This document shows positions 1 to 64,000 of a DNA stretch of 64,000 nt, piece by piece. The first letter of the stretch is position 1, and every line of letters begins with the position of its first letter. The DNA is from an uncultured Candidatus Binatia bacterium (lineage in GTDB: Bacteria; Desulfobacterota; Binatia; UBA9968; JAJDTQ01), in assembly GCA_965242525.1 (NCBI GenBank), contig OZ251459.1:3136001-3200000 (forward strand). Reading direction: 5' to 3'. The position numbers were made by a program, and so were the translations under genes. The notes below the pieces were generated by a model that did not search any database, was not told where the DNA came from, and saw only the letters and a program-made list of their open reading frames with translations.

Positions 1-1
1 C

Positions 2-1270
2 GATGTCATCGAGGCGTTCCGACTTACCGATGGTGAAGATACGCAGGAGATCCGCCCCCTCGTCATCTTCGATGATGCGCATAGCCTCCATCCTACTCAA
101 CTCAAAGCTCTTCGACGTTGGCTTTCGCGGCGTGAACTCAAGGTCTCAAGATGGGTCCTGACCCGATTCGATGCATTGAACCCGAGAGACGTACTTTTGG
201 ATCAGGCAATAAACGCCGATGAATTGGGTGAATCTGGGATCAAGCCCTCACGCGAAATCACCATTATTTGGATGCAAAGCGGTGAAGAGCGCAGGAGGCA
301 GCGGCAGGAGTTTCGCAAAATGGCCAAGGACATGGCGGGACGCTACCTGAGACAAATGGAAGTGTTCAACCGCCGCGGCCTCGACAACCTTGGCGATCTA
401 CTGTCAACGAAACCTAAGTTGCTTCCAGCCGGTAAGCGCCAGCAACTCGCAAAACACGTCGATACCCTGCAACGCCGGTACGGGGTCTCAAGCGAGCGAC
501 GCCGTGAGTTTGAGAAGGAAGTCAACGATTACCTAGCCAATACGGATGAGAAGGGCCAAGACTTGCGACTCGGAATTTTATCGGTGTTGTTCGAGCGCTA
601 TGCTAAACGGACACAACCTGGCCTGTTCGAAGACGTCTCCAGCAATGCCGAACCTAGCCGACCGTTGAAGGTCAACGCCGGGGTTGCGGATGGAGCACGC
701 ATCCACTTGCTGCACAGCTACGAACGACCTTATTTCTTCGGCATTGACACCTTGTGCGACGCGAGTTCGGAGAATGCAGAACAGTTTCTCCAACTCGCAG
801 GCCGTCTCGTCTCGCAGTGTGAAACCCATCTCATTCGCGGCAAGGAACCAATGCTCACGAGTGATTTCCAAGATAAGCTGTTGCGGGAACGCGCAACTGA
901 GATGGTGCGTGAGTGGAACTTTCCACAGTGTCAACTCGTTCGTCGGCTCGCAAACGGCATTGCGGAGGAATGCCTGACCAAGAGCCTGGAGGGCAACGCA
1001 TCGCTCGGTGGCGGCGCTACCGCCTTTGGAATCCCACAAGAGGAGTTTGAAGCCATTCCCGAAACTCATCCTCATTTGGCGCAAGTTCTCCAATTCGGAG
1101 TTGCCTACAACGCGTTGGTATTGGCACCTAACTATGGCACCAAGAAGCGCTTTTGGTGTCTGATCGAACTCGGTGGCATACTCCTGCTCTGCCATGGGCT
1201 GACGCTCAAACGCGGTGGCTTCCTTGAGCGTCGCACCGACGATCTGGTGCGACTGCTTGATGAGAGGTGA
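2..1270 (+). CDS. P-loop NTPase (ORC/CDC6- or STAND-like), 5'-truncated by window edge
   Basis: Frame is open from nt 2 (DVIEAFRL...). Walker-B-like PLVIFDDAH lies upstream of the ORF-track start at 176. Helical and wHTH-like C-terminus. Lower GC than flanking genes. Family assignment is inference. Confidence 0.6.
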   Translation, partial: DVIEAFRLTDGEDTQEIRPLVIFDDAHSLHPTQLKALRRWLSRRELKVSRWVLTRFDALNPRDVLLDQAINADELGESGIKPSREITIIWMQSGEERRRQRQEFRKMAKDMAGRYLRQMEVFNRRGLDNLGDLLSTKPKLLPAGKRQQLAKHVDTLQRRYGVSSERRREFEKEVNDYLANTDEKGQDLRLGILSVLFERYAKRTQPGLFEDVSSNAEPSRPLKVNAGVADGARIHLLHSYERPYFFGIDTLCDASSENAEQFLQLAGRLVSQCETHLIRGKEPMLTSDFQDKLLRERATEMVREWNFPQCQLVRRLANGIAEECLTKSLEGNASLGGGATAFGIPQEEFEAIPETHPHLAQVLQFGVAYNALVLAPNYGTKKRFWCLIELGGILLLCHGLTLKRGGFLERRTDDLVRLLDER

Positions 1271-1271
1271 G

Positions 1272-2387
1272 ATGAGCCACAAACGTCGCTGGGATCCCTG
1301 TGTTGCCCACCGCGGCAATGAAGTGGGCGAGTTCCTCTACCACTATTTTACACAGCCGGATCGGAAAGTTTTTCTTGTAGCAGGTGCCGGCTTCGACCCC
1401 CGCTCACCTATCGTTTCCGCTCGGCTCAGCAACACTTCCGCGAGTGTGCGTGGGCTACTCATCCAAGAAAAACGCCCCAATCCGTTGCAGAACCAATCGG
1501 ACCGGGCAGATGCAAACACGAAGATTCTTCTCACCATGCTCACTGACCCACAAGTGGTGCCGGTCGAGATCTTCGGACCGGGTGGTGCGGTAGTCGGCGG
1601 ACGCAACATTGTCAGCTTCCTCAGCCAGCAAGACTTGGAGAGCGTGACGGACGTAATCGTCGACGTCAGTGCCCTATCGACAGGCACGAGTTTTCCGATC
1701 ATCCGATACTTCGCTGAGGGTATAGGCCAGAGTAAGGGACATGCCAATCTGCATGTATTCGTTGTTCACGACCCGCGCCTAGATGATGATATTCGATCCA
1801 TATACAGCGATGTACCCAACTACGTCCACGGCTTCAAGGGCCGCTCAACCCTATCTGACACGGCCGACGCGGCGAGGCTGTGGTTGCCACAGTTGGCTAC
1901 CCGACGACGCAACGCGCTCCGACTGCTTTATGGCTTCATCCATCCCCACGATACGTGCCCCATCTTTCCCTTTCCAGCGAGCGATCCTCGTCTCGGGGAT
2001 TTGCTAGCGGAGGAGTATCTGATCGAGATCGAAGACACCTGGGAGGTCGATACACGCAATATCGTCTACGCCGACGAAGATGATCCGCTAGATCTCTATC
2101 GAACAATTCTCAGGCTGGACGACCTTCGCAGGCCTGTTTTCGAGGAAACAGGGGATTCGATGCTCATCCTTTCCCCACTCGGCAGCAAAGTGATGGCTCT
2201 GGGCGCGCTGATGGCGGCACTGGAGCGTAATTTACCTATCGCCCATCTGGAGCCCATCGGCTACGAACTGGAAGAAACAGTACCCGAGAGGATTGACCAG
2301 CCAAATCTCATACACATATGGCTGGAAGGGGATGTTTATCCCCAACCTCGACCCGCGTTGACGACGGCAGGGGCCGTCGCGCGATGA
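1272..2387 (+). CDS. Hypothetical protein, two Rossmann/CARF-like alpha-beta units
   Basis: ATG directly after the upstream stop (1-nt gap). Motifs VFLVAGAGFDPR, VIVDVSALS and LILSPLGSKVMALGALMAA. ATGA overlap with the next gene. Confidence 0.6.
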   Translation: MSHKRRWDPCVAHRGNEVGEFLYHYFTQPDRKVFLVAGAGFDPRSPIVSARLSNTSASVRGLLIQEKRPNPLQNQSDRADANTKILLTMLTDPQVVPVEIFGPGGAVVGGRNIVSFLSQQDLESVTDVIVDVSALSTGTSFPIIRYFAEGIGQSKGHANLHVFVVHDPRLDDDIRSIYSDVPNYVHGFKGRSTLSDTADAARLWLPQLATRRRNALRLLYGFIHPHDTCPIFPFPASDPRLGDLLAEEYLIEIEDTWEVDTRNIVYADEDDPLDLYRTILRLDDLRRPVFEETGDSMLILSPLGSKVMALGALMAALERNLPIAHLEPIGYELEETVPERIDQPNLIHIWLEGDVYPQPRPALTTAGAVAR

Positions 2388-3472
2388 CCTCTGCTACTCA
2401 ACCAAAGATCTTCGGAGCAGGCCTGATAGCTCTCGACTGTGTTGTCGGCCCCGACCCCGAGACGCCTGTTCGCCATTGGGCGGGTGGAACCTGTGGCAAC
2501 GTGCTCTCCATTCTGGCTTGGCTCGGATGGAATGCTTATCCCGTAGCGCGTATGAACGGTGACAGTGCCTCCGAGTGCGTTCGCACGGACATGGCACGCT
2601 GGGGTGTCCATCTCGATTGGATCACATGCGCTCCCACTGCTGACACTCCTATCATTGTCCAGAAAATCCAACGTGGGCGGGATGGCCGGCCCAGGCATCG
2701 GTTCTCCTGGTTGTGCCTGCGCTGTGGTGAAGGGCTACCGCCCTTCAAGGCGATTACCCTCAACGTGGTGGAGAGGATCAGGCCGGCTCTTGCCGATGCA
2801 TCGGTGTTCTTCCTCGATCGCCTGTCGCGCGCAACCCTCACCTTGGCCGCCGAGGCCTCTGCTCACGGTGCCGTGGTGGTGTTCGAGCCATCTAGCAAGA
2901 AGGCGACAGACAAGCTCATGGCGGAAGCGATTTCACTCGCTCACATCGTCAAGTACGCTGACGACCGCATTGCCCGCATCAGCGGCGTAATGGCAAATGA
3001 CTCTGCGGTACTGCTCGAAGTGCAGACCCTTGGGGATCGAGGCCTGAGATACCGCCATCGGCTCGGCCGCGGCATCTCCAATTGGATGTATCTCAAGGCC
3101 GTTCCTGCGCCGCGTCTTGCCGACACCTGCGGCTCTGGTGACTGGTGTACGGCTGGCCTGCTTGCCAAAATCACAGCCGACGGGCAGAAGGGTCTGCGCC
3201 GTGCCGGTGCCCGCGGCGTTCGGGCAGGACTCCGCTATGGGCAGGCACTCGCAGCCTGGAGTTGTAGTTTCGAAGGCGCGCGGAGAGGTATGTACTCCGT
3301 TTCCCGAGAAGCATTCGAAAATCAGATCACAAGTTTGCTTAACGGTCAAACCGCCGGCATCAACGATGCTCCGGTTGGAAATGTTCCGGCACAGGTAGTG
3401 ACCTGCCCAGCCTGTCCTCCTGTGCGACAAAAGTCGCGTCCTCCAAAAGGCGCGCTGTCATTCCGTCTTTGA
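2384..3472 (+). CDS. PfkB/ribokinase-family kinase with extra CxxC motifs
   Basis: AGGTCGNV (PfkB signature 1-like) and DTCGSGD (anion hole/catalytic Asp). CLRC insertion and C-terminal CPAC. Confidence 0.85.
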   Translation: MTSATQPKIFGAGLIALDCVVGPDPETPVRHWAGGTCGNVLSILAWLGWNAYPVARMNGDSASECVRTDMARWGVHLDWITCAPTADTPIIVQKIQRGRDGRPRHRFSWLCLRCGEGLPPFKAITLNVVERIRPALADASVFFLDRLSRATLTLAAEASAHGAVVVFEPSSKKATDKLMAEAISLAHIVKYADDRIARISGVMANDSAVLLEVQTLGDRGLRYRHRLGRGISNWMYLKAVPAPRLADTCGSGDWCTAGLLAKITADGQKGLRRAGARGVRAGLRYGQALAAWSCSFEGARRGMYSVSREAFENQITSLLNGQTAGINDAPVGNVPAQVVTCPACPPVRQKSRPPKGALSFRL

Positions 3473-3629
3473 ATTACATGGACGGCGTGTAGTCTCCTGG
3501 TGTGGATGGGTCACTTACGGTTGGTCGCGTCCTGTCTCAGGCTGTGCGACCGACTATCCGTATGGGAACGGTCTCGCATCGCTCCCTCCCTTGACTGTCT
3601 CTCTACCCTGTCTCACCTCCTTTCCTTCC

Positions 3630-3654
3630 TACCCACACAAAAGCCGGAAGAGCC
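3630..3654. repeat. IS-end-like motif TACCCACACRAAAGCCGGAAGAGCC, copy 1
   Basis: 24/25 identical to 5969-5993. The reverse complement of its end (GGCTCTTCCGGCTT) occurs at 46109. Confidence 0.7.
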
Positions 3655-3702
3655 ACATGGATTAGGTGGTGGATTGAGACAGGCGGCGCGCCGGCCGCTG
3701 GC

Positions 3703-4725
3703 TCACGGCTTCGCCGACGTCCTTGCGCGGCGGTTCCGCTGGTACTTGGCGACGGCCCGGTTGTGTTCCCGGAGGCTGCGGGAGAAATGGTGGCTGCCGT
3801 CGTTCCTGGACACGAAATACAGGTACTCGACGTCGGCCGGAAAGAGCGCCGCGTTCATGGCGGCCATACCGGGGTTGGCGATGGGACCGGGAGGCAGGCC
3901 CCGGATACGGTAGGTGTTGTAGGGGTCCCGGCGGCGGAGGTGGCGGCGCGTGAGGTTGCCGTCGAAGTCCTCGAGGCCGTATATGACCGTGGGGTCGCTC
4001 TGGAGGCGCATCCCCCGCTTCAAGCGGTTGTGGAAGACCGCGGAGACCAGGGGGAACTCGTCGGTCGGGCCGCCTTCCTTTTCGATGATGGAGGCCAGGG
4101 TGACCGCCTCGTGCCGGGTCATGCCCAACTCCTGCGCCCGCGCTTCCATTTCGGGAGTGAACCTGTCCTCGAACTCCGCGAACATGGTCTTGACGATCTC
4201 TTCTTCCGTGGCGAGGACGCGGAAATGATAGGTGGAAGGGAACAGGTAGCCTTCCAGGCTTTCGGTCGGGAGGGAGGCGAGGAGGGCCGGCTCGCCCACC
4301 GCCGCGGCGAACCTCTCCGGCGTCACCAGTCCCCTGCCCACCAGGAGCCGTCCGATCTGCCGGACGGTGAAGCCCTCGGGAACCGTGACCTTGTGGACCA
4401 CGGTCCGGCCCCGCACGAGCCCGTCGAGCACCGCCGCGGGCGACACCGCCCCCTCGAAGCGGTAGATGCCCCGGTGCATCCTGGTGTCGAGTCCGCGAAG
4501 CCGGGCCCACAACGCGAAGAGCCGGGGCTGCGAGACCAAGCCCTTCCGGTGGAGCTCGCGGGCCACCGCGGCGAACGTGTCGCCGCGCCGCACCTCGACC
4601 TCCACCACCTCCGAGTGGCCTTGACGGGGGGTCAGCAGGAACCCGGACACGTAAGCGGCGACCAGGAGCGCCGCGGCCAGAAGGAGGCCGCCGGCAACGA
4701 GAACGTTTCGAGTGGTCTGTGACAT
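3703..4725 (-). CDS. mltG: Endolytic transglycosylase MltG (YceG)
   Basis: N-terminal TM anchor; LEGYLFPSTY, LASIIEKE, LQSDPTVIY, YNTY-x3-GLPPGPIANPG, YLYFVS. Confidence 0.95.
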   Translation of the reverse strand: MSQTTRNVLVAGGLLLAAALLVAAYVSGFLLTPRQGHSEVVEVEVRRGDTFAAVARELHRKGLVSQPRLFALWARLRGLDTRMHRGIYRFEGAVSPAAVLDGLVRGRTVVHKVTVPEGFTVRQIGRLLVGRGLVTPERFAAAVGEPALLASLPTESLEGYLFPSTYHFRVLATEEEIVKTMFAEFEDRFTPEMEARAQELGMTRHEAVTLASIIEKEGGPTDEFPLVSAVFHNRLKRGMRLQSDPTVIYGLEDFDGNLTRRHLRRRDPYNTYRIRGLPPGPIANPGMAAMNAALFPADVEYLYFVSRNDGSHHFSRSLREHNRAVAKYQRNRRARTSAKP

Positions 4726-4855
4726 GCGATCACGGGCAAGACCCACGGGCGGCGCCGGCAAGGCACGGCGGCGAGGCCGTCATGGACGAGAGCTGAAGAA
4801 CGGTTCCCGGTCCGCAATCCGTCGTTCCAATTCCGGATACCCGGTCCTTGCAGCC

Positions 4856-4964
4856 GGAAACCCTGAACAATTCCGGCTTGACCCCCATCTGCCTGTGGAA
4901 AGCGCGTCCTTCGACTTCGCTATGCTACGCTCAGGACGAACGGGAGTAATCGTTCAGAGTTTCC
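4856..4964. mobile_element. MITE-like element with REP-like core
   Basis: TIRs GGAAACCCTGAACAAT...ATCGTTCAGAGTTTCC. Exact 4-bp duplication AGCC on both sides (4852-4855, 4965-4968). Confidence 0.85.
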
Positions 4965-4969
4965 AGCCG

Positions 4970-5545
4970 TCAGTTGTCGGTCACGTTCGTCCTCATCCAC
5001 CCTTCGATCTGCCTGAGGAAGCCGGAAAACGGGTCCGTTCCCGGCGAGTCCGCGAAATATGCCTTGTGCATGTAATCGAGCGCGCCGGAGAAGTACTCGA
5101 ACTTCTCGGAGAGCTCCTGGAACAGCAGGAAGCCGGTGCGGTAGAGCGACAGATCGACTTCGGACACCTTCCAGTAGGAGCGGCTGCCCTCCTTCAGGTA
5201 GTAGTCCAGGTAGCCGCCGCGCTCCACGTACGAACGAAAGATCCCGCTCATGAACAGCGTGTAGTCTCCGAGGTACTTGCGCAGCCGCCTTTCCTGCATC
5301 AGGGGGTTCCCGCCCGAGACCGTCTCCTCGTCCGCGGCCAACATCTCCACCACGCTGTCCAGCTTGTGGTTCCTGCGGGAGCGGGAACGCACCCGGTACA
5401 GCCGGTCGCTGCGGGCGAACTCCGTCAACACCTCGGCCACGTAGCCGGTCACCTGGGCGTCCCGGATGCCCAGCTCCCCGAAGCAGCGCCGCGTCATGTC
5501 GAGAAAGAAACTCTGCATCCGGTCCCTCGAAAGGATCTGTGGCAT
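4970..5545 (-). CDS. Hypothetical all-helical protein
   Basis: 191-aa ORF with protein-like composition (LRKYLGDYTLFMSGIF) and GGAG RBS. Confidence 0.8.
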   Translation of the reverse strand: MPQILSRDRMQSFFLDMTRRCFGELGIRDAQVTGYVAEVLTEFARSDRLYRVRSRSRRNHKLDSVVEMLAADEETVSGGNPLMQERRLRKYLGDYTLFMSGIFRSYVERGGYLDYYLKEGSRSYWKVSEVDLSLYRTGFLLFQELSEKFEYFSGALDYMHKAYFADSPGTDPFSGFLRQIEGWMRTNVTDN

Positions 5546-5639
5546 GGCTCCACCCCGCCGGGAAGTATGCCACCAGCAAACGGGGCCATGTCAACCCTGT
5601 CGCCGCAAGGGGCAGCGTGCCGGGGTCTGGACAACGATC

Positions 5640-5803
5640 CCCGTTCGTCCTGAGCGTAGCCAAGCGAAGCTCCCCCGTTCATCCTGAGCATGGCGAAGCG
5701 AAGACCCCTCATTCATCCCGAGCAAGCGAAACCTCCCATTCATCCTGAGCAAGCCCCCCTCCCGTTCGTCCTGAGCGTAGCGAAGCGAAGTCGAAGGACG
5801 CGC
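5640..5803 (+). repeat. Tandem array of 5 full or partial REP-like cores
   Basis: CCRTTCRTCCYGAGC... units separated by 3-6 nt C-rich linkers. Confidence 0.85.
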
Positions 5804-5831
5804 TTTCCCCCAATCAGCGTCGCGTCGAAGA

Positions 5832-5858
5832 TGGATTCCCGCTTTCGCGGGAATGACG
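5832..5858. repeat. dRS3/REP-like palindrome TGGATTCCCGCTTTCGCGGGAATGACG
   Basis: ATTCCC-N8-GGGAAT hairpin. Identical to 22469-22495 and to the reverse complement of 20591-20617. Confidence 0.85.
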
Positions 5859-5968
5859 GGGTGGGCGTCCGTGGGGCCTGCCTCCCGGCTTACTGCCTGC
5901 CGGGGCAGGCCCCGCGGAAGCGGAGGAACGACGGCATGCCCCCTGTCGTTCCCCCCTCCCTCTTGCCT

Positions 5969-5993
5969 TACCCACACGAAAGCCGGAAGAGCC
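5969..5993. repeat. IS-end-like motif, copy 2
   Basis: TACCCACACGAAAGCCGGAAGAGCC, preceded by a pyrimidine tract as at 3630. Confidence 0.7.
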
Positions 5994-6007
5994 GAAAGGG
6001 TAACGGG

Positions 6008-6036
6008 TTGACCCCACATGCCGCGGCCCGTAACCT
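6008..6036 (+). promoter_or_regulatory. Putative sigma70 promoter of thiD
   Basis: TTGACC-17 nt-TAACCT ending 21 nt before the GTG start. Confidence 0.5.
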
Positions 6037-6057
6037 GCGGGGCTCGGGGGCACTTCC

Positions 6058-6864
6058 GTGACCATCTACAAGGCGCTCACCATCGCGGGATCCGACTCGG
6101 GAGCCGGGGCCGGGCTCCAGGCGGACCTGAAGACCTTTGCGGCCCTGGGGGTGTACGGCGCTTCGGTGGTGACCGCGGTCACCGCCCAGAACACCACCGG
6201 CGTGGCCCGGGTCCTGGAGACCCCGGCGTCGCTGGTGGCTGCCCAGATCGACGCCGTCATGGACGACATCGGCGCCCACGCGGTCAAGACCGGGATGCTC
6301 GCCAACGCCCGCATCATCCGCACGGTGGCCGACAGGGTCGAGCGGCACGGAGTCGAGCGCCTGGTGGTGGACCCGGTGATGGCGGCCAAGGGAGGGCGCG
6401 CGCTCCTGCGGCCCGACGCGGTGGAGACGTTGCTCACCCGCCTGTTCCCGCTGGCCGCGGTGGTCACTCCCAACCTCCCCGAGGCGCAAGCGCTGACGGG
6501 GGTGGAGGGAACCGGGGCGCGCGCCATCGAGGAGATGGCCAGGCGCATGGTGGGTATGGGCGCGAGGAGCGCGGTGGTCAAGGGGGGCCACCGACGAGGC
6601 GCCGCAATCGACGTCTTCTACGACGGCTCGGCGTTCCACGAGTTCCCCGCCCCGCGGATACGCACCAAGAACACCCACGGCACCGGCTGCACCTATTCAG
6701 CGGCCCTGGCCTGCGGCTTGGCCCGGAACAAGCCCCTGGAGACCGCGGTGGCCGACGCCAAGGAGTTCGTCACCCGGGCCATCCGCCATGCCTTCGCCAT
6801 CGGCGCCGGGCACAGCCCGGTGCACCACTTCCACCGCTACTGGACCGGGGACCGCAGCCGTTGA
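6058..6864 (+). CDS. thiD: Hydroxymethylpyrimidine/phosphomethylpyrimidine kinase
   Basis: ALTIAGSDSGAGAGLQADLKTF, VVDPVM, TPNLPEA, HGTGCTYSAA. Confidence 0.95.
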   Translation: MTIYKALTIAGSDSGAGAGLQADLKTFAALGVYGASVVTAVTAQNTTGVARVLETPASLVAAQIDAVMDDIGAHAVKTGMLANARIIRTVADRVERHGVERLVVDPVMAAKGGRALLRPDAVETLLTRLFPLAAVVTPNLPEAQALTGVEGTGARAIEEMARRMVGMGARSAVVKGGHRRGAAIDVFYDGSAFHEFPAPRIRTKNTHGTGCTYSAALACGLARNKPLETAVADAKEFVTRAIRHAFAIGAGHSPVHHFHRYWTGDRSR

Positions 6865-6901
6865 CCGTCCAACCGTTCCACCAAACCCCGAACGATTTTT
6901 C

Positions 6902-7041
6902 GGAACCTCTGGACAATCGAGACATCCAGGATGGATTCCCGATTCCCTCGCCCTGACGCCTTTATCCCCGTTCATCCTGAGCGTAGCGAAGCGAAGTCGA
7001 AGGACGCGCTCATGCCCCTGTCCCGATCGTTCGGAGGTTCC
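6902..7041. mobile_element. MITE-like element (140-bp variant)
   Basis: GGAACCTCTGGACAATCG...CGATCGTTCGGAGGTTCC. Highly similar to 22323-22463 and 47637-47771. Confidence 0.8.
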
Positions 7042-7058
7042 TTCCCTTCCCTTGCCCG

Positions 7059-9575
7059 TCACTGGTAGTCGGCCAGCGTCTCGGGGAATTCGGCTTCGTC
7101 GAAGACTAGGCGGAAAGTGCCCTTCGCCGGTCCGTCGTGGATCTGCATCCGGCCCACGTGGAACGCCCGTTCCAGGGTTTCCAGCACCTTGCGTTTGTAA
7201 ACGGTGTCCGGGTTGTCGCGCAGGTGCTCGCCCTTGGTCTCGAACACCAGCAGGTGCGGCTTGCCCGCGCTCCTGCCCGCCATGGCGATGAAGTCGGGAT
7301 AGATGCGCTCCCGCCGCCAGCCGCGCAGGTGGTATTCACCCTGCTGGCGGACGGCCACCCGGTGCCACCAGCGCAGCGCCTTCTGTTCGTCGAGGTAGCA
7401 AGCGAAACGCCGCTCCAGCTCGGTGTCGAACTGCCGCTCGAACACCGGCTCGAACAGGTTGAGTTGCATGGGCTGGCCGCCGAACCGCTGAAAGGTCCGG
7501 TCGGACTCCGACACCGGTATCTCGTAGCTCTCGCGCATCCGGTAACGGGGCACGCCGGCGTCCAGGTCGAAACGGATCCTCCGCCGCGTCAACTTGTCGC
7601 GGAACATCCGTTCCGCCATCCGTTCCACGCCGTCGATCACCGATTCCCGCAGCGCATAGGCGAGATGGGAACGGCGGTCGTAGATCCTGCTTTCCTCCTC
7701 GCCCGTCTCCCGCAGTCGTTGGAGCAGGGTGCGGGCGATGCCCGCGGCGTGCCAGGGGTTGGGCACCACGTCGGACAGCCGCCGCACGAAATAGGACGTC
7801 CGCACCGTCTTGTCGATCCGGAGGTCCCGGGACCCTCCCGGGGAGGCCACCGCCTCGTCTTCGCCTACGTCCACGGACGCCGTTTCTCGCCGCGCCGCGG
7901 TGGGCAGGGATCTCGCGGGGTCCGGCGGTTCGATCTCCTCCCAGTCGATGGCCGGCAGGATGTCGCGGTGGTAGTCCAGGTCGCGCCAGCCGGCGCCGTC
8001 CCGATGCAGCACCCTGGGCAGGAAGATGTCGGCGCCGCGAAACTGCTCCCGCCGCCGCACTTCCACGATGTGCAGCTTGGCGCCGCTCCCCGTCACCTCG
8101 TCGCCAAGGCCGGTCAACCCCTCCCGTTCCAGCCCCTGCTTGATCTGCTCCACCGCCCCGGCCACGTCCATGTTCCAGCAATAGACCGCGCACCGGTCCA
8201 ACGGTTCCCGCCCGGTGCGGCGCGCGTGGGGCTGGCGCATCACCCGCCCCACCAACTGCGTCAGCGCCCGCTGCGCCCGGGTCGTGTCCAGCATCACCAG
8301 CAGGTAGGCGAAGGGGCAGTCCCACCCCTCCATCAGCGCCGCGCGGGTGATGATCCACCGCACCTGCGAGTACTCGGAGAGCAGGTCCTCCTTGCCCAAC
8401 TCGTCGTTCTCCGCGGACTTCACCCGCACAGCCTCCGCGGGCACGCCGAGGTTGCGGGTCAGGTACTCGCGCACGTCTTCGGCGTGGATGCGTTCGCCGT
8501 CGCGCTGGTCCTTGCCGGTGCGCTCCACCCGCACCACCGCGATGGGGCGGATGTAGCGCCCTTCGCCCATCTGGAGCGATTCGGCTTCGGCGCGCAGCCG
8601 CTCCAGTTCCTCGGCCGCTTCGCCAAGGGTGTGCCGCCACTCGGCGTTGGTGAACGATTCCACCCGCACCGGCAGCTTGATCATCTCCTCGTGCTTCAGA
8701 TCGACGCCGGAGACGTCCACCAGCAGGTTGCTGACGGCGCGGTTCGGCGTGGCCGACAACTCGACCACCAGGCTGGGGTCCAGGCGGTTGACGGAGCGCA
8801 CGAACTCCTGGGCCGCGGCGGGTTTGCCGTAAGCCTTGTGGGCTTCGTCCAGCACCACCACCGGGCGCAGCATCTTGAAGACGTTGAACAGGCTGTGCTT
8901 GACCGGCCCTCCGTCCGAAGTGCGTTCGAGTTCCGGGTAGCGGCGCAGCAGGCGGCCGTCGCCCAGGGCGTCGTCGCTGTCGGGAAACAGCGTCGGGTAG
9001 CGCCCCGAGTCGCGGAACATGCGCAGGAACTCCCTGCCCTTCTGGCGGTTGGCGGCCGGCAGCATGAGCAGCATCACGCACAGGTAGTGGGCGACGTCCG
9101 CGGCGGTGAACGGGGCGTCCTTCTCCAGCATCTTGACGCGCCCGCCACTGGCCCGTTCCAGCATCTGGCGGTAGGGATGCTCGCGGCTCCACAGCGCGGT
9201 CCTGGTCTGCTGGTAGATGGCTTTGGTGGGGGTGATCCACAGGGTGAGGCCGGCGGGCCGGTTCATCCGTTCCAGCGCCGCGGCGGCAAGCAGCGTCTTG
9301 CCGCCGCCGGTGGGCACCTTGAAGCAGACGTGTGGGATGGGAAAGCCGGCGTCCGCGGTGCGGTCCGCGTAGTCGCCGCCGCCCGCGACCCCGCCGGCCT
9401 GGGCCAACTTCCGCCACGCGGTCTTCGGGTAGTTGCCCAGATCCGGGGGAAGATCGACCCCGGCCTTTTGCAGCGCTTCGACCGCGGCCGCGGACTCCCT
9501 GCGCGCGTCGTCGAGAGCGGCCAGCCAGCGGCTGAACGCCTCCAGCGCTCGCGTCTGGTACTCCTTCAACTCCAT
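7059..9575 (-). CDS. res: Type III restriction enzyme Res subunit (SF2 helicase + PD-(D/E)xK nuclease)
   Basis: VPTGGGKT, DEAH, EGWD, QLVGRVMR, C-terminal YPDF...FETKG. Directly downstream of a DPPY methylase. Confidence 0.9.
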   Translation of the reverse strand: MELKEYQTRALEAFSRWLAALDDARRESAAAVEALQKAGVDLPPDLGNYPKTAWRKLAQAGGVAGGGDYADRTADAGFPIPHVCFKVPTGGGKTLLAAAALERMNRPAGLTLWITPTKAIYQQTRTALWSREHPYRQMLERASGGRVKMLEKDAPFTAADVAHYLCVMLLMLPAANRQKGREFLRMFRDSGRYPTLFPDSDDALGDGRLLRRYPELERTSDGGPVKHSLFNVFKMLRPVVVLDEAHKAYGKPAAAQEFVRSVNRLDPSLVVELSATPNRAVSNLLVDVSGVDLKHEEMIKLPVRVESFTNAEWRHTLGEAAEELERLRAEAESLQMGEGRYIRPIAVVRVERTGKDQRDGERIHAEDVREYLTRNLGVPAEAVRVKSAENDELGKEDLLSEYSQVRWIITRAALMEGWDCPFAYLLVMLDTTRAQRALTQLVGRVMRQPHARRTGREPLDRCAVYCWNMDVAGAVEQIKQGLEREGLTGLGDEVTGSGAKLHIVEVRRREQFRGADIFLPRVLHRDGAGWRDLDYHRDILPAIDWEEIEPPDPARSLPTAARRETASVDVGEDEAVASPGGSRDLRIDKTVRTSYFVRRLSDVVPNPWHAAGIARTLLQRLRETGEEESRIYDRRSHLAYALRESVIDGVERMAERMFRDKLTRRRIRFDLDAGVPRYRMRESYEIPVSESDRTFQRFGGQPMQLNLFEPVFERQFDTELERRFACYLDEQKALRWWHRVAVRQQGEYHLRGWRRERIYPDFIAMAGRSAGKPHLLVFETKGEHLRDNPDTVYKRKVLETLERAFHVGRMQIHDGPAKGTFRLVFDEAEFPETLADYQ

Positions 9576-9596
9576 CTTCCCGCGCTCCGCTCCCGG

Positions 9597-11276
9597 TTAC
9601 TCCAACCGGCTGGACAACTCGTAGGGGAGTTGGCAGAAGGTGATGCCCCAGGCCGAAAGCTCGCGCTGGCCGATGTACTTGGCGGCCGCGAACACCACCG
9701 CCTTGCGGCCCTGCTCCCGGGCCGCTGCGCTGATCCGTTTCGCGCGCTCCTCGTTCAGCACCGCGTCGTTGCTGCACAGGAACTTCAGGTCGGGTTGGTA
9801 GAGCAGGTGGTAGTCGAGCTTGTCGGAGGAATGGAAGAGTCCGTCGTCGTTCAACGGCGCAAGGTCGCCGGGCCCGGCAGAGACGCCGGAAGCGGTATGG
9901 AGCAGGTAGGCCGCCAAGTCCGACCACGGCGGCAGCGCCTCGCCGGAGAGCATGCCTTCCAGTTCGATGGGGTCGCCGAGGGTGGCGAAGGTGAAGGAGC
10001 CTCCGAGCCCGTCGCGCAGCGCAGCGTCACGGGCGCCGGGCGCGCCCTCGATGACGCGCCGAACCCGCTCCGCGGTGACCGAATCGGCATAGTCCTCGCA
10101 CTCCACCAGGATGAACCTGCGGTTGCCGCCGTCCTCCTTGTTGAGCGCGAGCACCGCATGGGCCGTCGTGCCGCTGCCGGCAAAGGAGTCGAGGACGATG
10201 GAGTCTTCGTCGGTGGCCGCTCGAACCAGTTCCTTCACCAGGGAAACGGGCTTCGGATAGGGAAACACCTGGTTATGGTCGAATATCGTCCTGAGTTCCT
10301 GGGTGGCGGCGGTGTTCAATTCCGCCGTGAGATCGAGAACGACGTCGTTATCGTCGTCGCCGTTCCTGGTGTCGATCCAGGTCGAGATGGGGTTCGTCTT
10401 CCCGGGATCGTTCGGGTCATAGCGGGTCTTGTAACGGGGGCGCGTCATTCTCCTTTGCCTGGGCGTCGGCCAGATGATGTTCCCTGCCTCGATTTCCCGT
10501 TTCATCGTCGATGGCTCGAACCGCCATACGCGCTGTTCCGGCGGCCGGTACGCTGCACCGGTACGCGGATCGACGATTTCGTAGAACTGGTTGGGGCGGA
10601 GGTTCCTGTCCATGCCGATCGTCAAGTCAGTGCTGCGATACCTGCCCGCCGAGTCTTCGAGCGGATAGTCACCGATCTTCCGCTTTGCGCCTGAGAAGCC
10701 GACATCCCTGGATTGTCGCGCGCAACAGGCCACGAACTCATGATCTTGAGAGACCTGGTTGTCCCTCATGCCGGTCGCAAGACGACGCTTCCTCACGAAC
10801 ATCGCGATGAAGTTTTCCTCGCCGAACACCTCGTCCATCAGCATCCTGAGATGATGCTGTTCATTGTCGTCGATGGACACGAAGATCACTCCGTCTTCGG
10901 ACAACAGCTCCCGCAGCAGGTGCAACCGCGGCCACATCATGCAGAGCCACTTGTCGTGCCGTTCCAGGTCCTCGTTGTCCACCGGACCGTTCGTTCGCAG
11001 CCACTCCTTCATCAGCGGGCTGTTCACGTTGTCGTTGTAGCTCCATCCCTCGTTGCCGGTGTTGTAGGGCGGGTCGATGTAGATGCACTTGACGCGCCCC
11101 GCGTACCGCGGCAGCAGCGCCTTCAGCGCGTGCAGGTTGTCCCCGTGGACGATCAGGTTGTCGTCGGCGCCGGCCGAACGGCAGGACCGCTCCCGGTCGG
11201 GCAACAACGGCCGGTAGGGCACCGTGAGGTGGTGTGCGTAGATGTGCTGCTTCCCCTTGAACTCCAGCACCGGCAT
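9597..11276 (-). CDS. mod: Type III R-M Mod subunit, adenine-specific DNA methyltransferase
   Basis: GDNLHALKAL, IYIDPPYNTG, FPYPKP, LDSFAGSGTT (beta-class order). Confidence 0.92.
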   Translation of the reverse strand: MPVLEFKGKQHIYAHHLTVPYRPLLPDRERSCRSAGADDNLIVHGDNLHALKALLPRYAGRVKCIYIDPPYNTGNEGWSYNDNVNSPLMKEWLRTNGPVDNEDLERHDKWLCMMWPRLHLLRELLSEDGVIFVSIDDNEQHHLRMLMDEVFGEENFIAMFVRKRRLATGMRDNQVSQDHEFVACCARQSRDVGFSGAKRKIGDYPLEDSAGRYRSTDLTIGMDRNLRPNQFYEIVDPRTGAAYRPPEQRVWRFEPSTMKREIEAGNIIWPTPRQRRMTRPRYKTRYDPNDPGKTNPISTWIDTRNGDDDNDVVLDLTAELNTAATQELRTIFDHNQVFPYPKPVSLVKELVRAATDEDSIVLDSFAGSGTTAHAVLALNKEDGGNRRFILVECEDYADSVTAERVRRVIEGAPGARDAALRDGLGGSFTFATLGDPIELEGMLSGEALPPWSDLAAYLLHTASGVSAGPGDLAPLNDDGLFHSSDKLDYHLLYQPDLKFLCSNDAVLNEERAKRISAAAREQGRKAVVFAAAKYIGQRELSAWGITFCQLPYELSSRLE

Positions 11277-11348
11277 GGTCTGTTTCTCTATCTCTCCCGG
11301 TGGCGCTTGGCGGCATACCCGGCGTCAACGGGCCGAAAAGGATCTCCG

Positions 11349-11456
11349 GGAAACCCTGAACAATTCCGGCCTGGACTCCATCTCCCGGTGTGAAAGCGCG
11401 TCCTTCGACTTCGCTTCGCTACGCTCAGGACGAACGGGGTAATTGCTCAGGTTTCC
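11349..11456. mobile_element. MITE-like element
   Basis: GGAAACCCTGAACAATT...AATTGCTCAGGTTTCC with the core. Flanks TCCG/TCCA (imperfect duplication). Confidence 0.75.
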
Positions 11457-11498
11457 TCCAACGAATTGCTGCGGCGCAGCCTTCCGGGTGAGTCTGCA

Positions 11499-11927
11499 TC
11501 AAAGGAGCGGGTTCACCCACCGCAGGCCGGGAAACCGCGCCATGTCCGCGTCGGTCGAATGGATCTCGGCCTGATGCTCGATCGCCAGAGCGGCCAGGTG
11601 TGCATCCGTCGTCAGATTGCCGCTGGTTCCAGTCGCCTCGATGAGCTTGAACAGGATATCCGAATGACGCGCACCGGGATGAACGACGATCGCGTTGGGC
11701 CGGGCGAGCCAGGCTCGGACGCGAGCGCAGGCGTTATTCGCCTCCAGCGGGTTTTCGAGGATCCTCGGATGTGTCGCAATGCGAATGAATCCCAGAATCA
11801 CGATCCAGGGAATACCGACGCTGCCCGCCCCGTTCATCAATGCTTCCCACCACTCGCGTGCAGACTCGTGCCGGCGAGCACCCGAGTCGTGGGCGTACAC
11901 CAGGAGGTTGACGTCGGGAATGATCAC
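11499..11927 (-). CDS. vapC: VapC-family PIN domain toxin
   Basis: IPDVNLLVYA...GNLTTDAHLAALAIE...STDAD. Confidence 0.92.
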   Translation of the reverse strand: MIIPDVNLLVYAHDSGARRHESAREWWEALMNGAGSVGIPWIVILGFIRIATHPRILENPLEANNACARVRAWLARPNAIVVHPGARHSDILFKLIEATGTSGNLTTDAHLAALAIEHQAEIHSTDADMARFPGLRWVNPLL

Positions 11928-12184
11928 CGTTCGAGCTTTCGAGAGGATTCCGCGGCCTCCAACTCGTCCGCGAGTTGATTGAGACGGTCGGTGTCCACGC
12001 CCGCCTTGAAGACGAAGGCGTGGGGTTCGACCTTGAAGGGGGGCAACCTCGGCGGCTTGCCCTGGGCGCCGAGGCCGCGCCGCAAGGCATCGTTCACGAC
12101 CGTCTTCATGTTCCTGTCGGTACGCCGCATCTCCTGTTGCAGGAGCTGCGCGACGTCGGGATCGATCGTCAGGGTAGTCCGCAT
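11924..12184 (-). CDS. vapB: VapB-type RHH antitoxin
   Basis: MRTTLTIDPDV...VVNDALRRGL, 86 aa, 4-nt overlap with the PIN gene. Confidence 0.88.
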   Translation of the reverse strand: MRTTLTIDPDVAQLLQQEMRRTDRNMKTVVNDALRRGLGAQGKPPRLPPFKVEPHAFVFKAGVDTDRLNQLADELEAAESSRKLER

Positions 12185-12190
12185 GAAAGC

Positions 12191-12219
12191 ATCCTGATAC
12201 GCACGGGAATGGAAGTCAA
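12191..12219 (-). promoter_or_regulatory. Putative promoter giving a leaderless vapBC transcript
   Basis: TTGACT-17 nt-CAGGAT, 6 nt before the ATG, no RBS. Confidence 0.5.
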
Positions 12220-12252
12220 GGTGCGGGGTGCGTGGCGGCGGCGCGGCCCCGG

Positions 12253-13356
12253 TCAGGCCTTCGGCACCGCCAGCGTGTGGTTGGCCTCGAACACCAGATC
12301 GACTTCCAGGTCGTCGGGTGCGGCGAAGTCCGGGGCGGCCTTGGCTTGGATGAGGGTCTCGCCCACCAGGACGTCCACGCGGCAGGAGTCGCCCAGGAAC
12401 GCCACGTGGCGGACCCTGCCGGAAAGACGGTTGCCGCCCGCTCCCGGCTCCGCGGCCGACAACCGGATGGCTTCGGGGCGGATGGAGACGGCCACCCGGT
12501 CGCCGTTCCGCATGGCTCCGGTCTTGATGCAGGCCAGCGTGCGGCCCTGGGCGACCTCCACTTCCGCGGCGTCTCCGTCGATGCGCGCCACCTTGCCGTC
12601 CAGCAGGTTGGTGCTGCCCACGAACTTGGCCACGAAGTCGTTGGCCGGGCGGAAATAGATCTCCCTGGGCGTGCCGGTCTGGATGACGTTGGCCTGGTCG
12701 ATCACCGCGATGCGGTCCGACAGGGTGAGGGCCTCGGCCTGGTCGTGGGTGACGTACACGGTGGTGATGCCGATCTGCCGTTGCAGGCGCTTGAGCTCCA
12801 CCCGCATCTCTTCCCGCAACTGGGCGTCGAGGTTGGACAGGGGCTCGTCCAGGAGCAGCAGGCGCGGCGTCTTGACTATAGAGCGGGCCAGGGCCACCCG
12901 CTGCTGCTGGCCGCCCGACAGCCGGGTCGCCGGGCGGGACTGGAAGCCGGCCAAGTCCACGGTCCGCAACGCCTGGTCCACCGCGGCCTCGACCTCGCTC
13001 CGGGAATACCGGCGGTCCTTCGCCACGGTCAGCGGGAAGGCCACGTTCTCGGCCACGGTCATGTGCGGCCAGATGGCGTAGGACTGGAACACCATGCCCA
13101 CCTCGCGCCGGTTCATGGGCACGTTGACGCCCGCGGCCGAGTCGAACAGCACGTCGCCCTCCACCGCCACCCGGCCCCGGTCCGGGGTCTCCAGGCCGGC
13201 GAGGCACCGCAACGTGGTGGTCTTGCCGCACCCCGAGGGTCCCAGCAGGGTGAAGAACGCGCCGTTCTCCAGCGAGAACGAAGCGTTGCGGATACCCCCC
13301 GCGATGGCGTCCGTGGTGTTGGCGAAGATTTTGGTCAGCCCCTCGATCTCCAGCAT
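12253..13356 (-). CDS. ABC transporter ATP-binding protein (Fe3+/polyamine class)
   Basis: GPSGCGKT, LSGGQQQR, LLLLDEP, TOBE-like tail. Confidence 0.93.
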   Translation of the reverse strand: MLEIEGLTKIFANTTDAIAGGIRNASFSLENGAFFTLLGPSGCGKTTTLRCLAGLETPDRGRVAVEGDVLFDSAAGVNVPMNRREVGMVFQSYAIWPHMTVAENVAFPLTVAKDRRYSRSEVEAAVDQALRTVDLAGFQSRPATRLSGGQQQRVALARSIVKTPRLLLLDEPLSNLDAQLREEMRVELKRLQRQIGITTVYVTHDQAEALTLSDRIAVIDQANVIQTGTPREIYFRPANDFVAKFVGSTNLLDGKVARIDGDAAEVEVAQGRTLACIKTGAMRNGDRVAVSIRPEAIRLSAAEPGAGGNRLSGRVRHVAFLGDSCRVDVLVGETLIQAKAAPDFAAPDDLEVDLVFEANHTLAVPKA

Positions 13357-13371
13357 GGCATGACCCCCGGT

Positions 13372-15576
13372 CTATTGGCCCGCGTCGTCACGCTCCGCGC
13401 CGGCGAGCACCACCAGGGCGTCGAGGGCGACGCCGCCCCGCGGGCGCAGCACGAACGGGTTCACGTCGATGGACTCCAGCCGGCGGCCCAGGTCGCAGGC
13501 GAGCCGCGACACCGCCACCAGCGCCTTGACCGCCGCCTTCCGGTCCAGGGCCGGCGCCCCCCGGTACCCGTCCATGAGCCGCGCGGCCCTGGTGCGCGCG
13601 ATCAATGCCTCGGCGTCGGCCTCGCGGAGTGTGGGCGCGGCAAAGGCCACGTCGCGGTAGAGTTCCAGCGCCGCCCCGCCCGACCCGAACATGACCACGG
13701 GTCCCATCTCCGGGTCACGCGACGCGCCGATGACCAGCTCCAGGTCCCCGGCCATGTGCTCGGCCACCAGCACGCCGTCCACGGCCGCCCCCCCGGCCTT
13801 GCGGGCGACGTTGCGCAGGACCGCGCCGTAGCCCCGGCGCACCGCGGCCGCGGTGCGGACGTCCAGCAGCACGCCGCCCGCGTCCGACTTGTGGGTCAGC
13901 TCCGCGCCCGCGGCCTTCAACACCACCGGGAACCCCAGGCCGCGGGCGACCCGCGCCGCCTCCGCAGCGCTCCGGGCCAGCCGCTCCCTGGGCGTCCGCA
14001 CCCCGTAGGCCCGGAGCAACTCCTTGGAATCCACTTCCGACAGGGGCGTGGGTCTCGGCCCGCCGCGGGTCCTCTCCAGCCGCCTCCGCACGGCCGGCGG
14101 CGCCGTCCACCCGCGGCGCCGCTTCCCCGCGGCTTTCCTCGGCGACCGCATGGCGTAGGAGATGACCGACCGGACCGTGCGCAGGGACTTGTCCGCTTCC
14201 TGCAGGAACGCTACGCGGCGCAAGCCGTCGCGCAGGTTGCGGGCGTAGTCGTTCAGGCCGTGGGAGATCATGGTGACGAAGACGATGGGCTTGCGCGCCC
14301 GGGCCGCCAGCTCGTTGACGGCGCGCATGTTGTGCTCCTTGTCCCCGCCTTCGGGGGCCCGCAGCAACTCCTCCTGCAACAGCAGCGTGTCCACCCCGGG
14401 GTCGTGGAGCATGGTCTCCACGCAACGGATGTAGGTCTCGCGGCTGGTCAGCGCGCCAAAGCCCGAGTCCAGGGGGTTGCCGATGACGGCGCCGACGCCG
14501 AGCAGCTTTTCCAGGCGCTTGCGGGTCCCGGAGGCGAGGGGCGGGAACGACAGGCCGTTGGCCTCGGCCTGGTCCAGCAGCACCCCGCGGAGCCCGCCGG
14601 AGAAGGTCATGGCACCCAGCCCGCCGCCCCGGGGCAGCCGGGCGTGGAGCAGGTACTCGGCCATCTCCACCACGTCGTCGAGGGTCGCCACGCGCACCGC
14701 GCCCGCGTCGCCGGCGACCGCGTCGAACGCGGCGATGGACCCGGCGAGGGCGCCCGTATGGGCCAGGGCGGCGGCCCGGCCGTGGTCCGAGGTCCCGAGC
14801 TTGACCACGATCACCGGCTTTCCGGCTTCCCGGGCCGCGGCGCAGGCGGCCAGGAAGCGCTCGGGCTCGCGTACCGCCTCCAGGTAGGAGACGATGACCC
14901 GGGTCTGCGGGTCCGCGGTGAAATACTCGATGTAGTCCGCGGTCTTGAGCCCGGCCTCGTTGCCGCTGGTGACCACGTAGCCCACCGCCATGCCGCGCTC
15001 TTCGAGGGTGCGCTTGAGCGCCATCACCAACCCGCCGGACTGCCCGACGATGGCGACGGGGCCGGCCTCGGTGGGCTGCGGCCGGTTGTCGGTCATGGTG
15101 ACGAAGCGGGCGCGGCCGTTGAAGTTGCCGAGGCAGTTGGGACCGGAAACCGCGATGCCCAACTCCGCCACCGCGGCGGAGAGGCGCCGGCCGCGCTCCA
15201 TGGCCGCGGGGTCGGGGGATTCGTCGAAACCCGCGGACACCACCGTGGCGCTGCGCGCCCCCGCGGCCGCCCCCTGGCGCAGGGTCGCCTCCACGAACGG
15301 CGCCGGCACGAACACCGCCAGGTGGTCCGGCGGCTCCGGCAACTCGGCGTAGCTCCGGTAGCACCGCACTCCCCAGACCTCCTCGCGCCGCGGGTTGAGG
15401 GGATAGACCGAGCCCCCGTAGCCGTAGCGTCCGAGGTTGCGCCAGCAGCGCTGGGCCCAGTTCCCGGGTTTGTCGGTGGCCCCGACGATGACCACGTTGC
15501 GCGGGTCGAGCAGCGCCTCCACGTCGGGGCGCGGGGTGGTTGCCGGCGGCGGAGGCGGGGAGTTCGACGGACTCAT
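13372..15576 (-). CDS. Acetate--CoA ligase family (NDP-forming acyl-CoA synthetase) with ATP-grasp domain
   Basis: CoA-binding N-terminus, GPNCLG, QSGG, HTGALAG, HKSDAGGV, DVNP. Confidence 0.9.
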   Translation of the reverse strand: MSPSNSPPPPPATTPRPDVEALLDPRNVVIVGATDKPGNWAQRCWRNLGRYGYGGSVYPLNPRREEVWGVRCYRSYAELPEPPDHLAVFVPAPFVEATLRQGAAAGARSATVVSAGFDESPDPAAMERGRRLSAAVAELGIAVSGPNCLGNFNGRARFVTMTDNRPQPTEAGPVAIVGQSGGLVMALKRTLEERGMAVGYVVTSGNEAGLKTADYIEYFTADPQTRVIVSYLEAVREPERFLAACAAAREAGKPVIVVKLGTSDHGRAAALAHTGALAGSIAAFDAVAGDAGAVRVATLDDVVEMAEYLLHARLPRGGGLGAMTFSGGLRGVLLDQAEANGLSFPPLASGTRKRLEKLLGVGAVIGNPLDSGFGALTSRETYIRCVETMLHDPGVDTLLLQEELLRAPEGGDKEHNMRAVNELAARARKPIVFVTMISHGLNDYARNLRDGLRRVAFLQEADKSLRTVRSVISYAMRSPRKAAGKRRRGWTAPPAVRRRLERTRGGPRPTPLSEVDSKELLRAYGVRTPRERLARSAAEAARVARGLGFPVVLKAAGAELTHKSDAGGVLLDVRTAAAVRRGYGAVLRNVARKAGGAAVDGVLVAEHMAGDLELVIGASRDPEMGPVVMFGSGGAALELYRDVAFAAPTLREADAEALIARTRAARLMDGYRGAPALDRKAAVKALVAVSRLACDLGRRLESIDVNPFVLRPRGGVALDALVVLAGAERDDAGQ

Positions 15577-15594
15577 GGGCGGCGCGTGGATGGG

Positions 15595-17307
15595 TCAGTT
15601 GCCGTAGGCGGTGGCGCCGGTCTGGCGCGCCGTGTAGTAGAACAGGCTCGCGATCACGGTCATGACCGCGGTCCACACCAGTCCCAGGGCCGCCAGCTCG
15701 GTGCCCTGCCCGTTGGTCCAGAGGTCGAACATCTCCACCGCCACCATCTGCGAGTCCGGCCCCGACAACAGGATCGGCAGCGACAGCACCCGGGCGGCCA
15801 GCAGGAAGATGAACAGCCAGCCCGAGAGCATGGCCGGGGCCAGCAGCGGCGCGACGATGCGCCGCAGCGTGGTCATGGGGGAGGCGCCGCACACGCCCGC
15901 GGCCTCTTCCAGCTCGTGGTGTATCTGCAACATGCCGGCGTAGGAATACCGCATGCCGTAGGGCAGGTAGCGGATCACGAAGGCGATGACCAGGATCCAC
16001 ACGGTGCCGTAGATGGGGATGGGCACCTGGAGGTAGATCTGCATCACCGCCACCCCCAGCACGATGCCGGGGAAGATCAGCGGCATGGTGGCGAGCTGGT
16101 CGAGGACCCATGCCCCGGCCTTGCGGCGGGCGGCGAACCATCCGGCCACCAGGGTGATGGCCATGGCCGCGGTGGCCGAGACCGCGGCCACGAACAGCGT
16201 GTTCCACAGCAACCCCAGGTAGTAGTCCGCGTCCAGCACCGCCCGGTAGTTCTCCAGCGTGAAGAGGGAAAACCCCCGCAACCGCACCGGCTGGAAGAAC
16301 GGCAGGAACGAAGCCCACAGCAGCGCCAGCAGAGGCAGCACCAGGATCACGAAGAAGTTGACCAGCACCACCGCGGTGGCCACGTGCCGGCCGCGGCCCA
16401 GGTCGAACATGCGGGCGCGGTACCCCTTGCCGGTCACCGTGTGGTAGCGGTCGGCGCTCTTGGACAGCCGGTTGTAGAAGGCCAGCAGTATGCCCACCAC
16501 CACCAGCAGGAAGACCGAGAACGAACTGGCGTGCCCGAAGTCCGGGGGCACCACGTCCGACAGGTCCAGGTAGATGTCGGTGGTGAGCACGTGGATCTTT
16601 CCCGGCAGCCCCACCAGGGCCGGGACCTCGAACGCCTCGATGGCGCGGATGAAGACCAGCAGGGCCAGGGCCAGCACCGAGGGCAGCGCCAGCTTGAGGG
16701 TCACGCGCCGTATGGTGTCCCACACGCTCGCCCCGCAGATGCGCGCCGCCTCTTCGTATTCCGGGTTGCTGGTGCGGAACGTGGCCGAGAGCAACAGGAA
16801 CACCAGCGGCGACCAGAGGAACCCCTCCACCAGGATCATGCCGCTCATGGAATAGACGTTGATCAGCACCCCGTCGCTGCCGGTGACCAGGCGGTAGAGG
16901 TCGTTGATGGGTCCGGCCTTGCCGAGCAGGAAGAGCCACGCGCTCACGTAGAGGATGAAGGGGGTCCCCAGGGAGATGATGGTGGTGAGGTAGGCCAGCC
17001 ACTTGAAGGCGGCGTTGGTGCGCTCCACCACCCAGGCCAGCATGGCCCCGAACAGGAGCGCCACCGCCGAGCTGCCCACCGCGAACACCGTCGAGTTCAG
17101 GCTGCTGGTGAACAGCGCGGGTTCCCGAACCAGCCGGCGGTAGTACTGGAGCGTCAGCTCGCCCCGGCTGAAGTCGGCGTTGGTGGTGTAAAAGCTGCCC
17201 TGCACCAGGAACCAGATGGGCGGCAGCACCAGCAGGGCGATGAGCACCGCCAGCAGGAGGCCCGGAACCGCGTATTCGGTCTGTCGCAATCGGAACCACC
17301 CCGGCAT
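15595..17307 (-). CDS. ABC transporter permease (two fused TM modules, Fe3+-type)
   Basis: Two EEAA...GAS loops, about 12 TM segments. Confidence 0.92.
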   Translation of the reverse strand: MPGWFRLRQTEYAVPGLLLAVLIALLVLPPIWFLVQGSFYTTNADFSRGELTLQYYRRLVREPALFTSSLNSTVFAVGSSAVALLFGAMLAWVVERTNAAFKWLAYLTTIISLGTPFILYVSAWLFLLGKAGPINDLYRLVTGSDGVLINVYSMSGMILVEGFLWSPLVFLLLSATFRTSNPEYEEAARICGASVWDTIRRVTLKLALPSVLALALLVFIRAIEAFEVPALVGLPGKIHVLTTDIYLDLSDVVPPDFGHASSFSVFLLVVVGILLAFYNRLSKSADRYHTVTGKGYRARMFDLGRGRHVATAVVLVNFFVILVLPLLALLWASFLPFFQPVRLRGFSLFTLENYRAVLDADYYLGLLWNTLFVAAVSATAAMAITLVAGWFAARRKAGAWVLDQLATMPLIFPGIVLGVAVMQIYLQVPIPIYGTVWILVIAFVIRYLPYGMRYSYAGMLQIHHELEEAAGVCGASPMTTLRRIVAPLLAPAMLSGWLFIFLLAARVLSLPILLSGPDSQMVAVEMFDLWTNGQGTELAALGLVWTAVMTVIASLFYYTARQTGATAYGN

Positions 17308-17413
17308 CTGGCCAGCCTCCGCCTCCGTGCGGCGCGCGCGGGCGCCGGATCGTCGCAGAAGGACGGGAAAGGGAGGGCGCCGTCAGCGGCTTGGCCGCGG
17401 CGCCCCTCTCCGG

Positions 17414-18460
17414 TCAGCGGAACAGGTCAGCGTGGATCTTCTTCCACTTGGCGAGCTCGCGGTGCACCATCTTGAGGGGCATGGTGTTGGCCCTGAAGCC
17501 GCCTTCCCTGGGCTTGAGGGTGGGCTCCAGCGCCGGCACGTCCGGGTGGGCCGGCAGGTAGTTGGCCTGTTGCAGCACCTTCTGGCCTTCCAGCGACAGC
17601 ATGAACTCGATCAGGAGCTTGCCCGCGTTGGGATGGGGCGCTCCCTCGATGACGCCGATGGCGGCGATGTTGCTGGTCACCGGCTCCATCTTGATCCAGT
17701 CCACCGGCGCGCCCTTGTTGCCGCTGATCACCGTGTGGTGGTTGAAGATCTGCAACGCGATGGGGTACTCGCCGGCAATGGCCTGGTCGAGCACCTTGCG
17801 CGCGCTGGCGCTGACCGGGATGATCTCCTGCTTGGCGAGCTTCCGCAGGTAGGCCATGCCCTTCTCTTCGCCCATGGTGATGAGGACGTTGCCGATGAAG
17901 CCGGCCGCGCCGGAGGTGGTGGATCTGGGGCTCCATGCCATCTTGCCCCGCCACTTGGGGTCGAGGAGGTCCTCGTAGGTCTTCGGCGCCTCGGCCCTGG
18001 AGACCAGGCTGGTGTTGTAGCCCGGGGTCAGGAAGTAGAGGTGGGTCGCCGACCAGTACCCTTCCGGGTCCCGGAACTCGGCCGGGTACATGGCCGAGTT
18101 CTTGGGCATCCACTTCTCCACGAGGTTGGCGTCCTTGAGGGCTTCCGCGTTGGAGGTCCCGTCGAACACGTCGCCCAGGATGCGGTTGGCCTTCCCCTCG
18201 CTGAGGATCTTGATGGCCGTGTCGGACGAGTTCGCCCGGGAGTAGCGCACCTTGATGCCGGGGTACTTCTTCTGGAACGCCGCAACGATGGGCCGCACCG
18301 CCTGCTTCACGATCAGCGTCGTGTACCAGACGAGCTCGCCTTCCTTCTTCGCCGCCTCGTAGAGCCTGGCGTCGGCGAACGCGGTGGTCGCCGCCATGGT
18401 CAGCACCAACCCGAGTGCAGCCGCACGCAGCAATGATCTCATGACGATTGCCTCCCTCAT
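17414..18460 (-). CDS. ABC extracellular solute-binding protein
   Basis: Signal peptide; AAKKEGELVWYT, DLLDPKWRGK, APHPNAGKL. Confidence 0.9.
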   Translation of the reverse strand: MREAIVMRSLLRAAALGLVLTMAATTAFADARLYEAAKKEGELVWYTTLIVKQAVRPIVAAFQKKYPGIKVRYSRANSSDTAIKILSEGKANRILGDVFDGTSNAEALKDANLVEKWMPKNSAMYPAEFRDPEGYWSATHLYFLTPGYNTSLVSRAEAPKTYEDLLDPKWRGKMAWSPRSTTSGAAGFIGNVLITMGEEKGMAYLRKLAKQEIIPVSASARKVLDQAIAGEYPIALQIFNHHTVISGNKGAPVDWIKMEPVTSNIAAIGVIEGAPHPNAGKLLIEFMLSLEGQKVLQQANYLPAHPDVPALEPTLKPREGGFRANTMPLKMVHRELAKWKKIHADLFR

Positions 18461-18547
18461 GGTGGTTTGCCCCTCCGGTCACGGGTGCCCGGGAACCCGG
18501 CCCCGAACCTGTCAGTACGCCGGTAGCCTCGAATTGTCAATCGGCAT

Positions 18548-18650
18548 CTCATCCTGAGCGCAGCGAAGCGGAGAACCCCATCCACCCTGAGCGTAGCGAA
18601 GCAAAAAAACCCGTTCGTCCTGAGCGTAGCGAAGCGAAGTCGAAGGACGG
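18548..18650 (+). repeat. Tandem array of 3 REP-like cores
   Basis: CCTGAGCGYAGCGAAGC x3; the last is complete to GTCGAAGGAC. Confidence 0.85.
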
Positions 18651-18651
18651 C

Positions 18652-19260
18652 CTACCCCCCGGAGCGGGGAGGCCGGCGCAGCTCGAACCGGGGCTCCTCC
18701 CCCACCCACAGACGGCGGATGTTCCCGGCATGGCGGACCCATACCAGGACGCCGATGACGAGGCTCAGCCAGACCACTTCCTCGGGATAGGAAAACAGCC
18801 ACGCCGCGGACGGCGCCGCCACCGCTGCGCTCAGGGAGGCCAGGGAGACCCGGCGGTCCGCGGCCATGACCAGAAGGAAGACCCCCACGAGGACCGGCGC
18901 CGCCAGGGGCATGGCGGCGAGATAGACGCCTGCCGCGGTGGCCACGCCCTTGCCGCCCCGGAACCGCAGGAACACGGGGTAGAGATGGCCCGCGAACGCG
19001 GCCAAGCCCGCGGAGGCGGCCGCGAGACCCCCAAGGTCGAGCAGGTGGGCCGCCAGCACCGGCAGGAAGCCCTTGGCCACGTCGGCAAGGAGGGTGACCA
19101 GGCCCTTCTTCCAGCCCAGCGTGCGCGCCACGTTGGTGGCCCCGATGTTGCCGCTGCCGGCGCTGCGGACGTCCACCCCCGCGGACGACCCCACCAGGAA
19201 ACCCGCGGGGACCGACCCCAGGAGGTAGGAGAGTATGGTCAGGACGACGGTCGCCATCAC
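18652..19260 (-). CDS. plsY: Glycerol-3-phosphate acyltransferase PlsY
   Basis: YLLGSVP, GSGNIGATN, FRGGKGVAT, HAGNIRRL. Confidence 0.95.
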   Translation of the reverse strand: MMATVVLTILSYLLGSVPAGFLVGSSAGVDVRSAGSGNIGATNVARTLGWKKGLVTLLADVAKGFLPVLAAHLLDLGGLAAASAGLAAFAGHLYPVFLRFRGGKGVATAAGVYLAAMPLAAPVLVGVFLLVMAADRRVSLASLSAAVAAPSAAWLFSYPEEVVWLSLVIGVLVWVRHAGNIRRLWVGEEPRFELRRPPRSGG

Positions 19261-19362
19261 GCTGCCGGACGGCCCCGGGAGGGCCGCAGCCGTTCCCCTT
19301 CCCAGGACAAAAAAAGGGAGGAAGCCAAGCGCGCTTCCTCCCCGTGCGGCAAGGACGTTGGC

Positions 19363-20460
19363 TCAGGCCGCGGGCTTCTCGTAAACGGACGGGTCCATCT
19401 TGGTCGTGGTGCCGGACTTGGCGAGGTCGTCCTCGAACATCTTGCGGATGTACGGCTCCTGGTCGTAGTACTCGATCTGGTTGCCGCCGGACTTCACGTC
19501 CTTGTCGACCTTGGAGACGTCCCCGAAGCCCTCGCCCATGCTGTGCTTGATGCCGCCGAAGCGAAGCGGCAGGTAGCGTGCGCCCGTGGCCCCGGTGTTG
19601 AAGTGCTGGTGGAACATCATCTCGGGGGGCACGAAGACGCTGCCGTCGTGCCAGTCGTAGCGCTTGGGCTCTTCGCCCTCCCGCCAGAACAGCGAGAAAC
19701 CCTGCCCCTTGATGATGATGACGTTGAAGCCCGGGCCGTGGCGGTGCGCCTTCTTGTAGGTCCCTATGGGGAACTCCGAGATATGCGCCGCCATGACGCC
19801 GTCGCACATCTCCAGGAAGACGTTCTTGCCGCCCGCGCCCCGCTCCTTCCATTCCTGGAGGTTGAAGGTCCGCGTGTCCGCGATGAAGTTGGTCTCCCAG
19901 ATGCGGCCCGGATGCTGGACGCCCTTGCTGGAGAAGTAGTCGGGCCGGCCGTCGAAGCGGTCCACGAAGTCGTAGGGGGCGTTGAAGATGAAGTCCTCGT
20001 TGTGGAAGAGGCTGAAGACGATGGGCATGTTGTTGACCGAGAAGAGCCGCGCCGGCTGGTCGCCCTGGCCGTTGAAGTGCTGGTGCCACACGTTCAGCGG
20101 GACCGACATGAGGCTCCCTTCCTGCCACTCGAAGGTCTGCTTGGCGCCCTTGTCGTTCCAGATGGTGGTGGCGCCCCGGCCCTGCACCACCAGGATCAAC
20201 TCCTCGTAGATGTGGCGCATGGGGTTCAGGCTCTTGCCCGCGGGGATCTCCACGACGTAGGCGCCGGTGGCCTCCCCCGCCCCTTCCATGTTGATGATGG
20301 TTCCGTCCCCGCCCATGCGGTCCCACCACTCGAGGGGCACTTCCTTCAGGTCCTTGATGAAGAAGGTATCGACGATGGGCACCCCTTCGCCCTTCTGCCA
20401 CTTGTAGAAGAAGGGGACGTTGTCCATGGTGTTCTCTGTCTGTACCGCGGGCTTGGCCAT
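19363..20460 (-). CDS. Bicupin protein (gentisate 1,2-dioxygenase-like)
   Basis: Two cupin motifs (RHIYEE...WHQHFN; KAHRHGPG...FHQHFN), GGAGGAG RBS. Confidence 0.8.
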   Translation of the reverse strand: MAKPAVQTENTMDNVPFFYKWQKGEGVPIVDTFFIKDLKEVPLEWWDRMGGDGTIINMEGAGEATGAYVVEIPAGKSLNPMRHIYEELILVVQGRGATTIWNDKGAKQTFEWQEGSLMSVPLNVWHQHFNGQGDQPARLFSVNNMPIVFSLFHNEDFIFNAPYDFVDRFDGRPDYFSSKGVQHPGRIWETNFIADTRTFNLQEWKERGAGGKNVFLEMCDGVMAAHISEFPIGTYKKAHRHGPGFNVIIIKGQGFSLFWREGEEPKRYDWHDGSVFVPPEMMFHQHFNTGATGARYLPLRFGGIKHSMGEGFGDVSKVDKDVKSGGNQIEYYDQEPYIRKMFEDDLAKSGTTTKMDPSVYEKPAA

Positions 20461-20590
20461 TGGCTCCTCCAAATCTTCTCGGTGTCTTCCTTCTCGGTTT
20501 CTTCCCGAAGAGTCCGGTTTGAAGAGCCACCTCTTACCTGACGCCTCGTGAAAATACAAGAAGCGGGCGCGCCTCAATCTCCCGCTTCTC

Positions 20591-20617
20591 CGTCATTCCC
20601 GCGAAAGCGGGAATCCA
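20591..20617. repeat. dRS3/REP-like palindrome
   Basis: CGTCATTCCCGCGAAAGCGGGAATCCA, a perfect inverted copy of 22469-22495. Confidence 0.85.
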
Positions 20618-20741
20618 GACAGATCGACCTCGCAGTTCAACGGAAACGCCGTCAACGATACTGTTGTCAGCATATCCGTTGACAACGTATCCGTTGAATG
20701 GTAGAGAGAGGCAAAAACACCCCGAACCGGGGAGGCATCCG

Positions 20742-22322
20742 ATGAACGAACCGCCTGAGCCGACGATCCGCAAGTTCAACCCGGGGACGTTCCAGTCCGA
20801 CGAAGAGGTAATCCGGCAGTTCGTGGTCAGGAAACACGAACTGGCCATCGTGCTGGAGACCCTTCGCGGAAACGTTGCCGCGCCGTCGTGTCAACACGTT
20901 CTGCTCATCGGTCCCCGCGGTCGTGGAAAGACCATGATGCTGGCTCGCGTAGCTGCGGAGATCCGAACCGATGAAGAACTCTCCGGGCAACTGTTGCCGG
21001 TCCGGTTCATGGAGGAAAGCCATGAGATATTCGATATGGGGGACTTCTGGTTGGAAGCGATCTTCTACCTGGCGCGGGAGGTCAACGACTCGCATCCCCG
21101 CATCTCCCGGGAACTGCGGGCCACACACGCCCACCTTGCCCGCCAAGGACACGGAGTCGATCTCGAGGAACGTGCCCGGGCCACTTTCCTGGAAACGGCG
21201 GATCGGCTTGACAGGCAACTCGTCCTCATGGTCGAGAACCTGCAAACCCTGTGTGGCAACGTGGACGACCACTTCGGTTGGAAGCTACGTGAAAACTTGC
21301 AGGCAGAACCCAAGGTCATGTTGCTCGCCACTGCCACCGGACGATTCGAGAGACTGGATGATGCGAGGGACCCGTTCTTCGAATTGTTCCGCATCGTATG
21401 TCTGGAGCGGCTGGACACCGAGGAATGTCAGAGACTGTGGCAAATGGCCAGCGGCGAGGAAAGAAACAAACGGCAGATCAAGGCCCTGGAGATCCTGACC
21501 GGCGGCGCCCCCCGACTCCTGGTCATCGTGGCCGAGTTCTCCCGCCGTCGATCCTTGCGCGACTTGATGGGAGAGACGGTAGCGTTGATCGACGAACACA
21601 CCGAGTACTTTCGCTCCCACTTGGAGGGGTTCGCAAAGACCGAGCGCCGCGTCTATCTTGCAGTGATCGACCTATGGCAACCGTCGTACGCCGGCGAGGT
21701 CGCAGACCGCGCCCGGATGGACATCAGAACCGTATCAGCCCTGCTCGGGCGACTTGCCGACCGCGGCGTGCTCTCGGTCGAAAGAGCCGGCAGAAAACGA
21801 CAGTACTCTGCCGCACAACGTCTCTACAGCATCTACTACAAGCTGCGGCGCGAACGCGACGAGGCGGTCGTGGTGCGGAACCTGATCCACTTCATGGCGG
21901 CGTTCTACACGGACGAAGAACTGGCGGAGATGCCAGGCAAGCTGAGATCGGAGGCAGTAGAATATCCATTCGTCCGCGAGGCAGATGCGGGATGGTTGAG
22001 GACGAAGGCCCTGATCGTTCGAGGAGACATCTCGGCTGCCGCGGCCGCATTCCGATCCGCGTATGCCGCGTTCGTTTCGGACGACGAAACGAACCTGTGT
22101 ATGATGATCGAGGTCGTGCTCGACTTGATCGCGGTCGGAGTTTCGGAGCGCGACCTCGTCGAGATTCTGTCGAGCGACCGGGAAAAATCCGCCAAGCTGG
22201 CGCCGCTCGTCGTCGCCTTGCGCCAAGTCATGGGTGAGGAGGTTCGTGCGCCGGTCGAAGTGTTGGAGGTCGCCGCGGACATCATCCAACGCATCGAGGC
22301 CACAGTTGAAGAAGGATCGTAA
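20742..22322 (+). CDS. AAA+/STAND-like ATPase with winged HTH
   Basis: Walker A GPRGRGKT, Walker-B-like LVLMVENL, TGGAPR, wHTH (AGEVADRARMD...LGRLADRG), GGAGG RBS. Confidence 0.8.
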   Translation: MNEPPEPTIRKFNPGTFQSDEEVIRQFVVRKHELAIVLETLRGNVAAPSCQHVLLIGPRGRGKTMMLARVAAEIRTDEELSGQLLPVRFMEESHEIFDMGDFWLEAIFYLAREVNDSHPRISRELRATHAHLARQGHGVDLEERARATFLETADRLDRQLVLMVENLQTLCGNVDDHFGWKLRENLQAEPKVMLLATATGRFERLDDARDPFFELFRIVCLERLDTEECQRLWQMASGEERNKRQIKALEILTGGAPRLLVIVAEFSRRRSLRDLMGETVALIDEHTEYFRSHLEGFAKTERRVYLAVIDLWQPSYAGEVADRARMDIRTVSALLGRLADRGVLSVERAGRKRQYSAAQRLYSIYYKLRRERDEAVVVRNLIHFMAAFYTDEELAEMPGKLRSEAVEYPFVREADAGWLRTKALIVRGDISAAAAAFRSAYAAFVSDDETNLCMMIEVVLDLIAVGVSERDLVEILSSDREKSAKLAPLVVALRQVMGEEVRAPVEVLEVAADIIQRIEATVEEGS

Positions 22323-22463
22323 GGAACCCCTGAACAATCGAGACATCCAGGATGGATTCCCGATTCCCTCATCCTGACGCCCCTATCCCCGTTCGTCCTG
22401 AGCGTAGCGAAGCGAAGTCGAAGGACGCGCTCACGCCCCCTGTCCGGATTGTTCAGAGGTTCC
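22323..22463. mobile_element. MITE-like element
   Basis: GGAACCCCTGAACAATC...GATTGTTCAGAGGTTCC. Exact duplication GTAA (22319-22322, 22464-22467) includes the ATPase stop codon. Confidence 0.88.
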
Positions 22464-22468
22464 GTAAG

Positions 22469-22544
22469 TGGATTCCCGCTTTCGCGGGAATGACGAGGTG
22501 GGGTTCCGCTGGAATGACGGAATGAGCGTCCGCGGGAATGACGC
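22469..22544. repeat. dRS3-like palindrome plus degenerate GGAATGAC half-sites
   Basis: One full copy followed by three more GGAATGA units. Confidence 0.75.
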
Positions 22545-22622
22545 CCTGTCTATGTCTCTTCCATTCACGATCGACCGGACTCTTGCCCTGCGGACAGGCT
22601 CAAGGCGCTTCCCTGACCCGGT

Positions 22623-22651
22623 TTGACACACCCGACCCGGCTCCCTATAGT
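22623..22651 (+). promoter_or_regulatory. Near-consensus sigma70 promoter
   Basis: TTGACA-17 nt-TATAGT upstream of the M24 peptidase operon. Confidence 0.7.
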
Positions 22652-22688
22652 CCGTTCCCATCCCTTCCTCTTGCAGGAGTCTTCCGAC

Positions 22689-23876
22689 ATGTGGATCAAC
22701 GAGCCGCGGGCGCAGCGCGTCCTGGCGGAGCGGGGCCTCGACGGGCTGTTCGCCGCCAGCAACGTTCCCAACGTCTTCTACCTGAGCGGGGTGTGGCGCC
22801 GCCAGGACATTGCGGCCATCGTTCGGGCGGACGCGGTGACTGCGCCGTGGGTGGTGGTCCCCCGGTCCGAGGTGGACTACCTGGTGGACGCGGTCCCGCC
22901 CGCGGGGGTGGTCACCTACGGGACCTTCTACCGCGTGATCGACCAGGAGACGCCGCTCACCGGGCGGGAACGGCGCATCCGGGAGCTGGGCGTGGACCTG
23001 GAGCCGGTGCGGGACTTCTTCGAGGGCATCGCGCGGGCGCTGGAGAACGCCGGCCTCGAGCGAAGCCGTCTCGGTTACGACGAGAGGGGGCTGGACCCGG
23101 CCTTGGCGGAGCGGCTCCGGGAGCGGTTCCCGCACCTGGAGCTCGTGCCCGGGGCGGCGGTCTTCCGGGAGGTCCGCATGGTCAAGAGCGCCGCCGAGAT
23201 CCAACGCATGACCGAGGCGGTGCGGGTCACCGAGGACTCCATCTACGAGGCCGCCCACCAGGCGCGGGAGGGCATGGCGGAGGCGGAGATGTGCCTCGCC
23301 TTCGACCTGGGGCAAGTGAAGCGCGGCGCGGAACCGAACATGAACCACGTGGGCTTCGGCAGGAGCGCGGCCCTGGGAATGACCAACGTGCCCGATGACC
23401 GGCTCCGCAAGGGAGACATGATCCGCTTCGACGTGGGGTGCCTTTACAAAGGCTACCTGACGGACATGTCCCGCACCTTCTCCTTCGGCGAGCCGGACGG
23501 GAAGTTCACCGCCTATTACGAGGCCGTACTCAAGGGACAGGACCGGGCCTTGGAACTGGTCAGGCCCGGCAGCGTCGCAGCCGAGATCTTCGACGAGACC
23601 CTGGAGGCGGTGCGGGCCGCGGGCATACCCCACTACGGGCGCCAGCACGTGGGCCACGGCATCGGCCTGGGGCTCGGGGGCTACGACCGGCCGACCCTCT
23701 CGCCGGGGGATCGGACGCCCCTCGAAGCCGACATGGTGCTGTGCGTCGAGACTCCCTACTACGAACTCGGCTGGGGCAGCGTGCAGGTGGAGGACATGAT
23801 CGTCGTCACCGGGGACGGCTACCGGCGTCTCACCTCCGTGCCCCGGGACCTCCAGGTCCTCGAACCCCGGGCATGA
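22689..23876 (+). CDS. Xaa-Pro peptidase family (M24) protein
   Basis: RMVKS, FDVG...YLTDMSRT, HVGHGIG, VETPYY, VEDMIVVT. Confidence 0.9.
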   Translation: MWINEPRAQRVLAERGLDGLFAASNVPNVFYLSGVWRRQDIAAIVRADAVTAPWVVVPRSEVDYLVDAVPPAGVVTYGTFYRVIDQETPLTGRERRIRELGVDLEPVRDFFEGIARALENAGLERSRLGYDERGLDPALAERLRERFPHLELVPGAAVFREVRMVKSAAEIQRMTEAVRVTEDSIYEAAHQAREGMAEAEMCLAFDLGQVKRGAEPNMNHVGFGRSAALGMTNVPDDRLRKGDMIRFDVGCLYKGYLTDMSRTFSFGEPDGKFTAYYEAVLKGQDRALELVRPGSVAAEIFDETLEAVRAAGIPHYGRQHVGHGIGLGLGGYDRPTLSPGDRTPLEADMVLCVETPYYELGWGSVQVEDMIVVTGDGYRRLTSVPRDLQVLEPRA

Positions 23877-25141
23877 GCCACCTCACCGGCCTGGCCTGCA
23901 TACGCTGCGGCGCGTCCTTCGGCGTCGAGCCCCGCTTCGACGGGTGCCCCGCGTGCAGGCGCACGGCGCCCTCCAACCTCACGCCCCGATACGATTTCGA
24001 CGCCGTCGCCCGGAACTTCCCGGTCGAGTCCCTGCGCCATCGCCCCGCGGATCTGTGGCGCTACCGCGAACTGCTGCCCGTGGACCCCGCGGACGCGGCG
24101 ACCCTGGGCGAAGGCATGACGCCGCTGCTGCACTGCGAGCGCTACGGACGCCGGATCGGGCTGGCCCGGCTCTTCCTCAAGGACGAGTCACGGAACCCGT
24201 CGGGCTCCTTCAAGGACCGGCTGGCGGTCACCGCTCTGGCCATGGCCCGCCGGTTTGGGGCCAGGGCGGTGGGGGTCAGCTCCACCGGCAACGCCGGGGC
24301 CGCGGCCGCAGCCTATGCCGCCCGCATGGGGCTTCCCTGCATCGTCCTCACGGTCAGGGGCGCGTCCTCCGCCCTCGTGACCCAGATCCGGGCCTACGGC
24401 GCCATGGTGGTGGCCGCGGAGACCAAGGCCCAACGCTGGAAGCTGTTGCAGACCGGGGTGGCCGAGTGGGGATGGTACCCGACCTCGCCCTACTTCGGCC
24501 CGCCGATAGGGAGCAACCCCTACGGGGTGGACGGCTACAAGACCCTTGCCTACGAGGTCTGCGAGCAGATGGACTGGGACCCGCCCGACTGGTGCGTGCT
24601 GCCGGTGGCCTACGGCGACGCGCTGTTCGGCATGTACAAGGGCTTCGGCGAGCTCGCCCGGCTGGGTTGGATCCGGAAGCGGCCGCGCATGGCGGCCGCG
24701 GAGATGGCCGGCAGCCTGACCGCGGCCCTGGCGTCCGGGCGGGACGCCCTGCCGGAGATCCCCGCCCCGACGCCCTACGTGGCCGGCTCCATCAGCGTGA
24801 ACCAGGGAACCTACCAGGCGCTGCACGCCCTCCGGGGCTCCCGCGGAACCGCGCGGGTGGTGGAGAACGGGGCGCTGCTGGACCTGCAGCGGGACTTGGC
24901 GGCCGACGAAGGCATCTACGCGGAACCGTCCTCGCTGGCCGCCCTTGCCGCGGTGGGCCGGTTGTGCGAGGAAGGGGAGATCGGCGCGGGCGACACGGTG
25001 GTGGTGGTCAACACCGCCACCGGCCTCAAGGACCCGGACGCCGCGGCCGCCCGCGCCCCGGAGATCCCCACGGTCGGCGACGACGCCAACGAGTTCCTGG
25101 GAACCTTGAAGGACGTGTACGGCTATCGTGCGGACGGGTAG
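23873..25141 (+). CDS. Threonine synthase-like PLP-dependent enzyme
   Basis: CxxC...CxxC N-terminus, NPSGSFKDR, SSTGN; ATGA overlap. Confidence 0.88.
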   Translation: MSHLTGLACIRCGASFGVEPRFDGCPACRRTAPSNLTPRYDFDAVARNFPVESLRHRPADLWRYRELLPVDPADAATLGEGMTPLLHCERYGRRIGLARLFLKDESRNPSGSFKDRLAVTALAMARRFGARAVGVSSTGNAGAAAAAYAARMGLPCIVLTVRGASSALVTQIRAYGAMVVAAETKAQRWKLLQTGVAEWGWYPTSPYFGPPIGSNPYGVDGYKTLAYEVCEQMDWDPPDWCVLPVAYGDALFGMYKGFGELARLGWIRKRPRMAAAEMAGSLTAALASGRDALPEIPAPTPYVAGSISVNQGTYQALHALRGSRGTARVVENGALLDLQRDLAADEGIYAEPSSLAALAAVGRLCEEGEIGAGDTVVVVNTATGLKDPDAAAARAPEIPTVGDDANEFLGTLKDVYGYRADG

Positions 25142-25203
25142 GGAGTCGGCAAGGAGCCGAAGACGGGAGACGCCTCATCCTCCGCCGCCGTCCGCAGGAA
25201 CCC

Positions 25204-26208
25204 ATGAAGTTCAGCATACAGCTCCCCACCTGCACAGAGGGCCTGGTCAACCCGGTCCCCTTCATCGCGCCCGACGAGTTCGTCCGGCTGGCGCAGGAGG
25301 CCGAACGGCTCGGTTACGACGCGGTTTGGGGCAACGACCACGTGACGCCCGCCCCCTACGCGAGGAAGAAGTGGGCGCACCCGCCCAACTTCTACGAGGC
25401 GCTGGTCACCCTCGCGGTGGTGGGCGCGCACACCACGCGCATCCGCCTGGGCACCGCGGTGCTGATCCTGCCCCTGCGGGACCCGGTGCTGCTGGCCAAA
25501 CAGGTAAGCACCCTCGACCGCTTCACCCGCGGGCGGGTGGTCCTCGGGGTCGGCATCGGGGCCTACCGGGAAGAGTTCGAGGCCCAGTGGCCGAGACGGA
25601 GGCGGGAGCGCCGGGGCGAGTTGCTGGACGAGGGCTTGGCGGCGCTGCGCTGCCTCTTCCAGGAGGAGACGGCTTCCTACGAGGGCCGGCACGTGGCGTT
25701 TGAGGAGGTCGCCCTGGCGCCCAAGCCGGTGCAGGACCCGCTGCCCCTCTTCGTGGGCGGCCACAACGAGGCGGCCGTCCGGCGCGCCGCCAGGCTGGGC
25801 CAGGGGTGGCTTCCGGGCTGGCGGCCCTTCGAGGAGATCGCGGCGCGGGCGGCGCTGCTGCGTCGGCTGACGGAGGAAGCGGGAAGGGACCCCGGGGAAG
25901 TGGAGGCATGCTCCCAGTTCACACTGTGCATCGGCAAGACCGTGGAAGCGGCGCGGGCGCGCTACCGCAGGACCGGCATGGTCCAGCACCGGGTCTCCCT
26001 GGCGCACACGGGCCGGGACCCGGCGTTGGCGGAGACCCACAACCTCATCGGCAGCCCGGCCAGCATCCTGGAGCAGGTGGCGTTCCTGGACAGGGCCGGC
26101 ATCCGCCACGTGTGCGCGCTCCAGTTCCCCTCGGACACCGGCGCCGAGATGCTGGAGCAGATGCAATGGCTGGCGGAAGATGTCATGGGGCCGTTCCACC
26201 GTAGCTGA
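25204..26208 (+). CDS. LLM-class flavin/F420-dependent oxidoreductase
   Basis: AERLGYDAVWGNDH, IRLGTAVL-x-LPLRDPVLLAKQ, PKPVQ. Confidence 0.9.
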   Translation: MKFSIQLPTCTEGLVNPVPFIAPDEFVRLAQEAERLGYDAVWGNDHVTPAPYARKKWAHPPNFYEALVTLAVVGAHTTRIRLGTAVLILPLRDPVLLAKQVSTLDRFTRGRVVLGVGIGAYREEFEAQWPRRRRERRGELLDEGLAALRCLFQEETASYEGRHVAFEEVALAPKPVQDPLPLFVGGHNEAAVRRAARLGQGWLPGWRPFEEIAARAALLRRLTEEAGRDPGEVEACSQFTLCIGKTVEAARARYRRTGMVQHRVSLAHTGRDPALAETHNLIGSPASILEQVAFLDRAGIRHVCALQFPSDTGAEMLEQMQWLAEDVMGPFHRS

Positions 26209-26255
26209 ACCGGAGCGGCCGTTTGGCCGCGGCGCCGCATCGGAGACCCGGTAAA

Positions 26256-26323
26256 GGAAACCTCGAACAACCATCCCGTTCATCCTGAGCGTAGCGAAGC
26301 GAAGTCGAAGGATGCGCTTTCCC
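26256..26323 (+). repeat. Truncated MITE (left TIR + core)
   Basis: GGAAACCTCGAACAA followed by the core; no right TIR. Confidence 0.7.
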
Positions 26324-26371
26324 AAGGAGAAACTGCAAAGGGGCGCCCGGCAAGGCCCCTGGGGAGGAACC

Positions 26372-27157
26372 ATGAAGCTGGAAGGTCAGGTTGCCGTGAT
26401 CGTTGGCGGCGCCCGTGGAATCGGCGAGGCCATCGCCTGCACGTTCGCCCGTGAGGGCGCCAGAGTCGCCCTGGTGGACCTGGAAAAGGCCAAGCCGCAA
26501 CTCGACGAGGTGGTCCGGGGCGTCGCACGGCAGGGCGGCGATGCGGTGGCCATGACGGCCGACGCCGCGGACGAGTCCCATGTGAACCGGATGGTGGACC
26601 ACGTGTTGGGCCGGTGGGGAAGGCTGGACGTGCTGGTGAACAGCGTGGGCTTCCGCGGCCCCATGGTCCCGGTGCACGAGATCACCGAGGCCGAATGGGA
26701 CGCGGTCCTCGACGTCAACCTGAAGGCCGTGTTCTTCTGCTGCAAGGCCGCGCTGAAACCCATGATGCAACGGAAACGCGGCAGCATCGTGAGCATCTCC
26801 GGCACCGCGGGACGGGAGGGCATGGCGCTGCGGGGGTCCCTGTGCGCCGCCAAGTGGGGTCTCCTGGGGCTGACCCGGACCATCGCCAAGGAGGCTGGCC
26901 CCTTCGGTGTGCGGGCCAACGTCATCTGCCCGGGCGGCATGGACGAAGCGGACCTCCGGGAGATGTACCGGGACCGGGCCAAGGGGCTGGGGGTGTCGTT
27001 CGAGGAACTGGAGAAGAGCGTCCTGCAGCAGACCCCGCTGCGGAAGTACGCCCAACACGAGGAAGTGGCCAATGCGGCCCTGTTCCTCGCCTCCGACGAC
27101 TCGTCCCACACCACCGGCGAGGCGTTGAACGTGTCCGGCGGCCGGTTGATGCACTGA
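26372..27157 (+). CDS. SDR family oxidoreductase
   Basis: GGARGIG, DVLVN, RANVICPG. The catalytic YxxxK appears as LCAAK. Confidence 0.88.
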   Translation: MKLEGQVAVIVGGARGIGEAIACTFAREGARVALVDLEKAKPQLDEVVRGVARQGGDAVAMTADAADESHVNRMVDHVLGRWGRLDVLVNSVGFRGPMVPVHEITEAEWDAVLDVNLKAVFFCCKAALKPMMQRKRGSIVSISGTAGREGMALRGSLCAAKWGLLGLTRTIAKEAGPFGVRANVICPGGMDEADLREMYRDRAKGLGVSFEELEKSVLQQTPLRKYAQHEEVANAALFLASDDSSHTTGEALNVSGGRLMH

Positions 27158-27185
27158 ACGGTTTTGCTCCGGGAATGAGCGTTCC

Positions 27186-27343
27186 CCGTTCATCCCGATC
27201 GTAGTGAAGCGGAGTCCCTCCGTTCGTCCCGAGCGTAGCAGAGCGAAGCCCCCCGTTCATCCTGAGCGTAGCGGAGCGAAGTCGAAGGACGCGCTCTTCC
27301 TCCGGAATCGTTCAGAGGGTCCCTATGATCGTTCAGGGGTTCC
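27186..27343. repeat. Three REP-like cores followed by two tandem right TIRs
   Basis: ATCGTTCAGAGGGTCC, then TGATCGTTCAGGGGTTCC. Confidence 0.8.
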
Positions 27344-28324
27344 CTACACGTTGACCCGCTTCATGTCCCGGGTGCGGTCGCCGGCCGCGGCGCCGTAGGG
27401 GAGGATGGCGTCCAGGCGGCGCAGGTCCGCGTCGGTGAGATCCACGTCCACGGCCTCGACGTTCTCCTCCAGGTGGACGCGGCTCTTGTTGCTGGGGATG
27501 GGGACGATGTCCGGTCCCTGGGCCATGAGCCACGCCAGCGAGAGCTGGGCGGCGGTGACGCCCTTGTCCCTGGCGACGGCTTCCACCTTGGCCAGCAGCT
27601 CCAGGTTCCGTTCCATGTTGCCCGGCTGGAAGCGGGGCTGGCTGCGCCGGTTGTCGCCTTGGGAAAGCTCGTCCAGGCCGCGGACCGCGCCGGCAAAGAA
27701 GCCCCGGCCCAGGGGCGAATAGGCCATCAGCCCCATGCCGAACTCGCGGCAGGCATCGATGTTGCCCTGCTCGGGGTCCCGGGACCACAATGAGTACTCG
27801 ATCTGGAGGGACACGATGGGATGGACCTTCCAGGCCCGGCGGATGGACCCGGCGCTGGCCTCGGAAAGGCCGATGTAGCGGGTCTTCCCCTGCTCCACGA
27901 GCCGGGCCATGCCGCCCACCGACTCCTCCACCGGCACCGCGGGATCGATGCGCGACATGCAGAAGACGTCCAGGCATTCGATGCCCAGCCGCCGGAGGCT
28001 CTCCTCGCAGGTGCGGGTCAGGTACTCGGGGGAGCTGCCGCCGTCGAGCCCGGTCCCGTCCGCGGCCCGCGGGCTGCCGGACTTGGAGTGGATCACCACT
28101 TGGCGGCGCCTGCCCCGGATGGCCTTGCCGATGAGCTCGTGGTTGTGTCCGTTGCCGTAGCTTGCGGAGGTGTCGAGGAAGTTGATCCCCAACTCGAAGG
28201 CACGGTGCAGGGTGGCGATGGACTCGGCGTCGTCTCCCGCCCCGTACGCCCCCGACATGCTGTAGCAGCCGAGCCCCATGGGGGACACCTCGTAGTCCGT
28301 GCATCCGAACCGGCGGTATTCCAT
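27344..28324 (-). CDS. Aldo/keto reductase
   Basis: GLGC, DTSASYG, EESLRRLG, GKTRYIGLSE, AYSPLGRG; AGGAGG RBS. Confidence 0.92.
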   Translation of the reverse strand: MEYRRFGCTDYEVSPMGLGCYSMSGAYGAGDDAESIATLHRAFELGINFLDTSASYGNGHNHELIGKAIRGRRRQVVIHSKSGSPRAADGTGLDGGSSPEYLTRTCEESLRRLGIECLDVFCMSRIDPAVPVEESVGGMARLVEQGKTRYIGLSEASAGSIRRAWKVHPIVSLQIEYSLWSRDPEQGNIDACREFGMGLMAYSPLGRGFFAGAVRGLDELSQGDNRRSQPRFQPGNMERNLELLAKVEAVARDKGVTAAQLSLAWLMAQGPDIVPIPSNKSRVHLEENVEAVDVDLTDADLRRLDAILPYGAAAGDRTRDMKRVNV

Positions 28325-28338
28325 GATGTTCCTCCTGT

Positions 28339-28356
28339 GGAAACCCTGAACGATCA
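28339..28356. repeat. Isolated left TIR GGAAACCCTGAACGATCA
   Basis: 17/18 inverted match to 27326-27343; overlaps the stop codon of the oxidase gene. Confidence 0.75.
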
Positions 28357-29910
28357 CCGGAGGACTTGCTCCGGATCTTCCACCACCAGGAACTGGCCCA
28401 TCATCCCGTTGTCTTCGTGTTCCATGATGTGGCAGTGGTACATGTAGGGAATTCGAGGGTCGGCGTACCGCTCGAAGGGCATGATGATCCGAACCACTTC
28501 ATCGGGAAGCGCCAGGACCGTGTCTTTCCAGCCGAGTTCGGCCCCGGTGGGCGGCTGGCCGTTGTGGTCGAGGATCTGGAACTGGACCAGGTGGACGTGG
28601 AAAGGGTGGGCCTGGCCGCCGCGGTTGACCACTTCCCAAACCTCGATGTCCCCCAGTCGCACGACCTCGTCGATCCTCGCCATGTCCATTACCTTGCCGT
28701 TGATGGGCGGCCCCCCGCGGCCGTCTCCCTGCACGGGCCCTCCCAACACCATCGGACGGACTCTGGCGGCGTCTCCGGCGTCCATGCGGGAGATGGTGTT
28801 GAGTCGCTTCGGCAGCGCGTGGGACGCGCGGGTTGCCGGCCGGGGAACGACCTTCAACAGTTGCAGGTTCCCGGTGCCGACCCCCCCGAAGAACGCCTCG
28901 ATGGTCTCCGGCAGTCCGGCCTCCGGGTAGCTTTGCAACACCGCCTCGGCGCCGTCACTGAAGTCCACCAGTATCTCGGCCCGCTCGCCGGGGGCGAGGA
29001 CCACGCGGTCGGTTGGAAGGGGGGTCTCGAGGAACCCGCCGTCCGTGGCGATCTGGTGGAACACGCGATCGTCGTCGAAGCCGATGTAGTAGATCCGCGC
29101 GTTGGAGCCGTTCAGCAGCCGGAACCGAATGCGGCGCGACTCGACCCGGAGGAACGGACTCCAGGTCCCGTTGACAAGCATGGTGTCGCCGTAAACGGCG
29201 CCCTGATTGATGGCGAAGCGAAACGCGCCGTCGTCGTCGAACAGCCGGTCCTGGATCACGAGCGGAACGTCGTCAACGCCGTAGGTCTTCGGCAGGTCCA
29301 GGGCGTCGCTGTTGTCGTCGTCGATCCACAGGAAGCCGGCGACCCCCTTGTAGGCGTGCCGCCCCGTGGCGCCGTGCGGATGCGGGTGGTACCACAGCGG
29401 AGCGGCCTGTTGATGGACCCGGAAGCTGGCGGTCCACGATCCTCCGGGCTCGATCCCCTGGTGCGGGGTGCCGTCCATGCGGGCGGGAACGTGCATCCCG
29501 TGCCAGTGCATGGTCGTCGTTTCGTCCAGCTCGTTCCGGACCACCAGATCCACGTCTTCGCCCCGACGCAGACGCAGTGTCGGCCCCAGGAACGGACCGT
29601 TCACGCCCGCGGTGGGCGTCCGTTTGCCCGGCAGGAACTCCCGGCTCCCTTTTGCAACGGTCAGGTGGAACTGCCGACGTCCGTCCACGACGGTTCCGAA
29701 CGACTGGTCGGGAATCAGCAACTCGTTCTCAAAGGTCAACCCGCCGTTCGTGACCCGGACGAACAGCAGCCAGTAGCAGACCCCGACCGACAACAGTACG
29801 ATCAGCAACAGTCCCGTCACGGCCTGCTTCAGCCGCCGGGGCCGGATCGCCCGGAACCACCCTTCGGCCTTCCGCCGAGCCGCGCTCCAAGGCGTCGCAC
29901 CCGTGGACAT
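28354..29910 (-). CDS. Multicopper oxidase (CueO/SufI-like), N-terminally membrane-anchored
   Basis: HWHG, WYHPH, HPFHVH, YHCHIMEHEDNGMM. Confidence 0.93.
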   Translation of the reverse strand: MSTGATPWSAARRKAEGWFRAIRPRRLKQAVTGLLLIVLLSVGVCYWLLFVRVTNGGLTFENELLIPDQSFGTVVDGRRQFHLTVAKGSREFLPGKRTPTAGVNGPFLGPTLRLRRGEDVDLVVRNELDETTTMHWHGMHVPARMDGTPHQGIEPGGSWTASFRVHQQAAPLWYHPHPHGATGRHAYKGVAGFLWIDDDNSDALDLPKTYGVDDVPLVIQDRLFDDDGAFRFAINQGAVYGDTMLVNGTWSPFLRVESRRIRFRLLNGSNARIYYIGFDDDRVFHQIATDGGFLETPLPTDRVVLAPGERAEILVDFSDGAEAVLQSYPEAGLPETIEAFFGGVGTGNLQLLKVVPRPATRASHALPKRLNTISRMDAGDAARVRPMVLGGPVQGDGRGGPPINGKVMDMARIDEVVRLGDIEVWEVVNRGGQAHPFHVHLVQFQILDHNGQPPTGAELGWKDTVLALPDEVVRIIMPFERYADPRIPYMYHCHIMEHEDNGMMGQFLVVEDPEQVLR

Positions 29911-29937
29911 GCTTACTCCTCGGAAATTCCGTTCTCA

Positions 29938-30053
29938 GGAAACTCTGAACAGTTCCGGCTTGAACTCCATCTCCTGTGGAAAAGCGCGTCCTTCGACTTC
30001 GCTTCGCTACGCTCAGGACGAACGGGGGTAATTGTTGATCGTTCAGAGTTTCC
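29938..30053. mobile_element. MITE-like element
   Basis: GGAAACTCTGAACAG...GATCGTTCAGAGTTTCC with the core; flanks not duplicated. Confidence 0.75.
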
Positions 30054-30102
30054 CTTGTTGGACGACAGAGGGTTCCCAAGAGGAAACGGACACATCTCGC
30101 TA

Positions 30103-30195
30103 GCCATAGTCCCGTTACGGTCACTGGTCGAAGGAAACTCTGAACAACGATCCCGTTCGTCCTGAGCGTAGCGAAGCGAAGTCGAAGGACGCGCT
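30103..30195 (+). repeat. 43-bp leader ending in a left TIR, followed by the core (copy A)
   Basis: 30103-30145 matches 31315-31357 at 37/43. Confidence 0.75.
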
Positions 30196-30249
30196 CGAGG
30201 TCCTGAGTTCGTCCTCACGACCCTTTCACGAGGGAGACTCCGTGTCCCG

Positions 30250-31251
30250 TTACGTCCGGCAGGCCGCCAACTCGGCGTAGTTGTGGAGGCCGAGGGCGCG
30301 TTCGCCCGATTCCAGCTCGCCCATCATGGCCAGCAGCTTGTCGCACAGCGGCGTGGACAGGCCCAGCCGGGCGCTCTCGCGCACCACGTGGCCCAGCGTG
30401 AACTCCACCTCCAGCTTGTCCCCGGCCAGCAGTTGCCGCAGCGGACCCTTGCGGTCGTCGGGCTTCCACGACGCGGCGTAGGCGTTCAGGATCGCCAGGC
30501 GCGCGTCCAGGGGCTTGTCGGGGTGGAGCTCCGGCGGGTCGTACTCCGCCAACGGGACGAACCGGGCGCCCGCGGCCCTGCCCACGGCCACCGCCTCGCC
30601 CAGGAAGTCCGCCAGGAGCCGCCGGTCTTCGGGGCCGGCGCAACTCTCGGTCATGGCCGCGTCCGCCAGCGAGCCGTAGTAGCCGAAGCAGGTGTAGGTG
30701 AGCTTGCTCCAGAGCACTCCGAGGATGTTGTCCGACACCTCGCTCGGGATCACCGCGTCCAGCATGGCGTTGAGGTCCGCGAGCCCGGCCGTGGCGCGGC
30801 CGTGGGAATGGCCGACGTACAGGTGCCCCCGCACCGCGGTGTGCAGGCGTCCCGGGGCCACGCGCCGGCTGCCCATGCGAATGGCCACCCCCACCACCCG
30901 ATCCGGGGCCAGAGCCTCTTCCAGCAGCGGCAGGTTGATGCCGTTCTGGAGCGACACCGCGAGACCGTCCTCCGTCAAGCGCGGCAGCACCGCGGCCAGC
31001 GCGTCCCGGGTGTAGTTGCAGCGCACCGCGATGAAGGCCGCGTCGTACGTCCCCCGGACCTCCTCGGGGAACGCCACCGGGACCCTCACGCGGAACGGGC
31101 CATCGGGCGCGTCCACCTGGAGGCCATGCTCCCGGATGGCGGCCACGTGCTCCCGGTCCACGTCCACCAGGGTGACGTCCCGCCCGGCCCGGGCCAGCCG
31201 TCCGCCGATGATGCCCCCGATGGGGCCGGCGCCCATGACGATCAAGCGCAT
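30250..31251 (-). CDS. Ketopantoate reductase (PanE/ApbA) family protein
   Basis: GAGPIGG, SLQNG, WSKL, C-terminal KLEVEF. Confidence 0.85.
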   Translation of the reverse strand: MRLIVMGAGPIGGIIGGRLARAGRDVTLVDVDREHVAAIREHGLQVDAPDGPFRVRVPVAFPEEVRGTYDAAFIAVRCNYTRDALAAVLPRLTEDGLAVSLQNGINLPLLEEALAPDRVVGVAIRMGSRRVAPGRLHTAVRGHLYVGHSHGRATAGLADLNAMLDAVIPSEVSDNILGVLWSKLTYTCFGYYGSLADAAMTESCAGPEDRRLLADFLGEAVAVGRAAGARFVPLAEYDPPELHPDKPLDARLAILNAYAASWKPDDRKGPLRQLLAGDKLEVEFTLGHVVRESARLGLSTPLCDKLLAMMGELESGERALGLHNYAELAACRT

Positions 31252-31314
31252 GGAGGCAACCTCCAGAGGCTCCCCGCCGCCGCTCCCTGCTCACTGGTCA
31301 GGCGCATCCCCCTG

Positions 31315-31494
31315 GCCATTGTCCCATTACGGTCACTGGTTGGAGGAACCTCCGAACCACACTCTGAAGGACACCCGTGAACCACGGTCCCCGTTCCTCC
31401 TGGGCGCAGCGAAATCGAACATCCTCGTTCGTCCCGAGCGCAGCGAAATTTCCCGTTCGTCCTGAGCGTAGCGAAGCGAAGTCGAAGGACGCGC
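31315..31494 (+). repeat. 43-bp leader ending in a left TIR, followed by cores (copy B)
   Basis: Direct repeat of the 30103 block; two to three cores follow. Confidence 0.75.
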
Positions 31495-31530
31495 GTGCCC
31501 ATGGAGAGAAGGAACGCGAACCGGAACGAA

Positions 31531-32622
31531 TCAGGCGTTCCCGAAGTAGATGACGCCCTTGACGATCTCGTACCGGGCCATGGCTTGCAGCGCCTCGTTG
31601 ACCTGCTCCAGCTTGTACTCGGCGCTGATCATCTCCTCGAACGGGAACGTGTCCTTGCGCGAGGAGAGGAAATCGACGGCCTGGAGCCAGTGCCGGGGCT
31701 CGCCGGAGCGGATGGTGTGCAGGACCATTTCCTGGGGCAGGTCCTGGACCCCGACCGCGGCCTTGCCGCCGGCGCCGATGTTGACGAAGCGCCCGCCCCC
31801 GCGCAGCAGCGTGAGGCCCTCGGGCACCGCCATGTTGTTGGCCACCTGCACCACCACGTCGCCGCCGCGCCCGTCGGTGTGGTCCCGCACCCACTGGCGG
31901 CGGTCCCCGGGGTCGGTGACCTCCTCCAGGTTCAGCACCGCGTCCGCGCCCATGCGCTTGCTCACCTCCAGCCGCGCGGCCGGCGCGCCGATGACCAGCA
32001 CCTGCTTGGCGCCGTGGTCCCGGGCCACCGCGGTGGCGAAGTTGCCCAGCGGCCCGCTGCCCTGAATCACCACGGTCTCGTGGCTCTTGATCGCGCCGAG
32101 GCGGTCGTAGCCGTGCATCACCGTGCGGTAGGCGCACGCGGAAGCGGCCGCGGACGCCGAAGTCACGTCGTCCGGCACCCGGATGATCTCGCACGGCGGG
32201 GGGACGTACATGTACTCAGACACGCTTCCCAGCAGGTAGGGGTACCGGTCGCTGCGGTTGTGCCCCCAGGAGGCCCGTCCCGGGCAGATGCACGGCTGGA
32301 GGGCCACCGTGCAGTAGTAGCAGTGGCCGCAGGCCACGTAGCTCCACACGATGCGGTCGCCGGGCTTCACCGGCTTGCCCAGGATATCCGTGCGCTCGCC
32401 GTTGACCTCCTCGATGTAGCCGCACGGCTCGTGCCCGGTGATGATGGGCAGGGTGTCGCCGCCGCCCAGCGGACCGTGCCAGCGGTGCACGTCGGTGCCG
32501 CAGATGGTGGACGCCTCCATGCGCACCAGCAACGCCCCCGGCTCCAGGTCGGGTACGGGCACTTTCCGTATTTCCAGCGGCTCGTTGTGGGACACCACCA
32601 CCGCGGCGCGGCATTCGTCCAT
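31531..32622 (-). CDS. Zinc-binding alcohol dehydrogenase
   Basis: CGTD, GHE, CGHCYYC...C, GSGPLG. Confidence 0.92.
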   Translation of the reverse strand: MDECRAAVVVSHNEPLEIRKVPVPDLEPGALLVRMEASTICGTDVHRWHGPLGGGDTLPIITGHEPCGYIEEVNGERTDILGKPVKPGDRIVWSYVACGHCYYCTVALQPCICPGRASWGHNRSDRYPYLLGSVSEYMYVPPPCEIIRVPDDVTSASAAASACAYRTVMHGYDRLGAIKSHETVVIQGSGPLGNFATAVARDHGAKQVLVIGAPAARLEVSKRMGADAVLNLEEVTDPGDRRQWVRDHTDGRGGDVVVQVANNMAVPEGLTLLRGGGRFVNIGAGGKAAVGVQDLPQEMVLHTIRSGEPRHWLQAVDFLSSRKDTFPFEEMISAEYKLEQVNEALQAMARYEIVKGVIYFGNA

Positions 32623-32734
32623 GGCGCTCTCCTTGCGGGGTCCGGGCCGCGGGCCCCCGCGGTCCCGTGTCGGCATCACGAAGGGGCAGGACGCGACCCA
32701 CGCCCTGCCCCCGTGCGGGAAAGCCCTTGGACGG

Positions 32735-33856
32735 CTATGCCTTGGCCGCTGCGGCCGCGGCCCCGGAACCCGCGGCCTCCGGCTTGTAGAACCGCTCCGC
32801 GTTGCGGTAGAGCATGGCCGCCTTGTCGTCCGCGGTGAGCTCGCCGCTCTCCATCAACTCGCCGAGGTCGTGCTTGCAGCTCTCGTTGGTGACCTCGTGC
32901 GGGAAGTCGGACGAGTACAGGAACGGCCGGTTGCCCACCACCTTGATGGCGAAGGGGAGCGTCAGCTCCTCGGTCTCGATCCCCAGGTAGAAGCGGTCCT
33001 CGTCGATGAGCTGCCGGATGACCTGGGCGGGGTCGTCGTCTTCGCCGATGCCGAACTCGCCGTCCGGGATGTACTGGAAGTGGGTCTCGTGGGAGGCGTG
33101 CAGCCGCTCCAGCAGCACCAGCAGCCACGCCACCCCGCCTTCGAGGAAGGCGATGCGCACGTTGGGGAAGCGCTGGAAGATGCCGTTGTAGAGGATGTTG
33201 GCGCAGTTGAGGCCGATGCCCCAGGGATGGCCCAGGGCGTGCACCGGCACGTACATGTTCATCTGGTCCAGTCCGAACCGGTCGTGGCACCCGCCGTGCA
33301 CCGCGAGGCAGCAACCCAGCCTGTCGGCCTCTTCGTAGATGGGCCAGTACGCCTTGGCCCCCAGGGGTTGCGCGAGGCCGTTGGACGGCATCATGGCGCC
33401 CATCATGCCGAGCTCGGTGACGGCCCGCCGCAGCTCCCTGGCCGCTTCCTCCGGGTCCTGCATGGGGATCAGGGCCATGCCGTTGAAGCGCGGGTCGCGT
33501 TGCAGGTAGGTGTGGTACATCCAGTCGTTGTAGGCCCTGGTGCACGCAACCGCGTAGTCGAGGCTGACGATCTTGCCGTAGGCCAGACCCTGGGTCGGGT
33601 ACATCACGGTCCAGTCGATGCCCACGTCCTCCAGGAACTCCAGCCAGCCGTCGGGACCTACCTTGGGACGCCCGTCCCGGAGCGGCGGCGTCTCCACCGC
33701 GCGGCCGTCGTGGAGGTGGTCGATGGGCGGAAAGATGACCCCCTTCTTGCCGGCGATCTCCCGGTACGGCGACGCCATGTGCTCCAGGATCCCCGGGTTG
33801 TCCTCCATGATGTGGCCGTCGCCGTCGATGATGCGTGTGTTCAGTTGACCGGACAT
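32735..33856 (-). CDS. Amidohydrolase_2 family protein
   Basis: IIDGDGH, AVHGG, AFLEGG, SSDFPHE. Confidence 0.88.
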   Translation of the reverse strand: MSGQLNTRIIDGDGHIMEDNPGILEHMASPYREIAGKKGVIFPPIDHLHDGRAVETPPLRDGRPKVGPDGWLEFLEDVGIDWTVMYPTQGLAYGKIVSLDYAVACTRAYNDWMYHTYLQRDPRFNGMALIPMQDPEEAARELRRAVTELGMMGAMMPSNGLAQPLGAKAYWPIYEEADRLGCCLAVHGGCHDRFGLDQMNMYVPVHALGHPWGIGLNCANILYNGIFQRFPNVRIAFLEGGVAWLLVLLERLHASHETHFQYIPDGEFGIGEDDDPAQVIRQLIDEDRFYLGIETEELTLPFAIKVVGNRPFLYSSDFPHEVTNESCKHDLGELMESGELTADDKAAMLYRNAERFYKPEAAGSGAAAAAAKA

Positions 33857-34051
33857 GATCCTGTTACCTCCTGACGTGGAATGGAGCCCCAGTCGAAGCG
33901 CGAAGCGTGCTCCTTTCCGGCCCTTATACCGCTCATTGCCTCCGTACATCAAGGGATTCGGCGGCTTTTCCCGGCCGCCGCCCTCGGCCGCACCGGCGCC
34001 GTCCCAGGGCCACGGCCCGAGGGACAGGAGATGGGCCACCCGCGAGCCGGT

Positions 34052-35254
34052 TCAGTCCGTGGCAGATTCCTTCGATGCAGAGAGAACTGCCGCTTCAGGA
34101 ATGCGGGGCAGCCCTTGCCGTTGCAGGTACAGGGCGTAACGCTGCTGGATCCTGGTGAGATAAGGGGGCAACAGCCGGCCGATACGCTTGTCCTTTATAG
34201 TGACAAACCGCTTTATCCAAAGTTTCCTGAAACGGAACCGCACGCTTTTTCGCTCGTGGATGGAAAACGCAATGCTCTCATTTACCTGTTCTTCGAACTG
34301 CCCGAGTTTACACTGATAACGTTCCTTCAATTCTTCATCGTTCATCGCTTCCCCTTCAATGCAATATAACTCCACCTGGTCAATCGGTTGGCCACTCCTG
34401 GGAACGCAGTCGCAGTCCGGTCTGATATTGAGCAAGTATCTCTTCTCGGACATCTGGAACAGGTCGCCACATCTTATTTCATTTGCTGGGACAGCGCCCT
34501 GAAAGCTGATTTCGCCGATCAACCCCTGCAGATCTTCCTGCAGATCTTCTAGAGAAACATCGGCAGGGGTAGCTTCGAGTATTGCGGCTTCGAATGCGTC
34601 TGTACGCATGCGTCCCCGCAGGTTGTCGTTGATCAGATGGGTGAGGGACGAGCTTGGGTCCACGCCGTCGGCTCTGTACTCCTTCCAGAAAGCCCTGGGC
34701 CAGTCTGGACTCCTTGCGTACATGGAACCAAAGAGATCCTTCTTGGCGGCATGGAACACTCTCTCCCAGGTTTTCAGGGAATACACCGATGCGTTGTTTC
34801 TCATCCATTGCTCGATAGCGCTCAGATCCAGCTTATCGCCGTGCAGCAGTTCATTCTTCCACTGAATGAACACGAAACTCGATTCGGTCATCTCCTCTCG
34901 GTAAATGTCACAAGGCAACTTGCTCTTGATGTCCTCGGGGTCCCCGTTGGTGAAGATCAAAACAGGCACGAAGTAGTCCTTCGCCCGCTCAACGAACTCG
35001 ATATTCAGCTTCTCCAGTTCGGTGCTACCATTCGGCCACAGCTTCCAATCCAACAGAATAAAGCTGGCAGCTTGCAACAGATTCGGCCAAGTGCCTTTCG
35101 GCGGTATCTGTTTCGCCTTGCAGAATGGCAGATTCCATTCTCGTTCGAGTTGATGGACGATCTCCAGGATTCGATCCTCCTCCCCGTCCTGATCCCCTTC
35201 GATCTGGTCGTCGATCACCACAGCGATGCCGGACAACAGGTCCTTGAGGTCCAT
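34052..35254 (-). CDS. Receiver-domain protein with uncharacterised C-terminal domain
   Basis: AVVIDD...FILLDW...VLIFT receiver pattern. C-terminal GDLF...YLLNIRPDCDC. 1-nt overlap with the kinase gene. Confidence 0.75.
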   Translation of the reverse strand: MDLKDLLSGIAVVIDDQIEGDQDGEEDRILEIVHQLEREWNLPFCKAKQIPPKGTWPNLLQAASFILLDWKLWPNGSTELEKLNIEFVERAKDYFVPVLIFTNGDPEDIKSKLPCDIYREEMTESSFVFIQWKNELLHGDKLDLSAIEQWMRNNASVYSLKTWERVFHAAKKDLFGSMYARSPDWPRAFWKEYRADGVDPSSSLTHLINDNLRGRMRTDAFEAAILEATPADVSLEDLQEDLQGLIGEISFQGAVPANEIRCGDLFQMSEKRYLLNIRPDCDCVPRSGQPIDQVELYCIEGEAMNDEELKERYQCKLGQFEEQVNESIAFSIHERKSVRFRFRKLWIKRFVTIKDKRIGRLLPPYLTRIQQRYALYLQRQGLPRIPEAAVLSASKESATD

Positions 35255-37479
35255 CAGGCATCCTCCTTCACAAAGCTGACGACGAAGTTGGCGCCCGGCA
35301 AGACCTTCTGGTGGTCCTCCGCGAAGGCGATGCGGTAGTCGTGCCGCTCCAGCAACTGGCGGGCGATGTACAGGCCCAGGCCTCGTCCTTCCTCTCCCTT
35401 CCCGGAATAGAAGGGCTCGAATATGTACGGCAGGTCTTCCGGGTCCACACCGGGTCCATTGTCCGAAAAAATGAGTTCGCTCCGGTCTCCGTTGACGGTA
35501 ACGCGGATTTCACGTTTGGCCGGATCCACGGCCTCCAGCCAGTAGGCGGCGTTGTCGAACAAGTTGATCAGGACCTGCATGACCACTCCGTCGGTGGTGT
35601 TGGCCACCAGCGGCGAACTGCCCACGTTGGCCTTTCGATAGTCGATGGTCCGTTGTTCCAGCAGGCTGCGGTATATCTGGCCAATTTTGTCCAGCACCGG
35701 CTCGACCTTGAGAACCTTCCGGCGTCTTCGCGAGGACTTGAACAGACTCTGCACGTCCCGCATTCCGTCCATGATCTGCTGGAGTACCCCCACAAGCATG
35801 TCCGCCTGCTCCCGAACGTCATCTATGCCTGCCTCTCTTGCCTTCCGTGCCAGCCGTTTGCTGACTTCCTGAGCGCGGCTCATCAGGAGCATGATGTCGT
35901 GAGACGCCATTTCCACAGATAGACCTACCCCTGCCAGGTCCTCGGTGATGTCGGCGCGTTGGGATAGATATTCCTTCTCACGTTCGTAGTTGGCCTCGAT
36001 CCTGGACACTTCACGTGCCCGTGGCTTCTGTCCCGACTTTTCGAGTCCACTCTTCAGCTCCGCCAAGCCTTGGGCAACCACCCCTTCACGCACGAACCGG
36101 GCGGCACTGCGCTCTTGTTGCTTCTGCTGATAGCGTGCATAGGGATACTGCCTTACGTAGGAAAGGAAGGCTTGCACCAGAAAGATAAGGTCGTGGGCGG
36201 CTCCACCGGTCTCGATCAAACCCTCGCGATTGGTCTTGTCCCTCAGGCGAGTGTTTCCCTCCTGGGTGATGTCGATCCAGCCGATGACCTGGTCGTTGCT
36301 GAAAAAATTACCCGCTCGGCCAATGCCGCGAGTTACGTCGATACTGAGCCAGTCATCATTAGGGTCACCGTAGGGATACACCCGCACCCCGTCCCGGTAC
36401 AGGTAGATCCGATGATCCTTGAGGAGTTTCCGCTCTTTCGGAGTGAGTGCGTACCGGCCGTCACTGCGCTTTGAGAAATCGAAGATGTAGAAATGGAATG
36501 CGAAATCCCCACAGGTGTATGGGGTGCCGCTGTTGGACTGGCCTGAGAACGGAAGCGCCATCTGTGAAGCGGCCTTGTCGAAACGTTGCCGCCATATCCA
36601 TAGACGCGTGATCTTTGCATCCGTCATGCTAATTTCGTTTCTATTGTCGTTGGTCTCGAAGGAGAAAGTAGTTTGCTCGGAATGAAAGTTTCCCTGAATC
36701 GCCAATACCGACTTGTCTTCGATCAAGGCTCTCAGGTTTTCCGCTTCCTCGGTTTCAATTGCCCGGGCTTCACCGTTGCAGACGACGGCGATCTCAAAAC
36801 GATCGGCGGATTTATGGCGCGTGAGCCGCGATACGGGATCCGTCAAGTTGGAGGCATCGCGGCACAAATCCTCGACGATCTCCTCATTCCAGTCGCCCTT
36901 CAGGGCCTCGATTTCTATCAGGGTGCCATGTTCGAAGCCGGGGAATTTCACCGGCCGGGACTGTGAACAATCGATCCGGATTTCATCCAGGAAAATTTCC
37001 TTCTCCTGACCATCCTCGCTGACGAAGTCGTCGTCGAACCGGGAAAAATCATAAGCCAGCACGGTTTCGAACTCCGTGTCAGGAGGGCGTGTCGTGACCA
37101 TGACCACTTTGCCCAGTTTCAGCACTGCAAAGCGTCCGATACCCTTTTCGCCCTGGATGATCCTCTTCCTGACACGCGTCTTTCTTTGTCCTTTCCGTTT
37201 GTCGAGATATTTTTGCGGCGCCGCGGGGTTCATCCACTGGTTACGAATGATGTCTTCCGTCATCCCGACACCATCATCCCGCACCACGATGCGGGAACGT
37301 TCATTGCATGTCATGTCATCATTGAAATCCTCGAACCGTACTTCGACGCGATCCGCGTCCGCGTCGTATGCGTTCTTGATGAGTTCGATCAGCGCGATCC
37401 GCTCGTTCTTGATCAACTGGTCGCCCAGCATGGTCAACAGCCGGGCATAAGGGCGGAGCGATAGCGCTTCAGGCTTCAT
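35254..37479 (-). CDS. GHKL (MORC/Hsp90-like) ATPase fused to a histidine kinase
   Basis: N-terminal ELIKNAYDA, DDGVGM, GEKGIGRFA. C-terminal ASHD, NLFDNA, DNGPG, FEPF, GRGLGL. No TM segments. Confidence 0.88.
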   Translation of the reverse strand: MKPEALSLRPYARLLTMLGDQLIKNERIALIELIKNAYDADADRVEVRFEDFNDDMTCNERSRIVVRDDGVGMTEDIIRNQWMNPAAPQKYLDKRKGQRKTRVRKRIIQGEKGIGRFAVLKLGKVVMVTTRPPDTEFETVLAYDFSRFDDDFVSEDGQEKEIFLDEIRIDCSQSRPVKFPGFEHGTLIEIEALKGDWNEEIVEDLCRDASNLTDPVSRLTRHKSADRFEIAVVCNGEARAIETEEAENLRALIEDKSVLAIQGNFHSEQTTFSFETNDNRNEISMTDAKITRLWIWRQRFDKAASQMALPFSGQSNSGTPYTCGDFAFHFYIFDFSKRSDGRYALTPKERKLLKDHRIYLYRDGVRVYPYGDPNDDWLSIDVTRGIGRAGNFFSNDQVIGWIDITQEGNTRLRDKTNREGLIETGGAAHDLIFLVQAFLSYVRQYPYARYQQKQQERSAARFVREGVVAQGLAELKSGLEKSGQKPRAREVSRIEANYEREKEYLSQRADITEDLAGVGLSVEMASHDIMLLMSRAQEVSKRLARKAREAGIDDVREQADMLVGVLQQIMDGMRDVQSLFKSSRRRRKVLKVEPVLDKIGQIYRSLLEQRTIDYRKANVGSSPLVANTTDGVVMQVLINLFDNAAYWLEAVDPAKREIRVTVNGDRSELIFSDNGPGVDPEDLPYIFEPFYSGKGEEGRGLGLYIARQLLERHDYRIAFAEDHQKVLPGANFVVSFVKEDA

Positions 37480-38729
37480 TGTTTTCTCCCGATGACGACG
37501 AACTCTTTGCCGTAAACCTTGCGCTGGGTCGAATCGCGGGTGAACTGCCCGCGAGCGTTCCGGTATGGAGTCATGATCTTCCACGAAACCTTGCGGGGGA
37601 ATTTTTCCACTTGGCGAAAACCCGCACGTTCCATACGGTCCGCCAAGTGCGCCGCGTTGTCGATCCTGACGCCCTTGTACTCTGTGTTCCCGATGACGAA
37701 AACCGCCATCCCGCCATCGTTCAGCATGTGTCCGCACTTGACGACAGCCTTGTCCATGTCGAGAAAATATCGGGCCACCGAACGCGCCTTGCACCCGTCT
37801 TCACGCAACAGGGCGCGATAGGTCTTCCAGGCGGCCGAGCCGAGTTCCTTGATGGCGCCAGGTTCGAGGGGCTTTACGCCGTGCTGGTTGCCTAGCATGT
37901 TCTTCCGCAGCGTGCGATAGTCGGAGGCGTAGCCCAGCCACAGCGTCGAGAGTTGATGGATATCCGCGTAGTCGTAGGAAGTCACATAGGGTGGACTGGT
38001 CACGATCAGGTCAACCCGGCAGGCCGGTTTCGGTGAGGCCAGGAAATTCCGCGTCCGGAGGCAGACCCGCGGCTTGGGGGCCGGAAACCGATTCTGCCGG
38101 TTTGCTTTCCGCATCAAGGCGAACTGCTCCTCGAACGCCTCCATCACCCCGCGCGGCGACTTGTGCGGGTCGAGTTGGGCCTTGATGGACTTGGTCAGCC
38201 ATCGGGAAGCCGGCTTCAGGATGTTCGAGAAGCCGCAGTGAAAGAATTTTCGATACAGACTATTCATAGGAGTATGTCGCCGGATCGCCTGGTCGAGGCG
38301 GATCAGGTCTTCGATGTTCCGTTCCTCGAACCAATAGCGGATCCGGTCGCTGACTCGTGCACGGCTTTCCGGGGAGGGCTCCGTTCGGTGGAATTCCTCC
38401 TGGATGGCGCCGAAATACCGCGCCAGCAGCGCGTCCCTGTAGTGGCATGTCTTCACTTGCGCGATCAGCGTGGCGACCGGATTGATGTCGCAGCCCCAGA
38501 AATCCTTTCCGTTCCTTTTCGCCTCCACCGCGGTGGTGCCGCACCCGCAGAAAACGTCCGCAACGACCTCCACGTTCACGCCTTCCCGTTCGGCGTACTG
38601 CAGAGCTTTCGTGGTAATGAAGGCGGGGAACTTTGCGGGATAACTATGAATCCTGTGGATCGGTTCTTCTTTGCGGTCCCCGAAATTCCAGTCGCAGGCT
38701 GAATTATTAGAACTGACCATGACTTCCAC
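37476..38729 (-). CDS. DNA methyltransferase, N4-cytosine type (SPPY)
   Basis: HSYPAKF, DVFCGCGT, TSPPY; ATGA overlap with the kinase gene. Start may be the ATG at 38720. Confidence 0.88.
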   Translation of the reverse strand: MEVMVSSNNSACDWNFGDRKEEPIHRIHSYPAKFPAFITTKALQYAEREGVNVEVVADVFCGCGTTAVEAKRNGKDFWGCDINPVATLIAQVKTCHYRDALLARYFGAIQEEFHRTEPSPESRARVSDRIRYWFEERNIEDLIRLDQAIRRHTPMNSLYRKFFHCGFSNILKPASRWLTKSIKAQLDPHKSPRGVMEAFEEQFALMRKANRQNRFPAPKPRVCLRTRNFLASPKPACRVDLIVTSPPYVTSYDYADIHQLSTLWLGYASDYRTLRKNMLGNQHGVKPLEPGAIKELGSAAWKTYRALLREDGCKARSVARYFLDMDKAVVKCGHMLNDGGMAVFVIGNTEYKGVRIDNAAHLADRMERAGFRQVEKFPRKVSWKIMTPYRNARGQFTRDSTQRKVYGKEFVVIGRKQ

Positions 38730-39231
38730 CGTAATCGTATTTCCTCAATGGCTCACGTGGTCCGACTATTGTCGTCCCGCAAGGTCGGACTCGCTTCTCC
38801 AACCCTGGCCTCCACAGTCAACTCCCTTCAACCCGGCCGCTCGGCCGTGAAATCCTCGTCTGTGCACGGCGCCTCCTCTGCGAAGGACTCCCAACTCGGA
38901 AGCGGATGTCCTCCAAGTCGCCGGGAGACCTGGAAACGTCCCGGCACCGGCGGACGAAGCCGCCAGGGGGGTGTTGACCGCAGTGACCCGTTCGTTGAAG
39001 GACTGCGTTTGTCGTCGTCCTGATCGCGCTCTTTGCCTTTGACCTCCGGATGCCGCGTCGCAAGCCCATCCACCGAGTATAGGCCAGCGGGCCGTCCGCC
39101 GCAATTTGCACGGGCGGCGGGGTCACGTCAATGGACGAACATGGGCGGATTCCCGCCGAGACAGTAGCCGTCCCGCTTTGCCAGTGGAACCCCGCTGTGG
39201 TAGGTTCCGCCAAAACCTTTCGGGGGACCCC

Positions 39232-40203
39232 ATGAGCATCGAACGGAGAATTTTCCTCGCGGCGGGCGCAGGGCTGTTGGCAGGGGCGTTGGTCCAGGCG
39301 GCGCCGGCCGCGGCCGGACAGCGGATGGTCTTCGGCGGCGGCCCGGCCGGCGGCACGTTCCAGATCGTGGCCAACTCCATCCAGGTCTATGGTCCGGTCA
39401 AGGCTTCCAGGGACTACAGCGTCAAGGCCCAGTCCTCCGCGGGCTCGGTGGAGAACCTGCGCAAGGTCAACCGGGGCAGGATGCAGTTCGGCGTGGCGTA
39501 CTCCGGCCACGTCTATCTCGGGCGCGAGGGGCGGTTGAAGAACGACGCCAGGAAGTACGAAGACGTGCTCGCCCTCTCGTACCTGTACGGCGCCCCGGCC
39601 CAACTCGTGGTGCGCAAGGGATCGGGCATCGCCAGCGCCCGGGACTTGGCGGGCAGGAAGGTGGCGGTGGGCAACGCGGGCTCCGGCGCCTTCGCCAACT
39701 GCGAACTCTTCTTCACCCACCTGGGGATCTGGGACAAGGTGCAGCGAAACGCCATGGGCTACAACGACGCGGCCGCGGCCTTCGGCAACGGACAGATCGA
39801 CGCCTTCTGGCTCTTTACCGCCTTTCCCAGCGGCGCGGTGGTCATGGCGGCCCAGACGAACGACATCGACCTCGTCGACCTGGAAAAGGACGCCGCGGAA
39901 AGCGGTTTCTTCGAGAAATACCCCTATTTCACCAGGCTCGCCGTGCCCGCGGGCGCCTACCGGGGCGTGGCCCATGCGACGTCCTCCTTCCAGGACTCGA
40001 CCCTCTGGGTCGCCAACGCCCGGACGCCCGCGGACGTGGTGTACGACCTGCTCTCCAAGATCTATTCGGAGGACGGGCTGGCCTACATGCGGCGCCAGAA
40101 GAAGACCTTCGGGGAGATGAGCGTCGAGGACGGCATAAAGGGCATCGTCACCCCCCTGCATCCGGGAGCGCAGCGGTTCTGGAAGGAGAAAGGACTGCTC
40201 TGA
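39232..40203 (+). CDS. TAXI-family TRAP transporter solute-binding subunit
   Basis: Twin-arginine-like leader; GGPAGGTF, SAGSVEN, PLHPGA. Confidence 0.92.
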   Translation: MSIERRIFLAAGAGLLAGALVQAAPAAAGQRMVFGGGPAGGTFQIVANSIQVYGPVKASRDYSVKAQSSAGSVENLRKVNRGRMQFGVAYSGHVYLGREGRLKNDARKYEDVLALSYLYGAPAQLVVRKGSGIASARDLAGRKVAVGNAGSGAFANCELFFTHLGIWDKVQRNAMGYNDAAAAFGNGQIDAFWLFTAFPSGAVVMAAQTNDIDLVDLEKDAAESGFFEKYPYFTRLAVPAGAYRGVAHATSSFQDSTLWVANARTPADVVYDLLSKIYSEDGLAYMRRQKKTFGEMSVEDGIKGIVTPLHPGAQRFWKEKGLL

Positions 40204-40324
40204 GGCCCCGGGGCGTCTCCCCCGCGGTTCCCGCGTGCGAGGGAATCGGGAGGACGGGCCGCGGGACCATGAAGCCGACCGGGCCGCGGGCGGCCAAGGC
40301 CGTGGTCCTGCCGCCTGACCCGTC

Positions 40325-42067
40325 ATGCAGAGACCTCCGGACAGGTTCGACCGGCTGAACCGGGTGGAGCAGCGGGCGTTCGACGTCCTGTCGGTCGCCC
40401 TGGTGCTCTTCTACTCATACTCCGCGGTGCTCGCTCCCGCGGCGACCCAGTACCACCGCGGCATCTACATCCTCATCACCTACGTGCTGGTCTTCCTGCT
40501 CTACCGCGCCCGCGGGCGGCTGGGCCGGGCCGTCGATTACGCGCTCATGGCCGCGTCCGCGGCGTGCATCGGCTACTGGATGCTGCACTTCGAGGCCATC
40601 AACTACCGGGCCGGGGCCGAGACCCCGGTGGACCGATGGGTGGCGGTGGCGGGCGTGCTGCTGGGCGTGGAGCTGGCCCGCCGGGTGGTGGGCAACGTGT
40701 TCGTGGTCCTGGGCGCGGCCATGCTGCTCTACGGCGTGTACGGCGCGTATGCGCCCGACCCGGTCTCCCACGCCGGCGACACCTTTCCCGAACTCTGCAC
40801 CAGCATCTTCTACAAGAGCGACGGCGTCTTCGGCATCATGGCCAACGTGCTGGCCACCTACGTGATCCTGTTCGTGGTCTTCGGCGCCTTCCTGGAAGCC
40901 AGCGGCGCCCAGCGCTTCTTCGTGGACTTTCCCCTGGCCGCGGTGGGCCACACCGTGGGCGGCCCGGCCAAGGTGGCGGTGATCACCAGCGGCCTGTTCG
41001 GCTCCATCTCCGGCAGCGCCATCGCCAATACCGTCTCCACCGGCAGCTTCACCATCCCCATGATGAAGAAGGCCGGCTTCCAGCCCCACGTGGCCGGCGG
41101 CATCGAACCCGCGGCCTCCATCGGCGGCATGTTCATGCCCCCCATCATGGGCGCCGGCGGCTTCCTCATGGCGGAGCTCACCGGCGAACCCTACTCCACC
41201 ATCATGCTGGTCTCCCTCTTTCCGGCGCTCATGTACTTCTTCAGCGTCTTCGTCATGGTCCACTACGAGGCCAAGGGCCGCCGCATCCGCGGCGAAGACC
41301 CGCAGATGGACGCGGCGGCGATACTCCGACGGGGCTGGTTCTACCTCCTGCCCCTGACGGTCATCACCGCCCTGATGCTCGTGGGCTACTCGCCCGGCTA
41401 CGCCGCGGTGATGGGGCTCGCGGCCTGCGCCGCGGTGAGCTGGTTCCGCAGGGACACCCGCATGGACCCGCGCGGATTCGTGGAGGCCGCCCGGGCCGGC
41501 GCCGCCAACAGCCTCGCCATCGGCGCCACCGTGGGGGTCATCGGCATCGTCATCGGCGTGCTCACCTACAGCGGACTGGTGCTCACCTTCGCCGACATCG
41601 TCATCGCCCTGGCTGACGGCCGGCTCTGGCTCGCCATCCTGCTCATCGCCCTGGCGTCGCTGGTCCTGGGCATGGGCGTGCCGGTGACCGCGGCCTACCT
41701 GATTACCGCGGTGGTGGCGGTACCGCCCCTGACCGCCCTGGGCGTCAACCCCATCGCCGCGCACATGATCGTCTATTGGCTGTCCCAGGACTCCAACATC
41801 ACGCCGCCGGTGTGCATCGCCGCCTTCACCGGCGCCGCCATCGCCAGGGCCGACATGTGGAAGACCGCCTTCACCGCCCTCCGGTTCGCCAAGTTCCTCT
41901 ACCTGGCGCCCTTCCTCTTCGCCTACGTGCCGGCCTTCTCCCTGGACGGCAGCGCCTCCCAAGTCCTGACCGCCTTCCCGCTCATCGCCGTCGGCGTCTG
42001 GGCCTACGCCTGGCTCCTGAGCGGCATCTGGCTCCGCAGGTCCGGGAGCACGCCGGCAACGGGCTAA
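40325..42067 (+). CDS. TRAP transporter fused permease (4TM/12TM)
   Basis: GGPAKVAV, SGSAIAN, MPPIMGA, ITPPVC. Confidence 0.92.
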   Translation: MQRPPDRFDRLNRVEQRAFDVLSVALVLFYSYSAVLAPAATQYHRGIYILITYVLVFLLYRARGRLGRAVDYALMAASAACIGYWMLHFEAINYRAGAETPVDRWVAVAGVLLGVELARRVVGNVFVVLGAAMLLYGVYGAYAPDPVSHAGDTFPELCTSIFYKSDGVFGIMANVLATYVILFVVFGAFLEASGAQRFFVDFPLAAVGHTVGGPAKVAVITSGLFGSISGSAIANTVSTGSFTIPMMKKAGFQPHVAGGIEPAASIGGMFMPPIMGAGGFLMAELTGEPYSTIMLVSLFPALMYFFSVFVMVHYEAKGRRIRGEDPQMDAAAILRRGWFYLLPLTVITALMLVGYSPGYAAVMGLAACAAVSWFRRDTRMDPRGFVEAARAGAANSLAIGATVGVIGIVIGVLTYSGLVLTFADIVIALADGRLWLAILLIALASLVLGMGVPVTAAYLITAVVAVPPLTALGVNPIAAHMIVYWLSQDSNITPPVCIAAFTGAAIARADMWKTAFTALRFAKFLYLAPFLFAYVPAFSLDGSASQVLTAFPLIAVGVWAYAWLLSGIWLRRSGSTPATG

Positions 42068-42136
42068 GGCCCCCGGCCGGAGGCGTGGGCCGTCCTGTGG
42101 ATTCCGGCACGGTGTTTGCGGGTTGACTTACCGAGC

Positions 42137-42199
42137 GGAACCCTGAGCAACGAGTCCCGTTCGTCCTGAGCGTAGCGAAGCGAAGTCGAAGGACGCGCT
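42137..42199 (+). repeat. Truncated MITE (left TIR + core)
   Basis: GGAACCCTGAGCAA followed by a full core. Confidence 0.7.
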
Positions 42200-42237
42200 C
42201 TTCGAGCTGCCGCCAATCCGGTCATCCGGTTCGGGCG

Positions 42238-42690
42238 TCAGCCGCCGCCGGGGAAGACCGTCCGTAGCGCCTCGTTGCGGTAGGCGAATATCTTGCGCAG
42301 GTCCCGGGCCACGAACAGGCGCTGCGCCAGGACGCCGCCCGGCGCCGCGTATTGCACTTCGTCCCGGGCCAGCGTACCGCGGTCGGACGGCGCGAACGTG
42401 TGTTCATGGATCCAGCGGCGGTACGGCCCCCGGCGCTGCTCGTCCACGAACCCGTGCGGCGGATCCCACCGCGTGATCTCGCTCTGCCAACGCATGGGCA
42501 GCCCGTGCAGCCGGATCCGGTAGTCGATGAGTGTGCCCACCCGCATCTCGACGGGGCGCGGCGTCAGGACCCGGAACCGCAGCGCCGGGGGCGTCAGCCG
42601 CTCCAGGTTGAACGCGTCCGCAAAGAACGGGAACACTTCGTCCGGCGGCGCCGGCAGCCAGACTTGGTTCCGGAAGGTGAAGAGTCTCAT
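42238..42690 (-). CDS. SRPBCC family protein
   Basis: VFPFF...NLERLTPP, FVDEQRRGPY-x-RW-x-HEH. Confidence 0.88.
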   Translation of the reverse strand: MRLFTFRNQVWLPAPPDEVFPFFADAFNLERLTPPALRFRVLTPRPVEMRVGTLIDYRIRLHGLPMRWQSEITRWDPPHGFVDEQRRGPYRRWIHEHTFAPSDRGTLARDEVQYAAPGGVLAQRLFVARDLRKIFAYRNEALRTVFPGGG

Positions 42691-42772
42691 GCGACGGCCC
42701 TGGCGGAATGCCCGGCGAGTCTATCAGTCCCGCCGACCTGAATCGATGAGCATGACCGGATCTCGCGTTCCG

Positions 42773-44266
42773 TTACGGCGCGCTGGCCGGCGGCCGGCGG
42801 TGGCGGGTCGCCTGCTCGTAGGCGTAGGCGAGTCCGATCATGCGGCCGTCGTCGTACGGTCGTCCGAGGAAACTGATGCCCGCGGGGAGGCCGTCCGAGG
42901 TGAAACCCGCGGGCACGGCCACCGTGGGCACGTACACCAGAAACGTGTTCAGGTGGGGCGCTCCCTTGTGGTTCACGTAGGGCGGCTTCACTCCTTCGCT
43001 GATGAGCGTGGGCTGGTGCTCCACCGACTTGTGCACCACCGCGTCCAGCCGGTGGTCGGCCATGGCCTTCAGCAGGTGGACCATGAGGTGGTCCCGAGCA
43101 AGCAGGTACCGGTAGTGGTCCTCGGGGCTGGCGCCGGCCATCAGCCGCTTTCGGGTAGGTTCCGACAGCCGGTGGAAATCCGGCGCCCGCAGAACCTCCC
43201 CGCGGCTCCGGTACGGCGGGTTCGCGCTGCGGGACATATAGACCTCGAAGGCTTCCTCTCCCGCGGTGGGGCTGGCGCAGCGTGTGGCCAGCAACTCGTT
43301 CAGCCGGGGCAGCGCCACCGGGTCCACCAACTCAGCGCCGGCGTCCCGCAATTCCGCCACCGCCCGGTCGAACACCGCGGCGACGCTCCGGAAGTCGTCT
43401 GAACCGGGCTCGACGTTGTAGCCCATGGGTTCCCGCAGGATGCCGATGCGCGCGCCCCGCAGGGCGTCCGCGTCCAGGAAGTCGGCGTAGCTCCGGGGCG
43501 CATGGCCCACGCCCCTGGCGGTCAGCGGGTCCTCCGGGTCGTAGCCCACCATCACGTCCAGCAGCACCGCCATGTCCCGGACCGTGCGCGCCATGGGTCC
43601 CAGGGACCCCGCCTCCTGGGGCCACCCGGAGTACACCCCGCTGCGGCTCACCAGGCCGGCGGTGGGGCGCATGCCCGCGATGCAGTTCCAGGTGGAGGGC
43701 CGGCGGATGGACGCCAGCCCCTCCTGGCCCACCCCCAGGGTCCCGAGGTTGGCGGAAACCGCGGCCCCGGAGCCGCCCGACGAGCCGCCCACGGTCCGCC
43801 GGAGGTCGTAGGGGTTGCGGGTGGAGCCGAACAGCGAGCCGTGGGTGTCGCCGCCGCCCAGCTCGCCCAACGTGGTCTTCGCCAGCACGATGGCCCCGGC
43901 CTGCTTGAGCTTCTCCACCACCCGGCAGTCCCGGTCGGGGTAGTAGTCCGCGAACAGCACCGACCCCAAGGTGGTGGGCGTCCCCCTGAGGTCCGCCTGG
44001 TCCTTGACCAGCACCGGAATGCCGTGGAGCGGCCCCACCGGCCCGGACCTCTCGAACGCGGCGTCCAGCCGGTCCGCCTCCTCCAGGGCCGCGGGGTTCA
44101 CGGTGATGACCGAGTTGATCTTGGGGCCGCTTCGGTCGTATGCCTCGATGCGGTCGAGGTACGCCTGCGTCAGTTGCCGCGCGGTGAGGCCGCCCGCGGC
44201 ATACGCGCCGTGGACGCCGCCGATGGTTGCCTCCTGCAACGTGAACGATCCCGTATCCGTGCTCAT
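42773..44266 (-). CDS. Amidase signature family protein
   Basis: PLHGIPVLVKD, GGSSGGSG, SIRRP. Confidence 0.92.
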   Translation of the reverse strand: MSTDTGSFTLQEATIGGVHGAYAAGGLTARQLTQAYLDRIEAYDRSGPKINSVITVNPAALEEADRLDAAFERSGPVGPLHGIPVLVKDQADLRGTPTTLGSVLFADYYPDRDCRVVEKLKQAGAIVLAKTTLGELGGGDTHGSLFGSTRNPYDLRRTVGGSSGGSGAAVSANLGTLGVGQEGLASIRRPSTWNCIAGMRPTAGLVSRSGVYSGWPQEAGSLGPMARTVRDMAVLLDVMVGYDPEDPLTARGVGHAPRSYADFLDADALRGARIGILREPMGYNVEPGSDDFRSVAAVFDRAVAELRDAGAELVDPVALPRLNELLATRCASPTAGEEAFEVYMSRSANPPYRSRGEVLRAPDFHRLSEPTRKRLMAGASPEDHYRYLLARDHLMVHLLKAMADHRLDAVVHKSVEHQPTLISEGVKPPYVNHKGAPHLNTFLVYVPTVAVPAGFTSDGLPAGISFLGRPYDDGRMIGLAYAYEQATRHRRPPASAP

Positions 44267-44286
44267 GCCTTGCCTCCGTATGGTTC

Positions 44287-44397
44287 GGAAACCCCGAACG
44301 ATTCCGGCTCGAACTCCCTCTCCCTTTGGGGAAGCGCGTCCTTCGACTTCGCTTCGCTACGCTCAGGACGAACGGGGGTAATCGTTCAGGGTTTTCC
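44287..44397. mobile_element. MITE-like element
   Basis: GGAAACCCCGAACGAT...ATCGTTCAGGGTTTTCC. Exact duplication GTTC (44283-44286, 44398-44401). Confidence 0.85.
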
Positions 44398-44653
44398 GTT
44401 CGTTTCAATGCAAAAGTGTATGGCCACGGCCGCGGCCGGCTCCACCGGAACGTGTCCCGCGTGGACCCGTCCCGCGGTGGAACCCCCCATGCGGCGGGAA
44501 GCGGTCCGCGGCGGTTGGTGGCCGTTCCCCGAACGGTGTATCACTATCCGGGCTGGTTTCACACGCATGTGTCCGCAACCCGTGGAGGAAGGTCGTGCAG
44601 GCAGAAACCGGGAGCGAGTCGAGCCCATCGCGTCCGCAAGCGGCGCCGGGGCC

Positions 44654-46093
44654 ATGACGCCGCGGGCGCCCGCTTCGCCGTGGTCGCAGCCGACCCTGCT
44701 CATCGCCGGGTTCAGCGGCCTGCTGGCCTCCCTCGACACCTCCGTCAACATCGCGTTCCCAGCCATCACGCGCACGTTCTCCATCGACCTCATGGCCATC
44801 CAGTGGGTGGTGGTGAGCTACGTGCTGACCTATGCCAGCCTCCTGCTGGGCTGCGGCCGCCTGGCGGACATGTTCGGCCACCGGCGCATCCTCGCCCTCG
44901 GCCTCCTGACCAGCGCCGGGGCCTTCCTCGTGTGCGGCGCCGCCCGGACCTTTGCCTGGCTGCTCATGGGTCGGGTGCTCCAGGGCCTGGGCGCGGCGCT
45001 GGTGTTCGGCTCCGCCCCGGCGCTGGTGACCCTGGCCGTGGGCGCGGCCGAGCGCGGAAGGGCGCTGGGCTTCTACCAGATGAACCTGGCCGCGGGATTC
45101 GCCCTGGGGCCGCTGCTGGGGGGCGTGCTGGTGGACGCCTTCGGGTGGCGCGGCGTGTACCTCTACCGGACGCTGCCCGCGCTGCTCCTGGCTTGGTTCG
45201 CCTCGAGGCAGGTCCGGTCCGCACGGCGCCCGGCCAACGGCGAACGGTTTGATCTCCTGGGCGCGGCCACCCTGACCCTGGGCATCGCCGGCCTGCTCCT
45301 GGCGGTGAGCCGGAGCCGCGACCTGGGCTGGACCTCCCCGGAGGTCCTGGTCCTCGCCGTCGCCGCGGCCGCAAGCCTCTCGGTCTTCCTCGTGACCGAG
45401 AAACGGGTCGCCGCCCCGGTGGTCCACATCGACCTGTTCCGCCGGCCGGCGTTCACCCTCGCCAACCTGCTCACCCTGCTGGCCAACGGCACCCGGTTCC
45501 CCATCGGCTTGCTGGTGCCCTACTATGCGGTGAACGTGCTAGGCTACCCGGCCACCATGGGCGGCTTCCTGCTGTTTCCGGCCGCGGTGATGACCACCGT
45601 TGCCGCGGCCTTCGCCGGCAGGCTGTCCGACCGGGTGGGAACGGCCGGCCTGAGCTCCGCGGGCTTGGCCGTACAGTCGGTGGGACTGTGGCTGGCCACC
45701 GGCCTGGACGCGAGTTCCGGTTACGCCGCCGCGGCCTTTGCCCTGGGCTTGGTGGGACTCGGCCTGGGGACGTTCCAGGCGCCCAACATGAGCTTCGTCA
45801 TGGGCGCCATCCCCCGCGCCCACCAGGGCGTGGCCGGCGGCATCAACCAGATGATGCGCACCTTCGGCATCGTCCTCGGCGTCACCGGAGCGAGCCTCCT
45901 GTTCGAGCGCCAGCGCGCCTTCCATGCCCACCTGGGAGAGGTCGACGCCTTCGTGGCCGCCTTCCAGCAGGTCTTCCTGGCCGCGGCCGGCCTGTGCGCC
46001 GCAGCCGCGGCCGCCTCCCTGTTCCGCCGCGGAGGAGACGGGACGACGCCCCGCGCGCGCAGACCTGAACCGACGCCGCCGGCGCCCTCCTGA
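44654..46093 (+). CDS. MFS transporter (DHA2/EmrB-like, 14 TM)
   Basis: LDTSVNIAFP, GRLADMFG, GPLLGG, GRLSDRVG. Confidence 0.9.
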   Translation: MTPRAPASPWSQPTLLIAGFSGLLASLDTSVNIAFPAITRTFSIDLMAIQWVVVSYVLTYASLLLGCGRLADMFGHRRILALGLLTSAGAFLVCGAARTFAWLLMGRVLQGLGAALVFGSAPALVTLAVGAAERGRALGFYQMNLAAGFALGPLLGGVLVDAFGWRGVYLYRTLPALLLAWFASRQVRSARRPANGERFDLLGAATLTLGIAGLLLAVSRSRDLGWTSPEVLVLAVAAAASLSVFLVTEKRVAAPVVHIDLFRRPAFTLANLLTLLANGTRFPIGLLVPYYAVNVLGYPATMGGFLLFPAAVMTTVAAAFAGRLSDRVGTAGLSSAGLAVQSVGLWLATGLDASSGYAAAAFALGLVGLGLGTFQAPNMSFVMGAIPRAHQGVAGGINQMMRTFGIVLGVTGASLLFERQRAFHAHLGEVDAFVAAFQQVFLAAAGLCAAAAAASLFRRGGDGTTPRARRPEPTPPAPS

Positions 46094-46108
46094 CCGGCAA
46101 CGGACCGC

Positions 46109-46180
46109 GGCTCTTCCGGCTTATCGGACCTCATCGCGTGGGAGGGGAAGATCACAGCCCACACGAAATATCGAAGCGCC
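46109..46180. mobile_element. 72-bp putative MITE of a second family
   Basis: Starts GGCTCTTCCGGCTT and ends CCCACACGAAATATCGAAGCGCC, matching the 3630/5969 motif. Confidence 0.5.
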
Positions 46181-46231
46181 CAAATTGACACTTGGCGCGC
46201 GCAGACCTAAACGTAGCCTGTGGGTATTTCC

Positions 46232-46374
46232 GGAACCCTTGAACAACGAACCCCGTTCGTCCTGAGCGTAGCGAAGCGAAGTACTCCGTCCATCCTGAGC
46301 GTAGCGAAGCGAAGTCGAAGGACGCGCTTTCCCATAGAGACAGGGAACTCAAGCCGGAATGGACCAAGCGTTCC
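46232..46374. mobile_element. MITE-like element with two cores, flanked by a 25-bp imperfect direct repeat
   Basis: GGAACCCTTGAACAA start, degenerate right TIR. Flanks 46207-46231 and 46375-46399 match at 21/25. Confidence 0.7.
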
Positions 46375-46428
46375 CTGAACGTAGCCTATGGGTGTTTTCA
46401 CGAATCCGTCACGAAGGAGGGCAACGCC

Positions 46429-46776
46429 ATGAGCATCGAACGCATCCAACCGGGGGCATGGAACAGCCGTGCGGTGGCGCACGGCGGCCTGGTGTTCCTG
46501 TCCGGCATGGTGGCCGACGACAAGTCGCTGTCCATGAAGGGGCAGACGCAGCAGGTGCTGGCCAGGATCGACGACGCCCTGGCCGCGGCCGGGACCGACA
46601 AGTCGCGCATCCTGACGGCCACGGTCTATTTGGCGGACATGGCCGGGAAGGACGAGATGAACGAGGCATGGATGGCCTGGATGGACCGGGAGAACCCGCC
46701 GGCGCGGGCGGCCGTAGGCGCGGCCCTCACACCGGGCACCCTGGTGGAAATCATGGTGTGCGCCGCAAGGCGGTAA
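46429..46776 (+). CDS. RidA/YjgF family protein (YoaB-like)
   Basis: VFLSGMVA, QTQQVLARID, MNEAW, PPARA, LVEI. Confidence 0.92.
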   Translation: MSIERIQPGAWNSRAVAHGGLVFLSGMVADDKSLSMKGQTQQVLARIDDALAAAGTDKSRILTATVYLADMAGKDEMNEAWMAWMDRENPPARAAVGAALTPGTLVEIMVCAARR

Positions 46777-46799
46777 GCGGTTGGGGAGTGCCGACGGCG

Positions 46800-47354
46800 T
46801 CAGGGCGCGTGCGAGCCGGTCCGCAGGACGTAGTCCAACTCTTCCACCACCGCCAGCTTGCCGGACCAGCGATACAGGTAGGATCAGTTCAGGCTCTCCC
46901 GGTTCCGCTCGACGACCCTGGCGGCGTCGTCGAAGTCCCGGTCCCTGCCGACCTTGAGCTTCATCAGGATCAGGTCCTCCGGGGCAGGAAACCACAGGAG
47001 GCGCCCGGCAAAGGTCTCCTGACGGCGACGGCGCAGGACGTTGCGATCATGGGCATCGCGGGGACGGAGAAAGTCCACGTGCAGGTTCTCCATGCGGCAG
47101 CGGACCATCACGCCGCGCAGGAGCGGGTTCAGTTCCAGGAATTGGGGCTGCGGCTGGAGTCCTCGCTCCCCTGCCAGAGTGATCAACTCGTCGAACCGGG
47201 ATCCATGGCCTCCTACCAGCAAGTCGATGTCGAGCGTCGCCCGGTTGACGCCCCACACGTTGCCGGCAAAACCGCCGACCACCGCATAGGGAAGCGGGAC
47301 CACGCGGAAAAGACGCAACAGCAGCGACAAGGTCCGATCAACGATGTCGGCCAT
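46800..47354 (-). pseudogene. Nucleotidyltransferase (DUF6036/AbiEii-like) interrupted by an in-frame TGA at 46884-46886
   Basis: VVGGFA...RATLDIDL, PEDLILMKL...RDRDFDD. Reading through the TGA gives SYLYRWSGKLAVVEELDYVL, a plausible family C-terminus. Confidence 0.7.
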
Positions 47355-47586
47355 GGCGGAAGGAGCGCCTCGGATACTGCTGTTCGAACCGGGTACGCTC
47401 GCACAGGTAACGTGTCATGTGGTCCCGGATCTCCTGTTGCGAGGCATCCGGATACCGACGCCGAAACGATTGTTCGAACGCATCGAGCCCCTTGACGATC
47501 GATGCCTTGATCGCTTCGTCCCGTCCAGTGGATCCGGAAACGCCCGGGTCCCGACGGGTTTCCCTCTTGGGCGTGGGGCGTGCCAT
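47338..47586 (-). CDS. Small helical protein, putative partner (antitoxin) of the nucleotidyltransferase
   Basis: FRRRYPDASQQEIR motif; overlaps the NTase start; has its own promoter. Confidence 0.65.
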   Translation of the reverse strand: MARPTPKRETRRDPGVSGSTGRDEAIKASIVKGLDAFEQSFRRRYPDASQQEIRDHMTRYLCERTRFEQQYPRRSFRHGRHR

Positions 47587-47596
47587 GTATGAGGAC

Positions 47597-47625
47597 ACCA
47601 TAACCCCTCGCCAAGGCAGGGTCAA
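47597..47625 (-). promoter_or_regulatory. Putative sigma70 promoter
   Basis: TTGACC-17 nt-TATGGT, 10 nt before the ATG at 47586. Confidence 0.55.
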
Positions 47626-47636
47626 AACCGGCTTTT

Positions 47637-47771
47637 GGAACCCCTGGACAATCGAGACGTCCAGGATGGATTCCTTCGCCCTGACCCTCCTATCCCCGTT
47701 CGTCCTGAGCGTAGCGAAGCGGAGTCGAAGGACGCGCTCATGCCACCCTGTCCCGATTGTCCAGATGTTCC
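47637..47771. mobile_element. MITE-like element
   Basis: GGAACCCCTGGACAATCG...CGATTGTCCAGATGTTCC; CTTTT on both flanks. Confidence 0.8.
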
Positions 47772-47863
47772 CTTTTCCGATGTCGTGCGCCCGCCCCGCC
47801 TCGAAGGCGGCAGGCGTGCCCTGGCGACTGCGCCATCGACTCGCCTCGGCGCCCTGCCGTAGT

Positions 47864-48562
47864 TCACGGCGCAGGCAGCAACGCGGGGGGCGGGTCGTCG
47901 GGAGCGATGCACTCGGGGGAGTCGTTCCGCGGCGAGTTGACCGCGCGCGAGACGCAGTAGCCCTCCATCGAATCCGCGGGATAGGGTTTCAGGAGTTGCG
48001 AAAGGGCCTCGGGGTCGGTGTTGGCGGGGTCGAGCCACCCGGCTTCGTCCTCCGGGAGCAGGATGGCCGGCATCCTCGAGTGGACCGGCGCCATGAGGCG
48101 GTTGGGCGCAGTGGTGACGATGGTGAACGAATGGAGCGGGGCGCCGTCGGGTTGGAGCCAGCGGTCCCACAGTCCGGCGAAGGCAAAGGGTTGGCCGCTT
48201 CGGAGCGTGAACCGCATGGGTATGCGGAAACGGCCTTCCCTGCGCCATTCGTAGAAGCCGTCCGCCGGCACCAGGCAGCGCCGCCGCGGCAGCAGGCCCC
48301 GGAACGCGGCCCTTTGGGCGAGGGTCTCGGCCCGGGCGTTGATGATGCCCTTGGCGGCGTCCCTGGCGCGGCGCGGCGCGAGCCCCCAACGCATCAGCCT
48401 GAGGGAGCGGGTGCCCGGGGTTTGCGGATGGACGCCCACCACCGGCGCTTCCTGGTTGGGGGCGATGTTGTAGCGGGGCAAGAGGTCGAAACCCGGCTCC
48501 TCGATGCCGAAGCGGGCGACGAGGTCTTCGGTCTTCGCCGTCCGGGTAAACCGACCGCACAT
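47864..48562 (-). CDS. SOS response-associated peptidase (SRAP; abasic-site protein)
   Basis: MCGRF, RYNIAP, INARAET, ADGFYEW, HSRMP. Confidence 0.95.
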   Translation of the reverse strand: MCGRFTRTAKTEDLVARFGIEEPGFDLLPRYNIAPNQEAPVVGVHPQTPGTRSLRLMRWGLAPRRARDAAKGIINARAETLAQRAAFRGLLPRRRCLVPADGFYEWRREGRFRIPMRFTLRSGQPFAFAGLWDRWLQPDGAPLHSFTIVTTAPNRLMAPVHSRMPAILLPEDEAGWLDPANTDPEALSQLLKPYPADSMEGYCVSRAVNSPRNDSPECIAPDDPPPALLPAP

Positions 48563-48677
48563 GACGGCACTCTACGCCAAGGGCGCGAGAGCGGCAACGC
48601 CCGCGCCCGTACAGGGTTGATAACGTCGGCGTTAATGGCTAGTCATTGGCCAGGACATTGACCGGGAGGGTTCCACC

Positions 48678-49844
48678 GTGATCATCGACTGCGACACCCA
48701 CATCATGCCCGAAGACGCCTTCGACCACCTGCCCGAAGAGTTCCGCGGCAAGGCGCCCATTCCCCGGTACGGCGACACGGGCCTGCTCGTGGACATCGAC
48801 TTTCCGGGCGGCCCTCCCGAGGTGCCCGGCGTCACGCCGCTGGGGCCGCCGGGGTCCGGGGCGAGCATGAAGGGCCTGGTGGACCTGCAGGTGCGGCTGG
48901 ACGACCTTCCGGTGCTGGGTGTGGACCGCCAGTTCGTGCTGCCGCAGTTCTCCGGCTGGTGGACCTACATGATCGAGCCGGCCCTGGCCTCGGCCATCGC
49001 ACGGTCCTACAACCTCTCGAACCTGCGGTTGATGGAGCGTTGCGGCGACCGGATCATCGGCGTGGCGCTGGCGCCGCTCCAGGACGTCCCCGCGGCCATC
49101 CGGGAAATGGAATGGGCGCAAAAGGAGGGGTTCTGCGCGGTGGTGCTCGACAAGGTCTTCCCGGTCCGGGACCATCCCTACGGCGAGAGCCTAGGCAGCC
49201 ACAAGGAGCTGTGGCCGTTCTTCGGCCGGGCGGAGGAGCTCGGCATGCCCATCTACCTCCACAACATCCAGCACGGCCACCGCATCAGCAACCTGCCCAA
49301 CTTCCAGAAGGACGGCCTCTACTTCTTCGCGCCCCAGGAGGGGCAGGTGAGCCTCGTGTCCCTCGTCACCAGCGGGTTGCTGGACGACTTCCCCGGCCTG
49401 CAAGTCATCTTCACCGAGGCCGGCACGGGCTTCATCAAGCCGCTGGTGGAGCGGCTGGACGCGGCCTTCGGCGGTCCGCCCGTGGACTACGACGCGGACG
49501 CCGACTCCGACGTCATGCGGAAGGTGAACACCAAGCTGCGGCGGCACCGGGCGCGTTTCGGACCCGAAGTGTTCCTGGAGAAGAACCGGCATCCGGCGAG
49601 CCACTACTTCCGCAAGAACTTCTACTTCACCATCGAGACCGAGGAGGCCGCGCTGCCCGAGGCCATCGAGTTCCTGGGACCCGAACGCTTCCTGTTCGCC
49701 ACCGACTACCCCCACGACGACCCGGGCGGCAGCATGAAGTTCCGGGACGCGCAACTGCTGGCCGTCAACCGCGACATCCCCGAGGCCCACAAGGAACTCA
49801 TCCGCCACGGCAACGCCACACGCCTGTTCCGTCTCGATAGCTGA
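48678..49844 (+). CDS. Amidohydrolase_2 family protein
   Basis: IIDCDTH, PIYLH, FTEAG, FATDYPH. Confidence 0.88.
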   Translation: MIIDCDTHIMPEDAFDHLPEEFRGKAPIPRYGDTGLLVDIDFPGGPPEVPGVTPLGPPGSGASMKGLVDLQVRLDDLPVLGVDRQFVLPQFSGWWTYMIEPALASAIARSYNLSNLRLMERCGDRIIGVALAPLQDVPAAIREMEWAQKEGFCAVVLDKVFPVRDHPYGESLGSHKELWPFFGRAEELGMPIYLHNIQHGHRISNLPNFQKDGLYFFAPQEGQVSLVSLVTSGLLDDFPGLQVIFTEAGTGFIKPLVERLDAAFGGPPVDYDADADSDVMRKVNTKLRRHRARFGPEVFLEKNRHPASHYFRKNFYFTIETEEAALPEAIEFLGPERFLFATDYPHDDPGGSMKFRDAQLLAVNRDIPEAHKELIRHGNATRLFRLDS

Positions 49845-49977
49845 AGCCGCTGCGGCGCCGAAGATAGGCGTCACCGGACTACCGAGACGGGAACCGCTTT
49901 GCTGCGCTCGGGACGAACGGGGATGGTTACACGGGCTTCCGGAAAGGGAGCCGGAAAACGAATCGGGGGACCGGGGG

Positions 49978-52900
49978 TCAGAGGGAGACCTTTCGCTGCT
50001 TGCGGGAGAACTCCGCTTCGGCGCCGGTTTCGTGCAAACGGCTCCGCACGTTGCCCAGCGGACCGATTGCGGCGGGGGCGCCGTTGCGATAGGCGATGGA
50101 CTGGCGCGAGTGCAGCGGCACGCGCGGGCCGGGCGTCAGGACCCCGACCAGGTTCAGGGGGTCGGTGCAGGAGACCGTTACCGGCTCCTCGTCGGGGGCC
50201 AGACGCCGCACCTCGCGCATGGCCTCCACCGCCTCGGGCAGCGCGTATTGCTCGCCCACGAAGCCGCTCACGAAACGGCCTCCGCGGATCTCGCCCCGGG
50301 CCTCCAACCGGCGGTATGCCTGCAACAGCAGACGCCAGGGGGGGCAACGGGTCTCGCGGGTGAGCAGTTCGCGGAAGACCACGCCGTAACGTTGCAGCAG
50401 TTGCCGCGCCATGGTCTCCGGCGCGGCGTCCGGGGCGCGGGGAGCTTCGTTTCGCCACAGCGACCAGCGCCCCACGGGCATGGCTTGGCTCGCTGCGCCC
50501 TTGCGGCCGTGCTGCTTTCGCTTGAGGTCGGGGGCGAGCAGCAGGCGCAGTCCGGCGATGCCGTCTCCGGTCACCTGCCCGCGGGTGACCAGTTCCCAGA
50601 GCGCCCGTTCGGTGCGGACCGTGAGGCGACCGGCGCCCCGGGCGATGTCCGCAAGGAAAGAGGCTCCGTGGACCTCCAGGTAGGCGGCTACGTCGCGCGC
50701 CGCGGCCGAAAGTCCCCGGATCTCGCGCCAGGGGAGGGAGTCCGGGTCGAGGAAGTTCGGCAGGTCCTCACGGATCACGAAGGCCAGCGGCGCGGAGCGG
50801 GTGGGCGCGGTCCGGCGGGTTCGTCCGGGGGCCGGACCGAAGGATTGCGGCGCGCCGTCCCAGAGTTTGGGCGCGTCGTCCTCCGGCGCGCCGGTGTCGC
50901 GTCTCAGGCGTCCCCAGGCCACCACGCCGGCAAGGCAGAGGTGCTCCAGCTCCGCGGGGTCGTAGTCGGCTACCCGTGCGGGCAGGACGTGCTGTTCCCA
51001 GGCGGGGGCCGGCAGTTCCAGTCCCTGGAGTTGCCGGACCACCTGGTGGATGCCGTCGCGGCCGTGGAGTTGCGATCCCGGCTGCACGTGTTGCCAGCGC
51101 AGCAGGAACCGCAGGAAGTCCGCGGCCGATACGGGATCGATCTCGCGCCGCAGTTGACCCAGGGTGAGACGGTGTATGCGCGCCAGCAGCCGGCGTTCGC
51201 ACCATTCCGTGGGCCGGTCCGGTCCGGAGCCGGGCGAGAAGCGCCCCTGCAGGACCGTCCCGGAGACTTCCAGCGCGGTCAGGCCGCGCCCGACGGACTC
51301 CGGGGCAAGGCCGATGCGCGCGGCGAGACCGTCCGCGGTGACGGGGCCGAGGATCTCCATCCAGCCTTGCAGGGTGCGCCGGAGGGCGTCCTCCCCGGAG
51401 GCTTCCGCGGCAGGGTCTTCCGCGCCGGGGGCGGCGATGGCCGGGGCAATGGCCGGCTCCATGCGGAGTTCCCCCAGCACCGCACGGGCCTCCGCCAAGC
51501 GCTCCGCGGCCACGTAGAACGCGCCGCCGTCCTCACCCACCGGCTGCGCTCCGGAGGTGGTGCATGGGGAGGATGGCGCCGTGTCAGGGGAAAACCCGCC
51601 GCCGCCCTCCCCCGCACGCTGCGCCCCGGGGGGCGTCCGCGGGGAGGATGGCGCCGTGCCAGGGTAGGACCCGCCGCGGTCCTCGCCCACCGGCTGCGCC
51701 GCCGCGGCCCGCCCCGCCTCCATGAGTTCGTGGGCGAACCGCTGCCATGCTTCGGCTTCCCGCACCGGCAGGAGGATGACGCTGAGCAGGAGGTCGTGGA
51801 GCTCGTCCGCGTCGCGGATGTCCGGCCACGCCTGCCCCTTCACCTCGGCCAGGGCTTCGGGACTCAACGCGCCGATGCCCTGGGCCAGGTCCGGGTCCGT
51901 CCGCCGCAGCGCCACCGCCCGGGCGCGCCGTTCCTCCAGGGGAGCGTCGTCGAGGAACGCGTAAGGGTTGGCGTTGAGGATCTCGTGGGCCATGGGCGAG
52001 GGCGCGGGGGTCTCCACCGCCGCGGTCTCGATCTTCCCCTGTTCCAGGAGCGCCAGCGTCTCCTTGAGGCCGTCCACGTCCATGGCCTCGCGCAGGCAGT
52101 TCTCCATGGTCTCCCTGGTCAGGGGATGGTCCGGCAGGCTCACGGGGCCGCCGCGGTTGTCCCGGCACATCACCTGGTCCGGGAACACCGCCCCCAGGAG
52201 GTCTTCCGCGCGCATGCGCTGGATCATCATGGGGACCTTCCGGCCGCGGCTGAACCGTTCCACCGCCAGCGCCCGGCTCGCGTTCCAGCGCCAGCGGTTG
52301 GTGAACATGGGCGTGGCCAGGGCCGCCTGGGTCAGGTCCTGCTCCACCGTTGCCGGGCGCAGGTAGGAGAAGACCGTGTCCAGGGGGAAGGAGTGGCGGT
52401 CGGTCAGGGAGATCACGATGCCGTCGTCCGTGGCCGCGGCCTGCAGCTCGAAATCGAAGTTGACGCAGAACCGCTTGCGCAGGGCCAGCCCCCAGGCCCG
52501 GTTGATGCGGCTCCCGAAGGGCGTGTGCAGCACGAGCTGCATGCCCCCGGACTCGTCGAAGAAGCGCTCGGCCACCACCCGCTCCACCGACGGCACGCAC
52601 CCGAGGGCCGCCAGGGTCTCGCCCACGTACGCGGCGACCTGGTCGGCGCCGGCCCGTCCCACCCCGGTCTCTTCCCGCAGCCAGCGGCGCGCCCCTTCTC
52701 CGTCCGCGGCGCGCCGGGCCACGTTCTCCCGCACCGCGGACACCGCCCGGGAGAGTTCCCGGCTGCGCCCCGGCGACTCTCCCAACCAGAACGGCAGGGT
52801 GGGCGGCGCCCCGTGGGCGTCCTCCACCCACACCTTGCCCGAGGCCACCCGCTGGATCCGCCACGAGGTGTTGCCCAGCAGGAAGATGTCGCCGGCCAGG

Positions 52901-54531
52901 CTCTCGACGGCGAAGTCCTCGTTGACCTTGCCCACGAAGGTCTCGGTGGGCGACTCCACCACGTCGTAGTCCGCGGTGTCGGGGATGGCCCCGCCGTTGG
53001 TCATGGAGACGAGCCGGGCGCCCCGGCGCGCCCGGAGCATGCCGTTCACCCGGTCCCGGTGGAGGTGCGCGCCCCGCCGGCCCCGGGCCGGCGCCACGCC
53101 CTCGCACAGCATGTGCAGCACCTGCTCGAAGTCGCGCCGGGGCAGGTCCCGGAAAGGGTACGCGCTCCGCACCAGCTCCCAGAGGTCTTCCTCCCGGATG
53201 CCCGCCGGCGGCTCCTGTTCCGGCAGCAGCGGCAGGGTCTCGCCGGGCTTGCGCACGGGCGTGAGGCTGGCCACCGTCGCCGCCATCTGCTGGGCGAGCA
53301 CGTCCAGCGGCCGGCGCACCAGGTCGATGCGGTCCAGGTCGCCCCGGCGCACCGCGTACACCGCGGCGGCGCACTGGAGCAGGTCGTCCCGGGTCAGCGG
53401 GTACAGGATCCCCTTGGGGGTCGCGCCGAGCCAGTGCCCCGAACGCCCGACCCGCTGGAGCAGCCCGGCGATGGAGCGCGGCGCGCCCACGTGGCACACC
53501 AGTTCCACGTGCCCGACGTCGATGCCCAGCTCCAGGGACGCGGTGGCCACCACCACCGGCGCTTCCGCGGCCTTGAGCTTCTGTTCGGCCTCCAGCCGCG
53601 TCTTGCGCGACAGGCTGCCGTGGTGGGCCAGCACCTTGCCTTCCCCCAGCCGGTCGGTGAGCTGGTGCGCCACCCGTTCCACCAGCCGGCGCGTGTGCAC
53701 GAACACCAGGGTGGTTCGGTGGGTGCGGATCTGTTCCGTGATGCGGTCATAGACCTCGGCCCACAGGGCATGGGAGGTGATGGGTCCCAGTTCCTGGTCC
53801 GGCACGTCGATGGAAAGGTCGATCTCCCGCTTGTGCCCCACGTCCACGATGGCGCATCGGGGCGTTTCGTCCCGCCCCAGCCTCCGGGACCCCACCAGCA
53901 GGCGGGCGATGTCGTCCATGGGCTTCTGGGTGGCGCTCAGCCCGATCCGTTGCAGGGGGCTCCCCGCCAGCGCGTCCAGCCGTTCCAGGGAGAGCGCGAG
54001 ATGGGCCCCCCGCTTGTCTCCGGCCACCGCGTGGATCTCGTCCACGATGACGGTGTGGGCGCGCTCGAGCATCTGTCGGCTGCGCTCGGCCGTGAGCAGG
54101 ATGTAGAGGGATTCCGGCGTGGTGATGAGTATGTGCGGGGGCCGGGAGATCATGCGCTGCCGCTCCGCCGCGGGGGTGTCGCCGGAGCGCACCGCGGTGC
54201 GGATGTCCGGCAGCGGAAGCCGTTCGCGCCGGCCCGCGCGGGTGATCTCTGCCAGGGGTTCCTGCAGGTTCTTCTGGATGTCGTTGCCCAGGGCCTTCAA
54301 CGGCGACACATAGACCACGCGGGTGTGGTCATGGGACTCTTCGGCGTGGGTGACGAGCCGGTCGATGGACCACAGGAAGGCCGCCAGGGTCTTCCCCGAG
54401 CCGGTGGGCGCCGCGATGAGCGTGTCCCGGCCCCGGGCGATCTCCTTCCAGCCGGCGGCCTGGGGCGGAGTGGGCCGGCCGAAGCGGGCCCGGAACCAGT
54501 CGCGCACCAGGGGATGAAATTTGTCGATCAC
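49978..54531 (-). CDS. lhr: Lhr-family DEAD/DEAH helicase with C-terminal wHTH/AlkZ-like region
   Basis: APTGSGKT, SPLKAL, DEIH, LSAT, HHGSLS, ELGID, QRVGRSGH, EIRGGRFV. Start taken at GTG 54531. Confidence 0.9.
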   Translation of the reverse strand: MIDKFHPLVRDWFRARFGRPTPPQAAGWKEIARGRDTLIAAPTGSGKTLAAFLWSIDRLVTHAEESHDHTRVVYVSPLKALGNDIQKNLQEPLAEITRAGRRERLPLPDIRTAVRSGDTPAAERQRMISRPPHILITTPESLYILLTAERSRQMLERAHTVIVDEIHAVAGDKRGAHLALSLERLDALAGSPLQRIGLSATQKPMDDIARLLVGSRRLGRDETPRCAIVDVGHKREIDLSIDVPDQELGPITSHALWAEVYDRITEQIRTHRTTLVFVHTRRLVERVAHQLTDRLGEGKVLAHHGSLSRKTRLEAEQKLKAAEAPVVVATASLELGIDVGHVELVCHVGAPRSIAGLLQRVGRSGHWLGATPKGILYPLTRDDLLQCAAAVYAVRRGDLDRIDLVRRPLDVLAQQMAATVASLTPVRKPGETLPLLPEQEPPAGIREEDLWELVRSAYPFRDLPRRDFEQVLHMLCEGVAPARGRRGAHLHRDRVNGMLRARRGARLVSMTNGGAIPDTADYDVVESPTETFVGKVNEDFAVESLAGDIFLLGNTSWRIQRVASGKVWVEDAHGAPPTLPFWLGESPGRSRELSRAVSAVRENVARRAADGEGARRWLREETGVGRAGADQVAAYVGETLAALGCVPSVERVVAERFFDESGGMQLVLHTPFGSRINRAWGLALRKRFCVNFDFELQAAATDDGIVISLTDRHSFPLDTVFSYLRPATVEQDLTQAALATPMFTNRWRWNASRALAVERFSRGRKVPMMIQRMRAEDLLGAVFPDQVMCRDNRGGPVSLPDHPLTRETMENCLREAMDVDGLKETLALLEQGKIETAAVETPAPSPMAHEILNANPYAFLDDAPLEERRARAVALRRTDPDLAQGIGALSPEALAEVKGQAWPDIRDADELHDLLLSVILLPVREAEAWQRFAHELMEAGRAAAAQPVGEDRGGSYPGTAPSSPRTPPGAQRAGEGGGGFSPDTAPSSPCTTSGAQPVGEDGGAFYVAAERLAEARAVLGELRMEPAIAPAIAAPGAEDPAAEASGEDALRRTLQGWMEILGPVTADGLAARIGLAPESVGRGLTALEVSGTVLQGRFSPGSGPDRPTEWCERRLLARIHRLTLGQLRREIDPVSAADFLRFLLRWQHVQPGSQLHGRDGIHQVVRQLQGLELPAPAWEQHVLPARVADYDPAELEHLCLAGVVAWGRLRRDTGAPEDDAPKLWDGAPQSFGPAPGRTRRTAPTRSAPLAFVIREDLPNFLDPDSLPWREIRGLSAAARDVAAYLEVHGASFLADIARGAGRLTVRTERALWELVTRGQVTGDGIAGLRLLLAPDLKRKQHGRKGAASQAMPVGRWSLWRNEAPRAPDAAPETMARQLLQRYGVVFRELLTRETRCPPWRLLLQAYRRLEARGEIRGGRFVSGFVGEQYALPEAVEAMREVRRLAPDEEPVTVSCTDPLNLVGVLTPGPRVPLHSRQSIAYRNGAPAAIGPLGNVRSRLHETGAEAEFSRKQRKVSL
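51523..51700. repeat. In-frame 75-bp tandem repeat (about 2.3 copies) inside lhr
   Basis: AQPVGEDRGGSYPGTAPSSPRTPPG / AQRAGEGGGGFSPDTAPSSPCTTSG / AQPVGEDGG. Confidence 0.85.
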
Positions 54532-54598
54532 TGGGGTAATCGTTCTCGTGGATGCCGAAAACGAGTTTAGCGGAATCGGGTGCCGCGTGCCATTGACG

Positions 54599-55186
54599 AT
54601 GCCGTCGTCGGGCACGGGCGTGGCGGTGTCGTTCACGCCCCAGATGGAGAAGCGCCTCACGCAGCGCGCGGTGCGGATGCTCAAACAGTCGTTGCGGCAG
54701 TTTCCCGAGTTGCGGAACCTGGAGGTCCGCATCGGCCACACCAGCGCCAAGCTGGGGGTCGCGTTCGTCCCCAGGCGGCTCCGGCTCCCGCTGTACATCC
54801 GGCTGAGGGTGCGGGGCCTGACCTACAACACCATCGGCCACGAGCTCACGCACCTGCTGCAGGGGCTGACCAGGCTGCCGCCTCCCCCGGGCGCGCCCGC
54901 GTGGACGCCGCTCCCCCACGGTGAGACCCAGTGCGACATATGGACCCTCGCCCGGAGCGAGCTCTTCTGCGACGACCCGCCCACCTACCTGCGCCTGCCC
55001 CGGTCCGTGCGCGAGGACTGGCGCCGCTACGCGCGCCGGGTGCGCTCCCTGTGCATCGAGGCCATCGGCCAACGTCCCCGCAACCGCACCTACATCCGCT
55101 GGCTCGAATCGCGGATCGCCGAGTTGCCCGACCGCCTGCCGCCCCTCCGGCCGAACCCCCCGCAGCAGTTGTCCCTGCGGCTCTAG
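54599..55186 (+). CDS. Hypothetical basic protein with HExxH zincin motif
   Basis: IGHELTHLLQ...GETQCD; start position uncertain. Confidence 0.7.
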   Translation: MPSSGTGVAVSFTPQMEKRLTQRAVRMLKQSLRQFPELRNLEVRIGHTSAKLGVAFVPRRLRLPLYIRLRVRGLTYNTIGHELTHLLQGLTRLPPPPGAPAWTPLPHGETQCDIWTLARSELFCDDPPTYLRLPRSVREDWRRYARRVRSLCIEAIGQRPRNRTYIRWLESRIAELPDRLPPLRPNPPQQLSLRL

Positions 55187-55226
55187 CCGCGTGAACCTGC
55201 CTCTCTGCCCTGTCGTGCAACGCTCT

Positions 55227-55275
55227 CCGTTCATCCTGAGCGTAGCGAAGCGAAGTCGAAGGACGCGCTTTCCCA
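55227..55275 (+). repeat. REP-like core between convergent genes
   Basis: CCGTTCATCCTGAGCGTAGCGAAGCGAAGTCGAAGGACGCGC. Confidence 0.85.
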
Positions 55276-55291
55276 GAGGAGAGGGAGGGTG

Positions 55292-56242
55292 CTAGCGATC
55301 CGTCGCCCCCGAGTCCCCGCTGCTCCGAGTCAACCCGCGGACCGCGGTCCGGTGGTAGGAAGGGTCGATGTATTTGTCGGGCGGAGGCGCGGGAGAGGTC
55401 AGGAACCCCATGCCGGCCCTGAGGTCCAGCGCCGCGGCAATGCCCGGGACGTTCAGTTCGGCGTGGGGGTAGAGGCCGTGCCGGGGGTCCAGCAGCGAGT
55501 CCAGGGTCTCCTCCCCCGCAGCCCCGGCAAGCCCGTCGTGCCGGGCCAGGAGGTCGAGGCAACGCTGCCGGTTCGCCGGTGCGAAGCACCACTCGGTCGC
55601 CGCCGCGTAGCAACGGATGTAGTCCACCAGTTGCGTCCGGTGCTCCGCGGCCCAGGAACGCTTGGCCAGACCCACCGTCGCCTGGTACACCGGGACCATC
55701 TCCTCGCCCCGGGCGATGACGTGGCAACCCCGTTCCAGGGCGGCGCCGACGAACGGCTGCGTGAGCAGCGTGGCGTAGAGCCTGCCCTCCACCAGGGTCC
55801 GGTAGCGGCTCTCCCAGCCCCCCACCTCCACCAACTCGTAGTCGTCCGGGCCGAAGCCGTGGTCGCGCAACGCCTTCTCCAGGATGAAGACGAACCCGCT
55901 GTCGCGCGCGTCCACCGCCAGCGGCTTGCCCCGCAGGGACGCCATGGTGGGACACCCGGGCGCGCCCACGAGGCTCAAGAGGCCGCTGTGGAGGCCCATG
56001 AAGGCGAACACGTCCGAACCGGCCTGGTTCTCCACGTCGGCCACCACGTCGTCGGCCGCGGCGTGGCCGATGGCGCAGCGCCCCGTGCGCACCGCTTCCA
56101 TCAGGTAAGCGGAGCCCGGCGTGTACTCGACCTCCACGTGGAGACCGGCCGCGGCGAAAGTCCCGTTCTCCATGGCCGCATGCACCGGCAGGTTGTAGGC
56201 GGCGCGGAACTGGATGAGCCGGATGAGGGTCGGGGAAGCCAT
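55292..56242 (-). CDS. ABC substrate-binding protein (NMT1/SsuA-like), orphan
   Basis: NLPVHAAMENGTFAAAGL, LRGKPLAVDA...SG. No signal peptide and no adjacent permease. Confidence 0.75.
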   Translation of the reverse strand: MASPTLIRLIQFRAAYNLPVHAAMENGTFAAAGLHVEVEYTPGSAYLMEAVRTGRCAIGHAAADDVVADVENQAGSDVFAFMGLHSGLLSLVGAPGCPTMASLRGKPLAVDARDSGFVFILEKALRDHGFGPDDYELVEVGGWESRYRTLVEGRLYATLLTQPFVGAALERGCHVIARGEEMVPVYQATVGLAKRSWAAEHRTQLVDYIRCYAAATEWCFAPANRQRCLDLLARHDGLAGAAGEETLDSLLDPRHGLYPHAELNVPGIAAALDLRAGMGFLTSPAPPPDKYIDPSYHRTAVRGLTRSSGDSGATDR

Positions 56243-56413
56243 GAGCGTTACCGCTGTAAAACACATGCGCCTTGCAGGAGGCAAGGGCAACGGCGCCTTG
56301 AGGCGGCGGCGCCAGCGGGTCGACAGGGGGCCGCGGGATCGGGTAGATACCATCACACTCTCCGGCGGCGTCTTGCCCACCCGGGAAGCGCGCCGCGCCG
56401 AGGGGGAACGACC

Positions 56414-56926
56414 ATGAAGACGGACCACCGGTTGCGGACTGCGCTTCGGCCCCTGCTCACTGCCATGGCGGGCGCATTCGCGGTTGCCGCGCTCACTGGC
56501 TGCTTCGACCCGGGGTTCGATTGCTGGACCAGGGAACGGTACGACCGGATTGCCCGGAGTGCGCCCCCCCTCGAAGGCGTGAGGGAGGGCGTCTTCCCCG
56601 GCGAGGTGGTGACCGAGGACCCCGGGAACTGGTGGACCAACGCCCGCTTCACGGGCCGTTCCTGTTGGACGAAGATCGAAGTGCGGGACGGCGCGGTGTA
56701 CGCGACCGTGAGCCTCCTGGAAGAACCCGTCAAGCTCGATGTGCCCATGAGTTCGCAGGATTTCTACATGGGCCGTGCGGGGCCGGACCGGATGCTGGTG
56801 GTGCAGCAGGTACCGGGCGGCGTGTCCGCGACCCTCACGGAGTTCGAGCCGACGGGCGAACTCCGCTACGGCGCGTGCGGACGCCGGGGAGGCTGGTACC
56901 GCGAATGCCACCCGCCGCCGAGGTAG
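56414..56926 (+). CDS. Putative lipoprotein
   Basis: Signal peptide with lipobox LTGC; GGGGGA RBS. Confidence 0.7.
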   Translation: MKTDHRLRTALRPLLTAMAGAFAVAALTGCFDPGFDCWTRERYDRIARSAPPLEGVREGVFPGEVVTEDPGNWWTNARFTGRSCWTKIEVRDGAVYATVSLLEEPVKLDVPMSSQDFYMGRAGPDRMLVVQQVPGGVSATLTEFEPTGELRYGACGRRGGWYRECHPPPR

Positions 56927-57033
56927 AGGACGTCTTTCGGATTACACCGTGACGTGTACACAAAGACGGTGCACGTCGGAGGGAAAGCTTCCCGGTCGGG
57001 GAAGTACGGGGGCAGAACAGGGGGGAAGACCTT

Positions 57034-57903
57034 ATGGGCGTGCCGTCCGCAAGAGATCTGGTGAATCCCGTGCTTGTCGCCATCCGCGAAGCAGGCGGGA
57101 GCGCACTCATAGGAGAGATTACCGAGTCGGTCATTCGAGACCTTGGCCTGTCGGAGGACGACGCCAACCAACCGCATGGCACGGGAGGCACGGGATACCA
57201 GACCGAGCTTGAGTACAGGTTGGGTTGGGCCAGGTGGAGACTCAAGAAGTATGGAGTGATTACCAATTCGAATCGTGGCGTCTGGGCGCTTACTCCCAGA
57301 GGGGAGCGTACCGGAAAGATCGACCCCGGAGAAGTGGACCGCGCCATCAGGGAAGCAGAGCGTATCGAGCGGGAGTCGAGCGAACGCCCGGATTCGGCCA
57401 TTCCGGGCGGAAGCGAAACAGGGGAAGACCCCGAAGCCTCCTGGAAAGACCGTCTGCTGGAAGTCCTGTCGGGTATGTCCCCTGACGCTTTCGAGCGGTT
57501 GTGCCAACGGATGCTCAGGGAATCGGGCTTCATCGAAGTGACCGTTACCGGACGGTCGGGAGACGGAGGAATCGACGGGCACGGCATCATCCGTATGGGC
57601 GGACTGATCAGTTTCCCCGTACTGTTCCAATGCAAACGCTGGCAAGGCAGCATAGGATCCGGCGTTGTCCGGGACTTCCGGGGCGCCATGGCGGGGCGCA
57701 GCGACAAGGGACTCCTGATCACGACCGGCAGTTTTACCCGTGACGCGAAAGCAGAAGCCACGCGGGACGGCGCGCCTCCCATGGACCTGATCGACGGCAG
57801 CCTTCTCGCAGACAAGCTGAAGGAGCTTGAGATCGGGGTCAAGACCGAGACGGTGGTGGAAGAACGGGTTGTGATAGATGGCGAGTTCTTCGAAAGAGTC
57901 TGA
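57034..57903 (+). CDS. mrr: Mrr-family (type IV) restriction endonuclease
   Basis: Mrr_N wHTH (RLGWAR...RGVW), FERLC, DGGIDG, QCKRW, LIDG. Confidence 0.92.
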   Translation: MGVPSARDLVNPVLVAIREAGGSALIGEITESVIRDLGLSEDDANQPHGTGGTGYQTELEYRLGWARWRLKKYGVITNSNRGVWALTPRGERTGKIDPGEVDRAIREAERIERESSERPDSAIPGGSETGEDPEASWKDRLLEVLSGMSPDAFERLCQRMLRESGFIEVTVTGRSGDGGIDGHGIIRMGGLISFPVLFQCKRWQGSIGSGVVRDFRGAMAGRSDKGLLITTGSFTRDAKAEATRDGAPPMDLIDGSLLADKLKELEIGVKTETVVEERVVIDGEFFERV

Positions 57904-58636
57904 CGCCCTTCTACGGGACTCTCCCGTATCGGCCGTCCCGTGGGGCTACGCCGGCGAGGGAGCGCCCGAGAACTGGGCGAGGCTGTCGGACGAGTACCGG
58001 CTTTGCGGCGAAGGGGTCGAGCAGTCGCCGGTGGACATTACCGGATACGTCGAGGGCGACGGACCGGCCGTTTCGTTTCTGTACCGTACGGATGCGCGGC
58101 GTGTCGCCAACACGGGAACCTTCCTCAGGGTCGAGTACGGCGGGGAGAGCCGGCTGCAACTGGACGGCGACGAATACCGGCTGGACCACCTCCACCTTCA
58201 TTATCCCGGCGAACATCGCATCGATGGCGAGTCCTTTGCCCTGGAGATGCACTTGGTGCATGTGCGGGCGTCCGGTGAAGTCGCAGTGGTGGGTGTCTTG
58301 TACCGCATGGGCGCCGCCAACCCTGCCATCCAGTCCATCATCGATGCTGCGCCGCGGGCCAACGAAGCCCGCGATGCTTCGCCGGCCCTGAGCGCCTCCG
58401 CGTTCCTGCCACAGACCCTTGGCTACTACGCATACATGGGATCCCTGACCACGCCGCCGTGCTCCGAATCGGTACGCTGGCTGGTAATGTCGGAGACCCG
58501 CGAGGTCTCCCGGGCACAGGTGGCGACGATGACCTCCATGACCGGAGGCGGAGCCAACAACCGCCCGCTACAGCCCCTCGGCAACCGCTCCATCACCGCG
58601 GTGTCCAGTGGCGGAGCTGCCGGACTGCGAAGGTAG
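57878..58636 (+). CDS. Alpha-class carbonic anhydrase (no signal peptide; start uncertain)
   Basis: WGY, QSPVDI, HLH...EH, EMHLVH, GSLTTPPC, NNRPLQP. Confidence 0.85.
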   Translation: MASSSKESDALLRDSPVSAVPWGYAGEGAPENWARLSDEYRLCGEGVEQSPVDITGYVEGDGPAVSFLYRTDARRVANTGTFLRVEYGGESRLQLDGDEYRLDHLHLHYPGEHRIDGESFALEMHLVHVRASGEVAVVGVLYRMGAANPAIQSIIDAAPRANEARDASPALSASAFLPQTLGYYAYMGSLTTPPCSESVRWLVMSETREVSRAQVATMTSMTGGGANNRPLQPLGNRSITAVSSGGAAGLRR

Positions 58637-58667
58637 GTTGACCTGCCGCAACGAGACAGGAAGAGCC

Positions 58668-60890
58668 ATGCCGCAACGCCGCTTCGCATACGTCGGTCGC
58701 AACATCCCCCGGGTCGACGGCGTGGACAAGGTGACCGGGCGGGCCAGGTTTACAGGCGACGTGGTGCTGCCCCGGATGCTCGAAGGCCGCATCCTGCGAA
58801 GCCCCCTGCCGCACGCGCGCATCCGAACCATCGACGCCTCCGGGGCGGAAGCCCTGGCCGGGGTCCGCGCGGTGGTGACCGCGGCCGACCTATCGGGCCT
58901 GGACCCGTTCTACAACGGCCGTCCGGTGGTGGCCATGGACAAGGCGCGCTACGTGGGCGAGCCGGTGGCCGCGGTGGCAGCGGAGGACGAGCAGACTGCG
59001 GAGGCCGCGCTTTCGCTGATCCGCGTGGACTACGAAGAGTTGCTGTCGGCACTGGGCATGGACGCGGCCTTGGCGCCGGGGGCGCCGCTGATCCACGACG
59101 ACGCGCCCGGCAACGTGTGCGCCCACGAACGGGTGGAGCAGGGGGACGTGGACCGGGGGTTTGCCCTCTCGGACCGCGTGTTCGAGGCCCGTTACACGTT
59201 CCCCATGGTCTATCACTACAGCATGGAGCCCCACGCCGCGGTGGCGCGCTGGGACGCGGACGGCATCGACCTGTGGTCGTCGGCCCAGCATCCCTTCCTG
59301 GTGCAGCAGGACATGGCGCGCATATTCGGCATGGCCCGGTCGCAGGTGCGGTTGCGGGTCCCCTACCTGGGCGGCGGCTTCGGCGGCAAATCCTACACCA
59401 AGTTCGAACCCCTGGTGGCGCTGCTCTCGCGCAAGGCGGGGCGTCCCGTGCGCGTGTGCCTGTCGGTGCCCGAGGCCATGGTGACGGTGCGGCGGCACGG
59501 CGCCAGCGTGAAGCTCCTGACCGGGGTCACGGACGACGGCGTGCTGGTGGCGCGGCAGGCGGAGATCCACCTCGACACCGGCGCGTACACGGAGAACACC
59601 CGCATGGTGGCCCAACTGGCCGCCACACGGGTGCTGGGGCCGTACCGCATCCCTCATCTCCGGAGCGACGTGTACTCGGTCCATACCAACGCGGGCTCCG
59701 CGGGCTCGTTCCGCTCCGTGGGCGCGCCCCAGACCCTGTTCGCCTGCGAGTCGCAGATGGACGAGATCGCGGCGAGCCTGGGCCTGGACCCCGTGGCCCT
59801 GCGCAGCCGGAACCTGCTCGAACGGGGGGAGACGCTCCAGCCGAAGCTGCGGCCCGTGGACGTGGACCTGCACGCGAGCCTGGAGCGGCTGGCGTCCGGC
59901 GCCCGATGGGCGGCGCGGGCCGCGAGCGCCGGGGCGCCGGTGGGGTTCGCCTGCGGCTCCACCAACGCCGGCGGCCAGTTGCCGGTGTCGGTGGCGTTGG
60001 TGCGCCTCGGCCCCGACGGCCAGGTGTCGGTGCTCGCGGGCAGCACCGAGATGGGCCAGGGGGTCAAAACCGTGTTCACCCAGGTGGTCGCGGAGGAGTT
60101 GGCGTTGCCGTGCCACCGTGTCCGGGTCGTGTCCGTGGATACCGCGGTGACCCCCTACGACCACTCCACCGGCGCCAGCCGCTCCACCACGGTCATGGGC
60201 CGGGCCGTCCAGGCCGCGGCCCGGGACCTCAAGCGGCAGTTGCGCAGGATCGCCGCAAGGGCGTTCGGCGTGACCCCGGGCAAGGTGCGGTTGTCGGACG
60301 ACGGGTGGCTTGCGTCCGGCGAGGGGCGGATGTCGTTCTCCGACGTGCTGGCGTGCCGTTTCGGCGCGGTGGCCGGCGAGATCGTGGGGCGCGGCACGGT
60401 GGGTCCCGAACTCGTCCAGTCCCGGACTCCGGTGCTGTGGGAAGTGGGCATGGGGGTGGCCGAACTGGACATCGACCGGGACACGGGCGCGCTGGCCTTG
60501 GCGAGCTACGTCTCCCTAGCGGACGTGGGCAAGGCCATCCATCCGCTGCACTGCGTCGCCCAGGAGGAAGGGGCGGCCATGATGGGCATCGGCCACACCT
60601 TCATGGAGCAGATGGTGCACGACCGCCACCAGTTGCTCAACCCCAACCTGATCGACTACCGGGTGCCCAGGTTCGCGGACCTCCCCGCGGAGTTCCATAC
60701 CCTGCTGGTGGAGAACCGGGACGGCATCGGCCCCTACGGCAGCCGCGGCATGGGCGAGGGCGGCATCTTCTCGGTGGCCCCCGCGGTGGCGAGCGCACTG
60801 GCCCGAGCCACCGGAGTCCGCATCCGCGACCTGCCGCTCACCCCGGAACGGGTCTGGCGGGCGCTACGGAACGAGGAGCGAGAGGGGTAG
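58668..60890 (+). CDS. Xanthine dehydrogenase family molybdopterin-binding subunit
   Basis: KVTGRA, LRSPLPHA, GGGFGGK, EMGQG, GMGEGG, LPLTPE. Confidence 0.93.
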   Translation: MPQRRFAYVGRNIPRVDGVDKVTGRARFTGDVVLPRMLEGRILRSPLPHARIRTIDASGAEALAGVRAVVTAADLSGLDPFYNGRPVVAMDKARYVGEPVAAVAAEDEQTAEAALSLIRVDYEELLSALGMDAALAPGAPLIHDDAPGNVCAHERVEQGDVDRGFALSDRVFEARYTFPMVYHYSMEPHAAVARWDADGIDLWSSAQHPFLVQQDMARIFGMARSQVRLRVPYLGGGFGGKSYTKFEPLVALLSRKAGRPVRVCLSVPEAMVTVRRHGASVKLLTGVTDDGVLVARQAEIHLDTGAYTENTRMVAQLAATRVLGPYRIPHLRSDVYSVHTNAGSAGSFRSVGAPQTLFACESQMDEIAASLGLDPVALRSRNLLERGETLQPKLRPVDVDLHASLERLASGARWAARAASAGAPVGFACGSTNAGGQLPVSVALVRLGPDGQVSVLAGSTEMGQGVKTVFTQVVAEELALPCHRVRVVSVDTAVTPYDHSTGASRSTTVMGRAVQAAARDLKRQLRRIAARAFGVTPGKVRLSDDGWLASGEGRMSFSDVLACRFGAVAGEIVGRGTVGPELVQSRTPVLWEVGMGVAELDIDRDTGALALASYVSLADVGKAIHPLHCVAQEEGAAMMGIGHTFMEQMVHDRHQLLNPNLIDYRVPRFADLPAEFHTLLVENRDGIGPYGSRGMGEGGIFSVAPAVASALARATGVRIRDLPLTPERVWRALRNEEREG

Positions 60891-61058
60891 TCGGGGATCC
60901 GCCGGGGCACGCCGCCGGTTTCTTGAAAGTTTCCTCCTTTCGTGATTAGATCCTGATCGTCGGTTCGGTAATTGGCCGTTTCACTCCGGTTATCGAAGTC
61001 CTGACGGCTTTCCTGACGGACTCCCTTTTATGCAAGTTCCCTACGAGAGATTACCGTG

Positions 61059-61865
61059 ATGTCGCAACCCACAGCTTTCAAAAATCCCCCGGTTGACGAG
61101 GTAGTGGTATCCACGTACTTCAGCCCGCCCCTATCCGGTTTGCGAAACGAGCACATCGGTCTGTTTTGGGGGAAGATAAAAGGGGATTTTCCCGTCGTGA
61201 GCCAGCAACCGCCGGTGGTGGGTCAGCAATCCCCGGCTGAAATGGTGCAGAGCATCGACGCCGACGAACCGTTCCCAATGCCCAGATACTGGATCATCTC
61301 GAAGAACGAGACAGAACTCATCCAGATCCAGAAAAACGCTTTCATGTTCAACTGGCGCCGCAGAGGCGAGGAATACCCACGATTCCACGGGCGTATCAAA
61401 CCGGCCTTCGACGAATACTACGGTCGTTTCAGCGAATTCGTCCGAACGGAAATCGACACGACGGAGCCTCTCATCGACCTGTGCGAGCTGACCTACATCA
61501 ACGTAGTGGAGCGATGTGAGTACTGGAACGGACCGCAGGATACAAGGAAAGTCGTACCTGCGTTTTCGCTCCTTGCACCGGGTATCGATTCTTCGGAGCC
61601 GTCGGGGTTCGTCTGCAATTACGGTTACGGAGCGGGCGATTTGCGCCTCAATGTCGGCATACGCAACGGCGCCAGGGCCGAGCAGCCGGACATGGCTGTC
61701 CTGGTATTGGAGATCAAGGCGAGCAGCCGCCTTGGTCAAGTTGCAAAGTCGGAAGTGGACGCATGGTTCGAGCGTGCTCATGACGTTATCTTCAGGTGTT
61801 TCATGGGCATAACGAGCAAAGACATCCGGGATAGATATTGGAAACCGACGGAGACGATGCAATGA
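61059..61865 (+). CDS. TIGR04255-like sporadically distributed protein
   Basis: FKNPPVDEVV, PRYW, LIQIQ...FNWR...YPRF, LTYIN, AHD...F. Recognised by motif only. Confidence 0.75.
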   Translation: MSQPTAFKNPPVDEVVVSTYFSPPLSGLRNEHIGLFWGKIKGDFPVVSQQPPVVGQQSPAEMVQSIDADEPFPMPRYWIISKNETELIQIQKNAFMFNWRRRGEEYPRFHGRIKPAFDEYYGRFSEFVRTEIDTTEPLIDLCELTYINVVERCEYWNGPQDTRKVVPAFSLLAPGIDSSEPSGFVCNYGYGAGDLRLNVGIRNGARAEQPDMAVLVLEIKASSRLGQVAKSEVDAWFERAHDVIFRCFMGITSKDIRDRYWKPTETMQ

Positions 61866-62521
61866 ACGCCGAAGTAACTACTACTGTCCTGGCCTGTTCA
61901 CCGTCTGTACCCGAAGCGCTTTCCTCCTTCGGCCCGGAGCGGAATACGGCACGACAGGTATCAGAGCTTCTTGTCCGTTTCCTCGATGCGAGACAGGGAC
62001 GGGCGGTATCCCTGCGCCCGTCCGATAAAGTCCATGATACGTTTCTGGCTTCATCCGTGGATTGTTTGACTGTCTCGACCGGTCGCGGCATCGATTCCGT
62101 CTTCGATCCCGATCTACGGAGTCAGTACATGTCCGAGTCTGTGGAAAAGGAAAGGGAGACGCGACGTACTTATCACGCCTATGGACTCCGAATCGAAGCC
62201 CTGCGCAGCGATGCCGCGTTGGACGGCTTTGCGATGAACGAGGCGTCCAAAGAGGACTTCTGGTCGTTCGTCGGCTCTCTCTCCTTCGCGCAAAGGGCAG
62301 GGTTGGTGCTCATGGACAACGGGAACCTGCGCGCCGTCTGGAAGGGTGATGGCGAGAGCCGCGTCGGACTCCAGTTTCTGGGGGGCCGATTGGCGGAGTA
62401 TGTCATTTTCAAGCGACGGCAGGCTGCCAGGACTGTTTCGCGAGTGGCGGGCCGCGACACGCTGGACGGGATCAAGAAACAGATCCGTGCTTTCGATCTC
62501 GCCGCGATGATGGGCTTGTGA
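61862..62521 (+). CDS. Hypothetical protein (putative antitoxin/immunity-like)
   Basis: ATGA overlap upstream and GTGA overlap downstream; C-terminal MDNGNLRAVW beta-hairpin. Confidence 0.65.
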   Translation: MNAEVTTTVLACSPSVPEALSSFGPERNTARQVSELLVRFLDARQGRAVSLRPSDKVHDTFLASSVDCLTVSTGRGIDSVFDPDLRSQYMSESVEKERETRRTYHAYGLRIEALRSDAALDGFAMNEASKEDFWSFVGSLSFAQRAGLVLMDNGNLRAVWKGDGESRVGLQFLGGRLAEYVIFKRRQAARTVSRVAGRDTLDGIKKQIRAFDLAAMMGL

Positions 62522-62976
62522 TGGAACACGGTTCGAAGGCCGACGACCTCCCGGATGACGCCCACGTAGTCCGCTACGTCAAGCCACGCAAGCTTCTTGG
62601 AGACGGCAGTGTGGACGGCTCCGAATTTCGTTTGCGGCCTGACGACAAGGGCTTGTCCGTCAATTGGCTCGAGTGTTTTCGCGACCGTTCGAAAGAGGAG
62701 CAACTCGCCGAAGTGAGGCGGCTATCGCGGCTGCGGATGAGAGCAAGCGGCTGTCTTGCCGAACTCAACGTGGGCGCGACGAAACGGCATGTTCAGCACG
62801 AGGTTGCTGCCCTTCGATTCGTCCATGAGCCGTTGCCTGCCGATGCCGGGCACGAAGCTGACCCCTCACACAGTGAGATCCTGGGGCTGCCTCCGGGAGA
62901 CTCCCCGCAGGCGGCGCTGGTTGGCGACATGATTGCCGAATGCGTACGCGCCACCCACCCGACGGTGGCCAACTAG
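62518..62976 (+). CDS. Small protein with an ADP-ribosyltransferase-fold-like R..S..H signature (putative toxin)
   Basis: VVRYV...EFRLR...GLSVNW...DPSHSEI. Fold assignment is inference. Confidence 0.55.
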   Translation: MMEHGSKADDLPDDAHVVRYVKPRKLLGDGSVDGSEFRLRPDDKGLSVNWLECFRDRSKEEQLAEVRRLSRLRMRASGCLAELNVGATKRHVQHEVAALRFVHEPLPADAGHEADPSHSEILGLPPGDSPQAALVGDMIAECVRATHPTVAN

Positions 62977-63011
62977 CGACGGTCCCACGAACAGGTTGGT
63001 ATCGCCTGCGC

Positions 63012-64000
63012 CTAGGAGTCCGCGCGCGCCCGCAGCCACGAGCGGATGCGGTCGGGGCTCAGGGGCAGGTCCTTGACCTCGATGCCCAGGGCGTTGCTGA
63101 CGGCGTTGCCCAGGGCGCCGGCGGTGCCGACGATGCCACCTTCGCCGGCGCCCTTGACGCCCAGCGGGTTGTAGGGGGAGGGGGCTTCTTCCAGCACTAG
63201 GTCGTCGATGGGGGGCACGTCGGTGCTGGTGGGGAGCAGGTAGTCCAGGAACGTGGTGGTCAGGAGTTGGCCGCCGTCTCCGTACACCAGCTCCTCCAGC
63301 ACCACGCCGCCGATGCCCTGGACCGCGGCGCCCACGGTCTGGCCGTGCACCATCAGGGGGTTGACCACGCGGCCCACGTCCTCCACCACCAGGTACTTGA
63401 GCACCTCCATCATGCCGGTCTCGGGGTCCACGGCCACGTGGGCCAGGTGCACGCCGTAGGTGTGGGTGATGTTGTTGGAGTTGTAGTAGGCCGTGGCCTC
63501 CAACTCCGGGACGCCCTGCTCGGTGGTGATGGCCTCGCGCAGGTGCGCCACCAGGTCTCCCAGGGCCAGCGCCGGGGCCTCGGTGCCGGGCTGGACCACC
63601 CGGCCGTCCTCCAGGGCGAGCTTCGACTTGTCCACGTCCAGGCGGCGGCCCGCGGCCTCCAGGATCTTGTCCTTCAGTTGCAATGCGGTCAGGTGCACGG
63701 CGTTGCCCGCCATGACCGTGCCCCGGCTGGCGAAGGTGCCCCAGCCGAAGGGCGACAGGTCGGTGTTGCCGTGGTGGACGGAGATGGCGTCCATGGGGAC
63801 GCCCAGGGCGTCGGCGCAGATCTGGGCCATGGCGGTCTCGTGCCCCTGGCCGAGTTGGGCGATGCTCAGATAGACGCTGACGCCGCCGCCTTCTCCCACC
63901 ACCATGCGGGCGCCCTCGTAAGGCTCCAAGCCGCCGGTGTTCTTGACGAAGTACGACAGGCCGATGCCGTGGCGCCGGCCGTCCTCCATGCGCCCCTGGA
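63012..64000 (-). CDS. Xanthine dehydrogenase/CoxL-family molybdopterin-binding subunit, 5'-truncated by window edge
   Basis: GQGHET, GTFASRG, NPLGVKGAGEGG, LPLSP. Confidence 0.92.
   Translation of the reverse strand, partial: QGRMEDGRRHGIGLSYFVKNTGGLEPYEGARMVVGEGGGVSVYLSIAQLGQGHETAMAQICADALGVPMDAISVHHGNTDLSPFGWGTFASRGTVMAGNAVHLTALQLKDKILEAAGRRLDVDKSKLALEDGRVVQPGTEAPALALGDLVAHLREAITTEQGVPELEATAYYNSNNITHTYGVHLAHVAVDPETGMMEVLKYLVVEDVGRVVNPLMVHGQTVGAAVQGIGGVVLEELVYGDGGQLLTTTFLDYLLPTSTDVPPIDDLVLEEAPSPYNPLGVKGAGEGGIVGTAGALGNAVSNALGIEVKDLPLSPDRIRSWLRARADS

Follow-up and report, generated by a model that had tools for sequence, protein, structure and literature searches.

The window analysed here, a stretch of 64 000 nucleotides from the genome of an uncultured Candidatus Binatia bacterium, opens inside a group of closely spaced genes that lie to the left of mltG. 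A sequence-only reading of the window had taken them for an uncharacterized three-gene conflict operon comprising a P-loop NTPase, a CARF/Rossmann-like protein and a Zn-ribbon PfkB kinase. The question raised by the locus is whether these genes do form such an operon and what that operon would do.

Gene order and borders of the island

The two gene junctions within the window were confirmed at 1268–1272, where the stop codon of the ATPase gene (1268–1270) is followed one base later by the ATG of the CARF6 gene (1272), and at 2384–2387, where the end of the CARF6 gene (2387) and the PfkB ATG (2384) form an ATGA overlap; the 1 nt gap and the overlap by which the three genes had been described as coupled are thus both present. 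The start residue of CARF6 is the same as in its homologues (alignment A1). The frame of the first gene is open at the 5′ edge, as had been noted, and the gene starts ∼640 nt 5′ of the window. More genes had been suspected upstream, and the neighbouring sequence shows two co-directional genes before the ATPase gene. In the 5′→3′ direction the operon encodes a SIS-like::HAD phosphatase, PRTase-CE, an ORC/CDC6-like ATPase, the CARF6 protein and a PfkB kinase (Table 1). The first two genes share an ATGA overlap at L002:14199, and a 12 nt gap separates PRTase-CE from the ATPase gene. The linkage of the original three genes stands, but the operon has five, the first two and the 5′ end of the ATPase gene lying upstream of the window, and the three-gene reading is weakened because it leaves out PRTase-CE, the likely effector, together with the SIS::HAD protein that partners it.

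Table 1. Features of the cassette and of its right border (window positions unless a sequence name is given)
Feature	Coordinates	Strand	Details
SIS-like::HAD-IIB phosphatase	L002:12259-14202, upstream of window	co-directional	647 aa; Hydrolase_3 3.1e-8
PRTase-CE	L002:14199-15347, upstream of window	co-directional	382 aa; PF24390 5e-16
ORC/CDC6-like AAA+ ATPase, full gene	G000:C1:3135360-3137270 (L002:15360-17270)	+	636 codons; PF24389
ATPase gene, part inside window	2..1270	+	3′ two-thirds, 422/636 codons
CARF6-family protein	1272..2387	+	371 aa; PADLOC PDLC01916
PfkB-family kinase	2384..3472	+	362 aa; Pfam PF00294
Dispersed repeat copy	3569..3668	-	Abuts right edge of low-GC island; contains motif 3630-3654

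The operon is held by a low-GC island of 7.6 kb with a GC content of 54–66%, compared with roughly 65–80% for the chromosome. Over window positions 1–3400 the GC fraction is 0.54–0.62 versus 0.66–0.72 over mltG (3601–4800), in agreement with the earlier remark that the genes are less GC-rich than mltG.

An IS-end-like motif had been pointed out near the end of the three genes. This 25-mer was found in 77 copies in the genome at up to three mismatches (38 forward and 39 reverse; reversed-pattern control, 0), and the 230 nt spacer matches 39 further places, the four longest matches extending over about 82–100 nt. When five copies were aligned, the repeat on the minus strand ended in the Shine–Dalgarno-like GGGAGGGAGC and then ATGCGAGACCG, diverging afterwards from the longer copies. 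One examined copy (L030) is situated just upstream of an ORF that starts with MRDRELYARILGIEAPWRV, carries a CPEC zinc-finger-like motif and presumably encodes an ISL3-like transposase. At the left border of the cassette no copy of the repeat was found, and it therefore does not bracket the island; what survives of the IS-end proposal is a dispersed repeat, one copy of which adjoins a putative transposase ORF.

Proteins encoded by the cassette

PRTase-CE matched PF24390 with 59.8 bits (cut-off 27), residues 54–377 aligning with profile positions 3–253 of 253, and matched the PADLOC model PRTase_III-A with an E value of 5.3e-11. Its PRPP loop, LIDDFxxSGT, is preserved, with D195, D196, F197 and G201 invariant in 15 sequences. 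G332 and P347-N348-N349 are also invariant in these 15 sequences and fit the retron-type Gx14PNN motif; the closing proline of PNNxP in the retron motif varies here. Passages of PMC12746101 describe the Gx14PNN motif for the PRTase effector of Retron-Eco11 and report that activation of this effector is accompanied by about 50% less PRPP. PRTase-CE is likely to be the effector of the cassette.

The full-length ATPase matched Pfam PF24389 with an E value of 4.9e-11 and 42.5 bits (cut-off 27), while the fragment inside the window alone reached 25.5 bits against the same cut-off of 27. The Walker A motif reads GTPGSGKT, with G53, G55 and K56 invariant in 15 sequences. The Walker-B-like VIFDDAH that had been picked out in the first gene is present, its Asp pair corresponding to D238 (invariant) and D239 (at least 90% conserved) in the same set of homologues. 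With both motifs intact and PF24389 above cut-off, the assignment of the first gene as an ORC-CDC6-like P-loop NTPase holds.

The CARF6 protein gave no match in the Pfam search. It matched the PADLOC profile PDLC01916 with an E value of 3.9e-128 (residues 9–358 on profile positions 2–344 of 345) and PDLC01910 with 3e-91. The AlphaFold2 model (mean pLDDT 95.8) consists of two Rossmann-like domains, of which the C-terminal one (about residues 195–360; pLDDT 90.1) resembles CARF domains and contains the SPLGSK motif. A structure search of the PDB with the C-terminal domain returned Cam1 (8t64) as the best match (E 7.8e-7, TMq 0.57); ranks 1–10 were all Cam1 and Card1 chains (E 7.8e-7 to 1.9e-3, TMq 0.43–0.57), with Csm6, Can2 and Csa3 following among the matches listed. 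For the N-terminal domain, a second CARF fold found no support in the comparisons made: the whole chain, used as a query, first returned tandem USP and cation-chloride-transporter C-terminal domains at a low TMq of 0.20–0.26, and an hhalign comparison of the N- and C-terminal halves gave no match (probability 0.2%). CARF domains typically have, behind strand 4, a conserved motif that contains a basic residue. Here, the motif LSPxGSK follows the strand 296–301, with K306 at least 90% conserved and G311 invariant in 83 sequences; the SPLGSK-MALG stretch singled out earlier is present. The modelled C-terminal domain is CARF-like in fold, and the original placement of the second gene in the CARF family is upheld by the PDLC01916 match and by the solved CARF domains that make up the ten best PDB matches. 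No signal synthase (cyclase, Cas10 or CD-NTase) was found in the operon or among the product names of ten annotated plasmid loci. Sensing of a nucleotide by the second gene product, and the making, recycling or detoxification of that ligand by the PfkB kinase, as proposed in the sequence-only reading, are hypothetical.

Co-folding of ATPase residues 1–636 with CARF6 residues 1–360 gave ipSAE values of 0.81, 0.77 and 0.80, compared with 0.15 for the best of three controls; contacts agreed by at least 83% between runs, and the partner pLDDT was at least 86. In calibration, 58 of 80 solved complexes and two of 110 mismatched pairs attained the mark applied to co-folds, counts that are only roughly valid because own alignments were used. 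The ATPase and CARF6 may thus bind each other, a model score being supportive of this contact.

The HAD part of the first protein, of the HAD-IIB (Cof-type) group, matched Pfam Hydrolase_3 with 34.1 bits (cut-off 20.9), and its motifs DYDGT (D399, D401, G402 and T403), K560 and G580-D581 are invariant in 15 sequences. The N-terminal 380 residues gave no Pfam SIS match, and a homologue (L009) matched Pfam SIS only below cut-off (0.0088). The profile of the SIS-like family found 2aml, a 'SIS domain protein', in the PDB (E 9e-4, positions 8–247), and the nearest named clusters in the Atlas are SIS at 0.86–0.88, a value at lead level only; the SIS assignment is accordingly weak. Invariant charged residues in this part are K144, D145, E229, D239, R241, H245, R247 and H248.

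The third gene of the original reading does encode a PfkB kinase, matching Pfam PF00294 with an E value of 9.9e-12 and 45.2 bits (cut-off 25.8). Its catalytic DTxGxGD motif is intact, reading DTCGSGD, and D18, G34, G35, N39, D247, G250, G252 and D253 are invariant in 12 homologues. The best NCBIfam match, ribose-1-phosphate kinase, lies far below cut-off (29 versus 330 bits). The cysteines behind the proposed Zn ribbon are real, but C111, C114 and a C-terminal CPAC make up a split, partly conserved site and no conserved ribbon: C111 is invariant in the homologues, CxxC occurs in nine of 12 and a C-terminal CPxC in seven of 12. Judged by their motifs, the HAD and PfkB accessory enzymes look active.

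Linkage and distribution

Homologues of SIS::HAD, PRTase-CE, the ATPase and CARF6 occur together in 14/14 other loci examined, at 20–79% identity, their order taking four forms. Of these loci, 11 have PfkB, seven have NADAR and all 14 have at least one of the two; the three loci lacking PfkB have NADAR instead, and judged by gene content PfkB is dispensable there. The co-occurrence expected for the three original genes is therefore seen for the ATPase and CARF6 in every locus and for PfkB in 11/14, in a set picked via CARF6 homology, which is silent on the frequency of the other genes in loci that lack CARF6. Fused forms of the cassette proteins were not found in a weak search.

Outside the genome studied here, the CARF6 family was detected in two of 400 genomes from the phylum and, at a different chromosomal place, in one of 27 from the genus, and no cassette protein was found within 1.5 kb of mltG in any of nine congeners. 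The family occurs in 19 plasmid records (nine conjugative, one mobilizable and nine non-mobilizable) and in no phage record. Among the genes neighbouring the cassette are those for integrases, Mrr, SIR2, RES and a caspase-family protein, as well as IS elements. The cassette is horizontally mobile and sporadic.

In a search with the profiles of PADLOC-DB 2.0, only the CARF6 and PRTase_III-A models matched and no complete named defence system was recognized, in keeping with the earlier statement that the locus is no named system; the ATPase, SIS::HAD and PfkB gave no significant match (none better than E 0.0018). The label 'uncharacterized' is correct in so far as no bench test of the cassette was found in the literature searched, but the component families are already catalogued by comparative genomics as predicted conflict parts (PF24389, PF24390 and PADLOC CARF6).

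Function of the cassette

In the reading that we prefer, and to which we give an even chance, the five genes make up one copy of a mobile cassette of immune (conflict) type in which CARF6 and the ATPase switch on a PRPP- or nucleotide-depleting retron-type PRTase and sugar-phosphate enzymes process the ribosyl products or the ligand. The stand-alone two-domain CARF6 would dock on an insert in the NTPase domain of the ATPase and act as its small-molecule sensor; upon binding, or loss, of the ligand the ATPase would switch or oligomerize and then activate PRTase-CE, a putative type I phosphoribosyltransferase like the effectors of type III-A retrons. Consumption of PRPP and/or nucleotides by the PRTase would stall both invader replication and cell growth. 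On the ribose-phosphate side, the SIS-like::HAD phosphatase might make the drain irreversible or process the PRTase product, and PfkB and/or the NADAR N-glycosidase might either act on ribosyl products, resetting or detoxifying them, or turn the CARF ligand over. Several points count against an immune-type role: the four enzymes come from mostly metabolic families, catabolic genes abound on the rhizobial plasmids that make up many of the carriers, no signal synthase was seen in the operon or named in the ten annotated plasmid loci, and the ATPase, SIS::HAD and PfkB lack a significant PADLOC match.

PRTase-CE, HD-CE and Calcineurin-CE reportedly form an effector set of predicted conflict systems, as set out by Nicastro, Burroughs, Iyer and Aravind in Nucleic Acids Res in 2023. 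The second and third genes of the cassette, with matches to PF24390 and PF24389 above cut-off, link it to the predicted PRTase-CE/ORC-CDC6-like systems, with which it would share the idea of a nucleotide-targeting effector under an NTPase switch. With type III-A retrons (Retron-Eco11, type III-A3) it shares Gx14PNN and the acidic pair of the PRPP loop, and passages of PMC12746101 associate activation of the retron PRTase effector with PRPP depletion and abortive infection. Identity with a type III-A retron was rejected, since no reverse transcriptase was found by Pfam among the five cassette genes or by annotation in the ten plasmid loci. The cassette PRTase further differs in lacking a wHTH tail and in the final residue of PNNxP, and control would lie with the ATPase and CARF6 instead of an RT–msDNA complex triggered by phage helicases. 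The CARF sensors of type III CRISPR–Cas systems (Cam1, Card1, Csm6, Can2 and Csa3) have in common with CARF6 the fold of its C-terminal domain and the conserved G-S-K motif after strand 4; they are homodimers, whereas CARF6 has two unlike Rossmann-like domains in one chain, is not fused to an effector, has no Cas10 or cyclase nearby and has an AAA+ ATPase as its predicted partner. PUA-Calcineurin-CE-HAD of E. coli ECOR28 is likewise described, in excerpts of bioRxiv 10.64898/2026.01.15.699771, as a ligand-triggered, nucleotide-depleting immune module with a HAD phosphatase that acts on nucleotides; according to these excerpts it differs in its PUA sensor, which binds m6-dAMP, in its calcineurin-like effector and in having no ATPase, CARF, PRTase or kinase.

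An alternative that we regard as improbable retains PRTase-CE as the effector and has SIS::HAD and PfkB, with or without NADAR, make the CARF6 ligand from a sugar phosphate or ribosyl compound or convert it back, so that the messenger answered by CARF6 would be of phosphosugar or phosphoribosyl type and not a cyclic oligonucleotide. The enzyme set of the cassette resembles the GmhA–HldE–GmhB route to heptose-1-phosphate, which employs a SIS isomerase, a PfkB kinase and a HAD phosphatase. A CARF sensor is present and a cyclase absent, all 14 loci have SIS::HAD together with PfkB or NADAR as a further ribosyl-acting enzyme, and the many invariant charged residues of the SIS-like part suggest a real binding or active site. 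Against this, the substrates of the enzymes are purely conjectural, the NCBIfam matches of PfkB and the SIS assignment have the weaknesses given above, the loci lacking PfkB argue that no single kinase step is essential, and the weak search for fusions yielded none.

It is likewise unlikely that the cassette is an addiction or exclusion module of its carrier plasmids and islands, similar to a toxin–antitoxin pair, with PRTase-CE as the toxin, SIS::HAD, PfkB and NADAR as antidote enzymes that reverse its product or drain it away, the ATPase and CARF6 as regulators and phage protection incidental or absent. The plasmid records and the lack of phage records favour such a module, as do passages describing NADAR proteins as antitoxin-type reversers of ADP-ribosyl base adducts (PMC11125620, PMC12945103) and ShosT as the PRTase toxin of a toxin–antitoxin pair (PMC11961720). 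The cassette is nevertheless found in chromosomes too, including this one, a set of five genes that includes a STAND-like ATPase and a CARF sensor exceeds known addiction modules in complexity, and ShosTA itself defends against phage, so that the addiction and immune-type readings overlap.

A horizontally acquired operon for the salvage or catabolism of a nucleoside, ribosyl or phosphosugar compound, with the ATPase and Rossmann-like protein as regulator or chaperone and no conflict role, would suit PfkB, HAD-IIB, SIS and type I PRTase as classic metabolic families and the occurrence, among the carriers, of bacteria from soil and rhizosphere whose catabolic plasmids are large, but is very unlikely in view of the absence of a conserved transporter or classical regulator in the ten annotated plasmid loci, the extremely sporadic occurrence, the conflict-effector/retron-type rather than salvage family of the PRTase, the match of the second CARF6 domain to CARF sensors and the mobile and defence-type neighbours.

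There is a slim chance that the cassette has a non-cyclase messenger chemistry of its own, in which SIS-like::HAD and PfkB produce and clear a phosphosugar or phosphoribosyl small molecule, NADAR replacing or adding to the erasing activity, and in which ATPase-docked CARF6 senses this molecule. If so, what an immune switch under CARF control reads would be a sugar-phosphate signal, or the collapse of that signal in infection, and not a cyclic oligonucleotide.

Layout of the cassette and its borders

The ATPase frame is open up to the 5' edge of the window, and the sequence-only reading had allowed for further genes beyond it. This was borne out in L002 (16 kb of upstream DNA plus the cassette), in which the ATPase was completed (636 amino acids, Walker A GTPGSGKT) and two co-directional, tightly coupled genes were found 5' of its gene. 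The three coupled genes of that reading, with a 1 nt gap, an ATGA overlap and a lower GC content than mltG, were all confirmed in the sequence: the ATG of the CARF6 gene lies one base past the stop of the ATPase gene, the ATG of the PfkB gene lies within the stop of the CARF6 gene, and GC is 0.54-0.62 over the three genes versus 0.66-0.72 over mltG. In L002 the low-GC stretch, an island of 7.6 kb, has a GC content of 0.54-0.66 and the surrounding DNA of about 0.65-0.80. The five cassette genes span G000:C1:3132259-3139472.

Coordinates of the cassette, its surroundings and related copies
Feature	Sequence	Position	Strand	Remarks
First cassette gene	L002			647 aa; C-terminal HAD-IIB phosphatase domain (Hydrolase_3, 3.1e-8)
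Second cassette gene	L002			382 aa; PRTase-CE (PF24390, 5e-16)
ATPase gene (3' part)	window	2-1270
CARF6 gene	window	1272-2387
PfkB gene	window	2384-3472
Low-GC stretch	L002	~11,900-19,500
Sigma-70-like site	L002	12148-12176		TTGCCA-17-TATCAT
133-aa ORF	L002	11931-12332	+	upstream of and overlapping first cassette gene; no Pfam or PADLOC match
25-nt motif	window	3630-3654
25-nt motif	window	5969-5993
25-nt motif	source genome (G000)			75 further places
Short repeat	window	~5590-5800 and 6940-7010		see text
838-aa ORF	window	7059-9575	-	see text
CARF6 gene of a congener	G403:C1	633292-634335
Distant cassette copy	L009 (G309:C29)	2267-4496		see text

A sigma-70-like site was located 85 nt 5' of the first cassette gene, promoter-like sites being no commoner than chance (2 found, 2.1 expected); no terminator-like site was found 3' of PfkB. 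The 133-aa ORF is probably not a gene. No tRNA genes were found at the island, and no direct or inverted repeats above chance-size matches flank it. A clean empty site was not definable, the left-flank gene not adjoining mltG in nine congeners.

The 25-nt motif next to the PfkB gene (consensus TACCCACAC[A/G]AAAGCCGGAAGAGCC) has 77 copies in the genome with three or fewer mismatches, about equally divided between the strands; a reversed-pattern control gave none. Longer copies have about 100 nt in common, closing with a run that resembles a ribosome-binding site and with an ATG, which in one copy opens an ORF resembling an ISL3-type transposase. The window copy retains just the first four codons and no copy was found at the left border of the island, which makes the window copy a lone end fragment beside the island and not a transposon bracket.

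Elsewhere in the window the peptide …PF[VI]LSVAKRS… occurs at least three times in ORF translations in different frames, which points to a further short DNA repeat, dispersed or in tandem, within the intergenic DNA around a ThiD-like gene. In the translation of the 838-aa ORF a P-loop (KVPTGGGKT) is accompanied by a box of the DEAH type (VVLDEAHK), so that the protein resembles a helicase or one of restriction-subunit type. Its gene lies at a distance of 3.6 kb from the cassette and may be another one of defence type.

Conserved linkage and mobility

A single-protein search for related loci returned just two close loci. Fourteen other loci, found through CARF6, were compared: two Pseudomonadales MAG chromosomes, two genomes of the phylum of the window and ten of 19 matching plasmids, the last picked to cover a range of identities. 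Homologues of the SIS-like::HAD protein, PRTase-CE, ATPase and CARF6 were found together in 14/14 loci at 20-79% identity (tblastn), a count which, the loci having been found via CARF6, says nothing about the frequency of the other genes in its absence. The ATPase of one locus (L019) gave a partial tblastn match alone (E = 2e-6); the gene annotated for it there is of the size expected.

The order seen here (SIS::HAD-PRTase-ATPase-CARF-PfkB) recurs in six of the other loci. Three have PRTase-ATPase-CARF-SIS::HAD-PfkB, three have NADAR-SIS::HAD-PRTase-ATPase-CARF and two have SIS::HAD-PfkB-...-PRTase-ATPase-CARF. Because the linkage survives rearrangement, it argues for the cassette acting as one functional unit. 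PfkB is present in 11 loci and NADAR in seven (both in four), with at least one of the two in every locus. The co-occurrence expected of the three window genes held in all 14 loci for ATPase and CARF6; PfkB was replaced by NADAR in three loci. In the distant copy L009 the NADAR gene overlaps the SIS::HAD start and takes the place of PfkB; directly upstream there is a restriction endonuclease of the Mrr type that has a Top1-type zinc ribbon, and downstream a tyrosine recombinase.

Beyond this genome, the CARF6 family was found in two of 400 genomes of a sample of the phylum and in one of 27 belonging to the genus (G403), where the gene lies ~750 kb from mltG (1,382,927), which suggests an independent insertion within the same genus. 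No cassette genes were found at nine congeneric mltG loci (1.5 kb flanks), and no match to CARF6 turned up in the phage collection. Names from Methylobacterium, Microvirga and Bryobacterales are attached to close relatives (64-85% identity), a pattern that fits recent horizontal spread. Among the neighbours of the cassettes are tyrosine recombinases, IS3, IS66 and IS110 elements, TniQ, Mrr, SIR2, a caspase-family protein and RES. In this genome the locus forms an accessory island acquired by horizontal transfer.

Several cassette copies adjoin further genes of defence type: by annotation, a SIR2 family protein is encoded beside the Rathayibacter plasmid copy (L011), a caspase family protein with DUF4231 and DUF4145 proteins beside the Rhizobium plasmid copy (L012) and a RES family NAD+ phosphorylase beside the Sphingomonas plasmid copy (L017).

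Motifs, folds and predicted contacts of the cassette proteins

Gene 2 was matched over its full length by the PADLOC CARF6 model PDLC01916 (3.9e-128) and has no Pfam family. P0004 as the family query retrieved 1369 clusters at 90% identity (E ≤ 0.001), and at least 647 at 50% identity; all named clusters among the 1369 are called 'hypothetical protein', so that the family is widespread and large yet anonymous. The SPLGSK-MALG motif reported previously is present, with K306 and G311 conserved among 83 relatives. An AlphaFold2 model built with 83 diverse relatives (pLDDT 95.8) has two alpha/beta domains. A whole-chain search against the PDB returned universal-stress-protein domains in tandem, together with the tails of related transporters, and at TM values of 0.20-0.26 is uninformative on CARF membership. 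When the C-terminal domain was modelled by itself (pLDDT 90.1), CARF domains were its top PDB matches, led by Cam1 (E = 7.8e-7, TMq 0.57) and followed by Card1, Csm6, Can2 and Csa3; the CARF/Rossmann-like assignment of gene 2 is therefore borne out for this motif-bearing domain only. The N-terminal domain showed no profile similarity to it in an hhalign internal-duplication test.

The Walker-B-like VIFDDAH read earlier in the ATPase is also present; both of its Asp residues (D238 and D239) are conserved among 15 homologues, as is Walker A. Co-folding of ATPase 1-636 with CARF6 1-360 gave ipSAE values of 0.81, 0.77 and 0.80 (best control 0.15), with a contact agreement of at least 83% and a partner pLDDT of at least 86. 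Among 80 solved complexes 58 attain this mark, and among 110 mismatched pairs two do, counts that hold only roughly here because the analysis used its own alignments. The co-fold supports binding of the two proteins, with a predicted interface between ATPase 108-196, which lies between Walker A and Walker B, and CARF6 103-199; it includes ATPase 185-196 and CARF6 142-146 and 186-195.

PRTase-CE carries LIDDFxxSGT with D195 and D196 invariant, and G332 and P347-N348-N349 are likewise invariant. This pattern agrees with the Gx14PNN signature that PMC12746101 gives for retron PRTase effectors; the same paper associates effector activation in Retron-Eco11 with ~50% lower PRPP and abortive infection.

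In PfkB, D18, GG, N39 and DTxGxGD are invariant among homologues. The cysteines taken in the sequence-only reading for a zinc ribbon are there and are partly conserved (CxxC in 9/12 homologues, C-terminal CPxC in 7/12). The HAD part of the first cassette protein has invariant DYDGT, K560 and GD. Its N-terminal 380 residues look SIS-like from three weak lines: a family-profile match to 2aml ('SIS domain protein', E = 9e-4), a Pfam SIS match (0.0088) in one homologue, and nearest Atlas clusters that are SIS (0.86-0.88). A weak search, with 650-1130 residue fusions outside its range, found no fused or longer SIS::HAD forms.

Proposed action and its meaning

The best-supported reading, in which we place middling confidence, is that of an immune-type cassette. 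We infer its ligand control, direction of control, substrates and phenotype as follows: CARF6 would be the ligand sensor of an ATPase switch, the ATPase would turn on the PRTase-CE effector, and PRPP and/or nucleotides would be drained, while the SIS-like::HAD protein and PfkB or NADAR might take ribose-phosphate or ribosyl products, or the ligand itself, as substrates.

That the sugar enzymes instead make or erase the ligand of CARF6 is considered unlikely. The same low probability is given to a plasmid addiction or exclusion module; the family occurs on 19 plasmid records, and the copy described here is chromosomal in setting beside mltG. Plain metabolism is less probable still. The island stands outside the core metabolism of this genome. 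Ordinary sugar catabolism was rejected for PfkB, which accompanies the cassette in four gene orders and gives way to NADAR in 3/14 loci.

The view that this is not a recognised named system stands, the PADLOC models giving no complete named match for the locus. Its parts are already catalogued (Pfam PF24390 for PRTase-CE and PF24389 for the ORC-CDC6-like ATPase; PADLOC CARF6 models). The idea of PRTase-CE as an effector reportedly comes from Nicastro and co-workers in 2023, whose text or supplements may list this architecture already. Literature searches on PRTase-CE, Calcineurin-CE, CARF6 and PfkB with CARF, NADAR or HAD returned no paper on, and no experimental study of, the cassette.

To our knowledge, CARF sensors are understood almost solely as receivers of cyclic oligoadenylates made by Cas10. 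The CARF protein here stands alone, with predicted docking to an ORC/CDC6-like ATPase and without a cyclase, and is accompanied by a retron-type PRTase and ribose/sugar-phosphate enzymes. The ligand of CARF6 would reveal what 'orphan' CARF systems sense in the absence of a cyclase, and would show whether ATPase-CARF control can govern PRPP or nucleotide depletion.
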